From Octopus sinensis (taxonomy: Eukaryota), in assembly GCF_006345805.1 (NCBI RefSeq), contig NC_042998.1:117924001-117988000 (forward strand): a DNA stretch of 64,000 nucleotides, given 5' to 3'. The notes under the pieces were generated by a model. It was not told the DNA's origin. It saw nothing but the letters and a program-made list of their open reading frames with translations, and did not search any database. Position 1 is the first letter of the stretch. Each line of letters opens with the position of its first letter. Position numbers and translations under genes: made by a program. Shown here in pieces: positions 1 to 64,000 of the stretch.

Positions 1-530
1 CTCTCACATCGATGTTGCAAATCAGCATCGCCTTCATATTTGAACTTCACTTGACACACTTGTTTTGGATGTGGTAACATTGAATGCTTTCATTGAACTG
101 ATTGCCGCTTCGTTTCCGGGTCGTAGCCGTAGCACCAGCTTTTGTCACCAGGGATGACCTTCGAACTGTAATTCCAGTTCAGCACATGTATTCAGTCGTG
201 AATACTTTTGATCTTCCGTGAGCAAGCGAGGCACAAAGTTTGCTGCAACTCTTTTCATTCGTAATTCCTCACTCAAAATTTGTTGGCAGGAGCTCTAGGA
301 CACACCAGCCATATCAACAATTCTGTCATTTCTTTGGTGACGGCCCTCGAAGATTAGTCGAAGAATTGTCCTGTTTTCATTGGATCAGGAGGTCGACGGT
401 CGTCCTAATCCAAGTTGGTCTTCAAGCGACAAGCGAGCAATCCTAAAGTGTGAAAACCACTCGTAAATCTGTGTTTTGCTCTTAGCAGCGTCCTTGTAAG
501 CTGTCTGAAGCATGTAAACTATTTTAGATA
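1..530 (-). mobile_element. Degenerate mariner transposase remnant (runs off the window start)
   Basis: Manual minus-strand translation gives ...MLQTAYKDAAKSKTQIYEWFSHF..., LGRPSTS and ...ILSEELRMKRVAANFVPRLLTEDQKYSRL..., typical of the mariner HTH and linker. Several stops and frameshifts. Confidence 0.75.
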
Positions 531-1244
531 TCCCTTCGTATATTTGTTACTAAGTGTAGTTCACAATGGACGTTTTAAGTAGAGTACACTGCGTAAGACG
601 ACACTATATTCCATTTCAAGAATTGTGACGTTACCTTAATTTAGTATTTGGTATTTACCTGCATAGAAATGTATGCCTCTATGTTGTATATTTGTATGTA
701 TGTGTGAATATTACGAATATATAGGTATGCGTGTGGTATATATATTATTTGGGACATCTATGTATATTATTTTGTAATTTATTTTCAAAGTATTTTTTTT
801 TTATTTCAATACTCTGATAAAAATGAATTTTATTTTATTTTTGAAGTGTCATATCAAAGTATACACACAAAGTCACCGATAGTTGTTTATTGCTTTAGAT
901 ATAATTCCACAGAAAGTTTGGTCACATATTTTCTGTCACCTCTCTACGGATTTGGATTTTGAAATAGTTTTCATTTCCCAACCGATTTCCATGCTCAAGC
1001 GTTTGTGTTGTCACCAGACACACCGGAGTTACTAGTTGGATTAGATTTTGTTTTACTTTTATAGCAAAAACAAAGTAGCGCTTCACATATATGCCACAGA
1101 ATATTAAATAGTACAAAAACCAGTACGTAAATCAAAATCGTTTCAAGATCAAAACACATTGATTATGTACGAGAGAAAGCGTAACAAAATAGAAAAATGT
1201 GAAATTAGGAACAAAAACTTGACGCAAATAAGCACGCATACATA

Positions 1245-1438
<194 letters not shown>

Positions 1439-1540
1439 ATAAAAATGGTAAGACTACAAAAGAAAGAAAGAGACCTCGATATTATGTGAATAGAGGAATT
1501 TATCTGTAAATGTAATATGTGACAATTATTCGGTAGCCAT

Positions 1541-1602
1541 GATAAAACTCCGAGTTTCTGACGCCGAAGTGGAAATCCACGCCGCCATCTCTACAGTTAT
1601 CT
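1541..1602 (-). ncRNA. Hammerhead-ribozyme-like motif (variant core) in a PLE-type repeat
   Basis: Minus strand: AGATAA-CTGTAGA-stem II (GATGGCG...CGGCGTC)-A-GAAAC-TCGGA-GT-T-TTATC. Stem I AGATAA/TTATC; core has A6->U. Homologous copy at 31292-31354. Confidence 0.55.
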
Positions 1603-2140
1603 GGCCACCTTTTCAGATGGCCAGGTAACTGAATATATATATATGCAAGAATTAGCATTTAGAAGTTGACCTTTGGTATTAAAAGCTATTAGTTTAACTG
1701 TAGTTAAATACATTTCAGTTTGTTATTTTTAAGTTAATTTGCATTTATCTCCTCCCGTTTAACAAGCACCGTCAACATGATTTAGAGTTTTTCGAAGGAT
1801 TATAGACAGTAGAAAAAGGAAAAGGAAAAATGCTCATTAAGTCTTTAGGCTTACATTTTTCTGCTTACATTTTTGTCCTTGAAGGTTCCACGTGTGTATA
1901 CATTTCGTCAATTAAATGAATCGAGTAATGAGAAAATGACTAGTTGCCTTGTGATCTTAGCCGAAAGAGTTATGCCTGGTAGTAATATCCGGTGTCGTCA
2001 ATTGTTATAAATAATGTTGTCTCAGACGGATAGATAAGTCCCTATGGTTACAAATAACGACATTATTAAAAATTAAAGATGCTCTTAAAAGTTTAAGTGA
2101 GATATACGGTATAAATTTGATTTACGCAAAAGGTAAAATA

Positions 2141-2191
2141 CCCGTAACCATGTGGTTCGGAAGCTCGCTTCTTACCACATAGCCACACCTG
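2141..2191 (-). mobile_element. 5' head fragment of tRNA-derived SINE (family of 7908-8322)
   Basis: Reverse complement CAGGTGTGGCTATGTGGTAAGAAGCGAGCTTCCGAACCACATGGTTACGGG resembles the head of the full copy. Confidence 0.6.
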
Positions 2192-2218
2192 TATGTATAT
2201 GTATATATGTATGTACGA

Positions 2219-2381
2219 ATGAATGAATGCAGGTATGTGAATTTCTGGGTGCATGCACAGCATTCTATGTGCATAAGCAAGATTTTATAGTAGTACATTT
2301 TAATTTTGAATGCATAAGAAATTTAAACCAAATTGATATTGATTTTCATATTTGCCCTGAGGAATTCAATTAATTAATTAT

Positions 2382-2423
<42 letters not shown>

Positions 2424-2648
2424 TATATATATCGATATTGCAAAAAGGGAACCTGTCGGAATTTTGGATAATACCTTATTAGCACTTTCGTTCGTTGAAT
2501 TGAATTCCTCAGGGCAAATATGAAAACCAAGATCAATTTTGTTTAAATTTCTTATGCATTCAAAATTAAAATGTACTACTATAAAATCTTGCTTATGCAC
2601 ATAGAATGTCGTGCATGCACCCAGAAATTCACATACCTGCACTCATTC

Positions 2649-2650
<2 letters not shown>
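2219..2650. repeat. Fold-back/MITE-like element with ~150-bp inverted arms
   Basis: 2219-2371 is a near-perfect reverse complement of 2498-2650; the spacer contains (TA)n. Confidence 0.85.
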
Positions 2651-2692
<42 letters not shown>

Positions 2693-3569
2693 GGAGGTGG
2701 AGAGAGACAGAGAGACGCGGATAGACAGATAAATTAATCAACACCCTGTGTTACGTCAAATGTAACTAATGTATTTACTGCATGATTGTGGGGAGATAAA
2801 GACTGAATCACTATACCAGTGTTTCTACTCATGAAAGTGGTGTGAGCAATGTGTACAGCCTTCAACGCTCAAGAATTACACTGCTTATATACCCAATAAT
2901 AATAAAAGGTTAATTGAAACTATCAATTCGCATATTTAACACTACTTTGTGAACGAGATCGAACATTAAATTACTGGTGTGTTAACAGTGTTTTGTTTTC
3001 TTGCTATAACGTATTATAGAAATTATCTATAGATTTTGTAATCAATACTGTTATGAGTTTGTTAATCAATGTGTCTGCAGTATGTTTGTGAACAGAAATA
3101 CAGGAAATAGTAACTCGCACGTTTCCTCTCTAGTAGGAGCCGTCCTATGTGATTGTGTAACATTCTCGTCCACAATAATATTGCTTGCAAATCTTCTAAT
3201 GTTACAAGTGAAAATAACATATAGTAGACAATTCTTTAGGCTTCACAGTTCCTATTGAAGTGTATTTATGTACGACACTATCTTCCTATCCCTTCATCTT
3301 GTTCACTTTCCCTGTATGTATGGCTTATACGTGGGGCAGCATAGATTTGAGAAGGTGGAGCAGTTTCCGTGTCTTTATATATATACATGAATTCATGGTA
3401 CGACAGGCAAGTTCAAATATATGGGACTAATCACAGTTCTGTCGCTAATTAAGTTGCTAATTAATATTTTTGATGGAAAGTGCACCATGCTCTAACACCT
3501 GTATAGTATTTAGATTTGTACTTCCCACTATATGCAGTTGTCATAAATACTTGAACTATTCAAAGAAAA

Positions 3570-5031
3570 CTAGAGCAGGCGTACCCGGCGTTGCCCGGGG
3601 TTGTCTGTTTCTTTATTACAACATAATGGCAGATATTCCATGCGTTGTTTGATTTATTTAGCGCAATAGGGAATAAGCAGAATCATACGCCCACACTATT
3701 GTCATTGTTTTACATCGGGTCGATCTGTAAAAACTCGGCAGTAATTGAGTTTAATTTCCTTACCACATATCTGCTCACATGTGCTGTTTAGCAGATGGAA
3801 AGGTTGAACCGAAAGGTATGACATAAAAGGGAAATAGTATGTTTACCTTCTGTTTCGCTGGGTTGCACATACAACATTATCCATAGCGCGCGCAGCAGCA
3901 TTTGATGCAGCATCTCTTGTAAGTCGAACTGCGGGCTACGCTGCAATCTCTACAACTCTTGCAGCAACAGTTAAGGAAGCATCTCTTGTAAGTCGATATG
4001 CGCGTTGTGCTGCAGTCTGTGGAGCTCGTGCAGCAACAGTAGAGGAAGTATTTCTTGTTCGGCGTGCTGAACGTTGCTCGTTGCCCTGAGCGGCTCGTTG
4101 CGCAGCAATACTGTCTAACCTATCACAATGCTGCTAATCACTTTCACTTCTTAGCGCTGAAGTCATCCTAAGTGCATTGAGAGACTTTCTCCAGGCAGCG
4201 TCCTCAGCAGATTCATTTGAACGTATACATTTACTTTTCTTTGCAGTATTTGTTTGCCGACCTATATAGGATCATTTGCGTCGGGGCATGGTAGAAAATT
4301 ATCGGTTTACGCAAAAGAAAAAAGCCTACGGAAAAAAAGCGGTGTGTAACACCCCAAAAATAGTAAAATGTAGCTGGCAAAAATGCTAATCAAACAGACC
4401 GAATTAAGGATTTTTAATTTGGGGTAAGAGTTTTGAAGTGGCTAGTTTAAGTTGGATGTGAAAAAGAGCGCTCACGTGAAAACGGAGGCAAATGGTAACA
4501 CACAAATTAATACTGCTGGCAGTACTATGCAAGCAGTTGATAAGTAAAGTATTGAATTTTGCCAGCTGGGTGTGTTTCACGTTTTTTCGCTTGCTCAAGC
4601 CAAATCCCAGGCGATTTGAGAGTAATCTATTTATGTTGGGGGGAGGCGGAATTTCGAAGAAACATTTATAAGAAAAATCGTCCTAAGTTAAAGAGAGCAT
4701 ACATGTCAAATTTGGTGCAATTCGATTGAAAATGATAGTAGTAAACGTGGTTCACACAGCACACACACTGACAGACGGATAACTTGCCTTTTAATATAAA
4801 ATATGAATCGCGTACCATTCCAGAGACGTGGGGGGTTTCAGATCTTAGGCGAATTGAGAGTAGTCTATTTATGTTGGGACGCTGAATATCGAGAACAAAA
4901 TTATAAGAAAAAGCGTCATATGTCAAAATGAGTACACGTGTCAAATTTGGTGCAAATTCGGTTGAAAATTGTAAGAGTAGTAGTAGTTCACACAACACAC
5001 AGAGAAACAACTTGCCTTTTAATATATCAGA
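3570..5031 (-). mobile_element. Internally deleted Helitron
   Basis: 3' end: CCCGG-GCAACG-CCGGG hairpin (3584-3599), then CTAG (3570-3573) followed by T. 5' end: A|TC-TGATATATTAAAAGG at 5031. Decayed Rep/Hel N-terminus MPRRK*SYIGRQTNTAKKSKCIRSNES... with RA..T..QR..RL repeats (about 3830-4288). Confidence 0.75.
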
Positions 5032-5302
5032 TATAGCCTCATCGCCACAATACTCATTAAAATGTGTGCTCATTGCCACGAACATCTCGCAAAACTACGC
5101 CTATCTTTCTGTACCAAATTCATTGCCAGCATGCACTATTCTTGGAATATAAATCTTCCAAATATAGAGCTTCAAAATACGATGAACCTTTGATTTTGAA
5201 TTTGCTTTTGCACGCCTGGCTTTAGTCAGTCGCGTAACGTATCTCGTTGCATTTCGACTGTTTTCGAGAATTATCGTCAAGTAGAACAAATATACATACA
5301 TA

Positions 5303-5340
<38 letters not shown>

Positions 5341-5434
5341 CAAACATATAAATATATATATATTATATATATATATATATTTATATATGTTTGTATGTAT
5401 ATATATACATATATATATGTATGTATATGTATTA

Positions 5435-5465
<31 letters not shown>

Positions 5466-5884
5466 CGTGTATATATATGTATATATATATATATATATAT
5501 AATTATATATATATATATATTATATATATATATATATATGTAAATATATATATGTACACACACTTACCAAGGTTGAGTACATCACTATTTTTCTAAAATA
5601 AATATTTCATACTTTACACATATTGATGACATGTTTATTAACGAGCCATTTATTTACTTTTTATTTTTTTTTTGTTTATGATGTGAATATAAACCAGATA
5701 ATTGCCTATTTTTCTTAATTACAAGCTGATGCCCAATGGAAACAATTTTTCTATGTCATGATTGTATATACTGAAGCCATTTATATTTTGTAACGGCAAA
5801 AGTCTTGGTATGCAGTGTTAAGTGTTATATAAATTATAGCTTTCATTATATTGCTGTAATTACTGTGTAATATATGTTTATTTA

Positions 5885-6144
5885 TATTATTTACATTTGA
5901 CGGATATTAGTCCTCATCTTGTTTGTTTTTAACACAGGATTTCGTCTGATATACCCTCCAGCCTTCATCAGGTGTGTTGGGGAAATTTCGGAACTGGGTT
6001 CTCATTCCCAAGTTATTTTTCGATGTTCTAGTTGTGTTGTTGTTGTTGTTGTTGTGTTGTTGTTGTTGTTCTTCTTCTTCTTCTTCTTCTCTTCTTCTTC
6101 TTCTTCTCTTCTTCTTCTTCTTACTATTTGTATTATTATTATTA

Positions 6145-6196
<52 letters not shown>

Positions 6197-6198
6197 CA

Positions 6199-6230
<32 letters not shown>

Positions 6231-6313
6231 CATTATTAATATTAATATTATTATTATTATTATTATTCGGAATCTTGCGGTTAGTATCCCGCGCTCTTAA
6301 CCACTGCGCCACG
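5885..6313 (-). mobile_element. tRNA-derived SINE with internal trinucleotide microsatellite and hammerhead-like tail
   Basis: Head TGGCGCAGTGGTTAAGAGCGCGGG (A box) followed by (AAT)n/(GAA)n/(CAA)n, then a tail matching 55317-55495. Confidence 0.7.
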
Positions 6314-6383
6314 GGCATATGCCGTAATGGTTTAGATTGGGGGCTACTAACCTCAAGATTCCGAGTTCGATTCCAGGCATTGA

Positions 6384-6474
<91 letters not shown>

Positions 6475-6550
6475 GATAAATATCCATCAAATGTACATAA
6501 TGTAAATAATGTAAATAATGTACATAATTCCTCATCTCTTAAATATAGAA
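6313..6550 (+). mobile_element. Second copy of the same SINE family, head-to-head, tail partly deleted
   Basis: GGGCATATGCCGTAATGG...GAGTTCGATTCC (B box)...GACCTG-(AAT)n-GAGGATAAATATCCATCAAATG. Confidence 0.7.
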
Positions 6551-7061
6551 CTATATATGTTTATATATCCTAATGCACAGTCATTCAATTACAAGTAACT
6601 TAAAAATCTTTAGCTATCAAATTACCTCTTAGATAAAGGTAAAATAGTAAACTTTAGTGATATATCATCACATCTTAATGCCAGGCAATATTACACTTTC
6701 CAGAAGCCAAACAAGCGTCTCCAATATGTGCATAAACACTGTAGTCATTCAAATATTATCAATAACGTAATGAAATCTGATTCAGAACCTTTCAGCAAAT
6801 GAACAAACATTTTGATATCGAAAATTAAAACGAAGCCTTAAGTAAATTAATGTTAAGGAGAAAATTAGGTATATATATATGTGTGTGTGTGTTTGTGTGT
6901 TTGTGTGTGTTTGTGTGTGTGTGTGTATGAATGTATGAATGTATGTATGTATGTATGTGCATATGTGTGTATATATGCATGTATGTATAAATTCAAAACC
7001 GAGGCAGAACGTGTATCGCAAATCATTTAGAATAATCTAACTCAGATAAGGTGAATTTGAA

Positions 7062-7136
7062 GTCTTACAGACGTTTCTGGGATAACCCTAAATGTAGGTT
7101 AGCATTCCATGCACTGGCTATTCCATCATCAGAGAC
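7062..7136 (-). ncRNA. Type I hammerhead ribozyme with intact catalytic core
   Basis: Minus strand: GTCT-CTGATGA-TGGAATA...TATCCCA-GAAAC-GTCT-GT-A-AGAC. Stem I GTCT/AGAC, GUA cleavage triplet, 2-bp stem III. Confidence 0.7.
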
Positions 7137-7626
7137 AAGGTATGAATATTTTAGACGGAAAAATTTACTGTATACAAGGAGTAAAATTTACAGTTCATAA
7201 GGATTGAAATAGAAGAATAAATGAGTAAAAGAGAAGAATAAAGAGTGAAAGTAATTAGAAGTATATAAGGAGAAAAATAATGTTCACAGCTCATCTTTTT
7301 CCATAGGATATGGATGTTGGTCGGTTTTTCCATGAGGGTACAAACAAGTCTTTAGTTAAAATACCAGTTAAATCCTGGCAGTATTTTGGTAGTATTCTGA
7401 ATGATGTATTCATATTGTAAATGCGTATATAGTGCGAAAAATTACGATGGACATAAATAGGTTTTGTGAATGGATGTCTGGAGAGAGAAAGGAGAAAAAG
7501 AGATAGATAGGAAAAAGAATAAAAAGTAAGATAGTGGTATTAGGGTAAAAATAATAATAAAATGCAAATAAAATTTTTAAAAAAGTTATAGTAATAACAA
7601 TAATAAAAAGAGTGAAGGTAATGAAT
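7062..7626 (-). repeat. PLE pLTR/retrozyme-like repeat
   Basis: Homologous to 12130-12860 (+) and partly to 8325-8480 (-); ends in a hammerhead plus GTAAGAC. Confidence 0.6.
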
Positions 7627-7887
7627 ATAATTAGTTCGGATGTTTTCTGGGACCAAATTCCACAATGTGTCTATATTGATGATTGGGCAATAATGATGAT
7701 GTTTTAACAAATGGTAATGTCGCATACCAAAATAACCAGGATGGTATTTATCGAAGTTTATTCGGTGATGCAGCAAACCACCAGCATTACCTCAACCACC
7801 AGGATGCTACCTGTGTCTTCCAAGTCGACCGTGTCCGTGACTCACGTGTCCTCTTAATTTTCTTGTCTTCTTCCTTTTTGTGGCCAT
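7627..7887 (-). pseudogene. RPL27A: 60S ribosomal protein L27a processed pseudogene, 3'-truncated
   Basis: [58 protein letters not shown]...[11 protein letters not shown]. Two in-frame stops, KVG deleted, no introns, pyrimidine-rich (TOP-like) leader; ends near residue 87. Confidence 0.92.
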
Positions 7888-7907
7888 TATGAGAGAGAAC
7901 TCAAAAA

Positions 7908-8322
7908 GGCGCAGGAGTGGCTGTGTGGTAAGTAGCTTGCTTACCAACCACATGGTTCCGGGTTCAGTCCCACTGCGTGGCACCTTGGGCAAGTGTCTTC
8001 TGCTATGGCCTCGGGCCGGCCAAAGCCTTGTGAGTGGATTTGCTAGACGGAAACTGAAAGAAGCCCGTCGTATATATGTATATATATATATGTGTGTGCG
8101 TGTGTGTTTGTGTGTCTGTGTTTGTCCCCCTAGCATTGCTTGACAACCGATGCTGGTGTGTTTATGTCCCTGTCACTTAGTGGTTCGGCAAAAGAGACCA
8201 ATAGGATAAGTACTGGGCTTACAAAGAATAAGTCCCGGGGTCGAGTTGCTCAATTAAAGGTGGTGCTCCAGCATGGCCGCAGTCAAATGACTAAAACAAG
8301 TAAAAGAGAAAAAGAGAAAAAG
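7908..8322 (+). mobile_element. Full-length tRNA-derived SINE (octopus-type)
   Basis: A box TGGCTGTGTGG, B box GGTTCAGTCCC, internal (TA)/(TG), tail GGTGGTGCTCCAGCATGGCCGCAGTCAAATGACTAAAAC, (AAAAGAG)n end. Serves as the empty-site reference for 37952-43255. Confidence 0.9.
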
Positions 8323-9069
8323 AGATAATGAATAGATATATCATGAACGTGTTTTGTGAGTGAGAGTGAATGGGAGAGGAGAGAAAGCGAGAGAGAGGAA
8401 AAGATGAATAAAAATAAAAATAACAGGGTAAAAAAATAAATAAAAGTAAAGGTGATGATATAGATATGTCAGTATTGTATATGGGTTAGATGTCAATCAA
8501 TAAAGTTTCAGTAGAGTGTGAGTGGAAGGCCAACCTAGGTAATGTTACAAGGACAATAGTTTAGTGCAGATATATAAAATTGTATTCCAAGCAATTAAGT
8601 GCTATGAGATAACGTATTGAGAAATAACTAAAAAATCTAAATTAAAATTAGAACTTAAAATTTAAAACCTAAACTTAAAATAAACTAAGAAAACTAAAAT
8701 CCAAAAAGCTACAGAAACTAAAAATTATTGAGTTGAAACTATCTAGTTTCTAAGATACTTATGTAGAGAGGTAGGGGGAAATAAAGAGTATACGCACAAA
8801 CACACACGCACATACATATATATATATACATCATATACGCGCGTAACTGTGTAAATAAAACGCACACATACACACATACTGATATATGACCTACGTTGGA
8901 CTTTTCATTCACATAATTACCTAACTTGGAGCTTAACTATAGTCTGGTCATAGCACTTACTCAGTATTACTTGACACCGTTGGGTCTTCTTGACATCATT
9001 ACCTTTCATAACCTCAATTTCTCGCTGTTATAAGCACTTATCTCAGGTAACGCTTCAATAATGGATAAA

Positions 9070-9650
9070 CAATTCCTTGGCATTTCTCTTAAGGATACTC
9101 CTATTCCTTCACAAAAAGACTTTCCTGTTACTCCTCCTTACCAAAGCTAAAGGACCTCATCCGAAGAATGAGATGGACAGTTTTCTCCCGCGACAATCAA
9201 ATATGCAGTAATGACATTAATACCAACAGCTATAACCTCAAATCATATAAGAACCCCCCACATAACCCCCATCTCGAAACATTTTAAGCGGATATGATTA
9301 CTTAAAAAAAAAACTCGATTCAATAACACCGCTTAGAAACTCTATGCTTGGAATGACCAATTTTAAATACTATTGGAACTTACTCACGAGGTACTGGAAT
9401 CTTATATGTATACCAGTCTTCCTAAATAATGGAACTGAAGATACATTATCCCTGCATATCTCATGTCTATTTTCATTCCTCTACTTCACTCTCTATTTCA
9501 TATCTTATCTAGAATAACCATTGCTTAACCATATTCTCAAACTGACTCCGATGAAGGGATGTATAAAATATCCCGGGAAACCGCTGTAAGACGTATTTAT
9601 AAATGTTCTGAAATCCTTCACAGCCTTGGATTTTTATCTCATTCTGTTAT
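9070..9650 (+). mobile_element. Degenerate Penelope-like element fragment with hammerhead-like motif
   Basis: SLKDTPIPSQKD...DLIRRMRW and YNLKSYKNPP match PLE ORF N-termini. Motif at 9544-9592: CCGATGA-AGGGAT..ATCCC-GG-GAAAC-CGCT-GTA-AGAC (U4->C). Confidence 0.6.
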
Positions 9651-10364
9651 TGTTTTATATATACATACATACATACATACGTACACACATGTACACATAT
9701 ACATAAATATTTATATATATATGTATTGTAACAATCGGGGAAGGAGGAGTTATGCGGGTTGTGTTTCTTTACATTGGGACATATGGAAGAATTTTAGGGT
9801 TCGATAGAACCTATTACAATATGTAGAAAAAGCTCTGTTTTGTTTATTCGTTAATTGCACTAAAATATATATTAATATTTTGAAGGCTTCCTTTAGGTAT
9901 AGTCCACAAGAGGATCGCTGGCATTTGTATGGGGCCCCGAAATCTATTCTAGCCCAGGATATCGTATATGGTATCATTCTATTTATTAGAAGGTGTCTGT
10001 TGTTGGCTAGGGAGGTAGATTTCTTATGCTCCACATACTTCCATGATTTTATATGTGAAAAATATTTCTGTTTAAAACTAAAAGCAGACTTGAGATACTA
10101 GTTAGCGGAATTATACAATATGTTGTGGGCCGTGCATTTGTATACTACGTTAAACCTTCTGCAATGGGTTTGCAGCGAGCATTCGGTCGCAGATCGGTAG
10201 TTACAGCTATCAGTCATACGAGTGCTATAAGTGGAAAAGGATAGATGGAGTACTATTTATAGAGAAATTAGAATTAAGGATGTTAGAATGGGATTTTATA
10301 GTTATAGTTATTTTATAGTTATTTTTGTTGTTGTTGCTGCTGCTGTTCTTATTATTATTATTTG

Positions 10365-12060
10365 CAACCTTAAAAAGGTTTATTGGGAGAAATTAAACCA
10401 AGAAAGGAAAAATGTCAAGGAAATTCTGAAATACATCAAAACAATCAACATCACAGAAACAAATAAGTTGATCAAGGCAGCAACTATTGTAGTAGCAGAA
10501 AATGTGGGTGTTGATGTGAAGAAAAAGAAACATAACATAATGGAAGTGACAAAAGAAAAGATCCGTGGTGGAAAAGAAAAATACAGGCAAGGTTAGACAT
10601 GCTCTCGAAGGAGATCGCTGTGTTAGACCGAAAAAAGAAAGGGTTGCTTAAAGCGAACAAAAAGAGAGAGAGCTGAAAAGGAAGTATAATATTGAAAGAA
10701 ATGGCCTGAAAGTAGTAGTGGAGGAACTGAAACAGCGCCTCGTAGCAAATAAAGCAAAGATGCTAAGATACGACCAAATAATGAAGGGTTACCACCAGAA
10801 TAGGTTATTCAAAGTAGATCAGAAGAGATTCTCTAAAGAAATAAATTGAGAGTGTACAGATGAAAAGTCGATACCAGATAACATTGAAAGTCAAATGTTT
10901 TGGTGTGACATCTGGAGCAAAGTCAAGTAGCACAAGAAGGATGCTGAATGGTTGCAAGAACTGACACATAAAGTAGGCTTTCCAAAACAGGCAAGAGTAG
11001 TCATTTCAGTTAGGTAAGTGAAGGATATCAGAAACAAATGAGCAACTGGAAGGCCCTGGGACCAGATGGTGTTCAAGGCTACTACTGGATTTGACGAATG
11101 TCATGCATTAATATCTGCGCAACTCAACACCTTAGTAAAAAACCAGGGTGGTTGACATTGGGTAGGGCAGTGCCGTGCCTGAAAAACATCGAAAAAGGCA
11201 ATACGGTAGACAATTACATGCCGATATCCTGTTTGCCACTTATGCGGAAGTTACTGACTAGGATACTCTCAGAGTCAATATACGAACATCTGGAAAAATG
11301 TAGTCCTGCAACATCAGCAAAAGGGTTACAAGCATAAGTGCAGAGGTACCAAGGATCAACTCACGGTAGACAAAACTGTACTTAGAGACTGCAAGAGGAG
11401 GAAAATTAATTTAGCCATGTTAGGGATCTACTATCGTAAGCCGTACGATTTGATCACACATCCTTGGATTATAGGGTTTATGAACCTATTTGGTATTGCT
11501 AGGGAAAATATGGCGAATTGGAGGACGGACCTGACAGCATACGGAAGAAGTTTAGGGAAAGTATAAATTAAGAGGGGCATGTTCCGAGGGGACTGTCTTC
11601 ACCACTTTCACTGGTTCTGAAGAAAATACAAGCTGGGTATGTATTCAAAAGCCGTCAACAAAAAAGTCAACAATTTGTTATTCATGGATTACCTTCAACT
11701 TTATGGTAAAGATGAAGCCCAAGCCAGTTCCATCGTTGATACGGTGTATACCTTTAGTGCTGATAATTAAACTGACGGATTTAGATCAACACCTGGGCGG
11801 TTTCACTCCTTAGATATGGAACAGGGATAATCACATTGACAGTAGACAAACTAAACAGCTTAGACAGAAATAGAAGGAAGGTACAAACTGGATATGGGTC
11901 ACTCCACACAAAAAGTGACAGACAGACTATAGCTGCCAAGAAAAAGAGGGGAAGAGGACTGATTGGATGCGAACACAGTGTTAGAGTAGAAAAAAACAAA
12001 ATGCCACAGAACCGCTATTATAAGAAGGTCAGGCTTGTGTAGGATGAAACATTGCAAAGA
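10365..12060 (+). mobile_element. Degenerate R4/Dong-type LINE (RT region)
   Basis: ORF pieces including NIEKGNTVDNYMPISCLPLMRKLLT; many stops. Paralogous to 45680-47030. Confidence 0.8.
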
Positions 12061-12129
12061 TAAAGCGCTATACAAGAATAAGTATACGAATGAAACTGAA
12101 AAAAGGTGGGTAAAGAAAAAGAATGCATA

Positions 12130-12860
12130 GTCAATTTCATATCCTATCTCTCCTTTTCTCTTTCTTTTCTCTCTCTCATTTCTCCTATCTCTTTTTCTCT
12201 CTTTCTCATCTCTCTCTCTCTCTCATACACCCATTCACAAACCCATTTGTGTCCATCATAAGTTTTTGCTCTTTATACATATCTATAATATCAATACATC
12301 ATCCAAAATACTGCCAAAATATTGCCAGAATTTACCTGGAATTTCAACTAAAAACCTGTACCTTCATGGAAATACCGACCAACATTCATATCTTTCCTAT
12401 GTTCATTATTATCCCGCCCGTATTCGTCTAATTTTACTCATGATTCTTCTATTTTAATACTTATAAACTGAATACCGCACTCGGAATCTACGTCTCTACA
12501 CTTTACATTTTAATGACAAAATATGAACTCCTATTGGATTTTTCATAGCACGACAAGAAGCATTTCTCCCACTTCTACACACCACTTTCCTAGGATAATT
12601 GAACTGCAACTATAACATCTTTATATATTTTTATTTTTATTTTTATTTCTACATTCATTCTATTATTTCCCTATATACTCCTTATTTCCTTCCTTTTCCA
12701 AAATAACTCCTAATATTGAACTCTAATATTTCCCTCTATTTAACCATATCACATCGTTTCTGATGAAGGGATGTCTCTAATACGCTAGAAAGAGTTGTAA
12801 GACTAACTTTTTCTTTATAAATGTCCTGACAATTCCACACATCCTTCGCCTTGTCTCCTT
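12130..12860 (+). repeat. PLE pLTR-like repeat with decayed hammerhead (12756-12803)
   Basis: Homologous to 7062-7626. GTTT-CTGATGA-AGGGAT...-GAAAG-AGTT-GTA-AGAC. Confidence 0.55.
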
Positions 12861-14920
12861 TTATTTAAAACACACTCACATATTTTTGTTTCATACTCCT
12901 TACTCTCCAGAACCTTTTCCGTTTGAGTATCGTTGTTTGTACTGTGCTTGACACCACTGTCACTGATTCTGAGGAAAATATATTGCAACATTATTTACAG
13001 GATGAACGGATTACTGAGTGCAAAGAGGTTAAACATATTTTTGGGGCTTTCTTTGTTTCGGAAGATGACGAGCTTTACCTTATTTCGCGTAACAATATAC
13101 TTATAAATTAACTCATTTTATTATTTCCGTTTTGGAAATGCAAATATCCTTTGGGAATTTGGCGTTACGTCAATTCGATGAAATCATTCAGAAAAACATT
13201 CTCTTACGCATCCTCAATCAGAAATCGTTAAGTTATTATGGTACTGCCAATGTGAAAAGACGATAGCAAAATATATAAAAGTAGACGTTAGGTTCGGAAG
13301 GAAAATGCGTTTCAGGAGAAACGCTGCTTAAGTGTAAACGGATGAAGAATCTGAAGTTATCGCATTTCATATGCGCTTTCATCGTTCAATAGAAAAAAAA
13401 ATGCAATTCGATCAACGTCGCTATTATATTACTAGTTTCTTGCCTGCTATTATAAATACTGTTATGTCAGATAACATGATTGATAGTCTCTGCAGATTAT
13501 TACAATACACAGATACACGGACACACACACGCTCACACACTCACACATATATTTGTACATACATACACACATGCACACTCACACATATATGCATGTATAT
13601 ATGTATATTTCACTTGGATGGTAGTGACGGTAGTCTCAGTTTGGGGGTGACTGTTTATATTTTGTTTTTCCAAATGAGCACCTTTTGATTTGTTTCACAT
13701 TTATTTGTGAAGTTAGACGAAGTTGGCTGCTGTATTTGTAGTGACGTTGTTACTCCCCTGTAACAAACAACAATACTGAATACTTCTATTCGTAGTTTTA
13801 ACGCTCTGTGTTCTATGAGATTTTGCTACATTTCACATTCTGGACCCATTTGTTGTATTATTCGGAATACGTCAATATCTTTGATTTCCAAAGAGAATTC
13901 ATGTAAATTGTTTCTTATGTAGCCAATGGAACAATTTCTTGATATCTGTGGCCAGGTGCTATTATCAGACAGTTTCTATTTTTAAAAAAAATCTGAAAGA
14001 CAATGGATTACACGCAAATATTAATCCAGAGTCGAAAGATTCAAGCATAATCACTAACAAGACAGTGTAATACGATCTTACAAACGCGAATATCGTCACT
14101 GAAATATAAGATGAAAACATGTACCACACTACGATCGAAAATAGTGGAAAGACATCAACAACTTTAACTAGACGCATTGATTATAAATTCATTTAAAGAG
14201 TGTCGTTATTTATACATAATTACAATGTATGGCATAATCCATTTGTCACTGAAATATTCGAAATTTTAGATTTACAAATAAAAACATTTCATTAGCAATC
14301 GTTTTGACCTTTTAACACTTATATGAAATAACCTATGCTATGGGTGTCGAGTTCCATGTCGCAATGAGGTAATATTTATTTACACATCATCAAATATGTA
14401 TGGTAAACTCTAATGCAATTAAATATCTAATATATATATATAATCTCTAGATGAACCCGAATATTTATGAAATGACAAATTAGATAATAATTATTAGTTG
14501 CGTACATAATTAATTATAAATCATTTATATTCAAGTTGTTAGATATTACATAATGCTCTTGTATACTGTTGCATGGAATATTCATTGATGATGCATTTAC
14601 TTTCTCACAGTGCATCTGTTAAATATCATTTGTACTTGCAATCTGAATAGACTATGTCAATTTAATAATACGAAGTTAGATTTACAGACGAACACACAAA
14701 TTCTACTGGTATATAAGTTCTCATAAATATTTACCTGTAATACTCACGCACGTATACTTGCACACAAACACACAATTATTTATCTATACTTATACGTTTG
14801 TCTATATGTGCTTGTTTCTCTATTTATATATGTACGTATCTATATACAGTGTTATGTACATATACGTACATGTGATGAATAAATTATAATGATAAATTAT
14901 GTGTGCGTGCGCGTATATTT

Positions 14921-14921
14921 T

Positions 14922-14983
<62 letters not shown>

Positions 14984-15002
14984 ATAATAGTAGTAGTAGT
15001 AA

Positions 15003-15063
<61 letters not shown>
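14921..15063. repeat. (TAG)n microsatellite
   Basis: Direct reading. Confidence 0.95.
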
Positions 15064-15064
<1 letters not shown>

Positions 15065-15148
15065 CTGGTGGGGGCAACTGAAAATTAACATACAGACACA
15101 TATGTCATACAAATTACATTTTATATATAATTTATACGATTAATTCTT

Positions 15149-15493
15149 GGAGGCGCAATGAACCAGTTTCTGGGGTAGCGGACTTGCGGTCGTAGGATCG
15201 CGATTTCGATTCCCAAACCGGGCGTTGTTAGTATTTATTGAGCGTTTTGAGCATTTACGAACCCTACTGCATTCTTTCATCACAACTTTCTCTCATTCTT
15301 TTTTCCTGTTTCTGTTGTACCTGTATTTGAAAGGACCAGCCTTGTCACACTCTATGAGACGCTGAATCTCACCGAGAAGTACGTTAAGTGTCCACGTGTC
15401 TGTGGAATGTTCAGCCACTTGCAGGTTAATTTATTGAGAAGGCTGTTCCGTTGATCGGATCCACCCTCGTCGTCGTAAACGACGAAGTGCCAC
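15149..15493 (+). mobile_element. tRNA-derived SINE (second family)
   Basis: GGAGGCGCAATG...GGTAGCGGACTTGCGGTCGTAGGATCGCGATTTCGATTCCC head with A- and B-box-like motifs, followed by a SINE body. Confidence 0.7.
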
Positions 15494-16200
15494 GGTAGGA
15501 TTAATTCATTTCACTTATGAAAGACTTTATATTATGAAAGACTTTGGCATGTATTATTCAACAATGTTCAAAGTGATTAAATTATTTCAGTCGGCAGCAA
15601 GAATATTTCAGTATGGACTGCTCAAATATAATATGCCTTTGGCGTAGTTATTTCTTTTTAATATGACATACGAATACGTCATCACACTTAAATAAGAGCC
15701 CGTACCATTGTTATCTTTGAAGCTTAATATATATTTATGGAAATATTCCGTTATGTTTCTTTTGCAACGTCAAATCTTTTTGAACGTGTACGCGCGCGCG
15801 CGTGAGTGTGTGTGTGTGTGTGTGTGTGTGCGCGTGTGTGTGTATGCGTTTACTCGTACATGTGTTATTGTTTTGGTTTTACGGTCAATTATGAGAAGAT
15901 AATTTTACATTGCACTGAGATGTTACGCAAAACATTTGTAGAGTAACAAATTTATCTGAAAAAGAACGTTGACACTGACTTCGTGGTTTCGGCTAGTTAA
16001 AACATCATCGAATACAGGTATCGTGTATACATTATATACATATGTGTGTAGGTATGTATGTTCCTCTCTCACACACGCTCTCTCTCTCCCTCTCTCTAAC
16101 TCTCTATCTCTATCTATCTATCTATGTGAGAGTGTGTGTAAGAAAATTATAAATGACACTAAATATGATTAGGGCATTAGACCACCTACATTGCTATATA

Positions 16201-17043
16201 TACAGGTTGCAGTGAATAAATTGTCGTCTAAATTACGCAAAAATGAAAATAATACCGACAACCCATTTCAACAGATATATGTACCAAAATTACATAAACA
16301 TATCTTGAAATGCTAAAGCTTTTATTCAATAAAATCGCCGGCCTTGGTCTCCAGGCGACTTCGGAATCTCCTGCAACTCTTCTGGACGGTCTCCTTGTTT
16401 AAGTTGGTGAATGCTGCCATAAACCTTGCCTTCAGTTCATCTTTAGTGTTACAAGGAATTTTGTTGGCCTCCCGCTCAACTGCACCCCACACATAATAAT
16501 CAAGGGATTGCAATCTGGGGAGTTAGGTGGCTAGATGTTAGAGGTGATGTGGTTGCAAAAAGTGTCTGACAGCCATGTCTGGCATCATCTGATTGTGTGG
16601 CATGATGCAAAGTCCTGTTGCCAACCTCTTGACGCGAGGAAGCACTACCACCTCCAGGCACTTGATGAAGGCTTCCGCGTTGAGTTTGAGTCCGTGTGGG
16701 AAGATGTATGGAGGCATAACGACGTCATCACTAGTGATCACTCCTAACGCCATGATGTTGATTTTTATCACTCTCGGTAGATGTCCTCAGATAGCACTGT
16801 CCTCAGATTGACTTCCAAAGACTCTGAAATGTTCGTATTGGAGCTTCCGGTGCGAATGCCAAGCAATACAGCATGTCTTTTCCAAATTACTGGGAGAGTG
16901 AATTGCGTTATAGTGCTATTTTCTCACAGTGGATGCCAAACTGACCCTACAATACTATGTATTCGACAAAATTAAAATCAAACATTACGAATGCGTGAAA
17001 TTAAAAATATGAAATGGCAACAATTTTTCCCTTTACACACTAT
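16201..17043 (-). mobile_element. Tc1/mariner maT-type (DD37D) transposon remnant
   Basis: QQDFASCH...PPNSPDCNP/LDYYVWGAVE gives 37-residue D-D spacing by manual count across a frameshift. Weak TIRs at both ends. Confidence 0.75.
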
Positions 17044-18024
17044 ATAGATAAATAAATAAATATATATATATACATATATTTGTACAAGGACACACCATTA
17101 TTAACTTTCTTTTATATTTAAATTTTCTCCTATTTACTTTGAATTTGATCCTCCGCCGCAAGCAGCAGTAAAAAAAATGTGTCTGCTTCACGCGGCCACC
17201 GTTGTGTATTCTCCATTTCTCCTTCGCCTCCGTTGATTTTTTCCCCAGTTATTTGACATATAAGGGGTTTGTCTATGTTTCAGCCATGGAGTTCTGCAAC
17301 TCCATTTTGCAGGAGGGTTTGTGGTAACGCTAGATGTTTGTAGTTTTGAAATTACAATTGATTTTTCCAAATTTTTCTTCATGATTCTGCAAATTCAACT
17401 TCTATTTTGTATTTGTTGACTAGTTTGTTTTAAGGTAGATGATTATTGCTTTGGTCGTTTGATAATTATTTATATACATTTTCTATTATGCATTACAAAA
17501 TGCATCTTGTGTTCAAACGATAGTTTTTGTCAGTCTTATAAGGCTCTTAACTCTGTATTCGTGTTAAATATTGATCATTCTATATCCAAAATTGTGTGAC
17601 TACATTAAATGCAACTATTATATTCAATATTTCCGTCTACTTTTCTTAATTCGTTTAGTGACTACTTGAGAATATTAAGGCTATAACCTATAACTGAGAC
17701 TAGATTGTTGGTGCCTTTTTCTTTATTTTTTGGCATGCATCCACCGTTTTAAGTGTCAATCAAATGTATTTATAATATTCCCTTCTAATTTCTTCTTATA
17801 TATGTGTTGCACACCCTATAGTTCATTGATTCTATAACATTTGTAGTTCAGTGCAAGCTCTGTCTTATTCCTTTAAAAAGCACGATATTTGTTTTCTTAA
17901 TAAAGTTCCTTCATTCCAAGGCAGTGCGGCAGCAGGAGTGGCAGCAAAAGTAGTGGCAGTTCTAGTGGCAACAGGGGCAGGGGCAGTAGCAGTAGCAGTA
18001 CCAGCAGCAGCAGCAGCAGTAGTG

Positions 18025-18059
<35 letters not shown>

Positions 18060-20609
18060 TTTTTTTAAATGCATATAGCAAATTAGATATTTGTTGGAAT
18101 ATATCCTGACGGCCTAAGTTTATTATAAATATTAAATATTGGAATGTGCGTTTATTGAAATGTCTACTCGCATCACTGGTAGCGTGTATGCACAATCATT
18201 AATGTGCTCACATACGCTTGCCAGTTTCCGTATGACAGTTGTGTGACAAAGTATGTAAGCCACTGCCCATGCGCAGGAGCATACCTATGTGATTATATGG
18301 GATTATCTCTACATGCGAACATTCGTCTGGCTGTTTTCCGTGTTATCAAAATGTATATTGATGGGGTACATTGAAAATTCAACAATAGATTTCTGATACT
18401 TTAAAAAGAAGCATGAAAACTTTAAGTATATATTAGCGGAAATACAGCAAACCAATATTCAAACAGTTTTAATTATACCTTACTAGTTTCAGTTAACTTG
18501 CTATAAAATTACGTCACCACACGGACTACCTTTGAAACGACAATATGGTTAAAATAAACAACATGAAAATTGGACATATCATTATTGAGCTGCCAGAATC
18601 GTTTAAATCCGGTTGATTTCTTTATTGTTCACAGGGGGCCAAACATAGAGGGACAACAAAAAACGGGTGTAAAACGAATGAATAAAAATAAAATAAGATG
18701 AAAAACTGAGAAATGAAATGAAGCCACTCGGTCCTACATCGGGGCGACTTCATTCATCCTGATAATTACAACGTTTTAGAATTATATTTAAACAGTTAAT
18801 CTTTCTCAAATTGTAAAACGCCTATTTCAAAGATATTCAGAATTTCATAGTAGCTCACCAATTTTGATATCCTGCTGCTGTCAATGTTCTTGACCCAGTA
18901 CTGAATAGCATACACGATACGTATTTTGGGTCAGCCACAGCATAATTAAAGTGCAAGGGTATCCCAGCACATTTTGCTGTGTCCACTCTTAGTAGCTGAC
19001 CCAAGTATCTATCTCTTTAACATGCTTAATATTGGATGCATCATATAATACAGCATATTTTTCTTACAGGGCGGGTTTGGGAAGTTTGAGACTCTTGTGT
19101 GATTGTGCTCATCGTTTCAGTGGCAGGTGGGGCAGAGAGGGGAATGGTGCCTGCATGGAACGGTGGTACAGAGTGAGTTTGGACGGGAATTGGGTGGATG
19201 TGGGATGGGGGATAACATTTACAGAATATGCCTTCTATTTCCTCTTTCTGCTTCTTTGTCATGCTGTTTCCCATCCTTTTCTTTCATCATCTTTCTCGGC
19301 GCTAGTACTAGTTTTCGCCGGCGGTGGTGCAGTTTCCTTCCCACTCTTGGGCTCATTTTATGACAATCCACATTTGTAGCAGCGAGGATCCTGCCATCCA
19401 CTCTAACTCTGAGAGCTAATTCTTCGACTCTAATGGACTTGACTATATTTTACAGATCCCCCAGGCTGCCTAGATTACTATATCCAAGCTCTACTCTTGC
19501 CAGTTTTATGTGCAGTGCTGGTGACTTGGCGGACCAATATCTTATCTTGCATGAGCAGCAGTATAGCAGCTACTAGACAGGCCAAATCTATTTCCGGGTG
19601 GATGTTTTCACCCCTTACCCTGAAAGCACGTCTTCGAATGTATATGGGCAGAAGTACTATCTCATCCGTTTTTAAGAGGGTTACCGAGTATAGCCTGGCA
19701 GTGGCTTAATCTCGGAACCGCACCTCCGCCGTTTCAAACTTTCCTCCTCAAGAAAGGTAAGAAATTCCTCGCCAGATGTGTTTTAATGCTTTTTCAATTA
19801 GAATTGTAGTCATTGATTCGATTTTCTTGGTTTTGACAGAGTAAGTTCTATAGATTATTGTTTTGTTTTCTTTGGTTTTCTGTAATAAAGGGGACACCTT
19901 TACGTCGTGCCCTTCCTTACGAATCATATTCTTGTTTTTCCCAAGTTACATTACCTCAATTTGTTTTTTGCACCTTCTGGCCACGGCCGCAAAATTCTTT
20001 TCTTTTCATCTTTTTTATCTACTGCCCTCAGCAATTCTTTCTGGGACGTTGTAAATTCCGAGCGGATAAAGTTTCCATAGACCATTTGGAACACAGTGCT
20101 ACCCACTTCAAACAAGGGGGAAAGCGAAAACAAAAAAGTGGATAAAGACACAACAATTATAAAAAAATGCAACTTAATAAACTTTGACTGACCTTTAGAA
20201 CAACCTCACGACCGAGTTAAATAAGGTTAAAATGCTGATAACAAAAATAGTTAAACAATTAAAAATAAGGTGAATCCATATATGTATAATGTTAGTGGGA
20301 ACGGTCTAAAATTTCCATGATAATTGTAATCTATAATTTACTATAATTGCTAACTTATAACTTATATAGAGAAGGTTAATAGGTTTGAATACGACGCTAA
20401 GATCGTAACCCACTAAGATACCGAAGTATAAAGAATTTGACGCTTAAGTTAATCAGATGGAATCAAAGTGGAATTATTATTTCATTCAGGCAAGTCGATG
20501 TTCTATCCTATGCACGTCTTAAAAAAAGATAAACGTAGCTAAATACTTATGTCTACATACAATTATAACCTCGGAGATTTTATTACTCAATATTTTCTTG
20601 TTTGTACGA

Positions 20610-21500
20610 AAAATACTGATTGCTTCCTTTGTACACAACTTACACCTTCCAATATACGTTATATATGGTGTGGTTTCCGTTATGATTGACCAGACTAAAT
20701 TCCCTATCCCGCATTTTTAGTTTATTAATATATGTAGCGAGCGCTGTTGCATTTTTTGTTCCAAAGTTCGAGAATGAGCTGATGTGTCCTCTATATCTTG
20801 TTTTGAAGTCCGTGGTTCTCCCTATGTATACTTTTTTAGGTTGATTGGCAGTTACGACTTCAGTCTTGTATATGTTTTAGACAAAATCTATTAAAAATAG
20901 AGCGGCTTATTTGGCTTACAGGGAAATTATTATCAACGATATAAAAAGCATTTTAGGGAGATTTTCAACCTGGAGGGAGAAAGGGAGGGTTAAACCATAT
21001 AGCTTCCTGTTTTCTCTGTGCTTTACCTCCAGTTTCCGCTGTTTATTATTATTATTATTGTTGTTGTTGTTGTTATTATCATTACTATTATCATCATTAT
21101 TATTATTATTATTATTATAATGTTACATGTTAGGATACATAGGAAATCTCCTGAAATGATAGATGTCACGCTGTTCCATACCGGATACAGGTAGGTATGG
21201 AAAAAGAATAGGGTATCTTCAATATAGTATATATCTTCTTTAAAGCCACCATTCCTCAAAGCTGTGTTAATAATAGGCGCCATGTTATTAAAAACTATTT
21301 GCCGACAGGTTAGATAATCTAATCAAAATTCCCTTAATCACTCAATTGATGATACATTGTGGGTGGTTAGATAGTGTAACGGTATATTGGATTAAAATAG
21401 CCCATTATCCAAATGTAATGTTACGTCTAGAAAGATAACAATTTTAGTGGTATTTGCAAAAAAGATCTCCAAATCATATTCCTTAAAAAATTTAATTAAT
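20610..21500 (-). mobile_element. Degenerate Penelope-like element (RT thumb plus GIY-YIG)
   Basis: IYKTEVVTANQPKKVYIGRTTDFKTRYRGHISSF...WSII..PY...CKLC at 20610-20878; LDVTLHL, SNHPQCII and PIINTALRNGGFKED upstream. Not called as an ORF in the track. Confidence 0.7.
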
Positions 21501-21586
21501 CTTTTTTCATGCTATCGATTGTTACTGTATAACCTGTAATAGCAAACAAGGCGTCGTCCTTATACAAATCTAACCTGATTCTTAGG

Positions 21587-21645
<59 letters not shown>

Positions 21646-21907
21646 GTTTATGCTAAAATACAATATTTAAAATACACACACAAACACTCCACAAACGCAC
21701 GTAGTTGAATGGCCGTTGACTACGTTGTAGTTGTTCCGCATTTGACGGAATTAATTTTTTGTCCCGTTGGGTGTTCAACAAGTACCCACCTAACCAAACA
21801 AGCCTGGTGAGGTTGCCAGTTTAGTCACCGATGACCATTTCATGGAAGAGGTTTTATTGGACTACAGGTTACTAGTAGCACTCAAGAACGACCTGAAACA
21901 GTGATAA

Positions 21908-21927
21908 TAAAAATAATAATAATAATA

Positions 21928-21991
<64 letters not shown>

Positions 21992-22049
21992 TATTATTAT
22001 TATTATCATTATTATTATTATTCTTATTATTCATATTATTCAGTAGTTA

Positions 22050-22095
<46 letters not shown>

Positions 22096-22110
22096 CATTA
22101 TTATTATTCA
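21908..22110. repeat. (AAT)n directly followed by (TTA)n
   Basis: Polarity switches at 21990/21991. Confidence 0.9.
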
Positions 22111-23424
22111 GTAGTTTTATTTTTATAGCGTGCTTTCACTTCACTACCGAGCACAGCTCTGTGTGCCTTGGGTATGTGCTGTGATTTGTTGTGATGCTCT
22201 GATGGTTATTGTATGGAAAGTGTTCTGCGTAGGATGTGTGCAGTGCCTAGTAGTGCAATTTTCTGTATGTTATATGTGTTTGTAAGTCCTGGTGTTTTTG
22301 TTATGTATTGTCTGAATATTTTTTTATCATGCCTAATGCACCTACTATGATAGGAATTGTTTCTGTTTTCAGATTCCACATTCTAGTTACCTTTATTTCC
22401 AGGTCTTTGTATTTTGAGAGTTTCTCCATTTCTTTTAGAGACACGTTGTCATCAGCCGGTATTGATACATTAATTAGAAAGCATTTTTTTTTCTTCATGA
22501 TCTCTGAAAACTATATCTGGTCTGTTGGCCTTCATTTCTCTATCTGTGTGTATCGGCATATCCCAGAGTATGGTTGCTTTCTCGTTTTCTGTGATCTTTT
22601 CTGGTGTGTGCCTATACCATCTTTTTTCTGTTGTTATTCCATAATGTTGGGATAGCTTCCAATGTATGTAGGTTCCAACTCTGTCATGTCTGTGAATATA
22701 TTCCTTCTTAGCCAAGACTGGGCAGCTAGAGATAATATGATTTATTGTTTCTTGTCCATCTCCACATATTCTGCAGTTACTTGTAATATTTCTTTTCATT
22801 ACATGTTTTTGGTAATTTCTGGTGGGGAGGCTTTGGTCTTGTGCTGCAATTAAAAATTCCTCTGTTTCTGCTTTGAGTCCTGAGCCTCTCAACCATTGCT
22901 GGGATTTTTCTTTGTCTATTTCTTTTGCGTTTAGTTTAGTCCAGTATTTACCATGAAGGGGCTTTTCTTGCCATCGTTTTATCATGGTTCGTTGCTGTTC
23001 TATTTTTAGTTTGGATTTCATTTGTTTTATAGCTTTTGTTGTTTCTTCATCTTCTTCTTCTTCTTCTCTTCTTCTTCTTCATGTTTATTAGGTGGTATGA
23101 TTTCTTGTTTGTATTTGTCAGCTTCCTTAAATACTGAGAACAGTTTTTTGTTTTGCTCGTGTTTTGCCGCTATCTGGATCAGTTTTCCTTCCTTCTGAAG
23201 TAGATATTTTTGCAGTCCTATGGTGGTTATTTTATAGTAGTTTTCCAGCTGTATAAGGCCTCTACCACCTTCTATACGTTGTATATATAGTCTTTCCATG
23301 TCAGATTTTGGGTGATGCATCCTAGATCCTGTCATTATTTTTCTTGTTTTCCTATCTATTTTGGTCAGTTCATTTCGTGTCCAGTTAAGGATATTGTAGC
23401 TGTAACTTATAACTGGGACCTTGC
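22110..23424 (-). mobile_element. 5'-truncated R4/Dong-type LINE (RT C-terminus, CCHC finger, RLE)
   Basis: HHPKSDMERLY, CRICGDGQETINHIISSC, ANRPDIVF, LINVSIP...KLSKYKDL. The 3' end abuts (TAA)n. Confidence 0.9.
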
Positions 23425-24308
23425 CCCGCCTCTTGATTTCGGTAGCTTCTCTTAATTTCCTCAAAAGTGAAGAATAATAGGCTCCTGTAATTGTGGTACC
23501 CTTTGCCAGGAAATCTGTCATCACTACTCCGTCCTGGTCCCAGAAGAATGTGAGCATGACCTTCTCAGCAGAGGGCTGCACCCTTGCCTTCTTTGGAGGA
23601 GGTGATTCACGGTGCTTTCACTGCATTGACTGGGCTTTGGTCTATGGATCATAGTGATGGACCCAGGTTTTATCCTGTGTGATCAGTCTTTTGAAAAATT
23701 TTGACTCATCTTCTTGGCACATCTCCAAATTCATCCTCGAGCACTCAACGCGTTCTTGCTTCTGGAAAGGTGTGAGCAACCTGGAAATCCATCTGGCAGA
23801 CACCTTTTGCATATGCAAATAGTCATCAATGATAGTTTCCACAGACCCGGTACTAATCTTGACCTTATGGGCTATTTGGCGAATAGTTATGCGTTGACCT
23901 TCCAAAATGGCAGCCTTAACTTGGCGGACAGACGTCTCATCAACGGCAGAAAGGGGCGACCAGATCTGGGAGCTGTTTCCAGAGTTCCGACTATGTTTGA
24001 ATTCACAATGCCAGCGTTTTACAAGGTCATATGATGGGGCATCATCACCATAAGTTACTTTCATTTCATCAAAAGTCTCCCGTGGTGTGCGTCCTTTCAA
24101 ATACAAAAACCAGATCACTGCTCGACACTCAACAGGCTCCATTTCACACTTGACTCAGTTCAAACACCTGTAAATCAGAAACCACAATTAGTAGAGCTGT
24201 AATTCGCGACTTAATCTATAGAGGTATGAATAAGTGCACATGCAACATTTCAGCTAGATCAAACAATGCAAGTGGGTCAGGGGCATTACTTATTGAACGC
24301 CCCTCGTA
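23425..24308 (-). mobile_element. Mariner transposon, 3'-truncated
   Basis: 5' TIR TACGAGGGGCGTTCAATAAGTAATGC (24282-24308). ORF 23642-24142 carries the HTH, WISRLLT and ITQDKTWVHHYDP; continues KVMLTFFWDQDGVV...RRGK, then breaks. Confidence 0.9.
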
Positions 24309-24460
24309 GTTGAAAATTTAACGTTCATAATACATTTGCATATCAACTAAGTTATATTTACAATCCAGCCATCCATTATTGGATTGTCAATTGAATCTCT
24401 CTATTTAATTAATTGTTTGTAATTTGCATTATACTCGTATTTATATGGTATCAACTGATC

Positions 24461-24580
24461 TCGTATGTCGGGACAGAAACTGCTCCGATACCTCGTCAGT
24501 TATTAAGACAAACACATTCATTTTCTTTTTGTCTTAACAACTGACGAGATATCGGAGTAGATTTCCGTCCCGGTATACGA
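24461..24580. repeat. Compact inverted repeat (~52-bp arms, short spacer)
   Basis: TCGTATGTCGGGACAGAAACTGCTCCGATACCTCGTCAGTTATTAAGACAAA versus the reverse complement of TTTGTCTTAACAACTGACGAGATATCGGAGTAGATTTCCGTCCCGGTATACGA. Confidence 0.85.
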
Positions 24581-26169
24581 AACTCGGAGTTTTATTATGG
24601 CAACCAATTAATTGTCACATATTATATTTCATATATATATATATCAGGACTTAAATTTCTATGTGTACTTGTGTTCGTTTACATGGGCGTTTCTCGTTTA
24701 CAGTGTTCAATAATGAAAGCGTTTCATAAAATAATGCTAATACCAAATCTTAAAATTGAAGCTAGAAGAATACGTATCTTTGAACGTATGAATCAATATT
24801 ACAAGTAACATTTTGTTTTTTAAAATTCCTATGAAAATAAAGATTGCTTCTCAAACCTAGAAAATAACTGTAATTTTAACAGAGAGAACTAATCTTTAGA
24901 TTAAAAGTAAAAGTATTATCTCGAGAATGTACATTGAAATTAATATCCAATAATATATGGGGAATTGTCTTAATACGTTTTGAAGATTTAGCCATTCTTA
25001 CCTGAAGAATTTTCTAACGTACAGACAATGTACGCGCATGAATACCTTTCATCATGATTCAATAATGATTCATTATCTTCGGCGTCTTGGAATTTTTTAT
25101 AGTTCAAACGGACTTCAGTTTGTACCTACTTCTTTATTTGTTTCATTCTTATTGATTACTAATGTGTAAAGAATAAACAAAGAATATCTCGAGAGAATTT
25201 AAGAAAAATCAATACGCTCTACCGATAACATCTACTTTTAAGAGAATACACGACTAAATCTTTCTCGCATTAATTATGAAGGATAGCTATGTCTAAATAA
25301 TATGAGTTGAACGAAAATCTAAAATATGCGTTTCGACTACTGCCAATATAGGTTACCGATATATTTTCATTCTCTTTCTTTCTTTCCTTTTTCTTCTTCT
25401 TTTTTTTTCGTTCTTGTTTGCTTCCTTTCTTTCTTATTTTTTCATAACTATGAGGATGGTCCGAGTGTTTATTGAAGAGAATTGTGAGAAAATATTTTTT
25501 AGTTTTGTTGTAAGCTTAAATCTCTAGGAAATTAGCTATGACATTCTTCGTTGCAAGGATTATAAATGATATACCAAATATATATTCTTCACACATTTTT
25601 CATGCGGTCTCTCTCTCCCCTTTATTCTTTCTCTTTTTCTCTCACACAGGAAATTGTCTACATTGCCTTGTAAGTATGACCGTGAATAGCTGCTTACTGT
25701 GACCCATTCTTCCAAATCTGGTGCATGATTAAGCGAGGAGCTATTGACATATGCTCATATAAAATCCGTTATTAGAATACTGCAGGACGAAAGCATAAAA
25801 GCAGGAATTACAAAAATTGGCAGCTCTACAGCGACGAAGGATGAAAGAAGTTCGAATCAAATTTCTTAAAATCGAATGGGATATGTTATGAACAACCAAA
25901 GTTAAGGCACGATGCAAAACAAAGTGCTTGATTAATTCACCACAGTAAGAACAAGGGGGTGCATCCACTTAGATTACATCAATTTATCTTACCTGTTGAG
26001 TCAGGCATTTGAATTGCCCACCATATTGTACACTGTGAGGCTGAATACACACACTTACGAAGCGAACATCTTAAATAAATGTACAAGCTTCTTCGCCTTT
26101 AAGATGCAATTCACGGGTAAAATGTCTTCTAGTTTTAAAGTATATATATATAATATATATATATTATAT

Positions 26170-26217
<48 letters not shown>

Positions 26218-26244
26218 ATATATATATATTTATTATATAGAAGG

Positions 26245-26295
26245 AGCTTCTACAGGACTAGAACTGTTTCATTCAAGAGAAATCTTCAGGAAGCT
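26245..26295 (-). ncRNA. Type I hammerhead ribozyme motif
   Basis: AGCTTC-CTGAAGA-T-TTC-TCTT-GAA-T-GAA-ACAG-TTCTAGTC-CTGT-A-GAAGCT. 6-bp stem I, 4-bp stem III, GUA triplet; U-U mismatch at the base of stem II. Confidence 0.65.
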
Positions 26296-26300
26296 AGTTA

Positions 26301-27464
26301 ACAAGAATTGTATTGGCATTTATACATTTAGGCAGGTTTAAAGGGGTGGTGGTGGGGGACTTTTTGGGGGTAGGCATAGCGCAAAATATCATACTTGGGG
26401 GAGTGGTCAAGGGGTAAATTAGATAAAAGAATAAATAAAAAAATAAAAAAATATATATAAAAAAGAATAGAGTTTTAGGTAAATAAGGAGATTCTCACTT
26501 ATACATATACACATATGTATACATATATACACACACATACATATATACATACGCACATACATACACACACACACATATACATATATATACACATACACAT
26601 ACATATACATATCTACACATACACACATATATATATATATATATACATACACTCACTCACATGCATACACGTATACACACATGTATATATACACAAACGA
26701 CCACACATACATATACACAGAAAATATATATACATACAACATACACACACGCACACACAGCACACTAGTCCCTATATACACATATATACCATACACACAT
26801 ATATATACATACACATACATACCATACATATTATATATATATATATACATATGTGTACCTATACATAACTACACATAGACACATATATATACATACAAAT
26901 ACAGACCCATTCCCTAATTTTAATTTTATTATCTTCATTTATTACTTTTGTTATCTTTGACCGCTGGTCCCAAGGATCTTGGCTATGACAGCAAGTCCAT
27001 TTATCTGTCTACTTGAAAACAAGCACTCATTCACGCACGCACACTCATTAGCACGTACACTCACTCATTCGTACACTCATACACATACACGCACGCACGC
27101 GTTATATTCATACATACATACATGTACATACATTCACGTATATACACATACGTACGCGTACCTACAGATTCATGTCTACACTCTTAGAAGGCTAGTCTAT
27201 ACATATACACCAATAAATCTATATATATACACACATACATATACACCTACATACAAATACACACACATATATATATATATATATATACATACATATATAT
27301 ACACATATATATACATATATATATATATACACAAATATATATACACACATATATATACACACATACACATACATACATATACACACATACACATACATAC
27401 GTATACATACATACATACATCCATACATCCATACATACATACATTTATACACATACACACACCC

Positions 27465-27498
<34 letters not shown>

Positions 27499-28823
27499 AT
27501 ACATATACATACATACATATACAAATATACGCACACACATACATACATACACATATACACATACACGCACATGCACATGTACATGCGTACCCATACACAC
27601 ACACACGCGCGCATCCATATATACACACACACACACATATACATGTGTGCAAACATACATACATACTCATACACGCACACACACTTACATATACATATAT
27701 GCACACACTTACCCACATATATACATACACATATACATACATACATACATACATATATGCATACATACACACACACATATATATATACATACATACACAT
27801 ACACATACCTATACATATATATACACACATATATATACACATGCACATACTTATATCTCTACATACTCGCATATACATATATATATATATAATATATATA
27901 TATATATATACACACATACATATACCTATATACATGTATATACACACACATATATATATACACATCTACAATTTGTCTACACTCACATACATGCACATAC
28001 ACATAACTCTACATACCTACATATACATCGACATACTCGCGTACACTCATATATATACACATATCTACATATACACACACAAATATACATATACACATAT
28101 ATATATATAATATATACATAAAACACATATACACACACATACATACATTATATATTATATATACACACACACACACACATACATATATATATATAACATA
28201 CATACACATAGTATACATACATACACATATACATACATGTACATATATATATATACACATATACATATATATACACACACATACATATATCAACAATGAG
28301 GGTAAAAAGAATTAGTTATTAATCAATTTCACCAAGTATTCAGTATGTAAAAGGACCATTATTATTGAGTAAACAATGTCTGAGGGAAAATATTCTCTAA
28401 GTAGTGGAAGAGGCTAAAAAACGTGTTTGGCTGCTATTTCTAGAAAGTTCAGTATGTGGCAAAGTAATTATTTTACTAAGCCCTAATTATATAATATTTT
28501 ATACATACATACACATACATACACACATACATATACACATACATATGCATACACACATATATATACATACATACATATATACATATATACATATATACAC
28601 ACACACACACACGCACATACATATATATATATATTTTTTTTTTACATACATACACACACACACACACACATAATACATGCGTATATTCCTACTATACCCA
28701 TACATTTCTATACATATATAAGATACACATATACAAGCGTGCACATACAATATGTGTATATGTATGTGTGGTCGTTTGTGTATATATACATGTGTGTATA
28801 CATGTATGCATGTGAGTGAGTGT

Positions 28824-28854
<31 letters not shown>

Positions 28855-29188
28855 TATGTGTAGATATGTATATGTATGTGTATGTGTATATATATGTATA
28901 TGTGTGTGTGTGTATGTATGTGCGTATGTATATATGTATGTATGTGTGTGTGTATATATGTATACATATGTGTATAGGTATAAGTGAGAATCTCCTTATT
29001 TACCTAAAACTCTATTCTTTTTTATATATATTTTTTTATTTTTTTATTTATTCTTTTATCTAATTTACCACTGACTCCTTGACCACTCCCCCAAGTATGA
29101 TATTTTGTGCTATGCCTACCCCCAAAAAGTCCCCCACCACCACCCCTTTAAACCTGCCTAAATGTATAAATGCCAATACGATTCTTGT
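26301..29188. repeat. Long inverted repeat (~420-bp arms, 26301-26719 and 28753-29188) enclosing ~2 kb of (CA)/(TA) compound microsatellite
   Basis: Arms are near-identical reverse complements; mirror ORFs ...ISENLLIYLKLYSF... appear on both strands in the track. Confidence 0.85.
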
Positions 29189-29293
29189 ATTGGCATTTGT
29201 AATTAATTTTACTCTGCTATGTATTGAGTACCTTATTTACTGTGGTTAACCCCGAATCAACCCGGGACCTACAATATATATATATATATATAC

Positions 29294-29299
<6 letters not shown>

Positions 29300-29335
<36 letters not shown>

Positions 29336-29619
29336 CTGAAGTTGTCTATGTATGGCAGGTTTGATAGTCTTCAACTAACACTATCTCTTCCGAGACCCTG
29401 CAGCGCAAGTTGACCAACATTGAGAGTATGACAGAAGAAGAAGGCTTGCTCTTCCTTCCGTAGAAGAAAAAATTCACATCGGACCATGTTAACACTTAAA
29501 ACTATAAAACTATTCACTTAAAGGGAATAACAAGCTACATAATGCAAAATTTTTACTTTTCAGCAATTCCAATTCTAAAGTGTCAAAAGAAACCCGAGCA
29601 ACGCCGGGCGATACTGCGA

Positions 29620-29620
<1 letters not shown>
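29300..29620 (+). mobile_element. Non-autonomous Helitron-like element
   Basis: 3' hairpin CCCGAGCAACGCCGGG followed by ...CGAG|T (CTAG variant); same hairpin type as the 3584-3599 end. Confidence 0.5.
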
Positions 29621-29684
<64 letters not shown>

Positions 29685-30420
29685 TATAATTCTGTAATGC
29701 GAAAAGTTTGTTTGTTTGTTTGTCTGGTTTTGGCATTGAGAACGGGTTAAAGGCCACTAGAACCCGTCGGATTGACTACAAAATTTACAGCGACATGTAA
29801 AATGAGGTGAGGATTGCTAGGGCCAAAAACGCACAAGTCTACTCTCATTCTTTTATGTATCTGTCGTCCTCCATCACTTACTCTCTTTCCCCCCTTCCCA
29901 TGACATTCTATCTATAACGTTGTTTCACAGCGTTTGCCTCCCTTCATTTCACTTTCTCTTTATAACGTCGTGTCAAAGCGTCCTATATCCCCCTCCCCAC
30001 CTTCGACAGCCCTTTCACATTCTCTCTCTCTCTACGTCTGTCTGCATTCATAGAGAGAATTATCATCGCCAACACCACCACACAATCATAAGAACAAATA
30101 TTATGAATCAGATATTTATTGGGTTAATTTATGTATGTGTGTGTGTGTGTGTGTGTTCTATATATAAATATGTATATATAAGGTATATATACAAAGTGTG
30201 TATATCTGTATTTATGTATATTGAACTTTCTTTTTGATAGTTAAATATATTTTTTTTAAATATAAATTAATAATTTTAATTTTGAATTTAAATAATTTAA
30301 ATTATATATTTTGTATATTATATTTTTTATTTTTATGCTTTGGTTTATGTTTTTCACTTTTTTAATTTGCCTAATAGTGATTTTATCTCTAATTTAATTT
30401 ATATATATATATATAATGTG

Positions 30421-30456
<36 letters not shown>

Positions 30457-30477
30457 ACACACACATGTATATATATA

Positions 30478-30905
30478 TATTGGTAAAAACGGTCAGATAA
30501 CAAAAGAAAGAAAGAGACCTCAATATTATGTAAAAGATAGTGGTTTTAGCGAAAAAATTAAATATACACCTGTTACTAGCCCAACAGTAAAGAAGAACAA
30601 TAGAAATAGGAAGATCATCTGGTTACACCCCATTACTAACCCGAAATGACCTTCAATATAGGTAAATATTTATTAACACTGATAGATAGACATTTTCCAG
30701 TTAACTATACTTATAGGAAACTCTTCAATAAGCACAATTTAAAAATTAGTTTTAGTTCAACTACCAATTTTAAAAATATAATCACACATAACACACAAAA
30801 GCCACAAGAAAACAGCTGTTCATGCAGGAATAAAAAAATGTGCCCGCTAAATGGAGCTTGCGTGTCCGAGACCATTATCTATGAAGCCACCGTTTACTCT
30901 ATAAC
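30478..30905 (+). mobile_element. Penelope-like fragment (RT C-terminus to Zn-finger/GIY-YIG start) with inverted pLTR stub
   Basis: RNRKIIWLHP...NIGKYLLTLIDRHFP...CSCRNKKMCPLNGACVSETIIYEATV. 30478-30535 matches 1435-1490. Confidence 0.75.
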
Positions 30906-31291
30906 TCTATAACCACTAAAGACACCGTTTCGACATGTCCGTATATGAACGTGGTTTTTATGCTTTGTATACTTCCTTATGTTTTTTTCTGTTACCTTTA
31001 ACCATGTTTTTTCTGGTGCTTGTGCGTATATAGACGTATGTATTAAATTTTACGGTACGCGCGCGTGTGTGTATGAGTTTGTATATATATGCGTATATAT
31101 TTGGCGAAAAATGCGAGTGAAGATGTGTACGTATTCATTTCAAGTACGCACGTGGGTCCGCGAGCGCACATGTGAGCGTATGACTAGCCATGTTTACGTG
31201 TTTACTATGAACTTTTAATCTTATTTTGTATAAGTAGCAGAATATTTCCCTTTATATAACGGTATTTTTTCATAGCGTTTTTCAGATGGCC

Positions 31292-31354
31292 AGATAACCG
31301 AAGAGATGGTGTTGTGGATTTCCACTTCGGCATTTGAAACTCAGAGTTTTATCT
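31292..31354 (+). ncRNA. Hammerhead-like motif (U4->C)
   Basis: AGATAA-CCGAAGA-GATG..GTGGA-TT-TCCAC..CATTT-GAAACTC-A-GAGT-T-TTATCT. Perfect 6-bp stem I, palindromic stem III. Confidence 0.55.
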
Positions 31355-31708
31355 TGACTATTGAGTAATTGTAACACATTATTTTATATATATATATATA
31401 TATACAGAGAAACTCAATCCAAAAGAAAGGCAAATAATTTTAAGCGATTATCTCCCTTACACCGGAAGAATTCACTTATTACCTCCCCTTATCTAGATCT
31501 CCGCTCAACGTAAACATAACGATTTAAGAAATTTGAAAAGCTGAACGCGAAACCGGTCATTTCTTCTAAACTATGTCATTGTATGAAAAAAATTTATAAC
31601 ATTCTTCAGACATATTGACTCAAATATATATTTTTTAACCTTTTAAAACAAGCCTTCTGTAGTTTTTTCACTTTTTACTATTTTCTATATATATATATAT
31701 ATATATTT

Positions 31709-33090
31709 TCCAGTTTCAGCTCAGAGCTGCGGCCATGCTGATGCACCACCGTTTTGTGCTACACTGTTATTACGACGAACCTCATCTAATATGTGGAAAC
31801 TTGGTGAAGAATGGAGTTTGATATAGCTACTCTCATTTGCACCTCTTGCCGTGAGATAGGTTCATCTGGGATTCTTGACAGGAAAATGTCCAGCTTTGAT
31901 TTAAAAACCGCTACATCTACTTTGTGCAAGTTCCTCAGACTCTTTGGGAGAATATTATAAAGCTGTGGGCCTTTGAAACCCAGGCTGTTGCAGAAGCAGG
32001 TCCTGAAGCGTGATGGCATTGCTGGGATCTTTGGCACTATGCAGTGTCGTCCCGTTCTAGCATTGGTGTAGCTTACAATGCCAAAATTTGGCACAATTCC
32101 TTCCAGGATCTTCCAGACATATATTACTGCATACCTTTCCCGTCTTCTCTCCAGATAGTAGAGTCTTAGCTGTTTCAACCTTTCCCAGTAGCTGAGCTGT
32201 TGCAAAGAGATGATCTTCTTTGTGAATCTTCTCTGGATTGCTTCAAGGTCCGCTCTTAATTTTACACTGGTGGGTGACCATAGCTGTGAGCAGTAATCCA
32301 GGCGACTGAGGACGAATGTCCGCCAGAAGACCATCATGGTTTCCTTATCTCTGGTTCTGAATGTTCTTAGGATCCACCCAGCCAGTCGTCTGCACTTTGT
32401 CGCCATCCTGGTAATGTACACTTGGAAAGAGGTATCATCACTCATGTCGATACCCAGGTCCCTCACAGACTTAGGCTCTGGGATTGAAATTCCCTGTGGA
32501 CCGGTGTATCCTGTAAGTTTAATATTCAGTTTTGGATGCTAGTAGCGCAGGGCATGGAATTTTTCAGCATTAAACTGTATATTATTATCCTCAGCCCATC
32601 TGTAGATTGAATCCAACTCCTGCTGCAGGTGTGCAACATCGCTGTGGTTCAGTATTTTCTGCGAGACTTTCGTATCGTCTGCATAGCTGGCCAGAGTGGC
32701 TATCCGAGCATTTGAGGGCATATCTGAGAGGGCCACTATAAAAAGCATGGTCCCAAGACAGTGCCCTGTGGAACACCGCTCACTATTTGTGTGTTCACAG
32801 TGGTGGCTCCATTAACCACTACTGCCTGACTCCTATCTTTCAGGAAGTCATACAACCACACTCCAAGTTTTCCAGCTATGCCGAGGTCACGTAGTTTGTG
32901 GCATATCATACCATGATCAACCTTGTCAAAAGCTTTTGCAAAATCAAGGTAGATTACGTCCACATTTGATTTGTTGAGTAACTGCCTCAACATCCAGTCA
33001 TAATGATGTAAGAGCTGGGTCAGGCAGCTCCTACCTGGTCGAAAACCATGCTGGGTATCACTCAGCAAGTTATTTTCCTCAAGGAATACG
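31709..33090 (-). mobile_element. 5'-truncated CR1/Jockey-superfamily LINE (RT plus 3' tail)
   Basis: YLDFAKAFDKVDHG, SGVPQGTVLGP, YADDTK, LSRLDYCS, RRERY; frameshifted. The 3' tail matches the SINE tail. Confidence 0.9.
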
Positions 33091-33944
33091 ATTATGTATA
33101 TATATATAATGTATGCATTATGTGGTCTGTTGTGCTGAAAATATGCACACCTATGTTAAAAGTGCTGGCAAGTTTTCATGCTAACTATTTTTTCCTCAAA
33201 TGAAAGGCGTGACCTCTAGGACAAAGTTCCTCATCTTATAACATGTGGCCCGAGTAGACCCGAATGAAATCGGGCAATATTAACCAAAATGTGAAAAGAG
33301 GTCTAAATGGGGCTTGAAGGGCATTAAAATTTACAGGAGCGGGTGTTTAGGAATTCTCTGTTACATGAAGCTAAAGATTTGCGCCAGCCTTTAAATCGTC
33401 AATGTATTGCCGTCCATGATGTTTTGAATGCTTGCCATGGTGAGTCTACTGTCGTGAGAAAGAATCACTTCAAAGCTTGGTGTTTAGGAATTTTCTTTTA
33501 CATCAAGTTCAAAATGTTATGCCAGCCGTTAAACTGCCACTGTCAGTCGTTAAGAAATGCCAGCCATGGTGACTCTACTATCCTCAGTTTCTATCCCTTC
33601 AAACTTTGGTTTCCAATATTTTTTTTTTAGTCAGCTCGCAAATTTGTATGTCCCTTTTAAATGTTAGTGTTTTGCTATCTGCCTTAAAGCAGACCTTTCC
33701 GTTGTCACTGCCTGATATTTATGATTGATCTTTCAAAATATTTTCTTTCTAAACTTACTCAAGATCTTTTGTTGTTTATAAATGGGAGAGAGAAAGATAG
33801 AGAAAGATAGAGAATAAGAGAAAGCGAGGGAGAGTCCAAGAGAAACGAAGAGTAAGAGAGTGGGAAAGTGAGAGAGAAACAAAGACAGAGAATGTGGTGA
33901 TAAAAAACAGAAAGGAAGCAACAGGAAGTAACAACCACACTCTT

Positions 33945-33976
33945 ACCCGCGCGTAGTGCGGGTCACCTTAAACTAG
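33945..33976 (+). mobile_element. Helitron-type 3' terminus
   Basis: CCCGC-GCGTAGT-GCGGG hairpin, 10 nt, then CTAG|T. Confidence 0.55.
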
Positions 33977-34769
33977 TATATATATATATATTTGCCGTTT
34001 GATTTACTTCTTGCGTCTATTGAAACAAACTATAGACGGATCTCGCGATAGAATATCGCTATGGCAAGATTATTTGAAGAGCATTCCTTGTTTTCCTTAA
34101 GTTCGCTTCATAAGAATAATTTGTTATTTTATTTTATCTGATTTACTTAAATATTTCGAATTTCCTCCTTCAATGGGTTTTCATACTTAAGATTCATTCC
34201 TCGTAACAAACTTCCCTCTAAATGTTTAACTTCAGAAATACCCAACTTTATATGTAGATTTTATTATGATTTCAAGAGGTCAAGTCTCGAGTTTGGAGGA
34301 CTGTATCGGGCAAGTTGTGTTATGCTTAGACAAGAGGTCTATGAAAGAAAGTATGTGCATCTGGCATTCAGATTGCTTGTTACAAATTTCTCTTCTTTCT
34401 TTGTGTTTGTTGGTACTTACACTGAGACCGCTGTGCAAATATCTAAATTACTTATACAAAAGGAAATATAAATTCACACCTGTCCACTTACATATATACA
34501 GAGTTAAGCATACTTAATCGCATGAAAACAAACACATATACACGCAAATGTCTAGTTACTTAAACCGATAATCAACAGTAAACAGAATTGGCACTAGGAG
34601 CAACGTTTGGATTAAGTTTAACCAGTGCACTATTTTGTTAGCATATAAAATAAAGTCTGACACAAAGGTATTAGAGATATACACTATATAAAAATGTTCA
34701 TTCAGAAAAAACTCCATATTTATCTATGTATCTATATATCTATCAATATATACACATAAAAGTATAAAA

Positions 34770-34833
<64 letters not shown>

Positions 34834-34920
34834 AGAGTTTACGAAAAAAAGAACAAAAGTCGAAGACAGGTGGTGTACAAAACAAACAGATGTATTAGTA
34901 TAACGCTCAGGAATAAAGTC

Positions 34921-34955
34921 GTTTACGTTTCGAGCCTACACTCTTCTACAGAAAG
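34921..34955 (-). ncRNA. Minimal hammerhead-like motif with variant core
   Basis: TTT-CTGTAGA-A-GAG-TGTAGG-CTC-GAAAC-GTA-AAC; related copy at 63614-63650. Confidence 0.4.
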
Positions 34956-35042
34956 GGACACAGAAAAAACAAGGAAACATGCAGAGAAAAAAATGAGTGT
35001 AGTGGCTAACGATCCATCATGCCGACTGACTGCCGGACAGAA

Positions 35043-35097
<55 letters not shown>

Positions 35098-35379
35098 AAT
35101 ATTTTGTAATGTTCAGAAAGTTCATTTAATGCATTCATACTTATGTAGTAATCAGATTTTAAAATGTATTTAAAATTACTGACTTCTACATTTTTATACC
35201 TCCTAGAATTCTCCAACAAGCTGAATTCATCGAGTGCGGTTTGGATCAATTCTCATGCAGTTTAAACGTCACGGTTTGCCGGCCGTACCGATACCGCCTT
35301 AACTTTAACCAAATTAACTTGCAATTTACATCTAATGGTTTTATGATTGAGCAAACTTAGTTCGTTTTGATCGCGTTCA

Positions 35380-35940
35380 TTTCAGTAGATGAGAGTCTTC
35401 TGTAATTTGTTTATGTTCATACGTTAAAGATATTCTTAAATCCGCACTGGTTGTTGTACTCTTATTTCCGTTCAGAAAAGGTTTGAGCATTTTAATAAAC
35501 CGATTTTCTTTTATCACTCTTCCAACCTGACTTGTGTCACGTAGTTTGTGGATAGGAAAATTTAGAAACATTTCCTGAGCACATGTTTCTATATGTTCGC
35601 TCAATGTAACATTAGTGTTCCGGATTTATTGTCTGTGGACTCGCAAGCGTTCCGTTAATGCATTCCCTCTCTCGCCAATATATAGTTCCTTGCAATTAGG
35701 GCATTTAATGCATGAGATCAATCTTCTGTTTTTGGAGTACATATCTGCATTTGCGAAAACCTGTCCATTTTTTTCTTCTAATGGATCTACCAGTATGCAT
35801 GTATTGACACGTTCCACATCTGTTATCATTACACTTGTATATTGTGAATGTTTTATCCTGTTTGTTCGTGTTGAATTTTACCTTTGTTAATAGATTCTTT
35901 AGGTTATGTAGTTGCCTTTTGCTTAAGATATTCATCTCAT
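35380..35940 (-). mobile_element. Penelope-like GIY-YIG endonuclease fragment
   Basis: KCNDNRCGTCQY...LISCIKCPNCKELYIGERGNALTERLRVHRQ; frameshifted. Confidence 0.8.
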
Positions 35941-36096
35941 TAGTTATATATATTTTTACTTTGTTTCTTGATTGGCAAATTTGTTATGTCATGTCAAAAC
36001 TTGATACGAAAAATATTTAGCAAATCCTATCACGTGGTACTATTAAGTTTGTCATGGCCTGAACCAATCTTTTGTCAAATCATATATGTGTGTGTG

Positions 36097-36296
36097 TGTT
36101 ATATTCTTGTATTGAATATATAATATAACGAAACAGAGGGAACGATGTATATTACACGAGACACAACGCTCTATATCAAATTCTCACAGTGAACTGCTAC
36201 CACACGAACTGCCAATCGTTCACATCCTTTACTTTATAATAATGAGTCAGTCCAACTCTTAGTCACTTGGGGCGTGGTCGGAACCCTTCTACAACA
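36097..36296. mobile_element. Possible solo LTR
   Basis: 200 bp bounded by TGTTATA...TACAACA (TG..CA with a short inverted terminus); no TSD seen. Confidence 0.25.
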
Positions 36297-36948
36297 TCTA
36301 CCTTTTATAGAATCAGTCTCCCCCAGCTTCTCTCTTCTCGTCGGATCAATTTTACTCTTTTCTTTGCAAATTTCTTCGTATCTACGAAAATATGCAGAGA
36401 AGGTAAGCGCTTCTGAATTATAGCTGAATTCTCCAATTGAGTTTGCTACTCTGTCTGGCGAGTACGAACCTGAAGTATTTTAAGATTTCTTCAACATTAA
36501 TACTCGCAAATTTTGGTTTCGTTGTTGCTTCGTACCAAGAAAAAAATTTAAACGTCCAACGCAAGCTTCTAACAACTCGTCGCCACTTTGCTAAATTTAC
36601 ATCCGTGTGTTGGATATATGATATAACAAAAAAAAAAAAAATTATTTAACAGTATTTTGTAGCATAGAAAATCATAAATATCTTCCTTACGAATACTTTT
36701 TTCACCCCTAAATATTTATAATTATATATATGTTCATTAGTTACTATAATTTATTAGTTTCTTTTTGCATATTCTTAGTGTATGCATGTGTATGCAAATA
36801 TAGTATTGGTATATCCCATTTATGTTCATTAGACATTAACTAAATAAATAATTTTGACATTTACGAATATTTATTCATGTTGCTCTAGTTCACTCAGCTG
36901 TAGAAATAAGTTGCGACGTTATTGGTGCCAAGCTGTATAAGCTTTTAC

Positions 36949-37063
36949 CTTTCTCTTGGATAGCATCGGTGGCATGGAGAGGGGAGGCTGATAGGCATGG
37001 GCGACATATGGTCTTCCATAAACCACCTTCCTCGGATTTGTGCCTCGGATGGGAACTTTCTAT
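36949..37063 (-). CDS. Candidate internal exon of an unidentified host gene
   Basis: ttgcag|...AAG|gtaaaa; 115 nt, open as RKFPSEAQIRGRWFMEDHMSPMPISLPSPCHRCYPRE; non-repetitive sequence. Confidence 0.3.
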
Positions 37064-37951
37064 CTGCAATTCAATGATCATTCATTACTGATCTTTTAGG
37101 TTGAAACCGAAATATTTCAGAAAATTTGCCTTTTCAATAATCATCTATGAAGTTGTACAAAATTATAATAATGGAACTACAGCATATCAAGTTGCCATAT
37201 CTCGGAACTGTCAGGGCAGATCGCCATCCTAATGACGCTCTATCAAATCTGACACTTCGCCCGTATGTGACTAGTCTCAGAATTTTATGAATATAATATC
37301 TATTATCATTAAAATGACCACAAATAGACATAAAATCCACCCGTCGATTTGTTCGTTTCATAGCACGAATCTGAAGTAGAGATGTAACTTCCACTGTGTA
37401 GAATCCTCAGTTGCTGAAAGTACGAATGTCTTCCTGACATGCAAGGAATTCGCATGTAGTACTAATAACAACCGCGAAAATATTGAGAGATAAAGTGTTT
37501 CAAAGTCATCGAAAGTTGCATTGTTTATAACGTGCCTAGCCTGTAGAGCAGACGATAATTAAATTAAATATGTTAAATGACAGGGAGACTAAAACACATT
37601 TCACATTAAAATGTAGCGCAACCTTTTTTTTCCTTGTGTTTATACAATTTTACCCCTTTCTTTTATATTTCAAAATTGGCTCAGCTGTTTTTCAAAGTTG
37701 GCAACTACAAGTGTCACAAATCACATGTTTAAATAAAATATTAAAACTAACGATATAGTCGCTGATATATATGCAAGGAGATTGTCAAGAATGGAAATGT
37801 TCCGCCCCTAACGATTGATATTTTTCTGTACCATGAACAACACCTGAAAAGGAGGGGTAATTTATGAAATAGTTGTGAACTCAACTGTTCGACTTGCAGA
37901 TTTAATTGCGCGCTCGTTCATACTCACACATCATGGAGACAGACAACCATA

Positions 37952-37985
37952 GGCGCAAGAGTGGATGTGTGGTAAGTAGCTTGCT
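37952..37985 (+). mobile_element. 5' part (A box) of an interrupted tRNA-derived SINE
   Basis: GGCGCAAGAGTGGATGTGTGGTAAGTAGCTTGCT matches 7908-7941. Confidence 0.85.
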
Positions 37986-38030
37986 AACCTCTGAACTGTT
38001 CGGACGTGTTTTTTTGCTGCTCCAGATGAA

Positions 38031-38622
38031 CGTTGTTTCAACGTGAATTGTTGAACTTTCGACTCGACTAAAGGTAGGAATTTTGTATTTTTGTGAGCGA
38101 AGTGAAGTTTTATTACTTGCATGAATGTTTTTTTAGCATTTAATATTTTTAGCAGATAATAAGGCTCCACTTTGCTCCGGATATAATTTTTCTGCCTGTG
38201 TCGAGTGGAAAGAAAATTGTATTGATGTCGCGTTATTTCAACGTGAATTGTTGAACGTTCGAATCGACTACGGGTAGGCGTTTTATGTTTTTGCGAGTTT
38301 AGTGAAGTTTTATTACTTGCATGAATGTTTTTTTAGCATTTAATATTTTTAGCAGATAATAAGGCTCCACTTTGCTCCGGATATAATTTTTCTGCCTGTG
38401 TCGAGTGGAAAGAAAATTGTATTGATGTCGCGTTATTTCAACGTGAATTGTTGAACGTTCGAATCGACTACGGGTAGGCGTTTTATGTTTTTGCGAGTTT
38501 AGTGAAGTTTTATTACTTGCATGAATGTTTTTTAGCATTTAATATTTTTTAGCAAATAATAAGGCTCCACTTTGCTCCAGATATAATTTTTCTGCCTGTG
38601 TCGAGTGAAAAGAAATTGTATT
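38031..38622 (+). repeat. Three ~200-bp tandem monomers in the 5' UTR of copy A
   Basis: Unit starts at 38031, 38231 and 38431; units are near-identical. Confidence 0.92.
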
Positions 38623-38948
38623 TTTGAAGCGGCATAGTCCGTCTGAAAAAATTATTGTTGAAATTGTCGTTGTGTTGTCCACGGATTACCAAGGATTATT
38701 TACCAAGGGTTTTACCAACAGTGCATTTGGCCTGGATTACAATTTTTGGCCGAAGAAGTGGAAAAAAAAAAAAAAAGAACTGAATTCCTTTGTCTGAATT
38801 GAACTCTCTTTCTCTGTCTATTATTTATTTGTAAAAACTTTTTTGAACTGCCATTTTTAATTTTATCTCTTCCCTTCTGTTGCATTTTTTCATTCTCCTT
38901 TCTGTGGCTAATTTTAGTTTATCATTTTGAACTGTTGTATTTTACGTT

Positions 38949-39812
38949 ATGGCAAAGGCAAAGGATTTCACTGTGTGGGAATTAACACCTCCCAAAAAAT
39001 ATTTGCACGAACTCGAGGAAAAGACCGTGGTGTTGAGGACATATTCAAAGTCACTCGACACCATAATGGTTTTTCCGAGAGACACCATTGTGAACGAGCT
39101 GGCAGACTATATGCCAGCCGTTAAACATATTCAACGGGGAGTCAAATACGCAACGGTATGGTTGCTATTTGACTCCGCTGAAGCAGCTTGCAAATTTGCA
39201 AGCCAGCCCATTGAGGGCGATGAGATTCTGTTTCTCCCCAGTTACAAGGGGAAAAAATTGTTACGTTTATGGGTCTGTGGCCTGCCGCCCGGCTTTGAGC
39301 CCGAGTGGGTGGAAGATTCCATCCGCCGGGGTCTGAGCGGTGGTAGCGCCAAGATCCTGAATGTGAAAATGCAGCCTGCGGCTAACTGGGAAGGAGGAAA
39401 GGCTACTTTGACTCTGTGGACCCAGTCGGCCAAGAGTCTGGTTTTGCCGGACTTCCTGAAGATGGCCGGGTCCAAGTATCCGGTGATGCTAGAGGGACGC
39501 GCCCCCAAGTGTCACCTGTGTTCGGAGACCGGCCACATTAAGAAGAAATGCCCCAGGGACCAAAGTAGGATCCTGGAGAAGTTGATATCGGAGCCTCTCC
39601 CTGTCCCACCAATAGAGGGAGAGAAACAGAACGAGGAAGCGGAGACTTCCTCAACGAGAAAACGAAAAGTGGGGAACAATGGTGACCCACTAAAAGACCA
39701 GGAAGCTACGGGAGACAGAGTGGATCCGGCGTGTGCAACACCGGAACCTCAACCTCCCGTGGCCCACGGTAAAAAGAAAGAAGAGAAACGGAACGCCGCC
39801 AGCGGATTGTAA
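38949..39812 (+). CDS. LINE ORF1/Gag-like RNA-binding protein (RRM-like plus CCHC zinc knuckle), 287 aa
   Basis: Intact ATG..TAA; YPVMLEGRAPKCHLCSETGHIKKKCP (C-x2-C-x4-H-x4-C), context typical of Tx1/L1 ORF1. Confidence 0.85.
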   Translation: MAKAKDFTVWELTPPKKYLHELEEKTVVLRTYSKSLDTIMVFPRDTIVNELADYMPAVKHIQRGVKYATVWLLFDSAEAACKFASQPIEGDEILFLPSYKGKKLLRLWVCGLPPGFEPEWVEDSIRRGLSGGSAKILNVKMQPAANWEGGKATLTLWTQSAKSLVLPDFLKMAGSKYPVMLEGRAPKCHLCSETGHIKKKCPRDQSRILEKLISEPLPVPPIEGEKQNEEAETSSTRKRKVGNNGDPLKDQEATGDRVDPACATPEPQPPVAHGKKKEEKRNAASGL

Positions 39813-40140
39813 CACGCAGACGGCGTCTCCAATGTCTCCTCCGCCGTTTGTGATTGTGTGGCCGGAGAAATATTATGTAGTCCTCTTCTACAAAGGAGGA
39901 ACAATAGAAAATGAAATAGGTAAAATGAGGAAGAGAAACCAATGGGAGGGACTTCGGTCCTGCATGGAGTATCCCGAGTGGCCTTCGCAGCTGGCTGCGG
40001 AGGTCCTACTCCATGACGATCGGTGCAGGTTCGTGAAATCTTTCCCGGAGGACTCCTATCAAATTATACCTGTATGCGGGGGCCTGACGACGAACGATTG
40101 CGTCAATAAAGCAAGAGCGTTCATCGGTCGGGTAACGTGA
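39733..40140 (+). CDS. Small ORF2 of unknown function, copy A (first ATG at 39832, 102 aa)
   Basis: Homologous to 42141-42554 (VLFYxGGxIE, PEWPxQ(L/V)AxE). The track start at 39733 is GTG. Confidence 0.65.
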   Translation: MQHRNLNLPWPTVKRKKRNGTPPADCNTQTASPMSPPPFVIVWPEKYYVVLFYKGGTIENEIGKMRKRNQWEGLRSCMEYPEWPSQLAAEVLLHDDRCRFVKSFPEDSYQIIPVCGGLTTNDCVNKARAFIGRVT

Positions 40141-40857
40141 ACCTGTATTTGTGTTATATTGTGATGGAGGTTTTTTGCCTCTGGAAAAACTTTTGAAATT
40201 GTGATTTGTAAAATTTGGAATTTTTGTGAAATTTTTGTATTTTTGTGAAATTTTGAAAACTTTGTAAAATTATTGAAAAAAGAACATTGTTTTAGAGAAG
40301 CGGGGGTCGGCGGGCGCTTTCGTCTTCTCCCATCACCATCTTCATTCCATCACCATCATTCATTAATGTCTATGTCCAGCCCGTAGCTACTATCTGTGTA
40401 CTGCCCTTGTGGCAAATTAAATGAAATAAAGTAGCTTTGCTAACGCACATGCGCAGTTAGTCAGTTGCTTCCTGTTCAGCGAGAGTGGACGCGAGTCAAT
40501 CAGCTCCGTCCAATTAAAGAAAAAAGACCAAAAACGGAAAGTTGTCGAGGTAAGTGATTTTGTTTATTGTGAGTTGGGCATAATTTATTGCGTGCCAATT
40601 ATTATTTCAGTAAGTTGTGTCCAACTCTGAGACAATTTCGCCTGCTCTAGGCAGCTGCCGTTTTTGTGTTCATTGAAAAAAAAAAGAAAAAACAGTGGAG
40701 GGGCGTATCCTCAGAATTCAGTACAGTTACTGTGAAAATTACCGTTGGCGGTAGCCAGTGCTGTGTTTGGGTTTGTTGAATTTATTCCCTTGTCAGAGTA
40801 CTTCGCAAGAAAAGTATAAAAATAAGCCACTATTGGATTACCTTTCGGACCCATTTT

Positions 40858-41202
40858 TGTGGAGGTTGTGTTGCATTTGCGGCGTTCCAGGTTCAACCCA
40901 GGCCGGGAGTACTGCAAGAATATTTTTGCTGTGTTTTTTCTGTTTATTAACTTTCTTTTGAACTTCATTTAACCCCCCCCCCCTTTTGTTTTTTTCTTTA
41001 TTGCGACTTTCCGTTAATTTCTTCCCTTCTGTGGAGGTTGTGTTGCATTTGCGGCGTTCCAGGTTCAACCCAGGCCGGGAGTACTGCAAGAATATTTTTG
41101 CTGTGTTTTTTCTGTTTATTAACTTTCTTTTGAACTTCATTTAACCCCCCCCCTTTTGTTTTTTTCTTTATTGCGACTTTCCGTTAATTTCTTCCCTTCT
41201 GT
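40858..41202 (+). repeat. Two 172-bp tandem units in the 5' UTR of copy B
   Basis: GTGGAGGTTGTG at 40859 and 41031; units are essentially identical and unrelated to the copy A monomer. Confidence 0.92.
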
Positions 41203-41310
41203 TGTGCTTTCTCCTTTTTGTTTTTTCAAAAATCTATCAAATTTTATTTGGACTTATGAACTTTTTTCTTCCTGCTTTTGAGTTTAATTTGAATATATTT
41301 TAAAAAAAAC

Positions 41311-42144
41311 ATGGCAATGAAAAATAACAAAATTTTGGAGTGGGAAATCATGCCACCCAAAAAGTGGTTAAAAGACCGTGAAGATAGGACGGTGGTGTTG
41401 AGAACCTACTCCAAGGCGCTTGACACCATCGCCCTATTCGAAAAGACGGCAATTGAAAAGGAGTTGGAAGAGTATTTGCCAACAATTAAATTCATTTCCA
41501 GGGGTGTCAAATATGCAACGGTGTGGTTGCTATTTGACACCCCTGAAGAGGCTTGCAAATTTGCTAGCAAACCCTTGGAGGGTAAGGAAATCTTATTCCT
41601 GCCCACGTACAAAAAAAAGAAATTGATGAAAGCTTGGATCTGCGGACTGCCACCCGACATAGAACCCGAGTGGATAGAGGAGACTATCCGCCGGGGTCTG
41701 GGTGACAGCGAAACTAAGCTCCTCAATGTAAAAGTTCTTCCTGCGGCTGCTTGGGTTGGGTCAAAAGCAATTTTGACCCTGTGGACCCAATCAGCCAATC
41801 TGGTTCTTCCAGATTTTTTGAAAATGGCCGGGTGCAGGTACCCGGTGATGCTTGAGTGTCGCCCCCCTAAGTGTCATCGGTGCTTGGAGTCCGGCCACAT
41901 AAAGAAGAACTGTCCTCGGGAACAAAATAGGATCCCGGAACAGTTAAGTAAAACCCCTCTAGAAGAGGGAACGATAACGGCCGAGAAAGCAGAGGACTCC
42001 TCAAACAGAGGCCGACAGAGGAAGGTGAGCAACAATGGCTGCTCACCAAAGGATAATAGGGATGAGGAGAGGAAGGCGAATCTTCCAGCCACGGAGGAGA
42101 CGCACCCTCCCTCAGTTGAAAAGGGAAAAAAAAGAAAAAGATGA
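41311..42144 (+). CDS. LINE ORF1/Gag-like protein (RRM-like plus CCHC), 277 aa
   Basis: Intact; KCHRCLESGHIKKNCP. Roughly two-thirds identical to the copy A ORF1 over the first ~200 aa by manual alignment. Confidence 0.85.
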   Translation: MAMKNNKILEWEIMPPKKWLKDREDRTVVLRTYSKALDTIALFEKTAIEKELEEYLPTIKFISRGVKYATVWLLFDTPEEACKFASKPLEGKEILFLPTYKKKKLMKAWICGLPPDIEPEWIEETIRRGLGDSETKLLNVKVLPAAAWVGSKAILTLWTQSANLVLPDFLKMAGCRYPVMLECRPPKCHRCLESGHIKKNCPREQNRIPEQLSKTPLEEGTITAEKAEDSSNRGRQRKVSNNGCSPKDNRDEERKANLPATEETHPPSVEKGKKRKR

Positions 42145-42554
42145 AGAAAAACGGGACATTACCGGCTGTCAGTGTAGCACCGGAATGTCCCGGAACTACG
42201 TCGGTTGGGGTTGTGCCACCGACAAGAGAAGGAATACCGTTGGCGGAAACTGTGCCGCCAACGAAAGAACTGAACGTATTGGTCCTCTTCTATAGAGGAG
42301 GAGAAATTGAAAAAGTGATGGAAGAGCACTACAAGGGAGCACCTTTAGCCTTCACACAGGACCCCGAATGGCCTCCGCAGGTAGCTGTGGAGGCCGTGGC
42401 GTTCGACGTGACGCTTGGGCTAAAGGAGCTCAATGAAGATTATAACTTGATCCCGGGCGACGCGAACTCGGAACTTGACTACGTTCTGAGGGAGGCGTGG
42501 GTGATGGTGGAGGGCGCGGGCACAAGCTATTTCGAGGACGATATGTATTATTAG
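42141..42554 (+). CDS. Small ORF2 of unknown function, copy B, 137 aa
   Basis: ATG overlaps the ORF1 stop (ATGA); homologous to the copy A ORF2. Confidence 0.7.
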   Translation: MKKNGTLPAVSVAPECPGTTSVGVVPPTREGIPLAETVPPTKELNVLVLFYRGGEIEKVMEEHYKGAPLAFTQDPEWPPQVAVEAVAFDVTLGLKELNEDYNLIPGDANSELDYVLREAWVMVEGAGTSYFEDDMYY

Positions 42555-42849
42555 TAATGGACTTAAGTCCAAAAATTGAAAAATTGTGAGAGGATTAATA
42601 CCTCGTTTTGTATTAATAATGGACTGCTAAGTCCAAAAATTGGAAAAATTGTAAGAGGTTTAATACCTCGTTTTGTGTTTATCTTTAAAAAGAACAATGT
42701 TTTAGGGAAGCGAAAGCCGGCGGGCGCATTTTGTCTTCTCCCATCCTTATCATCTTTCTTTCATTATCATTCACCTCATTAATGTCCTCGTCCAGCCCGC
42801 AAAGCTAACTTAATCTGTGTACTGCCTTTATGGCAAATGTTTTGAAATA

Positions 42850-43000
42850 AAGTAGCTTGTTTACCAACCACATGGTTCCGGGTTCAGTCCCACTGCGTGG
42901 CACCTTGAGCAAGTGTCTTCTACTATAGCCTCGGATCGACCAAAGCCTTGTGAGTGGATTTGGTAGACAGAAACTGAAAGAAGCCCGTCATATATTTGTG

Positions 43001-43040
<40 letters not shown>

Positions 43041-43255
43041 TGTGTGTCTGAGTTTGTCCCCCTAGCATTGCTTGACAACTGATGCTGGTGTGTTTATGTC
43101 CCAGTCACTTAGCCGTTCGGCAAAAGACCGATAGAATATGTACTGGACTTACAAAGAATAAGTCCCGGGGTTGAGTTGCTCGATTAAAGGCGGTGCTCTA
43201 GCATGGCCGCAGTCAAATGACTGAAACAAGTAAAAGAGTAAAAGAGTAAAGAGTA
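42850..43255 (+). mobile_element. 3' part (B box, body, tail) of the interrupted SINE
   Basis: AAGTAGCTTGTTTACCAACCACATGGTTCCGGGTTCAGTCCC... continues exactly where 37985 stops. Confidence 0.9.
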
Positions 43256-44615
43256 TACAAATATAAGTTATATGCGTTTGTGTATGTGTGTGTGTTAGCG
43301 GGTGTGTCAGTGTGTATGTTTGTCAGTGTGTGTGTGCGTGTGTGTATGTGTTTGTGTGTATGTGTATCTGTTTGTGTGTATGTGTGATGTATTTTTGTGT
43401 TAGTAGATAAACAGGAAAACGCCCAGAAATAGATTTTTCTGGTAGAATCAATAAAGTGTACATCTTTTAATTTAAGTGCATGCTATAATAGAGTTGTTTT
43501 GAAATATATAAAGGACTTTTATAAACACACGCAATTGTTTAAGAAGGAAGATAGAATATGTCATGTATAACCACGTAAGTTAATATATTTTCCGCTATTG
43601 TATGTTTTGATATTAATAGCATAATCAATTATATACTGATATTAACGCCTTTCTTCTGTACGCCTCGTATGTATATTTAACCTCTATTTAATGAAGAATG
43701 AATGCAAATCTCATTCTGATGCTATCACAGTAGGAATGTGTAGACTTTATAAGCACCATTTGAAGAAATATCTGATACTGACATCTCTATCGTCTCCAAT
43801 ATAAAATCTTTAAGCGAATTTACATGTAAAATATATGGTTATTATGTCTTATATGTCACAGGAAATACTTAGATTTTATCATTTAAACTTTACTCCGGAA
43901 CTTAAGTCTGCATGCACAAATATTTTAAATCAATTGCTTAGAAGTCATGTGAATTCACCCAACAGAGTCGAATCTATGAATACTGTAAATAAGTTGCGCA
44001 ACTTTTCTGTTCGATTATAATTTGATAATCTTGTATCAATATTGACTATCTGATTTTCGGTATTCAGTCAGTTAATTATAAAATCTATACATTTTCATCT
44101 CAAGAAACTTTTTTTTATGTAAATGATTATTCAATTGCTGCAAACGCATTTCTCTTAACGAGAGTGAAGCATAGGAAAGAAAGATACAACAAAACCAATT
44201 GAAATTTTATCTCGTTTGGCAACTTTGAATAAATGCCAGGTAGAAAATTAAGACACTCTCCTGAGTACCTATCAGCATCTTGTCTTTTCCAATATTACTA
44301 AAATTTTAAGAACCATTCTTCTTCCATTTGAAGCCAAATTTACCAACATATCACTTGTTTTTCGTAGTCATATTAAAAGTGAGCGGTTGGCTAATCTCCA
44401 AACCAGATTGGTTTTAAATTGATTTTTATTCAGAAATGTTCTCAAATACATTTTAATACCAATTAACCTGGTATTTAAAGGTGTCAAAAGCTAATAATTA
44501 TCAGATATTTCTTCTGCTAACTTATATTTTAATTTACATATTAAAACTATGATTTTTAATAACCTATTTACGTGTAAGTATATCATGTTAAATTTGGGGC
44601 ACCCTTTCTAATTAC

Positions 44616-44773
44616 CTGCTATAGAAACAACAGGAAATCCAAACTTGCCCACCATACAATTTATCAACTCAGAATGAACGTAAAGGAAAATGACATGGGA
44701 TTCGTCAATAACATCGGCAAGTACCATGATAGACGACAAATATCCCCAGAGTACTGATAAATATAGGACACTC
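44616..44773 (-). CDS. Candidate internal exon of an unidentified host gene
   Basis: tttgttcag| (or tttatcag| at 44753) ... GCAG|gtaatt; open as ...LADVIDESHVIFLYVHSELINCMVGKFGFPVVSIA. Phase-compatible with 36949-37063. Confidence 0.3.
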
Positions 44774-45679
44774 CTGAACAAAGGCATTTGTGACGAGTAT
44801 GATATCATGACCGACGCATGTGCACCATATGAACTTTCAAACATATTTCATCCGTTTCATACTGTATTATATTCCAGTAAAGTAATAGAAATGATTCATG
44901 ATCTAATTAGAAATTATTAGTATTTTCAAGAAACTTTATCTTAGCCATGGTTCACTACTATCTATTTTTTAGTTTTGTTAGTTTTTTTTTAGTTTTTTCC
45001 TAACTTGCAGTTTACATTCAGTTGAAGAATGTAACGATATTCCTATAACATAACAGCAATAATCTTGTTCTTTGTATTTTAGTGTGATAGAAAATGTTAC
45101 AACTGTTCGTACCAAGCGAATTGTCCTTAACTATATATATATACATCCAAGTATATCCCCTCCTAAAACAGTTGTAAAATGAAAATATGTTACTAGCCTT
45201 CTAACTCCCTGTTTTTCGGCCATTAAAACAGATATCGGTATGAACATAACTTAAACAACGTGTTATCATATATGAAACGTTATCACTAGAATTCGCTTCA
45301 CATACAAAAACTTAGTACACACAAGACATTAACATTATCCAATTAACGGAATAAACAAGCGCAGCAAAAAATCCAATTAATTCTCAAGCAACTTTTTTCA
45401 CAAGATGCTATATATCAAATTAATTCAATCGGCCACAAAAACACACATTAATCCATCTGTCTATTTAGATGCATACGTACAAAAACAAGACATGTTAAAT
45501 AAATTCAATTTATTTTTTTTTAAATTATGATAAATTGTTTATATAAATGAATTACGACAAATCAAAGCAATAAATCGACGTAGACCAGGCTGCAATATTA
45601 CATTGCTCACTTTCCAGCATTACGACTTCGATGTTGATCAACAGGTTGGCACATTAAGGTAATTGTGTTTATGTTTCAG

Positions 45680-46124
45680 TTTCATTCATTCTCAACTGCT
45701 TGTACGGTGCTTTATATTTGCAACCTTCCATCCAACACAATAATAGCGGTTCTGTGGCATTTTTTACATACCATGCCCATGTCCGTTCCTTCTTCACTGC
45801 CGTGTATGCAGCGTATCAACGAGGGAACTGATATGGGATTCATCTCTACCATAAAATTTGGGGCCATCCATGAATAACAAGTGCTTGACTTTTTGTTGGA
45901 GGCTATTGAATATATATCCAACCTTTGTTTTCCTCGTGTTAGTGGTATCATACACAGTACAAAGATCAGCGGGAAAAGGCAGTCCCCTTGGAAGCAGCCT
46001 CTCCTGATTTTTATCGTTCTTAAACTTCTTCCATATGCTGTCAGTTCCGTCCTCCACTTCGCCATACATTTTTCAAGCAATCGCTCAACATTCGATGCAA
46101 TACCCAATAGTTTCATAAATTCCA

Positions 46125-46155
<31 letters not shown>

Positions 46156-47030
46156 TCGGTTTTATCCACCAGGAGTTGATCCTTGGTACCTCTGCGCTTA
46201 TGCTTGCAACCATTCTGCTTATGTGGCAGGGTTCCATTTGTTTTTACTATCCCAGTCAATAATATGCAAATAAGTGACAAGCAAGAGATCGGCTCGTAAT
46301 TGTCTACCGTATTGCCTTTTTCGATGTTTTCAAGCACAACACTGTTCTACCCATTGTCAAACACTCTGGCGTTAGTTGGTCGGTACTTAACAAGGTGTTG
46401 CAGCTATTTGTGCAGGGCATTCACCAAATCTTTTGATCCAATAACCTTGAATTCCATCTGGTCCCGGGGTCTTCCAGTTGCCCCATTTTTTTTTTATTTC
46501 CTTCACTTCCCTAACGGAAATGACTAGTTCTGCCAGTTTTGGACTATTGTTTGTTTCAATTCTTGCAACCACTCAGAACCTTTGATTCTCAATGTTGTCT
46601 GGTATCAACTTTTCATTTGTACATTCTTCATTTCTTTCCTTGTAGAATCTCTTCTGATCTACCCTGAATAACCTATTCTGCTGCTATCCCTTCATTCTTT
46701 GATCGTATCTTACCATCGGTGCTTTCTTTGAAACAAGGTGCTATTTCAGTTCCTCCATTACCACTTTCAGGGCCTTTCTTACAATATCATACTTTCTTGT
46801 TCAGTATTTTTAGGTCTAACACAGAAATGTCATTCGAGAGCTTATCTAAAACCACCTGTATTTTTCTTTTCCACGATAGATCTTCTCGTTTCTCAGTTCC
46901 ATTATATTTCTTTTTCTTGACATCAATACCCATTTTCTGCTGCAGCAATTCTTGCTACATTGATCAAATTATTTGTTTCTGTGATGTCTTTTTTTTCTGA
47001 TGTATTTCAGAATTTCATTCCCATTTTTTG
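45680..47030 (-). mobile_element. Degenerate R4/Dong-type LINE (RT region)
   Basis: NWKTPGPDGIQGYW, NYEPISCL, GCFQGDCLFPL; internal (TTA)n. Confidence 0.8.
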
Positions 47031-47040
47031 TTTTTCGTTA

Positions 47041-47073
<33 letters not shown>

Positions 47074-47123
47074 TATTATTACTATTTCATTGTTGTTATT
47101 ATTATTAATGTTATTATTATTAA

Positions 47124-47165
<42 letters not shown>

Positions 47166-47189
47166 TATTATTATTATTATTATTTATTG

Positions 47190-47830
47190 TCTTTGTACAG
47201 CTTCTAGCGCTGAAGGTGTATGGTGTCAGCTGTTCTCTACCACTGAACAATGGTAACACCATCTGAAATATAAGAACAGTTCCATGCAGTGTTTTTTTCT
47301 GCAAAGGTTCCGCCCTTATTGCAGCCGCTATTTGTTCCATGTACTTCTCAAGATTTTTTACCCAATGTTCCCAGGGGTCCGACAATTATTGATACTACTA
47401 CCAACATGTTCATCGACCACAACTACTTATCGTCCCGAGCTAATCTGTCATATCTATCAACTTTTCTTACTTTCTTATCGCATACGTTGTTATCAGCTGA
47501 GTTTGCTACATCTGTGATCCAGCATCGTTTGCTTTCTTTCTCAATTAAGCCTATATCTGGCTTCATATTCTCTATCTCTTGGCCGCACTGTTTCATAAAA
47601 TCCCATAGGTGCTTTGCATTAAAATGTTCGATGATAACTTCGGGTTTATGTTCGTACCACTCCTTTGATCTTCAAGTCCATACTTGTTGCAAAGTGTCCA
47701 ATGGACAATCTTTGCTATGTTGTCATAATGTCTCTTATATTCGTGCTGAGTTAGTGGTGTTCATTGCCTGGTAATATGCCATACGGTTTCACCATTTTAT
47801 TCACAGATTCAACGTTTTCTCATGTGTTGT
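47190..47830 (-). mobile_element. R4/Dong-type RLE 3' fragment flanked by (TAA)n on both sides
   Basis: RLE-like C-terminal translation; (TTA)n tracts at 47040-47185 and 47838-47895. Confidence 0.7.
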
Positions 47831-48039
47831 CTATTATTACTATTATTATTATTGTTATTATTACTAATATTATTATTATTATTATTATTATTATTTAAGA
47901 CGTTGTACAGTATCCAATATAGTGTTGTTTATTGAAGATATTGTGTCCACTGGAAATTGTACTATCTGTCAAGTCACATCAAGGAACTTTTACAGACAGT
48001 ACTTTAAGCAGAATGGCGATATTTACAATACACCTAGAT

Positions 48040-48480
48040 TGCAAGTTACTTCTAAAGTTTTCATATATTACTTTAGGTTGGCTGGCATTGTCATCGAACC
48101 CAGTGCTGCGATGACAATTGGGGCAATCTTTATATTTGACTCGTAGCTGCCACATCTTCGTGTCTCAGTTCTCAGGTTTCCATATTTATCAGTCTTTTCT
48201 CTTTCTTTCGTGACAATTTTTTGACCGCCTGCCATAGCGATTATTAAGCACTCTTGTTTATCCCTCCTAAAGGGTACTATATCCGGACTTCTGTGCCCTA
48301 AGATCTTGCCTGTCTTGAAGTCAAAGTCCCAGAGGATTTTTGCCTTCCTCTTTTCGTCCTTTTCCTCGTGACTATACTTCCGACCTAGTAGGGAGTGAAG
48401 ATTTTGGGCTACCTGGTCGTGTCTGATAATTTTCATTATCATCTTCTTTCAATTCTGTATCCATTTCTTGCCGTGGGTCT
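48040..48480 (-). mobile_element. R4/Dong-type RLE fragment
   Basis: HDQVA...KILWDFDFKT...RSPDIV...KYGNL...IAPIVIAALG. Confidence 0.7.
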
Positions 48481-48506
48481 TCCTGACACCTATATTAATA
48501 CTAGAA

Positions 48507-48735
48507 GGCGGGGAGCTGGCAGAATCGTTAGCACGCCGAGCAGAATGCTTAGCGGCATTTCGTCCGTCTACACGTTCTAAGTTCAAATTCCGCCGAGGTC
48601 GACACTGCATTTCATTATTTCGAAGTCGATAAATTAATTTAATCTAATTGCGCACTGGGGCAGCTCTAATCGACTTCCCCACCGAAGAATTTCAGGCATT
48701 GTGCCTATAGTAAAAAGGATTATTGTTATCATTAT
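48507..48735 (+). mobile_element. tRNA-derived SINE (third family)
   Basis: GGCGGGAGCTGGCAGAATCGTTAGCACGCCG head, GTTCAAATTCCGCCGAGGTCGAC core, ATTATT tail. Confidence 0.65.
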
Positions 48736-49139
48736 AATTATTTAGCATTTGGTAGTGCAGGCAAATTTCTATTGCATCACCTCCGTGTTGATGGGATGTG
48801 TGCAGCACTGTGAGTTCTTTTCTGTTGTTAGGGGTGTGCAAACTCTTCCTGGCATTCTATTGTACCAGTTTTTTTTCTCTCGTGGTGTGGTCAAGTCTTT
48901 TTTTGTATTACTGCTTGTATTGTATTTAATGCGTTGCTTATATGAATTACTGATTGAAGCTTATATGACATCACTAGATAATTGCCGTATAGTGTGTGTC
49001 TACTTTGTTGTGTCTGATAATTTTCATTATCATCTCCTTTCACATCTATTTCTATTTCTTGCCGTGTGTCTTCTTAACACCTATATTATCATTAGAAAGC
49101 AGTGATCTGGCAGAATATTTAGCACGCCGGGAAAATTGC

Positions 49140-49610
49140 TGTTTTGTTTAAGTTGCATTATTTAATTCATGTGTCTTGCATAGGATGTGGGTTGTTCGTA
49201 GGAGGGCTATTTTTTGGACAGTGTGTAGTGTTGAAGATCCAGGTGTGGCTCCTACGCTTTTGCTCATATGTCCATTTATCATGCCCAATGTTCCCATTAT
49301 TATTGGTGTTGTTTTCCCCTTTATGCTGCACGTCTTGGACATATCAGTTTCGAGATCTTTGTACTTTGACATTTTGCCATTTCTTTTTGGACAATATTTT
49401 GATCAGAAGGGACTCCAATATCTATCATTTAGCAGGGTTTTTATCCCAATCTTTGATTATTGTGTGAAGGCGGTTAGTTTTTATTTCTTTGTTGGTTCGA
49501 ACCGGCATATCCCTGAGGATTGTGATCTGGTGGTTGTCTAGAACTTTGTTCGGCACATATTTATATAATCTGTTATCAGCTTTAAAGTCCAATGGATATA
49601 ACTACTTACT
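49140..49610 (-). mobile_element. R4/Dong-type RLE fragment
   Basis: SKYKDLE...TTPIIMGTLG...QKIALL. Confidence 0.65.
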
Positions 49611-49618
49611 CGGTCGTA

Positions 49619-49651
<33 letters not shown>

Positions 49652-50569
49652 TGATGTGGTCAACTGCCTCATTCTGCTGGTTGCACATTCTGCATTTGGT
49701 GTTAGGGCATGTTTTCATTATTTTGCATTTATAATTGCAAAAACTGAACGTTTATACTACTGATTGCACAACCCGTGTTTATGACTGATATTATAAAGTT
49801 ATTTAATCTAAATTCTATACCTATATCTTTGCTGAAGAGTTTTAGCGATAGTATTAAAGAATTTATTTCATTTTTTTATTCTTTGCATTTTTAATACGTT
49901 ATGCCATAGGTTTTCTTATAATCTATCCATGCTAATCTTAAACCCGTCTCTCTAGATTTCACTTTCATCTCCCGTGTTAAATATGCCATGCATCAACTAA
50001 ACTTAGCAACTAAACCATTTCCTAATCACATGCACTGATTCAAGTATTATTTTCAGTAGTGTACTTTCAATGATATACGGTATGAGAAATTCCATCTTCT
50101 TATACGAGATTTGTGTGTCCTTTGAGATGGCCCAATTAGAGCTATCATGATTATTATAACATTCAATGTTGAAGCCCTTTGATTACACTGTGGATCAAAC
50201 TGCACGTTTTGATAATAACCTTGGATTCCCTTTCTCTCTCTCTCTCTCTCTCTTTACAATGTTATGATATGCAGACATTGCTATGTTAGTGAAGATCCAT
50301 ATCCTAGTCTCCCTCGGTAAGAGAAAGGTAACTCGCTGTTAGGTTGCATTTTCCTTTCTGTGAAGAAAAGGTGTGATGTTCATACCAATAGTCGATACAT
50401 CGTAGGTCTTACCTCCTGCATAGCTCCCAAAACATACCATTCAGCTTTCGTTTTGGTCTTCTCAGTAGTCCTTCTGGCTTTGGTTTAAATGTTCACTCTT
50501 CTTCTTGATTCTTTTTTATCATAGGTTTTTTTGCAACTCCTGTATTCCTGCAGTTTATAGCATCATGAT

Positions 50570-51170
50570 CCTTTCATATACGCACAAAAACTGTTGGAAA
50601 AGAATAATTCCACACATCAGGCAACAAAACGTAACCCAAAATTCCAAGATACATCCTAAGTATTTTAGCCGTCCCTAATAACACTACTTTCTGGAGCTGT
50701 ACTAAACTAGATTTTATGCCTATTTTCTCTATTTGTCTATTAAGACCCTTAAGGATTGTACCTAATGCACCTATAACTACAGGGATGCATTCTACCTGCA
50801 CTTTACATAATCTCTCTAACTCAAATCGATGCCTAGATCTCGGTGCTTTGCTACTTTCTCTACAACTCTCATATTGACTTTCTCATCATTTGAGAGTGTA
50901 AAGTCAATTATTTAGTACTTTCTATTCTCTTTATCTAGTAGTACTAAATGAGGTCTTCTAGCTGCTTTTATTCTGTCCGTCTGAATATGAAAGTCCCACA
51001 ACAACGTATATTTCATAATTTGTTGCACCTTTCTAGGTTCATGTTCATACCATTTATGAGTATGATCAAATCCTAGCTGTCTACGTAACGCCCAGTAGAT
51101 TACTCTCCCCAGGTTGTCGTGTCTTTTCTTGTATTCTTTCTGTGCCAGCACACTTCATTCATTTACGATA
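50570..51170 (-). mobile_element. R4/Dong-type RLE fragment
   Basis: LAQKEYKKRHDNLG, LLWDFHIQTD..RRPHLV, CIPVVIGALG. Confidence 0.75.
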
Positions 51171-53587
51171 TGATTAACATTTTATTTATATGAAAAGTTT
51201 CTTTACATACGTTGTTGCATTTCAAATTAAGCTATGTATTTAGCGTGTAGATTTGGTGGAAAATGTTCTCAGCGGGCAGTTTAACTTAATTGCTAAAGTC
51301 CTAAGCCGATATCAGGAAGGTGCAGGTTCGAGACTCGGGGCTGTCTGGTGACAACTTTTTCTGTCATATAAGGGTAAAGTACCCAAACTTTCTGCTGTTT
51401 TACGGGTATACCGCGTTTGAAATATTACTTTTTTGCCTATATGATGCGATATATATATATATATCATTCATCATGAAAACAAGGTTGTAAAAACGGTAAA
51501 AAAAATCACGTTCATATTTCTATCGTGATTACGTAGCATCTGATGGACTTAGGAAAGATCGCAAATGTGCTACTAAATACATTATTGTGACCCCGGCCAC
51601 GCCATTTTGTGGAGACGATATGTGCAGCAACTTCACTCAGTCAAATTCCCTCTCAAATATAAAACATTATGTAGTGTATACAACCAGTTTTCTGTAATAC
51701 TATCTAAAAACTCTTCAGCGAAGTCTTGACTGAAAATACACCTATAGCATTACAAACAGCATTATAAATAGCGAGCTTGTAATATCAATATATTTGCCAC
51801 TTATTGATTTTTGCTTTCTGTTTGTAGTTGAAAATGTGTGAAGACAATTTGTAAGAGCGATATTGTGTTCCCCCATTGAAAATTGTTGATAAAATCCAGT
51901 TTTACTAAAACGAATATAGCAAATACTGCAATTAAGCATTCCAATTATATGTCCAATGCTTTTTACTCATACGTGTATCGTAATTAAACAAAGTATCTCT
52001 ACATTAAACATCACTAGGATGTTTAATTTAGAAAGAGACGGAGGTCATTAAATTACAAATATAAACTTTTAATTAAAATTGCGGAAGCCAAATTCATCTC
52101 ATTTTCAATAATTGTCAGAGAATTGTTGCACTGAAATATGCAACGAGACAAAATTACGCTAACGAAACGTTGAAAATGAATACACTATCACCACTACATA
52201 TTTATCCAACCGTAATCTCAATTCAGCTGCTTAGCAAATATTTAACAACATCAATTATAAATGCCTTCTCATACTAATTGCATTTTCTGAAATACTATCG
52301 TGTAAACGCGATGCAGACATAACTATATCTAAATTACATTCACCGAATTCTTTTATTTATGATTAAAACACTTTGAACACTTAAAACACTATGTAACACT
52401 TTGAACAAATACTCATTTTCATCAGAGTACAATGTTCATAATGATAATAACTATTGTGCAAAGTATTTTTTAATATGTAATCTAGATAACGTGGACTTAT
52501 TAGACAGTCACTACCGCCCCAAACAGAGGAAAATACACACTTGCAGTTTAGTAATATACAATTGGTGTATGAGTGTTAGGTTAATAAATATACACTGGGG
52601 CGTTTGTAAACACAAAGTAGTATGGTAAATATATATCTTTGTTCTGTTTGCGTTCAGAACGATGAATAATGTCGTAGTATATTAATATGAAAACCATCCT
52701 AAAAATTAATAAATGACTGCCCTTGAGTATTCATGCACGCATACACACGCACAGACGCCATTATACACACAGCATTTCACATTATACACACAGCATTTCA
52801 CAAAGGAAAACATACTAGGCATAAAATAAATGAACAAATACAGAGACCTTTTACGGAATCTACACCGGTGCATTCACGCACCCAAATATGTCTTCTGTAA
52901 CACATTTACTCACAGAATCAACATCCTAATCAACAGGTGCACGCACACGCACTCCCCCACACACACACACACGCACACAGACATACACACACACACACAC
53001 ACACAAACACACATGTATGCGCACACACACACTCCCTATCCCTCTCTTTCTCTCCTTCCCACGTCCGTATTCCAACTCACATTCTTATTAGTATAAATAC
53101 AGAATCTGTAAACAGTTTCGCAAACAAACTCGCAGACAGATAAGCAGATACACCCTATGGCACAATGGCACAGCAAAAGTAGAGAGGGCATATTATTAAT
53201 GAGGATGCGAATGTCAACGAAATTAATCTTATATGGTTGACAATTAGTGGTCCGTTGTTTTTATCGAGGACTATAATTGATGAAATTTCCCTTTTCGCTT
53301 TGTCGCTTGAGTCATCATGGACAGGAATATATACTTTTCCCAGCTAAAGCATCAAACTTATTTGTAGGATTTTCTGTACTACAAGGGAGAATCTCCAAGT
53401 ATTTTTAGAGAGTTATTTCCGGAAGAAAGTTGAAGATTCATATACATATATATATATATATATATAATATATATATATATTATATAATACAAATATACAC
53501 AAGAGCATGCTCGGATTAATATTGCAAATGGGTATTATACAATATCTAGGTGAGCACAAATTTATATTTTCATCATGCTAAAACTTT

Positions 53588-53620
<33 letters not shown>

Positions 53621-55316
53621 TATATATAAAAGATAATTCTAAAACAGTAGAAACTTTTATATGTTATCTCTCTAGTTCCAATAATCGCAGCTTTATTTTG
53701 CTCTATGGTATCATATTCCTATTATTCCATCCCAAAAGTAATTCTCATATAACTGCTTTGAAATGCTCTGATAACACATTTACACATGTACACAAACTGA
53801 CACACGCGCTTACACACACACACATATGTTTGCGTATATATATATTCACACATACCTTAGCTTTCTAGAATCACACACAAGCAATTATAAACAAATCTCA
53901 TGACAAGCACGTTCAGTGATAAGTGTCGCGTGATGAAATACACAAAATTAGGCTTTCGGCCAAATATGTCATTTTGTTTTATATGCCAGTAATTGTGTAT
54001 TAAACTGTATAAGAATCCCATTTACGATTCATCTAATTCTCTAAGTCTCGCGAAGACAATATATTTCTAATTACATATTTTTACAAAATCGATGAAACAT
54101 TTTAATAAAGAGCGAATCTCCTGAGATATTTAAAGTAATTCAACTTCTATTATTAAACTCACAGCAAATTTGCATAAAAGAAACAGAAACCAATTCAGCA
54201 TAATCATAGTTTAATGACACTGAATTTATAGACATTGTATATTATTAATGTTATTATATAAATTTCCAAAACATGCATTTGATAGAAAATTAATCAAGGA
54301 GAACTAAACAAGTTAAAACTCGTTTGATATATATTCCTTTGGTTATGCGCAAAACAATCGGTTTTTCTTGTTCTGAAGTCTATTATTCATACCAGTTGTG
54401 TTTATCGTCAAATTATACCTTTACGTTAAAAACATATACATCTTACCATATTTATTCCTTTTACTTTTATAAAATAAAGCTATTAGTATGCGTCCGTGTC
54501 CTTCCTGAAAATATTGCTTTTAATAGTCCACATCAATGGATTGCCGAAGGCACGAGAATCCTAAAACGTCCAAACGTGCTAGGAAGCATCCTGAAACCAA
54601 CGATGGAGATATTTGGGCCATTCTTACATCTTCGAAGATTCCTCTTTGTATTTTGGAATCTGAAAGACGACACTACAGTCGGAAGCCAACAGCGAAGGAC
54701 GAAAGGGTGACAATCGCTTACCTTCGTGTTACCATCGCAGTCCTTTGGTGACCGCAAGGTGGCGGCGCAGCCGAAGCTTGATGACCAAAGGGAGATAATC
54801 TTCTAGTGTTTAATTTTATAGAGAACCATTTCTCTCTCCATATTTTGAAGAGGTATTGGGCTGCAGTGTTTGGAGTTTGAAGATACGCCGTTAGGCTAAA
54901 TCCCTTATGAGCGAGAAACCCAGGAAAAACCCCATAAACCTGCCTCCATTATTATAATATGTATATGCATAAATATATATATATATATATTATATATATA
55001 TATATATATATACATACATACATACATCATAGTAAAAATAAAACGTATTCATCAGATAACTTATATACCAAAACAATGGAAGAACATTCCCTTTGCGCAG
55101 TGGGAACGTGTCTATTTGACAGCCTTGAATGGAAGAAATCAGAACCATTAATGAAGTGGAAGTGTATTGGGGTGAGATGATATTTATAGCCAACAACCTA
55201 GCTACTGGCCGGTCAGGATGTAAATTGGAGACTGCCACGTGATTCGTTATCAACGACTAAAGATGAATTGTAGTTATTAATATAAGCATTTTTTAATACA
55301 GTTTTATATTTCAGAG

Positions 55317-55495
55317 ATGAGAAATTATGTACATTATTTACATTTGATGGATATTTGGCCTCATCTTGTTTGTTGTTAACACAACGTTCCGGCTGATATA
55401 CCCTCTAGCATTCATCAGGTGTCTAAGATAAATTTCGAAACTGGGTTCTCATTCCTAAGTTATTTTTCGAAGTTGTTATTATTATTATTATTATT
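55317..55495 (-). mobile_element. Tail of tRNA-derived SINE (hammerhead-like motif at 55378-55423)
   Basis: Matches 5885-6020. ACAC-CTGATGA-ATGCTA..CAGCC-GGAAC-GTT-GTGT. Confidence 0.75.
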
Positions 55496-55662
55496 TTTTT
55501 TTCTTCTTTCAAATTTGCTTCCATTTCTTGCCGAGTGTCTTCCCGACTCCTAGGGCAAAGAAACTCATAGTATACATTGGTAGGCCATTAAACCAAACTC
55601 AATAGTTCGTTCATTTTTTTTTTTTTTTAAGTTAAATTAAAATACATGAGCAGCAACAATCC

Positions 55663-56535
55663 TCACATCGACAATGCTCTTCTCAATACGTGTGATGTAC
55701 CAGTTAAGACAATCTTTTGCACTTCTTGCAGGGATGGTAAGCCAGGGATCATTCTCATATAATTTTCGGTTCCCTTCTTGATCATTCCTAGTGCTCCTAC
55801 GATCATTGGTATTGTAACCGCCTTGAGATGCCACATTTTCTCAATTTCAATGAGTAGGTCTTTATATTTTCTGAGCTTGTCAAACTCTTTCGCTGAGATA
55901 TTATGATCACAGGGGATGCTCATGTCGATCAATAAGCAAACTTTATTGTTTTGATCTTTCACAACAATATCTGGTTTATTGGCCTTGATGGCTCGGTCTG
56001 TATGTACTGGAAAGTCCCACAGAATGGTTACATGTTCTCCTTCAGTTACAGCCTCAGGGTGGTGATTATACCACTTGTCGGCAGTTTTGATATTGTAATG
56101 CCGACTTATTAGCCAGTGGAGATATTGGCCAACTCTGTCATGTCTTAATTTATACTCCACTGGAGCTAAGACTTTACATCCAGAGATTAGGTGGTCCACT
56201 GTTTCAATCATGTCGTTGCAGAATCGGCATTTTGGGTCTGCTCCATTTTTCATCACATTGGCCTGGTAGTTCCGGGTTAATAGGCTTTGATCTTGAGCAG
56301 CCAGGATGAAACCTTCGCTCTCTGCTTTTAGCCCTGAGCTCCGTAGCCACTGATGGGTTTGCTTCTGGTCAACATCAGCTTGTTTGCTGCGGGTCACATA
56401 TTTGCCGTGCAGAGGTTTCTCCTCCCACCTATCAGCCAATTGCTCGTGCGCTTTTTTCATTGCCATTATTTTTTCCTTCTTTACAACAATAATTGCCGTA
56501 CTTCCCTCGGGTTGTTCTGTTTGGGTATCCTGCAC
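55663..56535 (-). CDS. CCHC finger plus restriction-like endonuclease domain (same protein, after the frameshift)
   Basis: RHDRVG, KPDIVVKD, LIDMSIP, KLRKYKDL. Confidence 0.85.
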   Translation of the reverse strand: MQDTQTEQPEGSTAIIVVKKEKIMAMKKAHEQLADRWEEKPLHGKYVTRSKQADVDQKQTHQWLRSSGLKAESEGFILAAQDQSLLTRNYQANVMKNGADPKCRFCNDMIETVDHLISGCKVLAPVEYKLRHDRVGQYLHWLISRHYNIKTADKWYNHHPEAVTEGEHVTILWDFPVHTDRAIKANKPDIVVKDQNNKVCLLIDMSIPCDHNISAKEFDKLRKYKDLLIEIEKMWHLKAVTIPMIVGALGMIKKGTENYMRMIPGLPSLQEVQKIVLTGTSHVLRRALSM

Positions 56536-56539
56536 GAGA

Positions 56540-58093
56540 TCAATAGCAAATTTTTTGCTTTCCTATTATAATAGAATGAAGCTTCTTTCGTCTCTCGTGA
56601 TTTTCCACGAGCTTTAGCATCCAGTCATTCGATATTTCGAGATATTTGGCCAGTCCAATTGTGGTTGTTTTGTAAGCTAGTTCAAATTGGATCAGGCCCC
56701 GACCTCCTTGGGCTCTGGGAAGGTAAAGGCGATCTACGTCTGCCTTTGGGTGGTGCATCCTATTACAACTCAGCAGCTTGCGTATTTTCCTATCTATATT
56801 CTTTACTTCACTCATATTCCAGTTCAACACATTGTAGCTATAAGTAACAACTGGAACTGCTAAGGAATTTATAGCTAACACCTTGTTACGTGCATTTAGT
56901 TCAGATTTCAGGACTGCACGAAATCTCCTATAACATTCCTTCCTGATCTTCTCTTTCATGCTTGCATGCTGAATACCAGAGCCTTCATTTATCCCTAAAT
57001 ATTTGTATGTTTGTTCTTGCTCAAGCTCTCTTATGACTGTGTCAACATCTAACACGACTGAATTTGTGGTCTTCACTTTCCCTTTCTGGAAAGTGGCCTT
57101 GGCACACTTCTCAAGTCCAAACTCCATCCCGATGTCATCGCTGAATGCTTTCACAGTGCACAATAGGCCTTCAAGTTCATTATTGTCTTTACCATAAAGT
57201 TTTAAGTCATCCATATAAAATAGATGGTTTATTTTTTTATTGCCAATTTTATACCCATACCCTGTTCTGTTTAATTTACTTGTAAGGGGTATTAGGGCTA
57301 TGCAGAATATTAAAGGTGAAAGTGAGTCACCTTGAAAAATTCCACAGTTGATGTTTATATTTTCTGAGGCAAGTACTCCATTAGAGTGGTATAATTGGAG
57401 ATTCGTATTCCACAACGACATATTGTGCTTCAGGAAGTTTGAAGTCACAGAGGAAATTTTGAAGATGTCCAGCGATCTCAAGATCCATGGATGCGGTATA
57501 CTGTCGAAGGCCTTTTTATAGTCAATCCATGCGGTGCTGAGATTTCTGCGCTTGTTGTGACAGTTCTCAAGGATCATACGATTGATTAGCAGTTGATCTT
57601 TGCATCCGTAAGAGCCTCGGCGGCACCCTTTTTGTTCAATGGGGAAAATATCGTTCTTCTCCATGAATGCATATGTTTTCTCCGCCAGGATAGATGTTAG
57701 GATTTTATACGTGGTGGATAGACAGGTTATAGGCCGATAGTTTTTTGGAAGGTTGGTTTCGTTATTCTTTTGGAGTAGGTAAGTAATGTCACTTGCTAAC
57801 CATTCAGGTGTTTTCTTTGGGTCTCTCATAATTCCATTGAGCAGCTGAACTAGCTTACCGTGTGCGCATGGGAGCGATGCGAGCCAGAAATTCGGCACCC
57901 TATCTTTACCGGGGGATTTCCAATTATGGGCCTTCGTGAGTGCCTTTCTTAGGTCTGTTATTGTGATGTCTTCCCATGCTTGTTGTTGTAAATTTTGGTA
58001 GGATCCTTCAGTTTGTATAATCCAGTCTGCATTTATGTTGTACGTCTTCTTGTCACTCCAAATACTTTTCCAAAAGTTTTGAACTTCTTCCAT
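56540..58093 (-). CDS. Reverse transcriptase (R4/Dong-type), frameshifted at the C-terminus
   Basis: RT motifs as above; the frame extends upstream to the 5' junction without a start codon. Confidence 0.85.
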   Translation of the reverse strand: MEEVQNFWKSIWSDKKTYNINADWIIQTEGSYQNLQQQAWEDITITDLRKALTKAHNWKSPGKDRVPNFWLASLPCAHGKLVQLLNGIMRDPKKTPEWLASDITYLLQKNNETNLPKNYRPITCLSTTYKILTSILAEKTYAFMEKNDIFPIEQKGCRRGSYGCKDQLLINRMILENCHNKRRNLSTAWIDYKKAFDSIPHPWILRSLDIFKISSVTSNFLKHNMSLWNTNLQLYHSNGVLASENININCGIFQGDSLSPLIFCIALIPLTSKLNRTGYGYKIGNKKINHLFYMDDLKLYGKDNNELEGLLCTVKAFSDDIGMEFGLEKCAKATFQKGKVKTTNSVVLDVDTVIRELEQEQTYKYLGINEGSGIQHASMKEKIRKECYRRFRAVLKSELNARNKVLAINSLAVPVVTYSYNVLNWNMSEVKNIDRKIRKLLSCNRMHHPKADVDRLYLPRAQGGRGLIQFELAYKTTTIGLAKYLEISNDWMLKLVENHERRKKLHSIIIGKQKICY

Positions 58094-58262
58094 GGGAGGG
58101 GGGTATTTAACGGTTACTTTCTCCTTCCCTATTTCTCTGTAGAATTTTTTGGCATTGGAGGTGAACAGCTTATTTTGCTTGTAAAACTTGTTTCTCTTCT
58201 CAAATCTTCGTATTCTTTGGGCTTTTGCTTGGACTTTTTGTTTCAGCGTTTCTTTTATTGAT

Positions 58263-58361
58263 ATTATTATTATTATTATTATTATTCAGGTCACTGCCTG
58301 AAATCGAACTCAGTATCTTGGGGTCAGTAGCCCGCGCTCTTAATCACTACGCCATATGCCC
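58263..58361 (-). mobile_element. Head of the tRNA-derived SINE split by the R4/Dong insertion
   Basis: GGGCATATGGCGTAGTGATTAAGAGCGCGGG...GAGTTCGATTTCAGGCAGTGACCTG-(AAT)n. Confidence 0.8.
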
Positions 58362-58399
58362 AGAGAAAAAAAGATGACCGTAGATGACTAAAATTGATT

Positions 58400-59101
58400 T
58401 AAACCGGAAATATATACTCTAATCTGTGCTGCCCAAAATCAAGCACTAACAACACACTACATAACATACAGAATAGACAACACAGCAGAAAGTGAGAAGT
58501 GCAGAATCTGTGGACAAAACAGTGAAATTCATGGCATATTACGAGCCAATGTACACCACTAGCCCAGAGGGAATATAAGAGACGCTACGACAATATAGCC
58601 AGGCTTGTCCATTAGACACTTTGCAACAAGTATGGACTTGGCAGAGCAAAAAAATTGGTATGAGCAAACGCTTGAAGACATCGTCGAAAATAGAAATGCA
58701 AAGATCCTATAGGATTTCATGATTCAGTGCGACCATGAGGTAGAGAATAGGAACCCAGACATAGTCTTAATTGAGAAAGGAAACAAACGATGCTGTATCA
58801 ACGATGCTGTATCATACCCAGCTGACAACAAGATATGCGATAAGAAAGAAAGCTTGGGAGATTAAGCAGTTGTGATCGATGGAAAAGGTAGCAGTAGCAC
58901 CAATAATTGTCGGAGCCCTGGGAAGAGTGAGCAAAAACTCGAGAAATACGTGGGCCGCAATAAGGGTGGAGCACTGGCAGAAAACAGAACTGCTTGGAAA
59001 CGCCCGAATACTCCGGAAGGTGCTCGAAAAATAAAAGGCGTTACCTTAGTTTACTGGTTGTGAACAGCAGACACCGCAGTACATCTCCAGCGTTAGAAGC
59101 T

Positions 59102-59138
<37 letters not shown>
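58400..59138 (+). mobile_element. Degenerate R4/Dong RLE 3' fragment with (AAT)n tail
   Basis: KCRICGQNSE, REYKRR, RNPDIVLIE pieces; many stops. Confidence 0.7.
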
Positions 59139-59829
59139 GTCTACACAATCATATACATATTTTGATACCCATAGGACTACACATAGATCTCAAAGTTTAC
59201 ACCAATACGTGCAATTTACAGGACACACTCACGCATATGAAAGCACGCATCACAAAGGAAGCAAAAACAAAATCAAAACATTTTCCTTTTTTTATTTTCA
59301 TTCTTATATAGATATAAGTATTAGAGACAGAGGTATAGTCGAACTAACACAGACCACACTACCAGAGTGAACAATTCATAAGTTTAAAAACACCACAAAA
59401 AAACTATGTTCGGAGATAAATTTATCAACACAAAAATTACTGACGAATGCAGATCTGCTAGCCTTAAGAAGCTACGATATGAACAATGTTTACATGCGGA
59501 GAACACGAAGACGGTGTGGTCGCAAAAAATTAACCCTAAAATGACAGATCCGTCTCCTGATGTCAATGTCGAAACTCGTCATGCTTCACTGTTTACAAAA
59601 CAAATTACAAACCGGATTGGTCATCGACCGTATTACAAAAGACCACATACTCGAATGTTGAACTAGATTCGAATTGGAAGATCAGCTACTTATTCAAATG
59701 TTACCAACATACAGGAGCTGGAAGTACCCCACAACCGGAATATTCCAACAGATGGCCATTCATGCCCGTCATCAAATAGCCAAAAGAAAAAGAATTAAAA
59801 ATGGTTTGGGAAGATAATAAAGAAGTTCT

Positions 59830-60200
59830 TACGACCGTCTACCATGGCATTGTTAAACAATTCAGTGATGACATCATAATGCAATTTGGCCTCGATAAAT
59901 GTGCAAAAGCTACCTTTATCAAAGGAAAAATGACAGAAACATGTAACGTTAACCTTGACCAGCAGAATGCCATAAAAGAGTTAGACCCAGCGGAGAGCTT
60001 CAAACACCTTGGGGTAATTGAAGGGGACGGAATCAAGCATCCAGTGATGAAGGAAAGGATCAGGAGAGAATGTTATTGCAGAGTAAGAGTAATACTCAAG
60101 ACAGCTGAATGCGAGAAACAGGATCGAAGCGATCAATGCTTTAGCCATACCAGTCGTGACTTACAGTTTCAATATCTTTCCAGTAATACCAAGTTCGCGT
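59830..60200 (+). mobile_element. R4/Dong RT fragment
   Basis: VKQFSDDIIMQFGLDKCAKATF...FKHLGV; homologous to the 56.9-57.2 kb region. Confidence 0.8.
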
Positions 60201-60209
60201 AGTTTGTGA

Positions 60210-61600
60210 TATGTCATCCCATGATCAACATTGTCAAAAACGTTGGCAAAGTCGAAAGGAAACTCTTAAAAATATCTGCAGTGGTTTTGCGGGAGATATC
60301 TTGCATGTTTTTTGGAAAACAGACGGAAACCCATCCTTGCCCGTTGCTGAGTTTGAGCTCATATCATCAGTTGCCGATATTACAGCTTCCTATTTTATGT
60401 CGATATAATCGATACTTGCTTTTTTCTCATCTAGGGTCTGGAGCGTTGAAGAACCCTTTAGGCTCACCCACTTGCAATCTTCCCGATGGAGAAGACACCC
60501 TAGAATTGCTTTATTCTAGTACTTCAGCTATCTTGTAGTGCATTGAGTCAGATTCTTTTGCGAACTTCTAGAAGACTTTGGCACTTATTTTCCACAGCCC
60601 TGGTTTTTTCTTTATACACTTTGCTTTACATGTGAGAGTCTTAGTTTATTTCCTATCACTAAAAGTCTCTCTTCTAGGATGAGTTTCTCATTGTCAATAT
60701 GTTGTTTATTTAAGCGATTGATATCTTTATTTTCTCTCTCTCATAAGGACTCTCCTGACTGAAGAAATGATGTTTTTTATGCAGTTGCTCAATTCTCTGG
60801 AATAAATCTAATGCATATGGCTCGCTTTATTGATATGAATTTTTCAAGTTCCATATCAATGTCTTGAATAGAGGAATTTTAGGCCAATTTTGCTGAATAT
60901 TCCATTTTACAATTGACTTCCAGTGAGCCTTGTAGAAGCTTAGATTAGACAGGATTTGGGTGCGCCTGTGTTAAATCCATCATTTATCTGAGAAGATTGT
61001 TGGTGTTATTTTCAAGTTGGGGATAAGACCCATATTCTTGGTGAAACAAGGTCAAATGTTATCATTCTTGGTTGTGGAGAGTATTGTTTGCCCCATTGAA
61101 TATCCTTTTTGTGAAGTCAAGTGGAGTTTCTGCTTTGAACGCTCTTTGTCATTTGTGAGGTTATGTGATCATCGGGCCATTTGAAGTTGGTAAGTTAAAG
61201 TCACCCATCAGATGTATATCAATACTTTGATCCAGTTATATTAGCACTTCTTTTATCATTGCAAGACTGCCTTCAAGTTTACCATTGTGATTTGAGGCAT
61301 CAGGTGTGTGATAGTGTGTGTATATCATCACATCGAGTTGCATTAAATGCACTATGAGTGTCACATATCGAGTTTGAGTGTGACAACAAGTTTGGAGGTG
61401 GAACATCTTCGCGGATGCACAATGCAACTCCACCGGGACTTATCCCACTTCTGCCTGCGCGGAACACTGCGTACTTTGGTATGTGCATCTCGGCGTTATT
61501 TACATCTGCAGAGAAATGTGTCTTTGTAAGTGCAATGCATATCTCGATTGTATACAGAAAGATCCCTCAGATATGGAATCTTTCGATTGCTGTAGCTTTG
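60210..61600 (-). mobile_element. Degenerate CR1-like LINE (APE and RT pieces, internal deletions)
   Basis: YAVFRAGRSGISPGGVALCIRE (APE), DMSSNSATGKDGFP, DFANVFDNVDHG. Confidence 0.65.
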
Positions 61601-61939
61601 TAAGAGTCCTCTAATATTTAAGAGAATATTGTCAGCTTTGTGATTGTCGGCTTTGCGGGACTGGTAGCCATCCTAGTCTGTTATATGTAGCGGTTTTGTT
61701 GGTGGGTGTGTTTGACTTAGTCGTGTTTGCACCCTTGCTAGCTGCAACACCATTTTTTGGGCCACACCTAAAATATTTTGTTGCTCGATAGTTGCAAATA
61801 GCACTGCATCCGTCGTTTGTAGCGTGAAGTGAAAAGTGGAGGGAAAGTAAGAAGAGAAGGCAAAACATGTGAGAGAAGGGGAACGAAAGAACGAAGAGTG
61901 AAATGAACGAATAAGCGTGAAAGGGTTGATAGAAATAGA

Positions 61940-63003
61940 ATTATACAAGATTTTGACCGACCAGTCCGTCATGCGTCCATTTGACACCGCTGATCACAGC
62001 ACGCTGTCCATTCCTCTCTGGATCGCGCCTTTCTCATCCACGTGATCCCAATCGTCCTCCTGAAATCGTAACTCCACCGTCGGGGAGGACTTCCGGGTGG
62101 TCTTATCCGCTCGCGCGGGTACCACTCGACAACTGCGTGCGTCCAGCGATTATCGGTGAGCCGGGCGACGTGTCCAGCCCACCTATACTTGCTGCGTGTA
62201 TACTCTGCGATGACATCTCTCACGCCGGACTTCTTTCTGATGATCTCGCTATTTATGTGCTCTCTCAACGAGATACCCTGCATTAACCTTTCCATGGTTC
62301 TTTGAGCCGTTACCAGTCTTTGCTCTTCTCTCTTTGTGGTAGCCCATGTTTCACTACCATATAACATTGCAAGCAGAACTGCACTGTTAATGAGGTTGGC
62401 GCGGGTGGTCTTGTCCAACCTTCCCTTAAGCACATCCCTTATGCCATTGAACGCCTTCCATCCGGCCCTTACTCTCATTGAGATCTTCTTTTCGATATCT
62501 CGGCACATATTTACTTCCTGTCACAGGTAGACATATTCCCTTACCTCCTCTATTTCATCACTGCCGATCACCATTCGACCTGTTGGTACGTTGTCTGACC
62601 GCATGAACTTTGTTTTCATGCGGTTCATCTTGAGACTTACTGCAGAGCTTTTGATGTCGAGCTCCGTCAGCATGAGCTGAAGCTGATCCCTGTTTTCAGC
62701 GAAACGGAGGTGGGTGAGGAGTTCGCCATTAATGTTGACACCACCTTGCCAGTCGATACCTCTGATGATCTGTTCGAGACATGCAGTGAAAAGTTTTGGG
62801 GAGATTGTATCTCCTTGCTTCACTCCCTTCTCGACCGGCACTCGTATGGGTGATGACAGTAGAGCTATGTCGGTGGTGCATCCGGAATTTGCCTCTCTGA
62901 GCAGCTGCACATATTGCGCTTCGACTCCTTGCCTCTGCAGCGAGTTCAGCACTGCGTTGGTTTCGACGCTATTGAAGGCATTCTCATAGTCTATAAACGC
63001 AAG
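61940..63003 (-). mobile_element. RTE-clade LINE, 5'-truncated
   Basis: LAFIDYENAFNSVE, GVKQGDTISPKLF, LRFA(DD deleted), YGSETW, RWAGHVAR, GSPPRRW. Confidence 0.9.
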
Positions 63004-63188
63004 GCAAAGATTATTCTGAACAGGTTATCACGTCGTCTCGACGAACAACAACCGAGGGAACAAGCAGGCTTCCGGAAGAACTACAGCATCAAAGCGAAAT
63101 CGACTACATCCTGGTTGATAAGCGACGTATATTACATGACGTCTCCGTCGTGACGCCATTCAACACCGGCAGCGATCATCGTCTGGTA
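63004..63188 (+). mobile_element. Inverted RTE fragments (RT piece, then APE piece)
   Basis: AKIILNRLSRRLDEQQPREQAGFRKNYS (63004-63087) followed by SEIDYILVDK...FNTGSDHRLV (63093-63188). Confidence 0.8.
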
Positions 63189-63424
63189 TATATATATATA
63201 TATAAAATGGGACAAGAACGCAAAACACCCGGACAGCTAGGTGATACAAAAAGGGAAAAACCAACTCATCCAGATAGACGATACAAAGAAATCAAGGACG
63301 CGTTATTCGAATCTCTCCATCCTCAGTCAAGAACCGGATCATCCTCGCAATTTCGGCTGATTAACCTTGAGATTACTCCAATCGGGCCAGCCCCAAGGAA
63401 AAACTAAGTTAAGAGCATATATAT

Positions 63425-63534
<110 letters not shown>

Positions 63535-63613
63535 TTTATAGAAAAATCAAAGTGGAAATTAGGTGTAAGAACAACAAGCAAGTATAATATCTTTTGACTC
63601 GGAAACGGAAAAG

Positions 63614-63650
63614 TCTTTTACATTTCGAGTCTACGCTCTTCGACAGAAAA
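63614..63650 (-). ncRNA. Minimal hammerhead-like motif with variant core
   Basis: TTT-CTGTCGA-A-GAG-CGTAGA-CTC-GAAAT-GTA-AAAG. Confidence 0.35.
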
Positions 63651-64000
63651 AAAAGAGGAAATAAATAATGAACAAAAAGGTGTTTAGTTCAGTGGCCTAA
63701 CGTAGCAATTGATTGGGAAAAAAGACTTTAAATGAAACGGAGACAACAATAAAGAGAGGTTGAATGAAGGGGAGATAATTCATGGTGATACCACAAAGAG
63801 AAGGTGCCTATACGCATGCGTATGTGAAATTGGTGTGTGTGAGTGTGTAAGTATGTATATGTGAATGGGGTAAGTGAGTGTGACGTGTGTGTCTGTGCAT
63901 GTGCGCGTGTGTATTATGTGTGTGCCTGTGTAAGGTGTGAGTGTGCGTATATAACATATGTGAGTGCGTGTGTGTAATGTGTGTGTGCGTGTGTAAAGTA

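Follow-up and report, generated by a model that had tools for sequence, protein, structure and literature searches.

Two retroelements that carry no reverse transcriptase (RT), here called E1 and E2, are stacked head to tail at a single nucleotide position in a tRNA-derived SINE of ~400 bp within the 64,000-nt stretch of Octopus sinensis DNA that we analysed (the window). We consider it probable that they are a HAL1-like, non-autonomous offshoot of the octopus Tx1/L1-group LINEs that is specific for this SINE site and is supplied with RT in trans. If this is true, they belong to a site-specific, RT-less retroelement family that parasitises a SINE, itself a parasite.

Two elements interrupt a single SINE

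The SINE is interrupted at 37985/42850 by E1 and E2 (all features described here lie on the plus strand). Its 5′ head, the A-box side, occupies 37952–37985, is a 92% match to positions 1–38 of an intact copy at 7908, and terminates in ...GGTAAGTAGCTTGCT; the final 12 nt of the head (37974–37985, AAGTAGCTTGCT) form the left-hand copy of a target-site duplication (TSD). The SINE picks up again at 42850, reading AAGTAGCTTGTTTACCAACC, and its remainder (B-box side, body and tail) runs to 43246, with the right TSD copy as its first 12 nt (42850–42861, AAGTAGCTTGTT). Between the elements, the middle junction at 40429–40441 (AAGTAGCTTTGCT) consists of the target motif plus one additional T, and serves E1 as its right TSD copy and E2 as its left one. 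The intact copy (7908–8306) provides an empty-site reference: it reads GGTAAGTAGCTTGCTTACCAACC at 7927–7949, with the target at 7930–7941, and fusing 37930–37985 to 42862–43290 yields a full SINE that aligns with it (~7908–8306) from end to end. The 12-nt target is present at all three junctions of the stack, and with up to one mismatch allowed it was found three times in the window (7930, 37974 and 42850) versus 0.35 expected. An earlier sequence-only reading had noticed both the split SINE and the motif at its three junctions, and the restoration of the SINE by its joined flanks bears this out. It had also placed the target between the A and B boxes in a hairpin-forming stretch, which agrees with the 8-bp hairpin GGUAAGUA-GCU-UGCUUACC that we find between A-box-like and B-box-like motifs (assigned by eye). 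With the A-box and B-box sides now 4.9 kb apart, this geometry reasonably predicts that the Pol III promoter of the SINE has been destroyed.

E1, an RT-less Tx1-like derivative, spans 37986–40428 (2,443 bp; a TSD of 15 bp would take in its opening AAC), and E2, from a diverged subfamily, spans 40442–42849 (2,408 bp). Both start with AAC and end in ...TGAAATAA, and both follow the same layout: a ~0.9-kb 5′UTR with monomers, ORF1, a second small ORF that we call ORFb, and a conserved 3′ segment of ~150 nt. The E1 5′UTR holds three tandem 200-bp monomers (38031–38622, 95% matches), which by comparison with the monomers of L1 may serve as an internal promoter, and that of E2 holds two of 172 bp (40858–41202, 98% matches). 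The 3′ segment of E1 (40277–40428), 80% identical to that of E2 (42687–42849), contains a GC-rich hairpin followed by ...CTGTGTACTGCCCTTGTGGCAAAT..TGAAATAA, and AATAAA spans the E1 3′ junction. No RT or endonuclease was found in either element, as the sequence-only reading had stated along with the presence of two diverged subfamilies at one site: the ORFs besides ORF1 are at most 137 aa long, Pfam gives only zf-CCHC, and 2.4 kb is too short to hold such an enzyme.

ORF1 points to LINE ancestry, and a second ORF is conserved

ORF1 encodes 287 aa in E1 (38949–39812), with RRM-like regions at residues ~26–99 and 103–181 and a CCHC knuckle at 188–201, and 277 aa in E2 (41311–42144), again with two RRM-like regions and a CCHC knuckle. 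Both reading frames are intact, the CX2CX4HX4C knuckle is unbroken in both, and the proteins share 60% amino-acid identity and 73% positives, close to the two-thirds first estimated. Across E1, E2 and an O. sinensis copy, dN/dS is 0.19–0.25 at a dS of ~1–1.5: purifying selection acts on ORF1. Pfam and PDB searches with ORF1 returned nothing beyond the CCHC knuckle, but an AlphaFold2 model (42-sequence alignment, pLDDT 66) predicts two beta-alpha-beta-beta-alpha-beta units, and its best Foldseek matches are tandem-RRM proteins. The initial description of an intact ORF1 with an RRM-like fold and a CCHC knuckle is therefore correct except in the number of RRM-like folds, of which two rather than one are predicted.

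Only one close homologue of ORF1 is annotated among 5.8 billion proteins, but a profile search recovered 104 distant ones, and each of those that we looked up immediately precedes an APE+RVT ORF2. This is the arrangement at L002 and L003; at L004 the ORF1 homologue is followed by an ORF2 with an APE start, and at the O. vulgaris locus L006 by an ORF2 with Exo_endo_phos, RVT_1 and zf-RVT domains. Searched against the PDB, the L002 ORF2 matches human L1 ORF2p best (1e-60). These comparisons show that the ORF1 of E1 and E2 is a LINE ORF1 with L1/Tx1-type relatives; a choice between Tx1 and another L1-group clade would take an RT sequence, and E1 and E2 carry none. An ORF1 search for an autonomous APE-RT partner had been proposed earlier; distant ORF1 homologues do belong to L1/Tx1-type LINEs with APE and RT, but we found no autonomous partner that shares the target or the 3′ tail of E1 and E2.

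The elements had been described as ORF1-only, which proved incorrect. ORFb, about 100–137 aa long and intact in both, is conserved 3′ of ORF1. In E1 it lies at 39778–40140 in a +1 overlap with the end of ORF1 (the frame, with a conserved N-terminal KKRNGTPPA, runs from 39778 and has its first ATG at 39832), and in E2 (42141–42554, 137 aa) its start codon and the ORF1 stop codon overlap as ATGA. It is kept at the same place in E1, E2 and two further O. sinensis copies (L001 and L005), with a dN/dS of ~0.4. Our searches detected no homologues of ORFb, which is an orphan, and comparison with the APE N-terminus and all parts of the available ORF2s gave no similarity. The ORFb stop and the conserved 3′ segment are a similar distance apart in the two elements, 137 nt in E1 and 133 nt in E2; together with the retention of ORFb, this implies that the RT-less architecture is older than the split between the subfamilies.

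Further copies begin at the same SINE position

The two further family members, L001 and L005, lie at unrelated loci in O. sinensis and begin at the same SINE position, with 5′ junctions of ...GTGGTAAGTAGCTTGCT joined to TCCTGTGCATGCG and ...GTGGTAAGAAGTTTGCT joined to TCCACTGCGCATGTGCG, respectively. Upstream of the SINE head, which begins at SINE position 1 in all three loci, the flanking sequences are unrelated to one another. The 5′ end of E2, AACGCACATGCGCAG..., is similar to those of these two copies, but they start with TCC, so the AAC start, real in E1 and E2, does not stand as a family feature; on comparison of the junctions, a 15-bp duplication created by the entry of E1 at the 5′ junction of E2 accounts for it better. 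The SINE content of the O. vulgaris genome is 11.6% (PMC13282606), and we estimate the chance of a random insertion at this SINE base and in this orientation as roughly 1e-4 per event or less. From these junctions (four copies at three loci), the family looks strictly specific for one SINE position, a parasite of another parasite. Both the proposed specificity and the view of E1 and E2 as mobile elements rather than a fixed pair are strengthened by these additional copies.

Both copies are degenerate: the first Cys of the P0001 knuckle is replaced by Phe, and the L005 copy has stop codons. They end inside ORFb or at its end, and neither retains the conserved 3′ segment or the rest of the SINE. 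Target-primed reverse transcription (TPRT) usually truncates 5′ ends; it does not by itself predict this 3′ loss, for which later deletions must be assumed.

Alternative explanations

LINE copies with internal deletions are common, and E1 and E2 could be dead-on-arrival derivatives of autonomous, SINE-targeting Tx1-like LINEs, with ORFb as a fused remnant of ORF2. The weaker constraint on this orphan ORF, which a decaying remnant might show, fits this idea. Octopus also has active autonomous Tx1-like LINEs (PMC13282606). We nevertheless regard it as unlikely: E1, E2 and the L005 copy have a single ORF1–ORFb–3′UTR layout and homologous ORFbs despite dS >1, and deletions that arose independently would differ in their breakpoints; moreover, ORFb resembles no part of the ORF2s compared, and both ORFs are intact in E1 and E2. 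It is less probable still that the 34-nt SINE head moves with the element, having been picked up by 5′ transduction from a SINE-borne founder, so that the junction reflects ancestry and not target choice. The head with no SINE downstream in L001 and L005, and its uniform start at position 1, would fit such a history, but E2 is preceded by the 13-nt motif only and by no head, and the exact continuation of the SINE after the stack, with joined flanks that make a complete SINE, requires that the elements entered a SINE. A Pol III transcript begun in the head would also terminate at a T-run ~25 nt into E1, and the decay and truncation of the O. sinensis copies in or at the end of ORFb fit later deletion.

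An origin at the DNA level, through ectopic recombination or duplication between SINEs, a Dada-like DNA transposon or an assembly error at the motifs, seems to us very improbable. The SINE is very abundant and its copies could mediate rearrangements, and tRNA and snRNA genes are targets of Dada transposons (PMC3706591), but no terminal inverted repeats or transposase were found in E1 or E2, and the two are too diverged (ORF1 74%, UTRs unalignable) for a local duplication or a collapsed repeat. Recombination would need to fall inside the 12-nt motif, and a 3′-terminal poly(A) signal and an ORF1 of LINE descent also argue against such an origin. We give least credence to an immobile, domesticated pair of tandem host genes derived from a LINE ORF1 (ZCCHC3-like) that lies in the SINE by chance: such a pair would account for intact ORFs under purifying selection and for the single close annotated homologue, but each unit is bounded by the duplicated target and has its own UTRs and LINE-like 3′ end, and decayed relatives at the same SINE position in unrelated loci are the opposite of a conserved syntenic gene.

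Proposed mechanism and order of insertion

For a SINE-specific family mobilised in trans, as we favour, insertion would occur between GGT and AAGTAGCTTGCT, in the hairpin that separates the A-box and B-box sides, and each event would create a 12–15-bp TSD. The element RNA, probably coated by its own ORF1p, would be copied by TPRT with the ORF2 protein of a site-specific Tx1-like LINE, a partner suggested by the ORF1 homology, the loosely shared 3′-UTR architecture of octopus Tx1-like LINEs and the literature on Tx1 specificity. The bottom strand would be nicked at 5′-...GCAAGCTACTT^ACC-3′ and the top strand cut 12–15 nt downstream. The elements have no poly(A) tail, and the AAUAAA signal lies directly at their 3′ end, so transcripts should read through into the target sequence beyond it; base-pairing of this stretch with the nicked target could then fix the exact 3′ junction. 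Insertion would restore the recognition side (SINE head plus duplicated motif) at the element's own 5′ end, leaving the site open to further hits.

The left and right junctions of E1 have AAGTAGCTT(T)GCTAAC in common (15/16 positions, including the AAC of E2). Since the E1 duplication takes in the first 3 nt of E2, E1 most likely entered a target regenerated by E2: E2 would have inserted first, and E1 then into its 5′ junction, duplicating AAGTAGCTTGCT plus AAC and producing the head-to-tail stack. Two hits on one SINE copy among very many are improbable if the hits are independent, so that the model has to assume that occupied sites are preferred.

Octopus relatives and comparison with known systems

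The O. vulgaris genome has 13 recently active L1-Tx1 families (PMC13282606). The autonomous Tx1-like LINE L006 of this species forms an array of at least three head-to-tail copies, in which a short motif marks the left flank and recurs at each of the two junctions between copies, and L007 is a second RT-less ORF1 element, with a 17–19-nt TSD. Both resemble E1 and E2 in the fold family of ORF1 and in a 3′ GC-rich hairpin followed at the junction by ...CCTTGTGG/C..AATAAA, an ending found in the E1/E2 family and its octopus relatives (p ~0.002 versus mononucleotide shuffles); L006 is also like them in its arrays with a junction motif, and L007 in having a TSD and no ORF2. They differ in their targets and in ORF1 sequence (identity to E1/E2 ~22–23%); L007 lacks ORFb, and the L006 ORF1 is followed by a C-terminal domain where E1 and E2 have ORFb. 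The 3′UTR likeness to octopus Tx1-like LINEs extends over a short, partly low-complexity stretch and reaches significance for some pairs only, and that between E2 and L006 was not significant.

HAL1, reportedly described by Bao and Jurka in 2010, is a mammalian half-L1, a set of ORF1-only, non-autonomous L1 derivatives. Its ORF1 is under purifying selection, ORF2 has been lost, and its diverged subfamilies presumably move with the help of ORF2p from a related LINE. E1 and E2 likewise keep a functional-looking, selected LINE ORF1 without ORF2 in diverged subfamilies; however, HAL1 has an L1 type I ORF1 (coiled coil–RRM–CTD) and no insertion sequence specificity, whereas E1 and E2 have an RRM–RRM–CCHC ORF1, site-specific insertion and a second ORF. 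HeT-A, a Jockey-clade element of Drosophila telomeres, encodes only a gag/ORF1-like protein, uses RT in trans and forms head-to-tail arrays at a defined kind of site. E1 and E2 are similarly ORF1-bearing, RT-less and stacked, but HeT-A is added to chromosome ends without endonuclease cleavage or TSDs, and their site is internal, with TSDs.

The Tx1-clade LINEs (Tx1L, crocodilian Tx1-Mar, Keno in U2 snRNA genes, and Dewa) share with E1 and E2 a homologous L1/Tx1-type ORF1, one defined insertion sequence with a TSD, a target that is itself a repeat or transposon (PMC4494074, PMC3706591), and precise junctions without a poly(A) tail; related octopus elements also occur in head-to-tail arrays. E1 and E2 differ in lacking ORF2 (APE-RT) and in having the extra orphan ORFb. 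Target specificity in this clade extends to other transposons, with Tx1L inserting into Tx1D and Tx1-Mar into Mariner-N4_AMi, and further members target LTR elements (PMC4494074); the target of Dewa is a tRNA-Leu spacer (PMC3706591). In the literature searched we found no description of a tRNA-derived SINE as a Tx1-clade target. The rDNA LINEs R2 and R1 offer a parallel in that a co-transcribed downstream target is proposed to set the 3′ junction and a multicopy target is reused (PMC4494074), but they belong to unrelated clades and, unlike E1 and E2, are both autonomous, and R2 further differs in its restriction-like endonuclease and single ORF.

A tRNA-derived SINE split by two head-to-tail elements

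In the window, the head (the 5′, A-box side) of one tRNA-derived SINE copy, at 37952-37985, stops after ...GGTAAGTAGCTTGCT, and the remainder, beginning AAGTAGCTTGTTTACCAACC, resumes at 42850. Between the two lie the elements that we call E1 (37986-40428; 2,443 bp) and E2 (40442-42849; 2,408 bp). An uninterrupted SINE copy at 7908-8306 reads GGTAAGTAGCTTGCTTACCAACC at 7927-7949, and joining the flanks of the stack minus one copy of the target motif yields a complete SINE of ~400 bp that aligns full-length with this intact copy, as expected from the interruption described in a sequence-only reading of this DNA. That reading had also placed the target motif at all three junctions, where we find it: allowing up to one mismatch, the 64 kb contain three matches to the 12-mer AAGTAGCTTGCT (in the intact copy at 7930 and at the outer junctions, 37974 and 42850) versus 0.35 expected, and the middle junction at 40429-40441 is the same motif with one additional T. 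The target-site duplication (TSD) in the window is 12-15 bp. Folding prediction puts the target in an 8-bp hairpin lying between the A-box-like part of the tRNA-related head and its B-box-like part, again as proposed from the sequence. Because neither ARAGORN nor Rfam made a tRNA-like call anywhere in the window, we take the head to be a diverged tRNA derivative.

At the DNA level, E1 and E2 are alignable only in the core of ORF1, a LINE-type RNA-binding protein gene (74% identity), and in their last ~150 nt (80%), the remaining UTR sequence being unalignable; they are thus two old subfamilies rather than products of a local duplication. Both have a 5′UTR of ~0.9 kb that contains tandem monomers, of which E1 has three (200 bp each) and E2 two (172 bp each), and both 3′UTRs end ...TGAAATAA without a poly(A) tail, with an AATAAA signal spanning the element/target junction. 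With two sequences to compare, the 3′ segment showed one-sided changes only, which are uninformative about covariation. Neither element gave an EN or RT Pfam match or contains any ORF besides ORF1 longer than 137 aa, and 2.4 kb leaves no room for those enzymes. The earlier description of ORF1-only elements lacking RT and endonuclease is therefore right about the missing enzymes but not about the gene content, as a second, small ORF (ORFb) is present downstream of ORF1. A splice-donor-like GGTAGG/GGTAAGT motif lies ~90-110 nt from the 5′ end of E1 (in each monomer), of E2 and of a further copy at the O. sinensis locus L001 (window 38085-38100 and 40549-40556; L001:9585-9592); it may mark a 5′UTR intron or be a conserved promoter element.

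ORF1 is a LINE ORF1 with two RRM-like folds

ORF1 is intact in both elements (287 aa in E1, 277 aa in E2; 60% identical), as is its CX2CX4HX4C knuckle, in agreement with the initial reading, and the dN/dS check suggested there returned 0.19-0.25 (dS ~1-1.5), that is, purifying selection. A single-sequence search returned one close relative, the uncharacterised O. sinensis protein P0001. Run as a profile against 1.84 billion representatives, ORF1 matched 104 distant relatives (~20-28% identity among the aligned ones). At the loci that were fetched, ORF1 relatives are immediately followed by an ORF2 that has Exo_endo_phos and RVT_1 domains (L002, L003 and the O. vulgaris locus L006) or by an APE start (L004); the profile matches P0062, P0108, P0003 and P0008 sit upstream of Exo_endo_phos/RVT_1 ORF2s. 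The L006 ORF2 (1,132 aa) carries Exo_endo_phos, RVT_1 and zf-RVT, and among solved structures human L1 ORF2p matches the L002 ORF2 best (1e-60).

AF2 modelled E1 ORF1 (42-sequence alignment, mean pLDDT 66) as two consecutive beta-alpha-beta-beta-alpha-beta units followed by the knuckle, and the best Foldseek matches of this model are tandem-RRM proteins: SFPQ/NONO, hnRNP A1 UP1 and HuR. The original "RRM-like + CCHC" description thus captured the type of fold and the knuckle but counted one RRM-like fold where the model has two. Since its relatives adjoin ORF2s with APE and RT, and the model shows RRM-like folds with a knuckle, ORF1 belongs with the LINE ORF1s of the L1/Tx1 group, its domain order being RRM-like, RRM-like, CCHC.

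In many ORF1 relatives there is an additional C-terminal domain, marked by the motif (Y)..hK..FP.DVG (for example P0032, P0042 and P0067; L002:2615-3631; L006:8804-9331). In those members and frames that were scanned, Pfam assigned it to no family, and at several loci its frame is not that of the RRM-CCHC part. The profile search also returned P0002 (1,434 aa), which consists of 26 near-identical repeats with one CCHC knuckle each (KIRRRTCYECGEKGHLSSLCPNK...) and matched through the knuckle only.

A second conserved ORF

ORFb follows ORF1 in a different frame in both E1 and E2. The E2 version is 137 aa long, and its start codon and the stop codon of ORF1 share the sequence ATGA, as is typical of stop-restart (window 42130-42150; the E1 counterpart is 39778-39835). 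In E1, ORF1 extends eight codons further than in E2, the ATGA is gone and the first ATG is at 39832, with the conserved N-terminus KKRNGTPPA still in frame; the L001 counterpart of the ORFb ATG is ATA. Aligned over 65 aa, the E1 and E2 ORFb proteins share 35% identity (pairwise E 6e-8), and ORFb is also recognisable in the L001 copy and in another at locus L005. Its dN/dS is ~0.4, compared with ~0.2 for ORF1 (dS ~1-1.5).

ORFb has no Pfam match, and a search of 5.8 billion proteins that admitted E values up to 10 returned no homologue. The best PDB hit (E 0.23), a retroviral integrase N-terminal domain whose zinc ligands are missing from the match, is taken to be noise, and an origin as the APE N-terminus was rejected (hhalign probability 0.07; nothing from tblastn against the loci). 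Related ORF1s have their C-terminal domain after the knuckle. ORFb occupies that position, and VKSFPED in the E1 version resembles the hK..FP.DVG motif of the domain; hhalign, hmmsearch and Smith-Waterman comparisons with shuffles gave no support for identifying the two.

Further copies occupy the same SINE position

Two more family copies are present in O. sinensis (GCA_006345805.1), on separate chromosomes. At L001, the locus of P0001, a SINE head ...GTGTGGTAAGTAGCTTGCT runs straight into TCCTGTGCATGCGTTGATTAGTTGCTTCC, which resembles the E2 5′ end. At L005, a head ...GTGTGGTAAGAAGTTTGCT precedes TCCACTGCGCATGTGCG and a copy of E2 type (80% identity over 1.3 kb) with stop codons, which came to light via the chimeric gene model P0009. 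These copies begin TCC, so the AAC start noted in the window is not a family terminus. P0009 itself (376 aa; L005:10001-36638, CM016865.1) is a chimera of transposon pieces, in which residues 83-129 are an E2-like ORF1 N-terminus and an integrase (rve) fragment forms part of the remainder.

Four copies at three loci, admittedly a small sample, therefore occupy the same SINE position. The sequence 5′ of the SINE heads is unrelated among the three loci, which makes them independent sites, and no orthology of L001 or L005 with the window was found. SINEs constitute 11.6% of the O. vulgaris genome (PMC13282606). By our estimate, a random insertion would hit this base in this orientation with a chance of about 1e-4 or less, and since three independent loci share the base, target specificity is the only reasonable reading, small as the sample is. 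The core idea of the sequence-only reading, that RT-less elements home into a SINE, holds. A metagenome scan for the 3′ junction pattern returned no further copies.

Downstream of the L001 and L005 copies, the conserved 3′ segment and the SINE remainder are absent: one copy breaks off within ORFb, and in the other the similarity ends close to the end of ORFb. Because both copies are decayed (the first knuckle Cys is Phe in P0001, and stops interrupt the L005 copy), we attribute the missing 3′ ends to later deletion. They could also be read as a sign that the SINE head travels with the element, but this minor alternative fits poorly with the window, where E2 is preceded by the 13-nt motif only and the SINE continues exactly downstream of the stack. 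A search at L001 and L005 for SINE-level TSDs, or for TSDs around head plus element, gave chance 9-mers only.

Origin of the stack

The left junction of E1 reads AAGTAGCTTGCTAAC followed by CTCTG, and the right junction AAGTAGCTTTGCTAAC followed by GCACATG. The stretch that these junctions share, and hence the E1 duplication, is 15 nt long, allowing for one indel, and takes in the AAC with which E2 begins. In the simplest account, E2 would have entered the SINE first; its 5′ side would then have kept the SINE head and the duplicated motif, that is, the recognition side of the target, and E1 would have followed, using the same nick position and a stagger of 15 bp. A one-step stack, formed by template jumping between two RNAs, is possible but leaves the duplicated AAC unexplained. 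Insertion of E1 at the 5′ side of E2 implies that recognition needs no SINE sequence past ~12-15 nt downstream of the nick. The nicks predicted in the target GTGTGGTAAGTAGCTTGCTTACC would be made by the APE of a partner element, read-through target sequence at the RNA 3′ end may play a role, and insertion would be expected to affect transcription of the SINE.

Octopus relatives and the search for a partner

Tx1-clade LINEs are target-specific, with targets that include other transposons (PMC4494074), and one of them, Dewa, targets tRNA-gene spacers (PMC3706591); 13 L1-Tx1 families have been recently active in O. vulgaris (PMC13282606). L006 (O. vulgaris GCA_951406725.2, OX597840.1) holds an autonomous Tx1-like LINE with ORF1, the C-terminal domain in a separate frame, and ORF2. 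It forms a head-to-tail array of at least three copies of a 5,283-bp unit, 99-99.6% identical (2445-17026, where the array runs off the locus end). At both junctions between copies, and also at the left flank, GGACGTTACTTTGAC is preceded by a short motif, CAC(C/T)(C)GAYA, an arrangement with the same geometry as head-E1-motif-E2. L007:7906-9671 (O. vulgaris OX597833.1) is a 1.73-kb element with ORF1 only (P0010; 389 aa, RRM-like + CCHC) and no ORF2, flanked by a 17-19-nt direct repeat, GCTGGGTTCG[T/G]CTA(G)CTCT. Its 3′ end resembles that of the L006 LINE. Octopus has in it a second RT-less ORF1 element, unrelated to E1 and E2, and together with the arrayed autonomous LINE this suggests that the RT-less life-style may be recurrent among octopus Tx1-like LINEs.

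E1, E2, L006 and L007 follow a loose common 3′UTR plan, in which short T-rich repeats precede a GC-rich hairpin and the element ends ...CCTTGTGG/C...AATAAA within a few bases of the junction. Local alignments of the 3′UTRs scored against shuffles gave p ~0.002 for E1-L006, L007-L006 and E2-L007, while E2-L006 was not significant; the likeness of the E1 and E2 3′ ends to those of L006 and L007 is architectural and extends over short motifs only. No autonomous partner sharing the E1/E2 3′ end was found among the loci examined, and the 3′ tail has no other occurrence in the window. The LINE at 55663-58093 on the minus strand, with a 517-aa RT ORF (RVT_1) and a 290-aa ORF with a weak zf-RVT match, was rejected as a partner: it belongs to a different group (its RT is 23% identical to that of L006) and has a poly(A) run ~40 nt past the stop.

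A probable non-autonomous offshoot of Tx1-like LINEs

The E1/E2 family is best classified as a non-autonomous, HAL1-like offshoot of Tx1-like LINEs that has kept ORF1 and ORFb, is presumably mobilised in trans and targets a single position in a tRNA-derived SINE. Placement within Tx1 proper would require an RT, which the elements lack. Derivation from an L1/Tx1-group LINE agrees with the ORF1 homology to elements bearing APE and RT, with the family's own ORF2 absent. Like members of the Tx1 clade, the family inserts sequence-specifically, with a TSD, at a repeated target, and like HAL1 it is maintained as a lineage with an intact ORF1 under purifying selection and no ORF2. Unlike the ORF1-only HAL1, it carries a conserved ORFb (in E1, E2 and the L001 and L005 copies).

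Other classes of element fit less well. A SINE was rejected, as E1 and E2 are protein-coding, 2.4 kb long and have 5′ T-runs that would stop Pol III, and so was a Dada-type DNA transposon, there being no transposase and no inverted repeats at the termini. Nor is this likely to be a domesticated ZCCHC3-like host gene, or the single-copy syntenic gene pair named at the outset as a possible refutation: the TSDs, the rebuilt empty site and the decayed paralogous copies at unrelated loci all speak against it. E1 and E2 might instead be independent deletion products of complete LINEs, but the RT-less layout is common to both, and it is ancestral to subfamilies that are now separated by dS above 1. 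Together with purifying selection on ORF1, this argues for a lineage that has propagated without an RT of its own.

Much more tentatively, and with the odds in our view against the full scenario, this could be an old, self-perpetuating two-gene lineage (ORF1p plus the orphan ORFb) that hijacks the RT of a Tx1-like LINE, targets one exact nucleotide of the commonest octopus SINE and reuses the regenerated target to build mixed-subfamily arrays. ORFb would then be a new protein that secures the partner ORF2p or the target site, and the element a hyperparasite that inactivates SINEs by splitting their Pol III promoter. The ingredients are already known: site-specific Tx1 elements (some targeting TEs), ORF1-only HAL1 and gag-only HeT-A arrays. 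The initial reading knew of no description of their combination, and our search of the full-text literature (Repbase and Dfam lay outside it) likewise found none, nor any mention of a SINE as a specific target or of ORFb.

If confirmed genome-wide, the family would unite Tx1-type site-specific integration with HAL1-like ORF1-only parasitism of a LINE RT, and with a tRNA-derived SINE as target, one non-autonomous retroelement would be specifically colonising and disrupting another. It would offer a natural system for studying target choice (partner endonuclease versus RNA 3′-end pairing), why RT-less elements keep ORF1 (and ORFb), and how head-to-tail arrays originate at regenerated targets. 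Compact site-specific retroelement systems also have practical interest as models for targeted insertion.

Elsewhere in the window, Mariner-type transposase fragments (HTH_48, Transposase_1) adjoin a zf-RVT LINE fragment at 22470-24142 on the minus strand, forming nested transposon debris, and ~1.1 kb of imperfect TA/CA microsatellite at 26979-28121 gives long spurious ORFs on both strands.
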